A program made the position numbers and the translations under genes. A DNA stretch of 20,000 nucleotides from an uncultured virus (IMG/VR IMGVR_UViG_3300020475_000546) (Duplodnaviria; Heunggongvirae; Uroviricota; Caudoviricetes), in the IMG/VR virus record IMGVR_UViG_3300020475_000546, positions 54,350 through 74,349 of that record; one strand, 5' to 3'. The notes below the pieces were generated by a model. It ran no database searches. It was not told the origin of the DNA and saw only the letters and a list, made by a program, of their open reading frames with translations. The number at the start of each line of letters is the position of its first letter. Position 1 is the first letter of the stretch. This document shows positions 1-20,000 of the stretch, one piece after another.

Positions 1-535
1 GCTTTTCATCATCCTCGTCATCTTCATACTTGCGTGACTTGTACTTGTCTTTCGCAGCTTTGAGTAAATCTTCTGACTTGCCGAAGGCATTAGTAGTGCC
101 TCGCCCATAATTCACATACGGTGTATCGCTTCTAACCGTGCCTCTATGTGCGCCAGCCGAGAAGGATAATCCTCTTGCACCCAAATCTACCCCCAATCTT
201 GACTCAAGAAGTTTGTTTTCTTCTTCAAATCTCGGAGAACGCTCGATTACATCAGACATAACTTCTGGTTTGATTTGTATGTGTTGTAGTCCGGGCATCA
301 ATTCCCTCAAAGCTCTTTCACGCCTCTTATCGGGGTCAGCTTGATCCCTGCTTTCTGTATCCTCAGTCGTGTTGCGAGAGTTATGAGCTAAATCATCATC
401 ATCTTCATTGGGGTTGATTTGCAGATCTAAGACCTGTCTTGGATTGAAACCACCTGTCATCTCTTGGGTTCGTGGTCGCCATATATTCCCCATATCACGG
501 GGATTAGCTGCTATTTTGACGATTTCATCAGTCAC
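1..535 (-). CDS. Hypothetical protein, 3' end runs off the window (>=178 aa; MTDEIVKIAANPRDMG...AFGKSEDLLKAAKDK...)
   Basis: Manually translated; open from GTG at 535 (GTGA overlap with the stop of 532..1032) to the window edge. Absent from the ORF track because there is no stop in the window. Confidence 0.75.
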   Translation of the reverse strand, partial: MTDEIVKIAANPRDMGNIWRPRTQEMTGGFNPRQVLDLQINPNEDDDDLAHNSRNTTEDTESRDQADPDKRRERALRELMPGLQHIQIKPEVMSDVIERSPRFEEENKLLESRLGVDLGARGLSFSAGAHRGTVRSDTPYVNYGRGTTNAFGKSEDLLKAAKDKYKSRKYEDDEDDEK

Positions 536-1032
536 TTATGCAACCCCCTTCTTGCTATGTCATCCTCTCTTCTGATTGCCTCTCTTGCTCTATCTCTTTC
601 AAGTTGCCTAATACCTTTGAATGCCGTTGCGACACGCATGGGTAGGTTGAGATACCAATGAGATAAAGATGGAACTCTCGCATAGGATTTAGCTAGTGGG
701 AGATATGCGTTCTTGAGCTTGTTCATCTGCTTCATAACATCAACAAAGTCCATTTGTTCGGTGCTTTGTTCGTCTAAGTATGAATAAATCGCAAATCTTG
801 TGTTTATGTTATGACTGTATATTTCATGCGATACTTCTTCCGCCATATCGGTCAAACCAAAGGGTATCATTGATTCTCCCCATTCCTTGATTACATAGTC
901 CATAGCGTCAAGCAATTCGAATAGACCATCGTATGTAGTAGGCAAATCGCCATGCAATACTGATTCGTAGTTGCTATACGGCCCTTCCTTGAGCTGTAAT
1001 TCCTCCGGCCTTCTTCCGATATGGTAGCTCAT
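532..1032 (-). CDS. Hypothetical protein (166 aa)
   Basis: ORF track; 4-nt start/stop overlaps with both neighbours; no recognisable motif. Confidence 0.75.
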   Translation of the reverse strand: MSYHIGRRPEELQLKEGPYSNYESVLHGDLPTTYDGLFELLDAMDYVIKEWGESMIPFGLTDMAEEVSHEIYSHNINTRFAIYSYLDEQSTEQMDFVDVMKQMNKLKNAYLPLAKSYARVPSLSHWYLNLPMRVATAFKGIRQLERDRAREAIRREDDIARRGLHK

Positions 1033-1739
1033 TCATCCATCACCCCCGCTTCTGCTAACATCTGCCTAATCGTTCTCCACTCGTCTGGTGCCTTCTCCGA
1101 GAAATACTCTTGCATTATGGTGATTACAGACACACTTTCAACCTTATCCACTTCCTTGAGCTTATCCATCCATTTGGCTAACTCTCCCAATGTTTCACGG
1201 ACTTCACGGTGCATCTTGATGGCTAAATCCAAATCCTTGCTTGATACCATATCTGCATTCTCAACCATCTGTTCCTCTAATCGGTCTAAGTGCATAGATA
1301 GCAAAGTATCCATTCTATTCATGTTAGATTCAACACGATTCAAGCTATCGTGCGTAGTTTGAATTGCTTTCGGTATAACTTCGATATTTGCCTGTCTTTG
1401 GATTAGAGGCTTGGTATGTTTCTCCATGTGATGAGTAATGGTCAATTCGGGAATATCTAATTCTTCCGAAAAATCAATTATTGTAGCTCTATGGTCAAGA
1501 ATGGCCGATTCTATTTCAGACCTTTCTGGATGAGTACAGACTGGGCAATCCACATTTGACTCATTGAAGAAAGCACCTGCATGGTTTCTCATGTGCCTGT
1601 GAGCTAAACCATTAGCCCAACCTTGATCTCTATCTACATCATTAGTGTCAAGCTTCCCAGCTCTTATGTCTAATTCAATAGAATCTCTTTCTGGATGTTG
1701 GCAGAAGGGACAATTCTTGCGTATCCGCCTACCACCCAT
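1029..1739 (-). CDS. Zn-binding protein with two CxxC-x-HPER...HxxxH repeats and a coiled-coil C-terminus; possibly terminase small subunit-like
   Basis: CPFCQHPERDSIE...HRHMRNH and CPVCTHPERSEIE...HHMEKH tandem repeats, then a helical region. The TerS-like label is recalled resemblance only. Confidence 0.7.
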   Translation of the reverse strand: MGGRRIRKNCPFCQHPERDSIELDIRAGKLDTNDVDRDQGWANGLAHRHMRNHAGAFFNESNVDCPVCTHPERSEIESAILDHRATIIDFSEELDIPELTITHHMEKHTKPLIQRQANIEVIPKAIQTTHDSLNRVESNMNRMDTLLSMHLDRLEEQMVENADMVSSKDLDLAIKMHREVRETLGELAKWMDKLKEVDKVESVSVITIMQEYFSEKAPDEWRTIRQMLAEAGVMDE

Positions 1740-1773
1740 GTATTGCTTGATGTTATACCATCGTTATTGGCTA

Positions 1774-2175
1774 TTACGCTTCATGCTTGCGTAGATGTAT
1801 GCCACAATAACCCTTTTGTGATTTGTCCGATATACGCCTTTGACACCTATTTCCAGATGATGTTACTGCTATGCACCTTTCTTCATCAGTTGGGTTTCGA
1901 TAGCACTCAACGCACACCCCCGTTTGATACTTTGATTTCTTTTTCAATGGCTTCCCACACCGAGAACATTCTTTCTTGCGAGGCAATACTTGATCGGCTA
2001 AAGCGTGTAAATCATCAATCCCTAACTTGCCGTCATTATTCCTATCAGCTACAGCCCTTATGTCTGCAAAATTGACCTTTCCATCCCTGTTAAAGTCAAG
2101 TGGTGAATACCCCTTGTTTTGAGAAGGCTGTTGATAGAAGGCCGCTGGTGTAGGTGGGCGGTACTGCCCCGCCAT
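1774..2175 (-). CDS. Protein with two DxNxDG calcium-binding loops (EF-hand/dockerin-like) and C-terminal Zn-finger motifs
   Basis: DFNRDGKVNFAD and DRNNDGKLGIDD fit the 12-residue Ca loop pattern; CSRC...CVEC and C-x9-C-x11-C-x2-H. ATG at 2175 preferred over TTG at 2181. Confidence 0.75.
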   Translation of the reverse strand: MAGQYRPPTPAAFYQQPSQNKGYSPLDFNRDGKVNFADIRAVADRNNDGKLGIDDLHALADQVLPRKKECSRCGKPLKKKSKYQTGVCVECYRNPTDEERCIAVTSSGNRCQRRISDKSQKGYCGIHLRKHEA

Positions 2176-2192
2176 CGGCAAAGATGGGGGGC

Positions 2193-2447
2193 TTACCGAA
2201 AAGCCGCATATTGTCTAACTGCAAGGAAGAATGTAAAGAATACTCCAAATATAGCAACCATAGAGAAAGTCGGATCCATAGACGGGCCTTTCCAAAGCAT
2301 TACAGATGTAATTAGAAGCATGAAAGATATGATAAAAATCATCGTTGCACTTTCAACCAACATTTTGTTCGGTGCAAACATTTCCATTGTCGTATCAGCC
2401 ATTGTCGTTCCATAAGGTGTTCTTTGTTCCCTATCTTCTTCCTTCAT
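2193..2447 (-). CDS. Small membrane protein, two predicted TM helices (84 aa)
   Basis: Hydrophobic stretches MIFIISFMLLITSVMLW and FSMVAIFGVFFTFFLAV. Confidence 0.75.
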   Translation of the reverse strand: MKEEDREQRTPYGTTMADTTMEMFAPNKMLVESATMIFIISFMLLITSVMLWKGPSMDPTFSMVAIFGVFFTFFLAVRQYAAFR

Positions 2448-2608
2448 TATTCTTCTTCCCCCTTTGTTGAGCCGCCAAGACCCGAAAACATACTACTAAC
2501 GAAAACCTTTCTTCGTCTATTCTTTTTCAAACGATACTTACCAGAAAGAAAATGCTTCTTGCGAGCTTTGAACTTACTCCAGTATCTTGCTCTAACGCCT
2601 TCCTTCAT
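2447..2608 (-). CDS. Small highly basic protein (53 aa; MKEGVRARYWSKFKARKKHFLSGKYRLKKNRRRK...)
   Basis: Manually translated; GAGGGG RBS upstream, TAATG overlap with the next gene, fills the gap in the operon; below the ORF-track cutoff. Confidence 0.6.
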   Translation of the reverse strand: MKEGVRARYWSKFKARKKHFLSGKYRLKKNRRRKVFVSSMFSGLGGSTKGEEE

Positions 2609-2618
2609 TTGAATCCCC

Positions 2619-3257
2619 TCATATTAGAGCTGCTGCCCCTGCACCCATAGCACCCATACCGCCTTGGTTCTGCATTTGCTGACCTAACAGGCCACCGACT
2701 AAGCTACCAAAGAATCCCGGTTGAGGGTTCATCATAGGGTTATGTGCTTGTAGTAGCATTTGTGTTTGTTGTTGATTCATCTGAAGCTGTTGTTGAGCTG
2801 ATTGCCTCAAAGTCTGCAAAGTCAAAGCAAGGTTTTCAGGAGATAGTGTTGCTATGTTAGCGGGGAGCGTAGTTGTGTCTAAACTGAGCTTACCATCTTC
2901 ACCTGCTGCAAGTTGAACATTAGAAAAGAAGTCCTTTAGCGATAGTGTAACAATTTCTGCTACTAAATCCATCATCATGCTAAATTGATTAGCTACAATG
3001 AATTGATTTAGAGGGTCGTAATACTGCAACAATCTTGATGTGGCGATAACTGGGTCATTAGCCATCTGTTGCATCATGGGATTTTGCCCCATCTGTTGCA
3101 TCATCATCGGATCCATCATTCCACCCGCAGCACCCATAGCACCCATTCCACCTTGCATTCCATATCCTCCCATACCTGTCATTCCCATGCTATTTGATGC
3201 ACCGAATTGTTGTGTTGGGGTTTCATTATTCCTGTTAAAAAACCAGCCCATTTTCAT
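2619..3257 (-). CDS. Gln/Met/Gly-rich low-complexity protein with amphipathic termini
   Basis: GMGAMGAAGGMMDPMMMQQMGQNPMMQQ, QQQLQMNQQQ and C-terminal PGFFGSLVGGLLG...GAGAAALI; AGGAG RBS upstream. Confidence 0.8.
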   Translation of the reverse strand: MKMGWFFNRNNETPTQQFGASNSMGMTGMGGYGMQGGMGAMGAAGGMMDPMMMQQMGQNPMMQQMANDPVIATSRLLQYYDPLNQFIVANQFSMMMDLVAEIVTLSLKDFFSNVQLAAGEDGKLSLDTTTLPANIATLSPENLALTLQTLRQSAQQQLQMNQQQTQMLLQAHNPMMNPQPGFFGSLVGGLLGQQMQNQGGMGAMGAGAAALI

Positions 3258-3266
3258 TTCTCCTTT

Positions 3267-4250
3267 CTAATTTGTTTGTTGCCCTACTCCCGTTGATTGA
3301 GGACTTTGATTAACCCCTGCCTGTGCAGACGGTATTGTATTTTGGGTCATATTGGCGTTTTGAAGGCCAATCGCTTGCCTTTGGGACATAGCGTCACTCA
3401 TCTGCAAAGCTCTAAGGTCAAATGTAACCGACACTAAATCGGCCACACCTGTTATTGGATTGGGATATTGAGTTAGGACAATGCCCTTCTTGTGTTTGGT
3501 GTCTTGCTGAATCATCTTGAAGAATGGTTCGTATTTTAACAAGGATTCTGTTGTTGAACGGTTTTGGGCAGAAGAACCCCCCATCAAAGCACTCATACCG
3601 GGAACTTTGAGAAACTTAGTACCTTTGCTGACTGGGCGTAAGCCATCGGCAGACATTTCATCCTCTTGCACTAGCTTTCTCAATGTATGATAAATATGCA
3701 GATGAGCCGGACATAGTGTGCTATTCATTTCATCACCATGATCGCCTCTTGTTCGAGCATGAGGGATTATTGAGTTGCCTGTTTCATCGTCAAACCAATA
3801 CAAATCTGCTAAACTGACCTTACCGGGCAAATCATAATCAATAATTTGGGCGTAATCGTTATCCCCTTCAAGAAAACGCCTCACATCAACACCACAGCAA
3901 GCACACTCAAATGTTCCATTATATCTGTAAATACGCCAAAGACCCAACAAATAGCTCGGTGGCCTCAACGCTTTTCGCAATTTCTTGATGTTTTTCTTTC
4001 GTGCCTTTTTGGGATTATCGGGGTTTTGCACCAATTGAACCTCAACCGTAGGTACTACTTCCTCAGCTCCACCGTAGCCACCAGTAGCTCCGGCACTTGC
4101 GATTTCAGCTCTTTGTTGGGCTTTCAACATAGGAAATGCAAGCCCTGTGTTGGCCGCTACCTGTTTTAATTGTTCATCGGTTAAACCTGCTAATTTTGCG
4201 TTGGGATTGCCCGCAATCCAGTTGGGCAAGATGTTGCCTGTCCAGCTCAT
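3267..4250 (-). CDS. Hypothetical protein with probable Zn site (CACC ... CPAH), ~327 aa
   Basis: ORF track 3267..4277 (TTG start); ATG at 4250 (MSWTG) preferred. Basic patch KKARKKNIKKLRK and Q-rich tail. Confidence 0.75.
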   Translation of the reverse strand: MSWTGNILPNWIAGNPNAKLAGLTDEQLKQVAANTGLAFPMLKAQQRAEIASAGATGGYGGAEEVVPTVEVQLVQNPDNPKKARKKNIKKLRKALRPPSYLLGLWRIYRYNGTFECACCGVDVRRFLEGDNDYAQIIDYDLPGKVSLADLYWFDDETGNSIIPHARTRGDHGDEMNSTLCPAHLHIYHTLRKLVQEDEMSADGLRPVSKGTKFLKVPGMSALMGGSSAQNRSTTESLLKYEPFFKMIQQDTKHKKGIVLTQYPNPITGVADLVSVTFDLRALQMSDAMSQRQAIGLQNANMTQNTIPSAQAGVNQSPQSTGVGQQTN

Positions 4251-4293
4251 GTTAGCTATCCCAACCTTGACAACCAATTAAGCATTCCGTGTT

Positions 4294-5022
4294 TTACAGT
4301 AGTTCTACAATAGATATTAACACCTTTTCCACATTTACGCCATGTTGTGCCGATATTGCATCTATATCGGCTCTAACTCCGGCCTTTCTAAGCCGTCTTA
4401 ACTCGTTTCTAAAGGGGGCAACGATGGGATGTTCCCTTTGCAGGTTATTATCCCAAAGGTATTGAGCTTGAGGCGACCACCATAAATCCATTTTATTCAC
4501 TAAGAATACTACGACTTTCGGCATATAGTTGCTACGAGAAGTTTTTTTCGCCTTTCTGGATATGGCCGTGCTAACATCTTTTCGAGTTATGTTGTCTATT
4601 AAATATCTAAATGAAGCCAAAGAATCCTTAGCAAAAGACGGACTTGTTAATACTCTATGATCCACCATGAATATGACTATCTCGCACTTACGGCCAAACA
4701 TATCTTCTATCCAGAGATTCCTAAATTGAGCTTGCCCTGCAATATCCGAATTAGAAATTGGGATCCTATCTTTTTTGTATTTGATTAACTTTCTATGAGG
4801 TTTAGGGGCTTTGGCGTGACCATTGACCATAGGGTGGGATGTTCGCATCTCAATTGGTATCGGGTCTATGTCGCCCGGAACGGTCAGATATTGGTCTAAT
4901 GTAGTCTTACCAGTCATACTTGGGCCGTATATTCCAATACGATATGGCCTAAGAATACGGTAAAACTTCTGCAAGGCGTGAACCGAGCTAATTAGCAGAT
5001 GCCCTGCGATGACCGCACTCAT
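4294..5022 (-). CDS. Ras-superfamily small GTPase with Arf/Arl-like features (242 aa)
   Basis: G1 GPSMTGKTT, candidate G2 Thr (MRTS), G3 DIAGQ followed by AQFRNLW, strand IVIFMVD, G4 NKMD, G5 SAQ, all in canonical order. Confidence 0.9.
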   Translation of the reverse strand: MSAVIAGHLLISSVHALQKFYRILRPYRIGIYGPSMTGKTTLDQYLTVPGDIDPIPIEMRTSHPMVNGHAKAPKPHRKLIKYKKDRIPISNSDIAGQAQFRNLWIEDMFGRKCEIVIFMVDHRVLTSPSFAKDSLASFRYLIDNITRKDVSTAISRKAKKTSRSNYMPKVVVFLVNKMDLWWSPQAQYLWDNNLQREHPIVAPFRNELRRLRKAGVRADIDAISAQHGVNVEKVLISIVELL

Positions 5023-5035
5023 ACGGCCAGCCCAC

Positions 5036-5257
5036 TCATATTTGGTCTTTCAAATACTCCCAAAGCCCGACTGGGGATGTTCCTAATTCGTCTAATATAA
5101 TTAAGATGGCGAAAGTTCCGCCTATGCCTATTGCTAATGCTACAAATGTGCGAACCCAACCCGCCATTCGTTCCATTTTTCTTTCGTAGGAGTTTTCTGC
5201 TAATATCTGAGCCATTTCTGCTGCTTGTCTTTCTTGTCTTGTTGAAAACGGCCACAT
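5036..5257 (-). CDS. Small single-pass membrane protein (73 aa)
   Basis: TM segment FVALAIGIGGTFAILIIL; AGGTGGGG RBS upstream. Confidence 0.75.
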   Translation of the reverse strand: MWPFSTRQERQAAEMAQILAENSYERKMERMAGWVRTFVALAIGIGGTFAILIILDELGTSPVGLWEYLKDQI

Positions 5258-5273
5258 TTAGTCCCCACCTACT

Positions 5274-5741
5274 TCAGTTGTTGGATCGCCCATCATCCTC
5301 ATCTGAAGCAGGTGTGTTGGGAAGTCCAAATACATCTCTTCCTTGAGATTGTTGCTGCATAACAGCCATTTGCCCCTGTAGCTCTTGGTAATATTGTTGT
5401 TTTTGCATACGCCTGTTGGTCATTTGCATTTGATTTCTAAACCATTTGTCATAACTCGCTTCCTTTGAAAACTCAGCTCTCATAGCCATACTATCTCTTA
5501 TTCCGCCTACTTGGAACAGAACCATAGATGTGCATAAAAAGCCAAATGCGATTAGTCCGTATTGTAATCCCATTTCGGCTGGTGTTGCATTCGGTAGATA
5601 CCAATCTTTGTGAGATATGCCTACTGCAACGCCTGTAAGAAGCGATTGCCATAGAAGCATAGCTATCAGATTAACATCAACCCTATTCCCTGTTTGTTCA
5701 GCTGGTGGTTGCCACATTGGTATTTGTGATGATCCATTCAT
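5274..5741 (-). CDS. Membrane protein, two TM helices plus Q-rich C-terminal region (~155 aa)
   Basis: LIAMLLWQSLLTGVAVGI and YGLIAFGFLCTSMVLFQV. ATG at 5741, just after the RHH stop, preferred over 5765. Confidence 0.75.
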   Translation of the reverse strand: MNGSSQIPMWQPPAEQTGNRVDVNLIAMLLWQSLLTGVAVGISHKDWYLPNATPAEMGLQYGLIAFGFLCTSMVLFQVGGIRDSMAMRAEFSKEASYDKWFRNQMQMTNRRMQKQQYYQELQGQMAVMQQQSQGRDVFGLPNTPASDEDDGRSNN

Positions 5742-5745
5742 TTTC

Positions 5746-5889
5746 TTATCCTTCCTTTTGCTCATCTATGAGCCTAAAGTAGTGCTGCAACGCATGATTC
5801 ACATACGATGATTTGGATTCTCGACCCCTTTCTTTCTCCATTCTGCGGTATAATTCTTCCCACATCACTACCGATACATGACGGCTCAT
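5746..5889 (-). CDS. Ribbon-helix-helix (CopG/Arc-like) DNA-binding protein (47 aa)
   Basis: MSRHVSVVMWEELYRRMEKERGRESKSSYVNHALQHYF: alternating beta strand, helix, S-K-S-x-x-V-x-x-A-L second helix. First gene of the GTPase cluster. Confidence 0.7.
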   Translation of the reverse strand: MSRHVSVVMWEELYRRMEKERGRESKSSYVNHALQHYFRLIDEQKEG

Positions 5890-5947
5890 CGTATCGGCCT
5901 GTAATATGAGAGCCTTATGAGCGTTGTTATAGATGACAGGGTTGAAA

Positions 5948-7714
5948 TCATATTTTACGCATGAATTGAGTAATATCCAAACCAGAATCAACGACTCTCG
6001 GTTTTAGGTCATCACCATAGGCGACTCTAAGATTTTGTCGTGAGTTAAGATTTTGAGGACGGTTTTTGGTACTGCCTTGATGAACATTGAAACTTATCGG
6101 TTCAGTTCCATGCCAACAATCATCACAATTGTAATCTTCACAATTACCTCCTAACATAGAAGCGGGGCATGACTTAACTGAAGGATCTAAGGAAGATGCC
6201 GAGCTTGCCTTTATTCGAGGATGCTCTAATAATTCTTCATAACCTGCTGAGAAATCCTCTCCCAAGAGAGGCAAACCATACGCTTCATTTATTTCATTAT
6301 CAACAGCTTGTCCTATCCATGGTAATGACAACATGACATTCATATTCTTAGGTATAGCATCCCATCCTCTTCTATCTAAGAATGATTTGACCCCTGCCGA
6401 TTCTCTTGTAGGCAACCAATGTTCTAATTGAGGTGTTGCTGAAGCTATATCGTTCAACATAGCGAAATGTTGCGCCCCATAATCACGATCTGTTTCTTCT
6501 TCACCTTCTTGTAAATCCCCACTATCCATGTGCCTAAACTTGTTAGTGCCGTAATAAAACGATTCAGCTGGCGCACGGTGAGCAAAGGCAGAAGCGTAGC
6601 TCAAAGGGTCATCATCCGTTAGTCCGTGAAAGTTCCTCCATAGTTGAGTCTGTTTTGGGTTCAATGGGTATCTGCCTTGCTTTGCATAACACATTTTACC
6701 GTCTGAGCCACCGCAGGTTGAACCAGCTACCATACCTAATCGGCCACCTACATGACACAGATGCACAGGCAAACCGAAGGAAGCTCCGGGCATTTTATCC
6801 GGTGCGCCAAAACCTCCACTCGGATTCATACTAACTATTTTATTGGCTTCGCTCACGGGTCTTTTACCCGAAGTTCGCCCCATTGTGTCTGAAAACTTAG
6901 GGATTTTGACTTGTTCATCAACATCCCATCTAACCTTTCTATCGTCTTTGTATCTATTCATTATGTCCTTGTTGTTTTCTAACCAATCAAATATCTGGCG
7001 ACCATCACCCGGATATTTGCCCCCAAAGAACCGATCCCACCAAAACATATCATCGGGGTCGCCAAGAGCTTTCAGTAGCAAAGAGCGAATGGTCATCGGT
7101 TCGCCAGTATGAATATCTTGGAATTGTTGGGTGAAAGGCAGGTGTTTTGAATCGCCTCTTGGCTCGAAAGGTGTGCCGTCTTTTTTCCAACCGCCCGCAT
7201 GAATGTCGCCTCTTCTGCCCGCATCAACGGTTTGCTCTTGCGATCTGTATGTTATTTCACTGGATAACGCTTCAGCAAAGTCCTCACTAAGATTCGCAGC
7301 TTCGTTTGCAGGGTTAAACAGCGACACAGCTAATTCCATGCGTTCATCTTCAGAAAGATTGGGGTTATGCTCAAACCTTGAAAACTGCGTTCTAAACTCA
7401 TCTAACAAATCACGGTATCTGTTTATCTCGGAATGAGGTAGCAAACCCAAAGGTCGAGGATAAGGCAGGGGGTTAGAGAAGTATCTTTCATCATACGCCT
7501 CTCTCTCTTCTTCTGACATTTCTTCCCAATCACGGGGATTGCTACCTTTGCCGTGAGCTTCTTCCCAATACTCGTTTGGATGCTTTTCTGCATAGCCTTC
7601 TGGGACTAATCCAGTAGGATCATATTCAGCTTGAAAATCAAACCTATCGGGCTTATCATCGGATTCCTTAGTGATAGACCAACCCACTTCAAAAGGGCTA
7701 ACGCTACCACTCAT
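5948..7714 (-). CDS. Tagged multidomain protein with a C-terminal GP88-like (radical-SAM-related, Fe-S) domain
   Basis: N-terminal PFEVGWSITK tag. C-terminal KMPGASFGLPVHLC...STC...CYAKQGRY, FRHMDSGDLQ, HWLPTRE, PKNMNVMLS and CPA...CDDCW match my recollection of the phage gene product 88 family. Confidence 0.8.
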   Translation of the reverse strand: MSGSVSPFEVGWSITKESDDKPDRFDFQAEYDPTGLVPEGYAEKHPNEYWEEAHGKGSNPRDWEEMSEEEREAYDERYFSNPLPYPRPLGLLPHSEINRYRDLLDEFRTQFSRFEHNPNLSEDERMELAVSLFNPANEAANLSEDFAEALSSEITYRSQEQTVDAGRRGDIHAGGWKKDGTPFEPRGDSKHLPFTQQFQDIHTGEPMTIRSLLLKALGDPDDMFWWDRFFGGKYPGDGRQIFDWLENNKDIMNRYKDDRKVRWDVDEQVKIPKFSDTMGRTSGKRPVSEANKIVSMNPSGGFGAPDKMPGASFGLPVHLCHVGGRLGMVAGSTCGGSDGKMCYAKQGRYPLNPKQTQLWRNFHGLTDDDPLSYASAFAHRAPAESFYYGTNKFRHMDSGDLQEGEEETDRDYGAQHFAMLNDIASATPQLEHWLPTRESAGVKSFLDRRGWDAIPKNMNVMLSLPWIGQAVDNEINEAYGLPLLGEDFSAGYEELLEHPRIKASSASSLDPSVKSCPASMLGGNCEDYNCDDCWHGTEPISFNVHQGSTKNRPQNLNSRQNLRVAYGDDLKPRVVDSGLDITQFMRKI

Positions 7715-7787
7715 GCTAACAATGTGTATTACCATTCATGAAAAGATTACCGCACTATTCATAATGAATTGTAGTATTAGTAATATT

Positions 7788-7880
7788 GTGAGAGGAAGCA
7801 GACTCGTCTAAGCGTTCATTTTGACTCCCCTATTGTATGTGCTGCAATTTACCATACATTCTTTCCTTGCTTCCTCTCGC
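7788..7880 (+). other. Intergenic long-range stem (candidate structured ncRNA or cis element)
   Basis: GTGAGAGGAAGCAG (7788-7801) pairs with TTGCTTCCTCTCGC (7867-7880): 14 bp with two G-U pairs on the + strand; internal TGTATG/CATACA stem. Confidence 0.4.
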
Positions 7881-7886
7881 ACCTCA

Positions 7887-8024
7887 CTAAACCCCTAATT
7901 TTCTAGTTAGAGCTACGACAAAATCAATAATCTTCACCATAGGCCACAGTATCATGGTTAATGGTAGCACTATCGCAAACGCCAACAATTCGACTAACAT
8001 ATCCGACTTAGAGCTGTCAGACAT
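7887..8024 (-). CDS. Small membrane protein (45 aa; MSDSSKSDMLVELLAFAIVLPLTMILWPMVKIIDFVVALTRKLGV)
   Basis: Manually translated; long hydrophobic segment; purine-rich BRE-like plus CATATA TATA-like sequence ~25 nt upstream. Confidence 0.55.
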   Translation of the reverse strand: MSDSSKSDMLVELLAFAIVLPLTMILWPMVKIIDFVVALTRKLGV

Positions 8025-8087
8025 GACAATGGCGCACCCCTATGCGTATATGTTCCTTTTCAATCCGAACAACACCATTGATAAGAC

Positions 8088-8525
8088 TTAGAAATGCTCA
8101 TTCCAATGTTCTTCGCAAAGCCAGCTCGCTGATCCTTCTCCGGCATTAACGCCTACGGATGGTTTCATGCACTCGCCCGTTTCATCACCATAATCACAGA
8201 TTCGCTCGTCTGGATAATTTGGGTTTTCCTTTTGTGAACCCGGCCCGTGAGAGTAAGCTATATCAGCACACTTTTCACACACGCCACCATCGGGTGAAAA
8301 TCTGTCGCAAACCTCAACCGAACATTCAGAAATACTTTCTATCGGCATCCCCGTTTCTTCATCCACATCCCAGCTCACAGGTTTCTCCATGTCATGGTCA
8401 ATAATTCGGAATCCTCTCCGTTCTCCTTCTTCGTGATATTCTTTTACCCTCTCGCCCCATTCTCGGAGCTTTTCGGGGTCATCTGAAAACTTGACTATTT
8501 TCCAAGCCTTGTCGAATGCGGTCAT
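8088..8525 (-). CDS. Tagged hypothetical protein with Cys clusters (Zn-finger-like)
   Basis: Starts MTAFDKAWKIVK; CSVEVC, CEKC, C...C...CEEH. Confidence 0.8.
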   Translation of the reverse strand: MTAFDKAWKIVKFSDDPEKLREWGERVKEYHEEGERRGFRIIDHDMEKPVSWDVDEETGMPIESISECSVEVCDRFSPDGGVCEKCADIAYSHGPGSQKENPNYPDERICDYGDETGECMKPSVGVNAGEGSASWLCEEHWNEHF

Positions 8526-8530
8526 CTTAA

Positions 8531-8692
8531 TCATCTCGTATTTTCCAAATGTTCATTATGACATTCTCGGCATAAGCCATGATAAAAAGGGCCATCAAAA
8601 GGCACACGGGCAACAATTGGCTTATTTTCATTACATGAGTCGCATTCTTCTTCGTCTTTCACAATATCCCAAGCCTTGTCGAATGCGGTCAT
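8531..8692 (-). CDS. Tagged small Zn-finger protein (53 aa)
   Basis: Starts MTAFDKAWDIVK; CDSC...CREC; GAGGTGAGG RBS. Confidence 0.8.
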   Translation of the reverse strand: MTAFDKAWDIVKDEEECDSCNENKPIVARVPFDGPFYHGLCRECHNEHLENTR

Positions 8693-8699
8693 CCTCACC

Positions 8700-9095
8700 T
8701 CACCTCCCAAACTCATCCCATTCCCATGAATCGGTATCAGTATGATTAGTAAAACCGCATTCCCAACAATTCATAACCATATCTTCCTCGTTTAGAAGGT
8801 ATGCCTCCATATTCATATCACCACAGTTAGGGCATGGTTGAGGCACGATTCTGATTTCTGGATTAAAATCAGAACGGGGTTTTATCTCTTCATCTTCCTT
8901 CGTTGGTGAGTTAGGATTTCTCATTACCCCTGACTCAATCAATCTTCTATCACTACAATCATTACAAAGCGACCCCGGTTTAACATCATGATAGGAGACA
9001 CGGGATATGTTTTGTCCGGTAAGTTCTATTCCACAGGATGAACAATCGCTTTCAGAATCTTTAACAATGCCCCAAGCCTTGTCAAATGCGGTCAT
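8700..9095 (-). CDS. Tagged double Zn-ribbon protein (131 aa)
   Basis: Starts MTAFDKAWGIVK; CSSC/CNDC and CPNC/CWEC pairs. Confidence 0.8.
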   Translation of the reverse strand: MTAFDKAWGIVKDSESDCSSCGIELTGQNISRVSYHDVKPGSLCNDCSDRRLIESGVMRNPNSPTKEDEEIKPRSDFNPEIRIVPQPCPNCGDMNMEAYLLNEEDMVMNCWECGFTNHTDTDSWEWDEFGR

Positions 9096-9727
9096 CTGTA
9101 AGCCTCTACATAAGCTCGCATCAATTTAGAACCGTTTAATCCGAGAATGCGTGATACCTGCCTAACAGCATCCATGACTTCATAACCCTGCATGACTAAC
9201 TCTCTTACATCATCTACATAGAAAGCTTCATCTGATTTCTTTACAGGGCCAGCCTTTCTTGCTCTATCAATCAGACCTTTTGAACCAAGAGCATTGGGGG
9301 CTGAATGTGAAGGCGGTTCGTTGTCAAACATATCCTTGAGCCTTTCATACTCATCTTCAATACCATCATTATCTGTTTCTAATATGTTAGCCATAACCTT
9401 TCGATTATGATCCTCACCAGTCGTTGGCTTCAAATCGCTAAACTTCTCTGGAACGCCTCTTGCACCTTCCTTCATCCTTCGCAGCTTTTCGTTAAACTTC
9501 TCTCCGAATCTTTCATTCTTAGCTACAGTCCAAGCCTTCTCAAAATTATCAGGTTGCATCAAACCGCCATCGGCATTATCATGCACATCGTCAATATGTG
9601 CGTTTAGCCCAAACTCTTGAGCTACTTGACCCAATGCCTTTTCCAATTCAAAGTAAAACCCAGATTCATCATCTACGCCACCTTCAACATTTCCGAGCAG
9701 GGTTACACTAATTACTACTTGACTCAT
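9092..9727 (-). CDS. Hypothetical protein with an internal tag (NFEKAWTVAK)
   Basis: GAGGTGA RBS upstream of ATG 9727; tag at about residue 60. Confidence 0.75.
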   Translation of the reverse strand: MSQVVISVTLLGNVEGGVDDESGFYFELEKALGQVAQEFGLNAHIDDVHDNADGGLMQPDNFEKAWTVAKNERFGEKFNEKLRRMKEGARGVPEKFSDLKPTTGEDHNRKVMANILETDNDGIEDEYERLKDMFDNEPPSHSAPNALGSKGLIDRARKAGPVKKSDEAFYVDDVRELVMQGYEVMDAVRQVSRILGLNGSKLMRAYVEAYR

Positions 9728-9737
9728 CTTAATCACC

Positions 9738-10328
9738 TCAAAATATATTTCTCATATCTTCATATTCGCCATCGGCCAATCTTTGTAATAATGCAAGCAT
9801 ATTCATTCTTTCGACCCTTCCTTTATGCCCTGCTCCGTCATGGTCGTAACTATATCCGCTTTCACCGTAATCCCCTTCACCGATTCGTTCATATCCCAAT
9901 CTGTAATTCAAATCGTAAGGAAAATCTTCTGAGTATTGATCCATGCCACTAAGAGATTTCATGTCATCTTCTGTCATTTCCCAATCATCTCCAAATAGCT
10001 CTTTTTCGCTTGGCCTGTTTCTTGAAAGACCTGCGAAATCACCACCCATATCATAACCCGTCTGCAACCACATTTCTGGGTTTTGAGTTAGCATTTCTAT
10101 TATTGGAAGCATAGACTTAGGCATCTTCACATAGACCATCTCTTCATCGGTCATCGCTTTTTTCATAGCATCTTCTTCTGCGTATTTTTTCTCTCTATCT
10201 TCGGGTGTTGATAGACAATGGGTGCATTTACCACTCATATCAGTAGTTATGCAGTTCTCGCACATCCAATCCTCATCATCTTCATCTTCTTCTTTGGTTA
10301 TTTTCCAAGCTTTTTCAAAACTACTCAT
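9738..10328 (-). CDS. Tagged acidic hypothetical protein with a Zn finger (196 aa)
   Basis: Starts MSSFEKAWKITK; WMCENC...CTHC. Confidence 0.8.
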   Translation of the reverse strand: MSSFEKAWKITKEEDEDDEDWMCENCITTDMSGKCTHCLSTPEDREKKYAEEDAMKKAMTDEEMVYVKMPKSMLPIIEMLTQNPEMWLQTGYDMGGDFAGLSRNRPSEKELFGDDWEMTEDDMKSLSGMDQYSEDFPYDLNYRLGYERIGEGDYGESGYSYDHDGAGHKGRVERMNMLALLQRLADGEYEDMRNIF

Positions 10329-10780
10329 TTTCTTCGCCTCATTTCCTTGTTAGGTTCAAGATTATCTCTATTTTCTCTCTCCCAATCATCATCGTCAGGT
10401 ATCCGTGCCAACATTTCTGGCCCCATTTCAATAGGTTTGCTAACTTTGTAGCCCATAGCCTCAAGGATGTTCTTTGCAGCTTCTACTACTGGGTCGTAAT
10501 TAGGCTCATAGCCCTCATCCAATAGAGAATACGCCTCATTTGCACTTACAAATGAATCATCAAGCATCCCATCAAGGGGATGTGGATTTTCTCTATTTCT
10601 TGGCGTAGCCCCGTCAAAACATTCCCTACAATAATCGCTATTGGGATCCCTGTATGAACCACAGCTATCACAATTATCTTTACCTCTATAATGAACATCA
10701 TCCCAAGCATCTGTTGATTCATCGGGTTCTTCCTTAACCAGATTCCAAGCGGTGTCAAACGACTCTCCGAGATTACCCAT
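10325..10780 (-). CDS. Tagged acidic hypothetical protein with a Zn finger (151 aa)
   Basis: Starts MGNLGESFDTAWNLVK; CDSC...CREC; promoter-like motif directly upstream. Confidence 0.8.
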   Translation of the reverse strand: MGNLGESFDTAWNLVKEEPDESTDAWDDVHYRGKDNCDSCGSYRDPNSDYCRECFDGATPRNRENPHPLDGMLDDSFVSANEAYSLLDEGYEPNYDPVVEAAKNILEAMGYKVSKPIEMGPEMLARIPDDDDWERENRDNLEPNKEMRRRK

Positions 10781-10818
10781 TGAATGAGATACGGAGGACA
10801 ATTGACTTTAACATTTCA

Positions 10819-11868
10819 CTATTGTTTGCCCAAAATACGATTCTTTGCGTTTTGTCTTGCCCTTCTTCCCATAGATACCTCAAACGGCCAAGTATTGAAT
10901 GGATTTATGCCTACTTGCTCAGGATTGCGAGCTAAATCCAGTATATCGCCAACATCGGAATCGGGGTATTCGTTCAATGCCTTGAATCTCTCTTCTGGTG
11001 TTGCACCCATCGTGTGAGCTTCAGCTGCATGAGCAGCATATTCTTGAGCTGAAGTCCATTTTCTATTTACTTCTCGTTGCTTCTCTCTCGCTAACTCTTC
11101 TCTTTCGGATTCGCTCAATCCTTCGGGATATTCGCCCCTGTGCCTTGCGTATTCCCATAAATCATCAGAATGAGGCGGGCTTAGTGCCTGATGAGCTTGC
11201 TCATGGGCTAATACTTGGATTATCCTTCTAATCATCTCATCCTCGTCTGTTTTACCGCCCCAGCCCGCAGCATCCCATGTCATACCGCCTAAATTGACGA
11301 ATGCCTCATCATTATTCGGATCATACCCCCCTGCTGTGAACATATCAGGGAATCTTCGAAGATAGCGAAACTCTTTCTCAATCTTAGGGTGAATCTTGCC
11401 TTCTAGGTCTGTAGCTACCCATGGCTTTTGCGATGCACTATCAATCATGCCCTCATCCACCAGCTTATTCCAATAATCAACGGTATCGTTTTCAATATTG
11501 GTAGCTCTAATCGGTAAATCTTTGCCCTCATATCCTTTCAATTCGGTTATCATTTCATTTAGCCTATCTCTTGATAGCCCTTTGCCCCTCTTATCATTAG
11601 CCATTTGGAATAGAACCATTTGGAGATATGGGCCGAGTTCGGGGTCATCATCTTCATCTATGTACCCTGCATAGCCCTGTGCATCGCCATGTTCTGATTC
11701 CCAAAGCCTTGGGTTGTAATCTCCATGCCCCATTATTCTATCTTCAGCTATATTGATTACATCAAACTTGTAATTCTTAGCATTATCATGCCAATCATCA
11801 GTATTGACTTGATAAGGGTGATAGATAGGCATCTTCACCAAATCCCAAGCTCGGTCAAAGGCGGTCAT
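10819..11868 (-). CDS. Tagged protein: GNAT-like acetyltransferase domain plus HExxH zincin-like domain (349 aa)
   Basis: Starts MTAFDRAWDLVK; KRGKGLS (acetyl-CoA motif A-like) and N...YWNKL; LAHEQAH with a downstream QEYAA candidate third ligand. Confidence 0.7.
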   Translation of the reverse strand: MTAFDRAWDLVKMPIYHPYQVNTDDWHDNAKNYKFDVINIAEDRIMGHGDYNPRLWESEHGDAQGYAGYIDEDDDPELGPYLQMVLFQMANDKRGKGLSRDRLNEMITELKGYEGKDLPIRATNIENDTVDYWNKLVDEGMIDSASQKPWVATDLEGKIHPKIEKEFRYLRRFPDMFTAGGYDPNNDEAFVNLGGMTWDAAGWGGKTDEDEMIRRIIQVLAHEQAHQALSPPHSDDLWEYARHRGEYPEGLSESEREELAREKQREVNRKWTSAQEYAAHAAEAHTMGATPEERFKALNEYPDSDVGDILDLARNPEQVGINPFNTWPFEVSMGRRARQNAKNRILGKQ

Positions 11869-12212
11869 GAATCCTCACCATAACGAACATTATCAAACGC
11901 CCCCATATCTTCCAAGACAGTCCAAGGGTTGATGTTATCCCACATCTCACGATGGCGTTCCCCCATCATTTCGGTTATAGGGTTAGGCCAATCAGTAGTG
12001 GTTCTTCCACCCTCTCCATCATGGTGCATCATCACCATCCCGTCTGAAGGGTCATCGTCATAGTGATATGACCAATTTGAATTGTGAAGCCAAATAAGAT
12101 AATCAATAGCTTCAGAAGGGTCGTTTATCGGTTTTCTTATCATCATAGGGGGGTGATTTAACTGATGAGGACTATTCTTTGCTATCTTCCAAGCTCGGTC
12201 AAAGGTGGTCAT
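11865..12212 (-). CDS. Tagged hypothetical protein (115 aa)
   Basis: Starts MTTFDRAWKIAK; ATGA overlaps with both neighbours. Confidence 0.8.
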   Translation of the reverse strand: MTTFDRAWKIAKNSPHQLNHPPMMIRKPINDPSEAIDYLIWLHNSNWSYHYDDDPSDGMVMMHHDGEGGRTTTDWPNPITEMMGERHREMWDNINPWTVLEDMGAFDNVRYGEDS

Positions 12213-13204
12213 TCAATCCTTCTCCTTCCAACATTTGTGACGGCTTTCGGGTCTGAACCCAAGTACGCAATCTCAAGAGGGTATCTGCCCCTCAAGGGAT
12301 GATCCTCTCCATCAGTAAATAGATAGAAGGGCAATCGGTCATACTGGTGAGGGAATGCAGTTGGGGGGCTGTACTCAAATGGTTCATCACCCTCACTCAT
12401 GTAATCAGGGTCACGAACAAACATTCTACCGCCAAAATCATCTACTTTGGGTTCGGTGGGTCTTGTGAATCTGAAATCCCCTTTTGTTCTATCAACCATA
12501 GATTTGTCCCTGTAGTATTCAGACCATTCATTACCTCCCATACCCGGCAATTTATTGAAATCATGAATCGTCAAATCACCACCAGAAGTTAGCTTTCCAC
12601 CTAAGCTATTCCACAAATCATATCCTTCGATTGAAAATTGGTTATCCCCTACAAGCCCTGTGTCTTGTAATATTGAGCCGAGCAGGTGCTGACCGATACC
12701 TCGCCCCCCGAAACCGGGATTTAGGAAAATATTCGCAACATCGCCTTTTGGAGATGTATGAGCTGCGGCCAATGAAGCTCTACTCCCCTCGTTCTCTAAC
12801 TCTTCAAGCCACCTTCTAACCGGACTTTGCCCTTCATCTTCATCCGTCATCGCACTTGTAAATACGCTGTAGGGTATCGGTTTTCCTTGATGGCGGGCAT
12901 TCTGGCGTTGAGCTACATTCAAAGGATAATTAAGAATGCTCGGTTTCTGCGAAAACTCTCTCATTACTTTGGGTAGGGTAATCTTGTTGTAGGGTGCGGT
13001 TGTTTTCCAATCATCATCTAAGTTATACCTATCAAACTCGTCAAACAATTCCAAACCAACATGAGGATCAACGGTGAAGTGGTAATCTAAATCACCTTGT
13101 TTTGCATAGGGACTCCATGACGGTCTTGAAATGACTTCTGCATTAAAATCCAAATCCGGCAATTCCGCTTTCACAATAGCCCAAGCTCGGTCAAATGCGG
13201 TCAT
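12209..13204 (-). CDS. Tagged protein with a GNAT-like acetyltransferase domain (331 aa)
   Basis: Starts MTAFDRAWAIVK; VANIFLNPGFGGRGIGQHLL (motif A) and FSIEGYDLWNSL (motif B-like). Confidence 0.75.
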   Translation of the reverse strand: MTAFDRAWAIVKAELPDLDFNAEVISRPSWSPYAKQGDLDYHFTVDPHVGLELFDEFDRYNLDDDWKTTAPYNKITLPKVMREFSQKPSILNYPLNVAQRQNARHQGKPIPYSVFTSAMTDEDEGQSPVRRWLEELENEGSRASLAAAHTSPKGDVANIFLNPGFGGRGIGQHLLGSILQDTGLVGDNQFSIEGYDLWNSLGGKLTSGGDLTIHDFNKLPGMGGNEWSEYYRDKSMVDRTKGDFRFTRPTEPKVDDFGGRMFVRDPDYMSEGDEPFEYSPPTAFPHQYDRLPFYLFTDGEDHPLRGRYPLEIAYLGSDPKAVTNVGRRRIE

Positions 13205-13671
13205 TCGAGATACCCCCATTTATCACGAAGCTTGAGGCTATCCCTCTCTTTTGCCACTAATCTTCTCCATTCATCCCAATCTATCTTGTTGTCTTTGTCT
13301 TTTGATGCGTAATATATCCAATCAAGCTGATTTCTTAGGTTTCTTTTGACTCTATGCCCGCTTTCAGCACCTAATGATCGCTTGATTCTTTCTAACTGAA
13401 AAGCATCTATCGCATCGTCTAAGGTTTCATACTGCCCCATGTATAGTGGCTCATTAGTAAGGTAGTTATCACTAAGTCGTCTTTGAGATATTGTATCGGT
13501 GAATCCACCGCAATTGGGGCAAAACCCAATCTCCGACATGGCATCTTGGCCTCTCGGAACGCCTGTAACGCCCATTTGCTTCGCTTCATTCAACGAGTAC
13601 ATGGGTTCGAAACAGTTCGTGCAACGAAAACCGTATTTGGAATGCAGGTTATTTCTAGGTTCATCTATCAT
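13201..13671 (-). CDS. Zn-ribbon hypothetical protein, no tag (156 aa)
   Basis: CTNC...CPNC; TGATG overlap with the upstream gene supports the ATG at 13671. Confidence 0.7.
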   Translation of the reverse strand: MIDEPRNNLHSKYGFRCTNCFEPMYSLNEAKQMGVTGVPRGQDAMSEIGFCPNCGGFTDTISQRRLSDNYLTNEPLYMGQYETLDDAIDAFQLERIKRSLGAESGHRVKRNLRNQLDWIYYASKDKDNKIDWDEWRRLVAKERDSLKLRDKWGYLE

Positions 13672-15743
13672 CAAACCCCTCCTGAACAATCACACGGCCT
13701 ATTCCAGTTTGGCGGATACCAAGGCAATTCTGGATATGCACCGTAAGTATCCTTCACCCTCTCGCAAAGCCAACATCTCTTTCTCGGAAATCCAGCTGAT
13801 GGGTTGAGGTTCTTAGCTACAGACCAACCATCTTCAAAGGAGTCACCTGAGCGATACATATCAACGGCATCCGAGCTTCCCATAGTCGTTTCAGCTACGC
13901 ATTCGTCATACTCATCAATTATTCTTCGAGCCAACCAATGTTCTGGGGTTTCATTACCCGGCTTTCTATCTGTAACATTGAGTCTATGATACACACCGGG
14001 CATATCGCCTGAAAAATCCCTTAGAGTTTCAATAAACTCTTCACAGCTCATACTCTCGTATCCGTCAATTATGTTTTGATTGACACCCGACAAGCTCTCA
14101 TTCAACACGAAAGACGAGTCATCCATCCCGAATATCTCTCTCAACCCCTCAATCCACTTATTCTTCGCATTGACGCAACATGGATCATCACCAGAATCAA
14201 GCGGTGGCTCAAGATTTATGATTGGTGCTGTTTCTTCCTCTTGTTCATCAAGTGTCCTTGCTTGCATAGCTCGGTCTGCATCAAACTTGGTAATGCCCCA
14301 AGCATCCTCAAAGGAATCACCAGAAGCTGTAAAATCGCCCGAAAACCCCTCAGATATACAAGATTCCCATTGTTCAAGCACCTTTTTCGCTTTTGGTGCT
14401 AAATCCTCATTCCCCATCAATTCTGCTTCGGGGTCATCATAAGCAAGCCATTCCAACCATGAATGAAGCTCATCGCAATCTAATTCACCCCCGCCTAAAC
14501 CATCTGTTCCGCCTTCAACACCCTTAGACCATATCCAAGGATTGCTTCTGGTGTGATCTCCGGTCAATTCTTGATACAATTGTAGAGCTTCAAGACAGCA
14601 CTTATCCGGTTCTCCACCATTAGGGTTCAAATCCACATTGACTTCTTCATCCTCAGCTGGCATCTGTTCTTGGTTAGCCATACGATCTTGAGCATCAAGA
14701 AAAGGTTCTGCTTCGGGCGGAAATGGGTTAAACTTCATTTTGGCTATGTTCCAGCTATCCTCAAACACATCACCAGAAGCTGTGAAGTCGCCACCGAAAT
14801 CAACGCCACCGAAACCGCCACGCTGACAGGCTTCGTATTCTTGAATGGCCTCAAGTGCTTGATTTAGAATACCTTGAACAAGGTGGGCAAAATCTTCATC
14901 CGTTTGAGGGTCATTGAGTAAAGACTCCAAATCGGGCTTGATTTGCTCATTGAATATAGCAATTGCATCATCGCATGGCTCATCCCACCAATCCCAATCA
15001 ACATACATAGCATCAGGCTTAGATGAAAGTAATTGAAAACCATTAGAATTATCATAAGGCGTTCCATTGAATATATTTTCAAACTCAATTTGGAGATTTT
15101 GGCAACATTCACCTTGATTACCCCCTATGTTGAGGTTCAAATCAACATTTTCATCAACATCGGGCATCTGAGCATCTACGGTTCTCGCCATCTCAGCTCT
15201 TTGTTGGTCAAACTTGGTGAATGATTTATCAAAAGATTGGAATCTGTAATCGTAATCGGGTTCGGTATAACCACATTCGTTACAACCAAGTGTGAATGAT
15301 TTTACATCATCGTTCTCTCGGATAACCATAGCATCCCCTTTACATTCGGGGCATTTGACGCTACCAATAATTACCCCCCCATCTTCATAGTCGGCATCGT
15401 ATTTATTGCCCTCATCATCTGTATCCGGCCTGTTGCTGAGCTTTTCATCACCTTCCTCTTCATATCTCATTATAGATGTGAAGGGAATGCCCGCATCTCT
15501 CATTCGAGCCATGACCTCATCGGGTGTAGCACCTTTTAACGACCAATCAAGCTCCCAATCACGGCCACCCATCGGATAACCCCCACCTGCATCAAAAGTA
15601 ATGCCCTCAGCCATCAGCTCATCACGAAGCCGGAATAACTTGTCAGCTACTTCTGGATCGGAAGTATCCGTATTGACTGAATGATAAAACGGAGCTTTAG
15701 CGACCCTCCAAGCCGAATCAAACGGGCTATCCGCTACGCTCAT
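13671..15743 (-). CDS. Large acidic polyprotein-like protein with three ~150-160-aa four-Cys repeats delimited by tag copies (690 aa)
   Basis: Tags PFDSAWRVAK, (SFDKSFTK), VFEDSWNIAK, SFEDAWGITK, SFEDGWSVAK; each repeat has CC...C[DE][DE]...[YW][ED]xC. Confidence 0.85.
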   Translation of the reverse strand: MSVADSPFDSAWRVAKAPFYHSVNTDTSDPEVADKLFRLRDELMAEGITFDAGGGYPMGGRDWELDWSLKGATPDEVMARMRDAGIPFTSIMRYEEEGDEKLSNRPDTDDEGNKYDADYEDGGVIIGSVKCPECKGDAMVIRENDDVKSFTLGCNECGYTEPDYDYRFQSFDKSFTKFDQQRAEMARTVDAQMPDVDENVDLNLNIGGNQGECCQNLQIEFENIFNGTPYDNSNGFQLLSSKPDAMYVDWDWWDEPCDDAIAIFNEQIKPDLESLLNDPQTDEDFAHLVQGILNQALEAIQEYEACQRGGFGGVDFGGDFTASGDVFEDSWNIAKMKFNPFPPEAEPFLDAQDRMANQEQMPAEDEEVNVDLNPNGGEPDKCCLEALQLYQELTGDHTRSNPWIWSKGVEGGTDGLGGGELDCDELHSWLEWLAYDDPEAELMGNEDLAPKAKKVLEQWESCISEGFSGDFTASGDSFEDAWGITKFDADRAMQARTLDEQEEETAPIINLEPPLDSGDDPCCVNAKNKWIEGLREIFGMDDSSFVLNESLSGVNQNIIDGYESMSCEEFIETLRDFSGDMPGVYHRLNVTDRKPGNETPEHWLARRIIDEYDECVAETTMGSSDAVDMYRSGDSFEDGWSVAKNLNPSAGFPRKRCWLCERVKDTYGAYPELPWYPPNWNRPCDCSGGV

Positions 15744-15856
15744 TGTTCAAGACACTCTTCGCAATCGTTTTTGGCTTTTCCGAAAAACCCCTCTATTTGG
15801 GCATCCCAATAGTCCCAGTCCCAATCGGGGTGCTTACTTTTCGGGCATTTAGTCAC
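15740..15856 (-). CDS. Small Cys/His peptide (38 aa; MTKCPKSKHPDWDWDYWDAQIEGFFGKAKNDCEECLEQ)
   Basis: Manually translated; GTG start with GAGGT RBS, ATGA overlap with the 690-aa gene, C-x4-H...CxxC. Confidence 0.55.
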   Translation of the reverse strand: MTKCPKSKHPDWDWDYWDAQIEGFFGKAKNDCEECLEQ

Positions 15857-16163
15857 GACTTACCTCTTTTGACGACCATTATCATCCAAAAAGGCAGTAT
15901 TTTCAAGAAAGCTTCAGCTATCACGGCCTAAAATGCCCCCAAGCGTAGATTCCCTTGTAAAGATAGGCAAAAACCGCCCCGGTAGCAACAATTACGAAAA
16001 TAAATGGAAAAGTGCCTATATCAATAGGACTTTCGGTGACTTTTTGCACTATACGAGATATTTCTGCGTCAGTAACCATCATTCAACCCCCCAATCGTCA
16101 TTATCTTCAAAAATCTCATTCAGACAACGGATAAACATAGCCGTTTTTGTGTATCTTTTCATT

Positions 16164-16457
16164 TTAGTACCCCATATCCATTTTACTCGGTTTTTTCATC
16201 TCACGGATTTGCTGAGTAGCAAATCGTATCTTTTGGGTGCTGTGTAGTGACCAGAATGTGTCTGTATCAAGTCCAAACTCTCTCTCAACGATTCTGCATA
16301 GCTCATATCGTGAGCTAGTTTGCAGATCGCCATCAATAGGCAGACCTAAGACGGATTCAACCTCATCTTGAGAATACTCAACCCGCCTATCAAGCCATAC
16401 ATACGCATGACCCATGATAGACATGAGCTTTCTTGCGAACCATCGGAACAATCCCAT
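16164..16457 (-). CDS. Hypothetical protein with an amphipathic N-terminus (97 aa)
   Basis: ORF track; starts MGLFRWFARKLMSIMG. Confidence 0.7.
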   Translation of the reverse strand: MGLFRWFARKLMSIMGHAYVWLDRRVEYSQDEVESVLGLPIDGDLQTSSRYELCRIVEREFGLDTDTFWSLHSTQKIRFATQQIREMKKPSKMDMGY

Positions 16458-16458
16458 G

Positions 16459-16477
16459 TGGTGTAATAATTACACCA
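16459..16477. promoter_or_regulatory. Perfect 9-bp inverted repeat (candidate operator)
   Basis: TGGTGTAAT-A-ATTACACCA immediately upstream of ATG 16457. Confidence 0.5.
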
Positions 16478-16499
16478 ATGTATTTGTTCTTTTTGTTAT

Positions 16500-16682
16500 T
16501 CAGCGTGAGTTTTTCTCATTTTGAACGGTGATTCGAGCTTCTTGAGCTGCTGCTTTTACGGACTGGAGAGCCTTTCTTACTCTTGTTCCGGCAGCGGAAT
16601 TGCCTCTATCGTGCTTCTCAGCATCAGGCAGGGCGGTTGTTAGCGTATCAATGATGTTTTCAAGCTGTAGCTTAACAGACAT
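16500..16682 (-). CDS. Histone H1-like Hc1-family small DNA-binding protein (60 aa)
   Basis: DAEKHDRGNSAAGTRVRKALQSVK matches the Hc1 core pattern (K..GNKAAGTR.RK..); lacks the long Lys-rich tail. Confidence 0.8.
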   Translation of the reverse strand: MSVKLQLENIIDTLTTALPDAEKHDRGNSAAGTRVRKALQSVKAAAQEARITVQNEKNSR

Positions 16683-16750
16683 GACACTTCTGCTACGACT
16701 GACAGTTATATGTGTTTTCGTGGTTTAACAGCTCTAAGGGCATTTTCGGC

Positions 16751-17026
16751 CTAATAACCTCTTATCGCATCCAAAGCGAGCCTTGCCATATCTCCAACAT
16801 CGTGCCACCCATCATGTAGCCCATTTGGATCAGAGAGTTCTTCAAGCCAAGCGATTGTCTTATCTCTCAAATCGTCTTGCTCATCGGAGGCATCATACAC
16901 AAGCTCATCATCATCTGGATGAGTCCTATCGCTAAGCATTCCTTCCCCTAAACGCCTCATCATCTCATCGTCATCGGCCTTGACGATTTGCCAAACATAA
17001 TCAAACGCCTTCTCAAAATTGCTCAT
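16751..17026 (-). CDS. Tagged acidic hypothetical protein (91 aa)
   Basis: Starts MSNFEKAFDYVWQIVK; ATGA overlap with the upstream gene. Confidence 0.75.
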   Translation of the reverse strand: MSNFEKAFDYVWQIVKADDDEMMRRLGEGMLSDRTHPDDDELVYDASDEQDDLRDKTIAWLEELSDPNGLHDGWHDVGDMARLALDAIRGY

Positions 17027-17385
17027 ACTATATCCCTTAACACTATTCCTGAAAAGCTGTATCGGTTCTCCCATTCACCCGAACAATTGAAACATTTGTA
17101 TGTTTGATAATAGTCGCCATCAAGCCCATAATCAATAATCTCATGTTCCTTGTACGCCCCAGTCGAGTTATCTGGATGGCTTAGGCTTCCTTGAAACCTG
17201 TCATTTATTACGGGGTTTGCTTCTGTTGATGCCCCACAATGAGGACAAGGATCTTCATATTCAATAGGATAATCAGGGGTTTGCTCATTCAAACGCTTTT
17301 CTTCTGTTGAATGGAACGGTGCTTCAGGAGGCAATTCCTCTTCCTCATCTTTGACTATATCCCAAGCCTTCTCAAAATTACTCAT
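17023..17385 (-). CDS. Tagged Zn-ribbon protein (120 aa)
   Basis: Starts MSNFEKAWDIVK; CPHCG...CFNC. Confidence 0.8.
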   Translation of the reverse strand: MSNFEKAWDIVKDEEEELPPEAPFHSTEEKRLNEQTPDYPIEYEDPCPHCGASTEANPVINDRFQGSLSHPDNSTGAYKEHEIIDYGLDGDYYQTYKCFNCSGEWENRYSFSGIVLRDIV

Positions 17386-17386
17386 C

Positions 17387-17842
17387 TTAAGCACAGTTCC
17401 TACACAGGCTCATTTGTGTTCCGCCATATAATCCCGTGCCTTCAGCTGGCGCACCACAGTTCTCACATTCACCGATTACATCAGCAGAATACGGCTTAGG
17501 GTTTTCCGCCATGATTCTCTCAAACATATCCGCCACCGAATCAGATTGAAGCTCAAAACGATTGTAAGCATCCTCACTCATGTTTTCCATTATCCTCTCG
17601 TAAATCTCATCGTCATCAAAGAATCTGAAAGGACTGGTTGCAGCGGTTTGCCTCATTTCATCCAAATCCTTTGGGTTTAGCTCTCCCGTCTTGCTACGAT
17701 TCATCCACGAAGGCACTTTATCTCTCAATCTGTGTCCTTCCATATCATCGGGGTGTGCAAACTCTTCAGCTACAGCTCTCTCATGCAAAGACAATTCCTT
17801 TGCTATCTTCCAAGCCTTCTCAAAGCTCGCACCGCCAATCAT
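17387..17842 (-). CDS. Tagged hypothetical protein with a C-terminal Zn finger (151 aa)
   Basis: Starts MIGGASFEKAWKIAK; CENCG...CRNC. Confidence 0.8.
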   Translation of the reverse strand: MIGGASFEKAWKIAKELSLHERAVAEEFAHPDDMEGHRLRDKVPSWMNRSKTGELNPKDLDEMRQTAATSPFRFFDDDEIYERIMENMSEDAYNRFELQSDSVADMFERIMAENPKPYSADVIGECENCGAPAEGTGLYGGTQMSLCRNCA

Positions 17843-17874
17843 CGTTCAACCTAAGAGGACAATCGTTCTTAACA
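17843..17874 (-). promoter_or_regulatory. Promoter-like motif TGTTAA-N5-ATTGTCCTC (also at 10781-10813; GGTTAA-N5-ATTGAC at 19064-19095)
   Basis: Same sequence and spacing (ATTG 17-18 nt before ATG; TTAA at about -30) in short intergenic gaps. Confidence 0.6.
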
Positions 17875-17891
17875 GCTCTCTAAACAAGGCG

Positions 17892-18551
17892 TTATTCGTA
17901 ATCCTCGTATTCCATTATACCTTCATCGCCCCAGATTTCATCATCTGGAACGCCTGTTCCGCCACAAGCAGCACATTCCATCATCATATACTCTACATCT
18001 CTCATCGCCATCTCTTTCGCTTCCTCAAATGTTTGCGACTGGGATGTATCTCCTGAACCAATCGTCACCAGTTGCTGACCTGTACCCTCGCATGATGGGC
18101 ATTTGCCTGATTCATACAGCTTCAGATGCTCAAGTGTTCGAGGCATCTTCACCAAAAAGTCGCTCTTTTTCAAAGGTCTGCCTTTCTCATCATAGCCTTG
18201 CATCATAGAATAATCCAAAGAACCATCCTCATTGACATTCAAACCTGCATTCCAACACCAATCACCATTACCACCACACAATACACAAGGTTCTCCCCCA
18301 TGTTCCGCTGCAAGTTTTCGACAATTCATTACCTCATTAGGAAAATGCAGGTATCTTGATTGCATCGCTTCAAGAGGCGTAGGTGGTCTGCTATCTTCCT
18401 TTACAACAGACCAAGCCTTCTCAAATGATTTCTTGTCTTTTTCTGCGTAGCAAGGACACTTGGGTTCTGACTTGGAACATTTAGTGATGCCTTTCTTCAT
18501 GCAGACGCAGGGGTTTGACTTGGTTGCCCCGCAACAGCACCCATCACTCAT
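17892..18551 (-). CDS. Cys-rich protein: metallothionein-like N-terminus, internal tag, DnaJ-type CxxCxGxG Zn finger
   Basis: MSDGCCCGATKSNPCVCM...CPCY; KKSFEKAWSVVK; CPSCEGTG and CAACGGTG. Confidence 0.75.
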   Translation of the reverse strand: MSDGCCCGATKSNPCVCMKKGITKCSKSEPKCPCYAEKDKKSFEKAWSVVKEDSRPPTPLEAMQSRYLHFPNEVMNCRKLAAEHGGEPCVLCGGNGDWCWNAGLNVNEDGSLDYSMMQGYDEKGRPLKKSDFLVKMPRTLEHLKLYESGKCPSCEGTGQQLVTIGSGDTSQSQTFEEAKEMAMRDVEYMMMECAACGGTGVPDDEIWGDEGIMEYEDYE

Positions 18552-19063
18552 CAACAATTCCACCTGTCAAGAGCTGCACCTTTCGGTGTTTTCTTACCTT
18601 CTTTACTGGTAGGCCCTTTGACACCACCCATACGAGCGCAGAATGATTTCTTTCGAGCTTTTCTCTTCCCGGTAGGATTCTTCTCGGTAACGGGTGGTTT
18701 GAGGTTAGCACCCTCTTCCTTCTTTGCCTTTGCACGACCCTTCGCATTCAGCCCACCTTTGCGACTGTGCTTGTTAGGGTTGTACCCGTGAAATGGTTTG
18801 TCGTCTTTCTCTTTCTTCTCCAAGATGTTGTGAATAGTCACGCAAGCATTACAATCGCACTCATAGCTCTTGTTAGTCAGCTTATCCCAGTTTTTCTTAT
18901 CAGGGTAGTCCTTATCTCCGGGTTTAGCTGCCTTCTCGCCTCTTTTCCTCTTAGCATGAACATTATCCCAAAGACCACGCTTTTTGCCCTTATCCATATA
19001 GGCCATGCTCTTTTCTTCGCCTTTAGCCAAGATCCAAGCCTTTGAGAACGCATCTGCCGTCAT
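18551..19063 (-). CDS. Tagged highly basic protein with a conserved phage domain (DUF6321-like, from recollection)
   Basis: Starts MTADAFSKAWILAK; GLWDNVHAKRKRGE; GGLNAKGRAK...NLKPPV...RKKSFCARMGG...ALDRWNC. Confidence 0.75.
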   Translation of the reverse strand: MTADAFSKAWILAKGEEKSMAYMDKGKKRGLWDNVHAKRKRGEKAAKPGDKDYPDKKNWDKLTNKSYECDCNACVTIHNILEKKEKDDKPFHGYNPNKHSRKGGLNAKGRAKAKKEEGANLKPPVTEKNPTGKRKARKKSFCARMGGVKGPTSKEGKKTPKGAALDRWNC

Positions 19064-19100
19064 GATTGAACAACAACAGTCAATGGATTTTAACCGTTTA

Positions 19101-19682
19101 TCATTGACGAGCCTTTTCTTCACTTGTTCGATGGCTCATCCAATGTGGACTTTGCCCATCGCTCATCTCATGGCGATCAAACTCACCAGAACCGGGATGA
19201 ACCTTGTCTGCCCATCCCGTATCAAAGCTCTCAGGATATTCGTTGCGACCCATCAATTTACCCGGTTCTTGTTCTTCAAGGGGTGTCGGTTTCATTTCAT
19301 TATACCTTTGCCCCCTGTTCCAGCTTGAAAAATCTCTACGATTCTGAGATTCACGGTTAGCCTCTATATTCATATCCATATCACCATCTTCTAATATCTG
19401 CTCTACTGATTTTGGTTTTGTGAGTATCCGCCTTAGCTGTTCATTAGGCTCAGACCTGTTCCTCTCAACAGACTCATCGTGGCGAGCCTTCTCCCTTCGA
19501 GCCATCATACCCAAGATTGCGGGGTGAATAGTGCCTTCAGACTCAAAGCCATGACCCATGTATGGCCCAGAACCTTCAGCTAAATCTGCGAACATAAACT
19601 TCTCAGCTCCTCTTCGGCTTACTGCTTGCTGTTCCGGCAACGCTTTGACGATACGCCAAGCTCTCTCGAAGCTATCCGACAT
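19101..19682 (-). CDS. Tagged hypothetical protein (193 aa)
   Basis: Starts MSDSFERAWRIVK with AGGTG RBS. The longer track start (19826) overlaps another small ORF. Confidence 0.75.
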   Translation of the reverse strand: MSDSFERAWRIVKALPEQQAVSRRGAEKFMFADLAEGSGPYMGHGFESEGTIHPAILGMMARREKARHDESVERNRSEPNEQLRRILTKPKSVEQILEDGDMDMNIEANRESQNRRDFSSWNRGQRYNEMKPTPLEEQEPGKLMGRNEYPESFDTGWADKVHPGSGEFDRHEMSDGQSPHWMSHRTSEEKARQ

Positions 19683-19717
19683 GACTACACCTTTTCTGCA
19701 ATCGTATTTGAGCATTC

Positions 19718-19837
19718 TCAAATCACGCCAAAAATCTTGAGAGCTACTATCCCTGTGAGAGTTAGGTTCATCAAACCGATCACGGTTCGCCAAAAAGCCA
19801 TGACCCCCATGTGTTCCAAATACCACTTCTCACTCAT
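19718..19837 (-). CDS. Small membrane peptide (39 aa; MSEKWYLEHMGVMAFWRTVIGLMNLTLTGIVALKIFGVI)
   Basis: Manually translated; hydrophobic C-terminal helix; ATTG-N17-ATG promoter-like spacing upstream. Confidence 0.55.
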   Translation of the reverse strand: MSEKWYLEHMGVMAFWRTVIGLMNLTLTGIVALKIFGVI

Positions 19838-19838
19838 G

Positions 19839-19924
19839 CTGTCAATCCCGACAGCAATTCATCAAAAAAACATTCTGCGGGCAAAAATAGGCATTGAAAG
19901 GGCAGAAGCTGTCAGTATTGACAG
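19839..19924. promoter_or_regulatory. Two CTGTCA-N4-YGACAG palindromes (candidate operators)
   Basis: CTGTCAATCCCGACAG at 19839-19854 and CTGTCAGTATTGACAG at 19909-19924. Confidence 0.55.
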
Positions 19925-19963
19925 AAAAAAACCGTATTTTGTTCCGCCGAGCGTATGCGGTTA

Positions 19964-19994
19964 GGCGGGGCGTAGCCCCGCCAAAAAAAAAAAA
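19964..19994. other. GC-rich hairpin with a GTA triloop followed by A12
   Basis: GGCGGGGC-GTA-GCCCCGCC (19964-19982), A-run 19983-19994. Confidence 0.7.
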
Positions 19995-20000
19995 TCTCGA

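What the first reader, a model, noticed from the sequence alone, without database searches (positions are those of the whole stretch)
1774..5889. RHH-led cluster coupling the GTPase to membrane, low-complexity and Ca-binding proteins: candidate membrane-remodelling/egress module
Seen, in transcription order: RHH regulator, 2-TM protein, 1-TM protein, small GTPase, Zn-site protein, Q/M/G-rich protein, basic peptide, 2-TM protein, Ca-loop/Zn-finger protein. Gaps are short and none of these genes carries the FxxAW tag. Inference: a dedicated machine for membrane budding, envelope or vesicle formation, or a replication compartment. If so, it could be the vehicle for the tagged cargo encoded immediately upstream, making the two blocks one system. 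That link rests on adjacency only.
Basis: inference. Interest (0 to 1): 0.8.

Follow-up and report, generated by a model that had tools for sequence, protein, structure and literature searches.

The report
Magrovirus GTP-switched membrane gene cassette
Abundant viruses of ocean archaea carry a fixed block of five genes (two small membrane proteins, an Arf-like GTP switch, a zinc protein and a glutamine-rich protein) that also occurs in relatives with no head-and-tail genes, which makes it a candidate for how these viruses act on or break out through the host membrane, though nobody has tested this.

Summary
The gene cluster is real. The contig is a tailed virus of Poseidoniales archaea (magrovirus). 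The nine genes are not one unit. Five genes (2-TM, 1-TM, small GTPase, Cys/His zinc protein, Gln/Met/Gly-rich protein) stand in the same order in every GTPase locus with enough flank, across five GTPase clades; the second 2-TM gene joins in three clades; the RHH, EF/zinc and basic-peptide genes were found only in this clade. The GTPase has intact G1-G4 motifs, an N-terminal helix and an Arf-type switch II, but no subfamily is settled. The same five genes lie in a complete 140-kb element with no detectable terminase, portal, HK97 capsid, tail or tag genes, and were not found on host chromosomes. That argues for a host-directed membrane job independent of particle type; exit through the envelope is my best reading (0.45), untested. 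The link to the FxxAW-tagged genes is not supported. No paper searched describes the cassette. This scan has reported the same cassette on many other genomes, and a tailless reading of group D; I re-tested parts of both here. Binding between the proteins could not be tested.

The parts
2619..5738 (-). Five-gene core cassette: 2-TM, 1-TM, GTPase, zinc protein, Gln/Met/Gly-rich protein
   Evidence: Same order in all loci with enough flank in five GTPase clades; cross-clade homology by profile comparison
5274..5738 (-). Core gene 1: 2-TM protein (154 aa from the second ATG; 163 aa from 5765) with a charged, Gln-rich C-terminal helix
   Evidence: TM 33-51 and 71-89 of the 163-aa form; 215 of 215 loci; homology A-C 93%, C-D 98%, B to others 3-13%
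5036..5257 (-). Core gene 2: 1-TM protein, 73 aa, aromatic N-terminus (MWPF)
   Evidence: TM 37-55; 222 of 222 loci; homology A-C 67%, C-D 28%, B not shown
4294..5022 (-). Core gene 3: divergent small GTPase, 242 aa, N-terminal helix, Arf-type DxxGQ...W switch II, Arg-Thr in switch I, basic insertion 147-166
   Evidence: Motif counts in 60 rows; AlphaFold model and fold searches; best PDB sequence profile hit 8OUN, E 1.3e-6
3267..4250 (-). Core gene 4: zinc-site protein, 327 aa (Cys116, Cys/Asp119, Cys180, His183), no known fold found
   Evidence: Ligand counts; model pLDDT 78, pTM 0.50; no PDB match with Z of 5 or more; 225 of 225 loci
2619..3251 (-). Core gene 5: Gln/Met/Gly-rich protein, about 210 aa, MG[W/L]F-like start, helical core, glycine-zipper-like C-terminus
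   Evidence: Start motif in 48 of 60, GxxxGxxxG in 31 of 60 against 9.2 shuffled; 216 of 216 loci
2193..2447 (-). Second 2-TM protein, 84 aa; sixth cassette gene in clades A, C, E
   Evidence: A 54/54, C 78/80, E 7/7, B 0/66, D 0/4
5746..5889 (-). RHH-like 47-aa protein heading the operon; found only in the window's clade
   Evidence: A 53/53, 0 in the other four clades with a clade A profile; weak RHH_5 hits in 2 of 17
2447..2608 (-). Basic 53-aa peptide; recent accessory ORF, not part of the module
   Evidence: 2 of 56 loci
1774..2175 (-). EF-loop/zinc-knuckle protein, 133 aa; clade accessory, EF loops variable
   Evidence: A 54/54, not at this place in other clades; no EF loop in 23 of 55
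1029..1739 (-). 236-aa double Cys/His repeat plus coiled-coil protein directly downstream; neighbour in clades A and C, about 22 kb away in clade B, so not a cassette gene

Best explanation
The cassette is a virus-encoded, GTP-switched machine that acts on the inner face of the host membrane late in infection, most likely to open or remodel the envelope so that progeny can leave. Proposed steps: (1) the small TM proteins accumulate in the host membrane and mark a site (TM segments shown by hydropathy; localisation inferred); (2) the GTPase loads GTP and binds the membrane through its N-terminal helix and basic insertion, as Arf-family proteins do (motifs shown; membrane binding inferred); (3) it recruits the zinc protein and the Gln/Gly-rich protein, whose aromatic N-terminus and glycine-zipper tail could insert into or polymerise on the membrane (inferred); (4) hydrolysis, perhaps through a built-in arginine (Arg60) with the zinc protein as activator, times the event (inferred). 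Whether the result is a lytic lesion or release in vesicles cannot be told.
For: Fixed five-gene order in five GTPase clades whose GTPases are about 30-40% identical. The block changes place as a unit: upstream of terminase in clades A and C, between major capsid and head-tail adaptor genes in B, beside a thermosome gene in D; in the tailed genomes it is always on the strand of the virion genes. It is present in 24 of 24 terminase-selected records with 10 kb or more upstream (read by eye). It also lies in complete 140-kb G319 and 110-kb G005, where profiles for terminase, portal, protease, capsid, adaptor and tail tube find nothing (best E 0.17 or worse) while hold-out controls give E 1e-40 or better; G005 shares with nine tailed records little more than polymerase, thermosome and cassette genes. 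So its job does not depend on head-tail assembly. It was not found on host chromosomes (1 of 301 Poseidoniales genomes, on a 106-kb contig carrying the viral block). Exit of tailed archaeal viruses is stated to be uncharacterised (PMC10791045, passages), and no lysis gene is named for magroviruses in the passages read. An archaeal small GTPase with an N-terminal helix drives vesicle formation (PMC10927574, passages).
Against: No experiment, no cultured host. No interaction was tested. The model is unreliable at residues 1-12, 37-65 and 74-96, so neither the helix packing nor Arg60's place is shown. The catalytic Gln is present in only 41 of 60 rows and clade E lacks the Arg. No partner matches a holin, ESCRT-III, PspA, ArvB or ArvC family in Pfam. 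I know of no GTPase-run lysis system (own knowledge). Group D is reported as enriched in cell fractions rather than virion fractions (PMC10160649, passage), which fits a non-lytic or intracellular role as well. Homology of the clade B membrane genes to the others is not shown. Genes near virion genes need not be late genes; timing was not measured.
Confidence: 0.45

Rival explanations
1. The cassette builds or anchors a membrane-bound replication or assembly site inside the cell, with the low-complexity protein as scaffold.
For: Shared by tailed and apparently tailless elements; Gln/Met/Gly-rich protein (38% Q+M+G); Lys/Arg-rich stretches in GTPase and zinc protein could bind DNA or lipid; group D enriched in cell fractions.
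Against: No link to replication genes in any gene map; no shell or cytoskeletal gene recognised; nothing imaged.
Confidence: 0.2
2. The cassette is a host-takeover device at the membrane: blocking division, transport or entry of a second virus, switched by GTP.
For: Independent of particle type; small membrane proteins are typical of exclusion genes (own knowledge); an RHH-like regulator heads the operon in this clade.
Against: Exclusion and takeover genes usually change fast and come and go (own knowledge), whereas this block is kept whole in every locus examined and sits among virion genes.
Confidence: 0.2
3. The cassette is the vehicle (vesicle or envelope) for the FxxAW-tagged proteins encoded upstream, making one system.
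For: Adjacent in the window and in many clade A loci; tags or their WxxILK variant and the cassette co-occur in clades A, B and some C genomes.
Against: No tags in G319 (one likely chance match) or G005; 1-2 tag matches in G008, clade A, 95% complete; in clade B 6-12 tagged genes lie 7.6-40 kb upstream with protease and capsid genes between; tagged genes also lie downstream among head genes in this genome. Earlier notes read the tag as a capsid-targeting signal (not tested here).
Confidence: 0.04
4. The proteins are virion or entry components that help DNA cross the host membrane.
For: Place among virion genes, most clearly between capsid and adaptor genes in clade B; membrane-active ends on several proteins.
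Against: The same set would have to fit two unrelated particle types; a soluble GTP switch is an unlikely virion part (inference).
Confidence: 0.08

Closest known systems
ArvA/ArvB/ArvC (OapA/B/C) vesiculation operon of Euryarchaeota (PMC10927574, passages; bioRxiv 10.1101/2023.03.03.530948, passages)
   Same: Archaeal small GTPase with a predicted N-terminal helix, in an operon with two soluble partners, one zinc-binding; acts on the membrane.
   Different: Cellular, not viral; no TM genes in that operon as described; no OapB or OapC Pfam match in the cassette; the viral GTPase profile hit no host chromosome; OapB not found in 5 Poseidoniales genomes.
Arf family GTPases including Asgard ArfR (bioRxiv 10.1101/2024.02.28.582541, passages)
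   Same: N-terminal helix before the G domain, DxxGQxxFRNLW switch II with invariant Trp, NKxD; best PDB sequence hits are 8OUN, 8OUM and Arl8.
   Different: About 60 residues longer, with a long interswitch and a basic insertion; Arg in place of the Arf Pro before the switch I Thr; fold searches do not prefer Arf (Rag-like Z 13.2, SR-beta 12.4, Arf6 12.3, tied; Rab/Rho first); nucleotide-driven helix release untested.
MglA (PMC3199381, passages)
   Same: Arg directly before the switch I Thr (Arg53-Thr54 in MglA; Arg-Thr in 60 of 60 rows of clades A-D).
   Different: No roadblock partner recognised; DxxG kept; fold score lower (Z 9.5); Arg missing in clade E.
Holin-type lysis cassettes and virus-associated pyramids (PMC10791045, PMC11706807 section 4.4)
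   Same: Small 1-2 TM proteins with charged tails in a late gene region; exit genes shared between viruses of different shape.
   Different: No holin or pyramid protein match; no endolysin; a GTPase and two soluble partners have no counterpart there.
Magrovirus groups A-D (PMC5434244, PMC10160649, passages)
   Same: The contig has the head-tail gene block and close kin in a Poseidoniales assembly; my clade D fits published group D (polymerase B, thermosome, resolvase, no head-tail block; inference).
   Different: Those papers' main texts never mention a GTPase (0 occurrences of 'GTP'); supplements were not read.

Membership tests
Ras-superfamily small GTPase | G1 GxxxxGK[S/T], G3 DxxG, G4 NKxD, switch I Thr | tested here: met
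   60 of 60 rows for each motif
Ras-superfamily small GTPase | G-domain fold | tested here: met
   Foldseek prob 1.00 to Rab/Rho/Ras; VIA Z 13.2, rmsd 3.5, 171 aligned
Ras-superfamily small GTPase | GTP binding and hydrolysis | not testable with these tools
   Needs assay; catalytic Gln in 41 of 60 rows
Arf family / ArfR | N-terminal amphipathic helix upstream of the G domain | tested here: inconclusive
   Helix 3-24 at pLDDT 40-60; median hydrophobic moment 0.42 in 58 rows, no shuffle control; first half hydrophobic enough to be an anchor instead
Arf family / ArfR | Interswitch toggle that releases the helix on GTP binding | not testable with these tools
   Switch regions have pLDDT under 50
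Arf family / ArfR | Groups with Arf/ArfR by sequence or structure | tested here: inconclusive
   Sequence profile prefers 8OUN and Arl8; structure ties Rag, SR-beta, Arf6; Pfam Arf 16.5 bits against cut-off 22.3; no tree with Arf outgroups
ArvABC operon | ArvB (DUF2073/OapB) directly downstream of the GTPase | tested here: not met
   0 of 60 downstream zinc proteins match at E 0.1
ArvABC operon | ArvC (DUF2072 zinc ribbon) within two genes | tested here: not met
   No such family (one search shows 25 of 26 families, all with 1-2 members)
ArvABC operon | Drives vesicle formation | not testable with these tools
   Needs expression and EM
MglA/MglB module | Intrinsic Arg before switch I Thr | tested here: inconclusive
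   Arg-Thr in 60 of 60 rows of clades A-D, Ser-Thr in clade E; contact with the phosphate not shown
MglA/MglB module | Roadblock/LC7 partner gene | tested here: not met
   No roadblock family among cassette proteins
Holin-endolysin cassette | Holin family match and adjacent wall hydrolase | tested here: inconclusive
   No Pfam or PHROG holin match, but holins are diverse and no murein cluster is reported for the hosts
Magrovirus (tailed virus of Poseidoniales) | Terminase, portal, prohead protease, HK97-type capsid block | tested here: met
   Block downstream of the window; its terminase is homologous (E 3e-148) to a PF03237 match in G007; the other names are from recalled motifs and position
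Magrovirus (tailed virus of Poseidoniales) | Poseidoniales host | tested here: inconclusive
   Full block on a 106-kb contig of an assembly titled Candidatus Poseidoniales (L270); another copy lies on an 8-kb contig of a Parvibaculum bin (L271), probably misbinned

The most novel reading that the evidence does not exclude
Viruses of Poseidoniales from two unrelated virion lineages (HK97 head-tail and a tailless, probably jelly-roll type) share a self-timing, Arf-like GTPase machine that opens or buds the host membrane: a new class of archaeal virus exit system, and a membrane-remodelling GTPase module in viruses of prokaryotes.
Probability: 0.35. Interest if true: 0.9.

Novelty: categorically new. 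Interest (0 to 1): 0.72.

Why it matters
How tailed archaeal viruses get out of their hosts is an open question, and magroviruses infect one of the most abundant groups of surface-ocean archaea. The cassette gives five named, small, expressible genes to test. A GTP switch with Arf-like features working with membrane proteins in a virus of prokaryotes would also bear on the origin of GTPase-driven membrane remodelling. Its presence in group D elements ties those puzzling elements to the same host biology and offers a marker that spans particle types.

Tried and rejected
ESM Atlas: no usable hit for the zinc protein (best 0.80) or for a candidate group D capsid protein. Zinc protein fold: no PDB match at Z 5 or more; BFVD best hit unnamed, E 4.1e-4, TM 0.25; domains were not folded singly, so a known fold is not excluded. 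The Gln-rich and TM proteins were not folded. ESCRT-III/PspA reading of the Gln-rich protein (suggested by its MGLFG-like start, recalled): no such Pfam match in 60 members. ArfGAP reading of the zinc protein: ligand spacing differs from the recalled ArfGAP finger and no Pfam match. GenBank phages: no match for two GTPases, but the terminase control found no magrovirus or halovirus there either, so this says little. Plasmids: no match. First tag test used only an FxxAW matrix and wrongly suggested that clade B has no tags; the WxxILK variant showed 6-12 per genome. Capsid type of clade D: the conserved 204-aa protein and two neighbours have no PDB, Pfam or PHROG match; 'tailless' rests on missing head-tail genes plus a stand-alone FtsK/HerA-type ATPase, which PHROGs labels terminase large subunit (phrog_2666) although it has no similarity to the magrovirus terminase profile. 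Terminase_6N missed one of two tailed controls, so I used own profiles instead. Five terminase-selected records with under 10 kb upstream had no GTPase; they are 28-71% complete and uninformative. RNA runs: contigs of three metatranscriptome runs from two studies cover parts of several cassette genes; no strand or level, DNA carry-over not excluded, so not used as support. Trees: clades are well supported, their branching order is not (A+C 82/71), so no direction of transfer is claimed. Distant GTPases P0123, P0141, P0150, P0170, P0183, P0188, P0191 have no context fetched. One search was an uninformative comparison.
Full report
WHAT THE DNA IS. The window is the end of a 74,349-base virus record. 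Downstream of the finding lie genes that I read as terminase, portal, prohead protease, major capsid, adaptor and tail genes. The terminase name is tied to a Pfam match through G007; the other names are from recalled motifs and position. The whole block from RHH onward also lies on a 106-kb contig of an assembly titled Candidatus Poseidoniales (L270); a second copy lies on an 8-kb contig of a Parvibaculum bin (L271), and a third hit was a weak 65-residue match. I take the contig for a magrovirus. Clade letters A-E below are my own labels for GTPase clades; A is the window's.

OBSERVATION. The nine ORFs exist as described, on the - strand, with gaps of -1 to 43 bases and no tag. TM counts are 2, 1 and 2. 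In 55 viral loci fetched by the GTPase, the order RHH, 2-TM, 1-TM, GTPase, zinc protein, Gln-rich protein, 2-TM, EF/zinc, 236-aa protein is unchanged as far as each locus reaches; one locus has an inserted gene on the other strand after the GTPase; the basic peptide is in 2 of 56 loci including the window.

TRUE EXTENT. A profile search of 1.84 billion representatives gave 87 hits, with distant clades. I fetched loci for them: B (best 80 of 375), C (best 80 of 145), D (4, plus 4 of 6), E (8 of 11; three short ones left out). Counting only loci with enough flank, clades A/B/C/D/E: first 2-TM 53/53, 76/76, 74/74, 8/8, 4/4; 1-TM 54/54, 77/77, 78/78, 8/8, 5/5; zinc protein 55/55, 74/74, 80/80, 8/8, 8/8; Gln-rich 55/55, 70/70, 80/80, 4/4, 7/7; second 2-TM 54/54, 0/66, 78/80, 0/4, 7/7; RHH and EF/zinc only in A; 236-aa protein 54/54, 1/61, 80/80, 0/4, 0/6. 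Caveats: many loci are near-identical, so these are not independent lineages; the core profiles for B-D were built from neighbours in the same loci, so within-clade hits are partly by construction; RHH and EF/zinc were sought with clade A profiles only. Cross-clade homology comes from profile comparison: GTPase 99.7-100% for all pairs; zinc protein 92-100% except A-B (12%); Gln-rich 84-99.5% for four pairs, 41% and 17% for A-D and C-D; mismatched controls at most 18%. First 2-TM: A-C 93%, C-D 98%, others 3-13%; 1-TM: A-C 67%, C-D 28%, B under 2%. So clade B's two membrane genes match by place, size and topology only. As a check not chosen by the GTPase: among the best 80 of 584 terminase matches, the 24 records with 10 kb or more upstream are all records already found by the GTPase scan (read by eye).

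THE GTPASE. G1, DxxG, Trp104, NKxD are in 60 of 60 rows of clades A-D; Gln97 in 41 of 60 (Glu 11, Asp 5, His 3); an Arg-Thr pair in switch I in 60 of 60, but clade E has Ser-Thr. In MglA the Arg before the switch I Thr is a built-in arginine finger (PMC3199381, passages); the same role here is a guess, since the model is poor there. The model (pLDDT 70.7, pTM 0.70) matches Ras-superfamily folds. The sequence profile prefers 8OUN (E 1.3e-6), 8OUM and Arl8; that 8OUN is the Asgard GerdArfR1 I take from earlier notes. Structure ties Rag-like, SR-beta and Arf6. A 22-residue N-terminal helix precedes the domain; median hydrophobic moment 0.42, net charge +2 in 58 rows, no control. 'Arf-like' is therefore a resemblance, not membership.

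PARTNERS. The zinc protein keeps Cys116, Gly120, Cys180 in 60 of 60, His183 in 59, Cys or Asp at 119 in 59; no known fold or family was found. The Gln-rich protein starts MG[W/L]F-like in 48 of 60 and has GxxxGxxxG near its end in 31 of 60 against 9.2 in shuffles; no consistent family. The 1-TM protein also starts with an aromatic motif in clades A, C, D. All five core products thus have TM segments, candidate membrane-binding ends, or a metal site.

CONTEXT MOVES, CASSETTE STAYS. In clades A and C the block lies 8-12 kb upstream of terminase; in four clade B genomes it lies about 3 kb after the capsid gene and 3.6-6 kb before the adaptor, with the 236-aa gene about 22-24 kb away. Clade D is different in kind. 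G005 (110 kb) shares with nine tailed records little beyond polymerase B, thermosome and cassette genes. Of 7 records chosen by a conserved 204-aa protein of this group, 6 carry the GTPase (the seventh is 36% complete and had only a 31-residue match to the 204-aa protein). G319 has terminal repeats, 140,336 bases, and all five genes. Profiles of six head-tail proteins find nothing in G319 or G005 (best E 0.17), while hold-out controls across clades give E 1e-40 or better. PHROGs on 104 of its 123 ORFs of 100 aa or more gives no capsid; the 'portal' label falls on a Nudix domain, the 'terminase' label on a 242-aa FtsK/HerA-type ATPase, and two lectin-like or fibre proteins give weak structural labels. 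This fits published group D, for which no morphogenetic block was identified (PMC5434244, PMC10160649, passages). Earlier notes of this scan read group D as a tailless jelly-roll virus; I confirmed the missing head-tail genes, not the capsid fold.

HOSTS. The GTPase profile hit 1 of 301 genomes of the order, on the viral contig; the zinc protein profile 2 of 401 of the phylum, the second a weak 48-position match. None of these genomes is counted as 90% complete. OapB was not found in 5 genomes, while Haloferax and Methanosarcina controls rang.

THE TAG LINK. This genome has 17-19 tagged genes and G006 16, but G008 (same clade, 95% complete) 1-2 and G007 (clade C, complete) 3-4 doubtful ones. 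Clade B genomes have 6-12 genes with a WxxILK variant, the nearest 7.6-8.2 kb upstream of the GTPase with protease and capsid genes between. G005 and G319 have none beyond chance. The cassette does not need the tags; adjacency in the window is local.

MECHANISM AND ODDS. Shown: co-conservation, mobility as a unit, motifs, folds, absence from hosts searched, presence without head-tail genes. Inferred: action at the host membrane (about 0.8), exit as the job (0.45), compartment (0.2), takeover or exclusion (0.2), entry (0.08), vehicle for tagged cargo (0.04). The argument for exit is that a membrane module needed by two particle types in one host group is most simply a way through that host's envelope, as pyramids are shared by unlike viruses (PMC10791045, passages). 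Against it: no precedent for GTP-run lysis that I know, and group D is enriched in cell fractions.

NOVELTY. Searches: magrovirus + GTPase, 0 papers; magrovirus, 22 papers; three of four of archaeal virus, small GTPase, egress, Poseidoniales, 7 papers; two of archaeal virus, Arf-like GTPase, virus-encoded GTPase, Magrovirales, 7 papers, none with either GTPase term. Three magrovirus papers have no 'GTP' in the main text. I saw passages or one section of these papers, not whole texts; supplementary annotation tables were not read and could list the gene; subscription papers are not held. Rab- and Ras-like GTPases are known in giant viruses of eukaryotes. Within this scan the cassette has been reported many times (126 findings hold the words), one marked as partly fallen in an unknown respect.

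Noticed in passing
G319 (L302-L308) and G005 (L240-L245): 110-140 kb elements with polymerase B, thermosome, FtsK/HerA-type ATPase, transglutaminase-like gene and a highly conserved 204-aa protein without known match; no head-tail genes. Probably magrovirus group D and possibly tailless viruses.
   Followed up: partly
L309, L311, L314, L318: A fifth lineage (clade E) has the six-gene cassette with an extra gene of about 256 aa between the 1-TM gene and the GTPase, glycosyltransferase-like genes upstream, and a gene related to the group D 328-aa protein nearby.
   Followed up: partly
window 1029-1739: 236-aa protein with two Cys-x2-Cys...His repeats and a coiled coil, found in all nine tailed records examined, always upstream of the large terminase; could be the small terminase subunit (guess).
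   Followed up: partly
window 8088-19826: About 15 unrelated genes start with an F[D/E]xAWxxxK leader; clade B genomes use a shorter WxxILK form. Earlier notes read it as a capsid-targeting signal.
   Followed up: partly
window 5948-7735: 595-aa protein with a GP88 domain (PF17338, E 5e-11) directly upstream of the cluster; length and place vary among relatives.
   Followed up: no
L023:10781-11512 (- strand): A DNA-methyltransferase-like gene (by eye) inserted on the opposite strand between the GTPase and zinc protein genes; absent from near-identical L025.
   Followed up: no
proteins P0123, P0141, P0150, P0170, P0183, P0188, P0191: More distant GTPases with similar N-terminal helix and basic insertion, on short contigs; context unknown, may extend the cassette to other archaeal hosts.
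   Followed up: no
window 517-532: One public assembly (run X6) has 257 other bases at this place, between the genes at 532-1032 and 2-535: a variable insertion site also seen in related loci.
   Followed up: no

Follow-up and report, generated by a model that had tools for sequence, protein, structure and literature searches.

A divergent Arf-like small GTPase within a block of conserved genes in tailed viruses linked to Marine Group II archaea

The DNA analyzed here (the window) is a stretch of 20,000 nucleotides from the uncultured-virus record IMGVR_UViG_3300020475_000546. Positions 4294 to 5022 form exactly one open reading frame (ORF) on the minus strand, and the opposite (plus) reading is riddled with stops. 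The 242-amino-acid product carries a complete set of guanine-nucleotide-binding motifs, G1 to G5 (G.....GKTT, RT61, D..G, NKMD, and [SA][AS]Q). All of the motifs quoted in a first-pass annotation of this DNA were located in the product, namely GPSMTGKTT at residues 33 to 41, DIAGQAQFRNLW at residues 93 to 104, NKMD at residues 176 to 179, and SAQ at residues 224 to 226, together with the N-terminal stretch SSVHALQKFYRILR at residues 12 to 25, and its identification of a complete small GTPase is thereby confirmed. Such a motif set is far beyond chance expectation. There were 110 homologues with E values of 0.001 or lower, and in all 99 family members compared, residues G38, K39, T41, D93, G96, W104, N176, K177, and D179 are invariant. 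Comparison with the three closest relatives gave a dN/dS of 0.028 to 0.049 at a dS of 0.66 to 1.09. Given this ratio and the unvarying residues of G1, G3 (Asp and Gly), and G4, the gene is real and under strong purifying selection.

The first-pass annotation had likened switch II to that of Arf/Arl proteins, while remarking on a Ras-type Ala and on the catalytic Gln. In the Arf switch II signature, D.GGQ...R..W, the third residue of G3 is Gly (PMC11914678). Across the 99 viral members the likeness holds for the terminal Trp (W104, 99/99), next to which N102 is kept in 93 members. It holds only in part for the two G3 positions. Position 95 is Ala in 51 members, including the protein of the window, and Gly in 48, so this residue is a polymorphism inside the family and not a signature. 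At position 97 the window's protein does have Gln, as do 75 members in total, whereas 22 have Asp, 1 has His, and 1 has Ala; because of the Asp-bearing members, canonical hydrolysis with Gln assistance does not extend to the whole family.

The GTPase had also been described as stand-alone, which does not hold: it sits in the middle of a collinear block of ten genes, each kept in 54 to 60 of 60 related loci (Table 1). The order is small ORF, two-transmembrane (2-TM) protein, 1-TM protein, GTPase, Cys/His protein, Gln/Gly-rich protein, 2-TM protein, zinc-ribbon protein, and two further proteins, three members thus having predicted TM helices. Even in loci L058 and L059, where the GTPase is only 36 to 38% identical, the block is held by position and TM type, with positional equivalents of the 73-amino-acid protein (one TM helix) and of the 84-amino-acid protein (two TM helices). 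The block shares its strand with the terminase, portal, and capsid genes and is situated upstream of them.

TABLE 1 Genes of the GTPase block in the window and parts of the GTPase
Feature	Position	Strand	Related loci	Remarks
N-terminal 178 aa of 391-aa basic low-complexity protein	2..535	-	54/60	
166-aa conserved protein, function unassigned	532..1032	-	55/60	Downstream end of block; no Pfam or PHROG match
236-aa protein	1029..1739	-	59/60	N-terminal Cys clusters (zinc-ribbon-like), helical C-terminal half
135-aa protein	1774..2181	-	17/60 only	Variable block member; EF-hand-like loops, C-terminal zinc ribbon
84-aa membrane protein	2193..2447	-	57/60	Predicted TM 28-55 and 57-82
212-aa Gln/Gly/Met-rich low-complexity protein	2619..3257	-	59/60	No Pfam or PHROG match
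336-aa Cys/His protein	3267..4277	-	60/60, most divergent included	YRYN..ECACCG..CPAHLHIYH conserved
Divergent Arf-like small GTPase, 242 aa	4294..5022	-	60/60	
GTPase, N-terminal helix	residues ~2-24			
GTPase, G1	residues 33-41			
GTPase, switch I	residues 47-61			TVPGDIDPIP..RT
GTPase, G3/switch II	residues 93-104			
GTPase, G4	residues 176-179			
GTPase, G5	residues 224-226			
73-aa protein	5036..5257	-	58/60	One predicted TM helix (34-59)
163-aa membrane protein	5274..5765	-	56/60	Predicted TM 31-51 and 66-89, Gln-rich C-terminal tail; no Pfam family
Small conserved ORF	5746..5991	-	54/60	Head of block

The gene of the 73-amino-acid 1-TM protein lies directly upstream of the GTPase gene, with a gap of 13 bp. 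A 78-amino-acid ORF overlapping it (5019-5255) is conserved in 8 of the 60 loci, compared with 58 of 60 for the 73-amino-acid gene, and was rejected as a gene, as was a 53-amino-acid ORF (2447-2608) conserved in a single locus of the 60. At the head of the block, the small ORF likely starts at an internal ATG (5889), giving 47 amino acids; the Pfam search of this ORF was blank even at E values of up to 1. Directly downstream of the GTPase gene, the Cys/His protein (AlphaFold2 [AF2] mean pLDDT, 68.6) has no known family or fold, and Foldseek gave no match at E values of 0.001 or lower. Its best VIA-align match (Z score, 4.3), a winged-helix-like stretch at residues 243 to 311 against TFE-alpha, is too weak for a fold name. 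A predicted complex of the GTPase with residues 20 to 300 of the Cys/His protein scored 0.02 against a mark of 0.32, a result that counts neither way. Among the remaining members, the 236-amino-acid zinc-ribbon protein has sub-threshold Pfam matches only (YkoP; E value, 1.1e-5), the 135-amino-acid protein matches Pfam EF-hand_1 below the cut-off (E value, 1.7e-4), and the 391-amino-acid basic protein corresponds to contig positions 53709 to 54884 and extends beyond the low end of the window. PHROGs contained no match for the GTPase or the block proteins.

The viral setting proposed in the first-pass annotation is borne out by genes for TerL, portal, S78 prohead protease, and HK97-type capsid on the contig. 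A eukaryotic or chimeric origin of the contig, named there as a possible objection, was checked, and it is neither: GC content is even, and a contig from an independent DNA run spans positions 3712 to 5993. The GTPase family is narrow and unnamed, with 83 matches among 1.84 billion representatives, and its carriers are tailed-virus contigs of roughly 90 to 108 kb. A profile search of 151 Poseidoniales genomes found no cellular homologue, the sole match (1/151) being the viral contig itself, and on this count the family is virus specific.

A GTPase with 61% identity, accompanied by the same block, occurs on a 106,262-bp contig in an assembly titled Candidatus Poseidoniales archaeon. The capsid protein matched nine records, eight from Haloarcula or haloviruses at 33 to 34% identity and one from a Methanofastidiosa virus at 26%. 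This is the pattern described for the magroviruses, tailed viruses of Marine Group II, whose capsid is given as about 33% identical only to those of haloarchaeal siphoviruses (PMC5434244), and the relatives of our contig resemble magroviruses also in their size of about 90 to 108 kb, in a chaperonin encoded by one relative, and in their link to Poseidoniales (PMC5434244). These viruses are associated with Marine Group II (Poseidoniales) archaea; we claim no place for them in the originally described magrovirus groups. Magroviruses are described as having a near-complete archaeal-type replication module of DNA polymerase, MCM, clamp, RFC, and primase (PMC5434244), whereas the Pfam models DNA_pol_B and MCM had no match in five related viral records, of which four are 90% or more complete; the sequences may have diverged beyond the reach of these models. 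The present contig is about 70% complete and is without the part of the genome expected to hold the replication module. In the relative G317, most plus-strand genes are without a Pfam family. In a phage collection from which entries close to this genome may be missing, tblastn gave no match for the GTPase, for a relative's 1,238-amino-acid protein, or for its chaperonin. As a counter-observation on the host, an 8-kb contig bearing the block was binned in a metagenome-assembled genome titled Parvibaculum sp.

The nearest named relatives of the viral GTPase are Arf-family GTPases, including Asgard ArfR, which supports the Arf likeness noted in the first-pass annotation. The top solved-structure match of the family profile is GerdArfR1 (8oun_A; E value, 4.6e-6), for which 8OUN is the GDP-bound form (bioRxiv 10.1101/2024.02.28.582541), followed by Arl8, Arl6, and Arf1, with Rab33 ranking behind them. 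Alignment by hhalign with four metagenomic proteins whose best Pfam match is Arf, above the cut-off, reached a probability of 99.8% (E value, 2e-28) over 190 columns. Pfam Arf was matched by 13 of 31 members at E values of 0.01 or lower (best, 1.4e-4), while Gtr1_RagA, Ras, Roc, and GTP_EFTU were matched by 5 each; the score of the window's protein, 16.5 bits (E value, 0.0062; residues 82 to 124 only), is below the curated Arf (PF00025) cut-off of 22.3 bits. In NCBIfam, only the generic small_GTP model was matched, below its cut-off, in 16 of 31 members. A tree against curated sets of Arf/Arl/Sar1, Rab/Ras, Roc, and MglA proteins would be fragile at identities of 20% or less. For the bridging Arf-like proteins, a search of metagenome contigs with P0180 and of viral contigs with P0184 confirmed no locus.

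For the fold comparison, structure prediction with Foldseek had been suggested as a check, and its outcome was mixed. A first Foldseek ranking (Era, Rabs, and mini-Gs; TM score, 0.3 to 0.44) was generic and was set aside because the low-confidence half of the model had been included; we rely on a second pass with the trimmed model. With VIA-align, 30 of the 50 entries listed for this model are titled Arf, Arl, or Sar (Z score, 8.5 to 10.6), against no entry with Ras, Rab, or Rho in its title, yet Arf-family, Rag, and G-alpha entries lie within less than one Z unit and must be read as a tie. With that reservation, the viral protein stands nearer to the Arf family than to other small GTPases in both sequence and fold.

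With the Arf family (ArfR GerdArfR1 [8OUN/8OUM] and HodArfR1 [8OUK], Arl8, Arl6, Arl1, Arl3, Arf1, Arf6, and Sar1) the viral protein shares the common G-domain fold, a switch II resembling the D.GGQ...RNLW type with invariant Trp, and, as in ArfR, Arl8, and Sar1, a predicted helix N-terminal to beta-1 without the lipidation Gly2. It differs from that family in its length (242 versus about 180 amino acids), in an added basic stretch ahead of beta-5 and an extended G4-G5 segment, in the Gly/Ala and Gln/Asp variation within the family, in its sub-cut-off Pfam Arf score, and in being encoded by a virus, tied to a membrane-protein block, and without a recognisable GEF or GAP. In the alignment, switch I and the interswitch are about 17 residues longer than in GerdArfR1. 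MglA-type GTPases are known for a G3 motif without the Asp. In contrast, D93 is kept in all 99 viral members, and the contig has no match for the MglA partner Roadblock/LC7 (MglB, PF03259).

The kinship could in principle reflect horizontal transfer of a eukaryote- or Asgard-derived "eukaryotic signature protein" into the virus, and the first-pass annotation had called the GTPase eukaryote-like. That wording is too strong. In the ESM Atlas the nearest non-viral look-alikes are bacterial clusters, in which 17 to 67% of members carry Pfam Arf. An Asgard protein does head the solved-structure matches, and Arf-type GTPases are reported from part of an Asgard genome that resembles a mobile element (PMC11529989). 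That region, in Atabeyarchaeia, is the nearest printed precedent for an Arf-like GTPase on a prokaryotic mobile element; its GTPases, however, are described as clustering with Asgard and eukaryote Arfs and as located in a region integrated into an Asgard chromosome (PMC11529989), whereas the viral family is far more divergent and is a constant component of lytic-type tailed viruses whose archaeal host lies outside the Asgard group. With similarity this remote on both the profile and the Pfam scale, bacterial look-alikes, and a host that is not an Asgard archaeon, we regard such a transfer as improbable.

Another reading would make the protein a viral counterpart of ArvA/OapA that produces vesicles from the host membrane, as ArvA does in Haloferax; ArvA is reported to be needed for vesicle formation (PMC10927574). 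The first-pass annotation had drawn this link, which proved weak. The hhalign comparison with seven ArvA-type proteins whose genes adjoin OapB reached 95% (E value, 4e-8) and covers only 40 columns, against 190 for the Arf-like set, although 'RIGIYGP..GKTTL' and an 'IP.E.R' switch I are common to both families and each has a basic or hydrophobic helix before beta-1. The G3 motif of ArvA is DTPG, without Gln or Trp, compared with D.[AG]G[QD]...NLW in the viral family. Like the ArvA-ArvB-ArvC (OapABC) operon, in which a small GTPase is tied to membrane deformation (PMC10927574), the viral block sets a small GTPase of the archaeal world near a zinc-ribbon protein, but its partners are different, unrelated proteins: no block protein matches OapB or OapC in Pfam at E values of up to 0.1, and neither OapB (PF09846) nor OapC (PF09845) was found in the approximately 70%-complete contig. 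Among 201 genomes of the phylum OapB was found in 95, but it was found in none of 61 Poseidoniales genomes, which makes recent capture from the host unlikely. An ArvA-type vesiculating function thus appears quite doubtful.

The N-terminal amphipathic stretch before beta-1 noted in the first-pass annotation is indeed predicted as a hydrophobic-amphipathic helix (AF2 residues 2 to 24; pLDDT, 40 to 57). The family keeps this helix, and G7 and H8 hardly vary. A published analysis of Arf helices used ranges of 0.236 to 0.636 for the hydrophobic moment and 0.201 to 0.629 for hydrophobicity (PMC11914678). The moment of the viral stretch (0.424; family median, 0.364) lies within the former range, and its mean hydrophobicity (0.646; family median, 0.653) lies just above the 0.629 limit. 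AF2 pLDDT is below 60 over the helix and over residues 38 to 95 (switch I and interswitch, the latter below 50), the region in which an Arf-type interswitch toggle, a shift of the beta-hairpin register by two residues, would take place.

From the helix, the Arf kinship, and the membrane-protein neighbours, we suggest that the GTPase docks on a membrane via its helix. In the GTP-bound state it would expose the helix and dock on the host cytoplasmic membrane, where it could organise or time the three small membrane proteins and the soluble partners of the block, the purpose most likely being late membrane remodelling or breach, that is, egress. The term "late" is suggested by strand and position. 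The same position, upstream of the terminase and portal genes, would suit a soluble regulatory GTPase that has no membrane role and times assembly or packaging or redirects a host process, its helix serving as a protein-protein interface and the membrane proteins being functionally separate neighbours. The GTPase itself has no predicted TM segment, and the neighbour most tightly co-conserved with it, the Cys/His protein (60/60 loci), is soluble. Still, the three membrane proteins hold their places beside the GTPase even at 36 to 38% GTPase identity, and the helix is conserved with a moment in the Arf range, and we consider a purely soluble role unlikely. Our best explanation, taken whole, is that the ORF specifies a working small GTPase, Arf-like but highly diverged and confined to viruses, which docks on the membrane and belongs to a fixed block linked to egress, and we hold the balance of probability on this combined reading to be about even.

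The block resembles phage holin-endolysin cassettes in having several small proteins that contain one or two TM helices, end in tails of charged or polar residues, and are grouped in the direction of the late genes. It departs from them in that no endolysin-type enzyme was found: with Pfam and PHROGs, nothing in the block matched enzyme families that degrade cell walls or lipids, or known holin families. We know of no phage lysis cassette that contains a small GTPase, and our literature search found no published description of the present cassette. For head-tailed archaeal viruses, the egress players are called "completely uncharacterized" and holins elusive in a source on these viruses (PMC10791045). 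The GTPase with its block is a candidate means by which these viruses affect the host membrane or exit through it. The more specific proposal, that virions are released by GTP-timed membrane remodelling or rupture through an Arf-type switch, which when loaded with GTP would insert its N-terminal helix into the membrane of the host, three membrane proteins, and orphan soluble partners, is tentative, and we think it possible though rather less than probable.

Superinfection-exclusion and defence systems can also pair small membrane proteins with an NTPase, and the block might on that general ground serve exclusion or anti-defence at the host membrane, the GTPase acting as the sensor or the switch. 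A PADLOC search bears on this in two ways: the 236-amino-acid zinc-ribbon protein has two weak matches, LmuB (E value, 5e-5) among them, whereas nine of the ten scanned proteins, the GTPase and eight others of the block region, have none. The block is moreover a core, collinear feature of the lineage on the structural-gene strand and not a variable accessory island, and an exclusion or anti-defence function seems very improbable.

In these head-tailed archaeal viruses an Arf-type GTP switch is a constant part of the core genome and is tied to membrane proteins, and the block offers a concrete, expressible candidate gene set for the egress step. It indicates that the use of Arf-like switches is not confined to eukaryotes and Asgard archaea but extends to viruses of a different archaeal phylum, and bears on the spread of Arf-kind membrane control across prokaryotes and mobile elements. 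If true, GTP-timed release would be a new kind of egress mechanism for prokaryotic viruses and would act in a host order in which the ArvABC partner OapB was not found (61 genomes).

Contigs from RNA libraries, which carry no information on strand, timing, or true transcription, also correspond to the block. Positions 4003 to 4669, comprising the 3' half of the GTPase gene, are essentially uncovered in the contigs of runs X18, X19, and X20, a gap that proves nothing. Contigs from two studies cover parts of the block at 99+% identity, among them an 867-nt contig (run X20) that covers positions 2565 to 3428.

The motifs named in the first-pass annotation (GPSMTGKTT, DIAGQAQFRNLW, NKMD, SAQ, and the N-terminal SSVHALQKFYRILR) were all found in the 242-amino-acid minus-strand product, and the plus-strand translation of the same interval has no open frame, being interrupted by stops. 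A word-indexed search retrieved 110 homologues at an E value of ≤0.001 out of 397 candidates, none of which carries a functional name. In an alignment of 99 family members, each of at least 200 amino acids, G38, K39, T41, T47, P49, G50, I55, P56, R60, and T61 were invariant, as were D93, G96, W104, N176, K177, D179, and W181. Because of these homologues and invariant residues, together with a dN/dS of 0.028 to 0.049 (dS, 0.66 to 1.09) against the three closest relatives, a chance ORF is excluded. The switch II alanine that had been likened to Ras is not fixed, since 51 of the 99 members have Ala at position 95 and 48 have Gly. The glutamine described as catalytic (Gln97) is retained in 75 members but replaced in the others by Asp (22), His (1), or Ala (1). 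Asp at this position (codon 4732-4734) is always paired with Met at position 99 (22/99), and these members may form a sublineage with altered GTP hydrolysis.

We regard the protein as belonging, in strongly diverged form, to the Arf-like part of the superfamily, a description short of formal Arf membership. Its strongest Pfam match, Arf, scored 16.5 bits, under the cutoff of 22.3, and was followed by Roc and Ras, likewise below threshold. Among 31 diverse members, Arf was matched at an E value of ≤0.01 by 13, and Gtr1_RagA, Ras, Roc, and GTP_EFTU by 5 each. When the family profile was searched against all PDB sequences, the top match was 8oun_A (E value, 4.6e-6), followed by 8oum, Arl8A/B, Arl6, and Arf1, with Rab33 weaker. 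Both 8OUN and 8OUM are described as GerdArfR1 from an Asgard archaeon (excerpt of bioRxiv 10.1101/2024.02.28.582541); their top ranks favor a less likely rival explanation, an import derived from Asgard archaea or eukaryotes. The family is narrow, because just 83 of 1.84 billion representatives matched its profile at an E value of ≤0.001. For the most distant full-length matches, the bridging metagenomic proteins P0169, P0180, P0181, and P0184, Arf was the best Pfam family at 27 to 61 bits, over the cutoff, and hhalign joined them to the viral family over 190 columns (99.8%; E value, 2e-28). In the ESM Atlas, the clusters next after the viral ones were bacterial, with Pfam Arf on 17 to 67% of members.

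The AlphaFold2 model (mean pLDDT, 71.9) reaches confident values only at residue 96 and beyond. Foldseek, a check proposed in the first-pass annotation, returned small-GTPase folds, but its top ranks were generic rather than Arf specific. In a second look with VIA-align, 30 of the 50 entries listed were Arf/Arl/Sar (Z, 8.5 to 10.6) and none of the 50 was Ras, Rab, or Rho; Asgard and eukaryotic Rag, G-alpha, SR-beta, and translation factors lay within about 1 to 2 Z units of the Arf/Arl/Sar entries. Compared with Arf, the viral protein is about 17 residues longer between switch I and beta-3 (alignment with GerdArfR1), carries a basic insert ahead of beta-5, and has an extended G4-G5 segment in which Trp, His, and Arg residues are conserved.

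The GTPase had been called stand-alone, a view contradicted by a single collinear gene order around it across 60 related loci (58 from IMG/VR and 2 genome contigs), counted by tblastn of the neighboring proteins of the window. Transmembrane (TM) helices are predictions from hydropathy.

Genes of the collinear block and their occurrence among related loci
Feature	Window position	Strand	Loci
Small ORF	5746-5991	minus	54/60
2-TM protein	5274-5765	minus	56/60
1-TM protein	5036-5257	minus	58/60
GTPase (single ORF, 242-aa product)	4294-5022	minus	60/60
Cys/His protein	3267-4277	minus	60/60
Gln/Gly-rich protein	2619-3257	minus	59/60
2-TM protein	2193-2447	minus	57/60
EF-hand-like protein (variable member)	between the 2193-2447 and 1029-1739 genes	minus	17/60
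Zinc-ribbon protein	1029-1739	minus	59/60
166-aa protein	downstream of zinc-ribbon gene	minus	55/60
391-aa protein	after 166-aa protein gene	minus	54/60

In the two most divergent loci (GTPase, 36 to 38% identical), the membrane proteins were undetected by tblastn, and ORFs matching them in size, position, and TM number are present. The genes are separated by gaps of 9 to 16 bp or overlap. Together with the genes of three small predicted membrane proteins, the GTPase gene is fixed in a block that shares its strand with the terminase, portal, and capsid genes and lies upstream of them, both in this contig and in the complete 108-kb relative G317, where helicase, nuclease, and chaperonin genes, probable replication or early genes, occupy the opposite strand. 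No family was found for the block partners in Pfam, PHROGs, or PADLOC, with weak matches only, and no fold match was found for the Cys/His protein; exclusion or anti-defense is a rival reading of the block. Just upstream of the block, a 595-aa protein (5948-7735) has a Pfam GP88 domain (E value, 5.4e-11; over the cutoff), and G317 has two GP88-domain genes in the same place.

The N-terminal amphipathic extension noted earlier stands in part: a helix at residues 2 to 24 is predicted, but with low AlphaFold2 confidence. Its best 18-residue window has a hydrophobic moment of 0.424 and a mean hydrophobicity of 0.646 (medians for 31 members, 0.364 and 0.653). Against the ranges applied to Arf-like helices (0.236 to 0.636 and 0.201 to 0.629, respectively; PMC11914678), the moment therefore fits, and the hydrophobicity is a little above the usual values. 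G7 and H8 are near invariant across the family, and residue 2 is Ser, so the myristoylation Gly is absent. Hydropathy predicted no full TM segment, and a soluble regulator is a rival to membrane attachment. By its motifs, the conserved, Arf-like GTPase is predicted to be competent for nucleotide binding and to bear a hydrophobic-amphipathic N-terminal helix. As a GTP-controlled switch it would dock on a membrane and, once docked, would organize or time the three small membrane proteins of the block late in infection. We infer that egress is the most attractive target of such a switch, because the egress machinery of head-tailed archaeal viruses is unknown and holins have not been found, according to excerpted text of PMC10791045.

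An ArvA-like vesiculator was weighed by comparison with seven GTPases encoded next to OapB (ArvB) genes in genomes of the host's phylum. Like the viral family, these have 'RIGIYGP..GKTTL' and the switch I 'IP.E.R', but the hhalign alignment spans only 40 columns (95%; E value, 4e-8), and the G3 motif of these seven proteins reads DTPG. Neither OapB and OapC nor Roadblock/LC7, the partner domain (MglB) expected for an MglA-type GTPase, was matched in the approximately 70% complete viral contig. OapB matches were obtained in 95 of the 201 genomes searched across the phylum but in none of 61 from the host order, Poseidoniales, which may lack the ArvABC system. Among 151 Poseidoniales genomes, the viral GTPase profile had one match, the viral contig itself. 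On these comparisons, we rejected both recent host capture and the ArvABC system, and the gene is, as far as sequence searches indicate, virus specific.

The window is the final 20 kb of a single 74,349-bp contig, of which 61 of 69 called ORFs are on the minus strand and which encodes a terminase large subunit, portal, S78 prohead protease, and HK97-type capsid protein. The nine phage-collection matches of the capsid protein comprise eight Haloarcula/halovirus tailed viruses (33 to 34% identity) and one Methanofastidiosa virus (26%), the pattern reported for the magrovirus capsid protein (excerpt of PMC5434244). Related GTPase-bearing contigs are typically 90 to 108 kb; a 61%-identical relative is on a 106,262-bp contig that belongs to an assembly with the title 'uncultured Candidatus Poseidoniales archaeon,' and a second is on an 8-kb contig whose placement in a MAG labeled Parvibaculum sp. 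we read as misbinning. A eukaryotic or chimeric contig had been raised as a concern; there is no sign of either, given the even GC content (0.41 to 0.46) and contigs of an independent DNA run spanning 1-3741 and 3712-5993. Searches for Pfam DNA_pol_B and MCM gave no match in five related viral records (completeness of at least 90% in four), which counts against a simple magrovirus label, yet G317 encodes a chaperonin (Cpn60_TCP1; E value, 2.7e-136), as do 12 of 26 magroviruses (excerpt of PMC5434244); we therefore use 'Poseidoniales-associated, magrovirus-like tailed virus.' G317 also encodes a PAPS-reductase-domain protein (E value, 7.8e-15; the two are entered at L076:16384-18018 and L077:9528-10505). 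Most of its plus-strand genes have no Pfam family, and a 1,238-aa plus-strand protein had no Pfam, PDB-sequence, or phage-collection match.

The main text of the magrovirus literature examined makes no mention of GTPase, GTP-binding, or Arf, and a full-text search for magrovirus and GTPase found nothing. Titles and abstract openings on Poseidoniales, GTPase, and virus held nothing related. The nearest precedent in the 'archaeal virus' and 'small GTPase' literature, from an excerpt of PMC11529989, is an Asgard genome in which a region resembling a mobile element carries Arf-type GTPases.

Short contigs at 99% or higher identity from RNA libraries X18 and X19 (two metatranscriptome runs of one sample) and X20 (one run of another study) fell in 21, 22, and 11 of 30 window bins, respectively, including 5241-5703, 3638-4003, 2356-2764, and 2565-3428; the DNA run X3 covered 30/30. 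This shows that the virus is present in the RNA libraries, a presence short of proof of transcription, strand, or timing.

Elsewhere on the contig, three giant tail-region ORFs (2,607, 2,174, and 2,855 aa; contig 607-14948 and 24077-32644; L001 and L002, parts of the same contig) have one weak domain only, Laminin_G_3 (E value, 1.2e-7), and presumably encode tail fibers or adhesins. Just 2 of 18 scanned window proteins had PHROG matches, by far the strongest being a 190-aa basic protein (18551-19123) that matched seven families without assigned function (best, phrog_11180; E value, 8.6e-18). Seventeen copies of the peptide motif F[DE]x[AG]W..[IVLA][VAT]K were located, always on the minus strand (16 in window 8516-19670 and one at contig 34917); most lie at the extreme N terminus of acidic, Cys-rich ORFs that are otherwise unrelated, and three are within a 690-aa ORF (13671-15743). 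X3 contigs (depth, 17.7) omit 992 bp (12204-13197), a stretch that nearly coincides with the tag-bearing ORF at 12209-13219, as well as 514 bp (14669-15184) within the 690-aa ORF. Gene content in the tagged array therefore differs from strain to strain, and the GTPase block is colinear.
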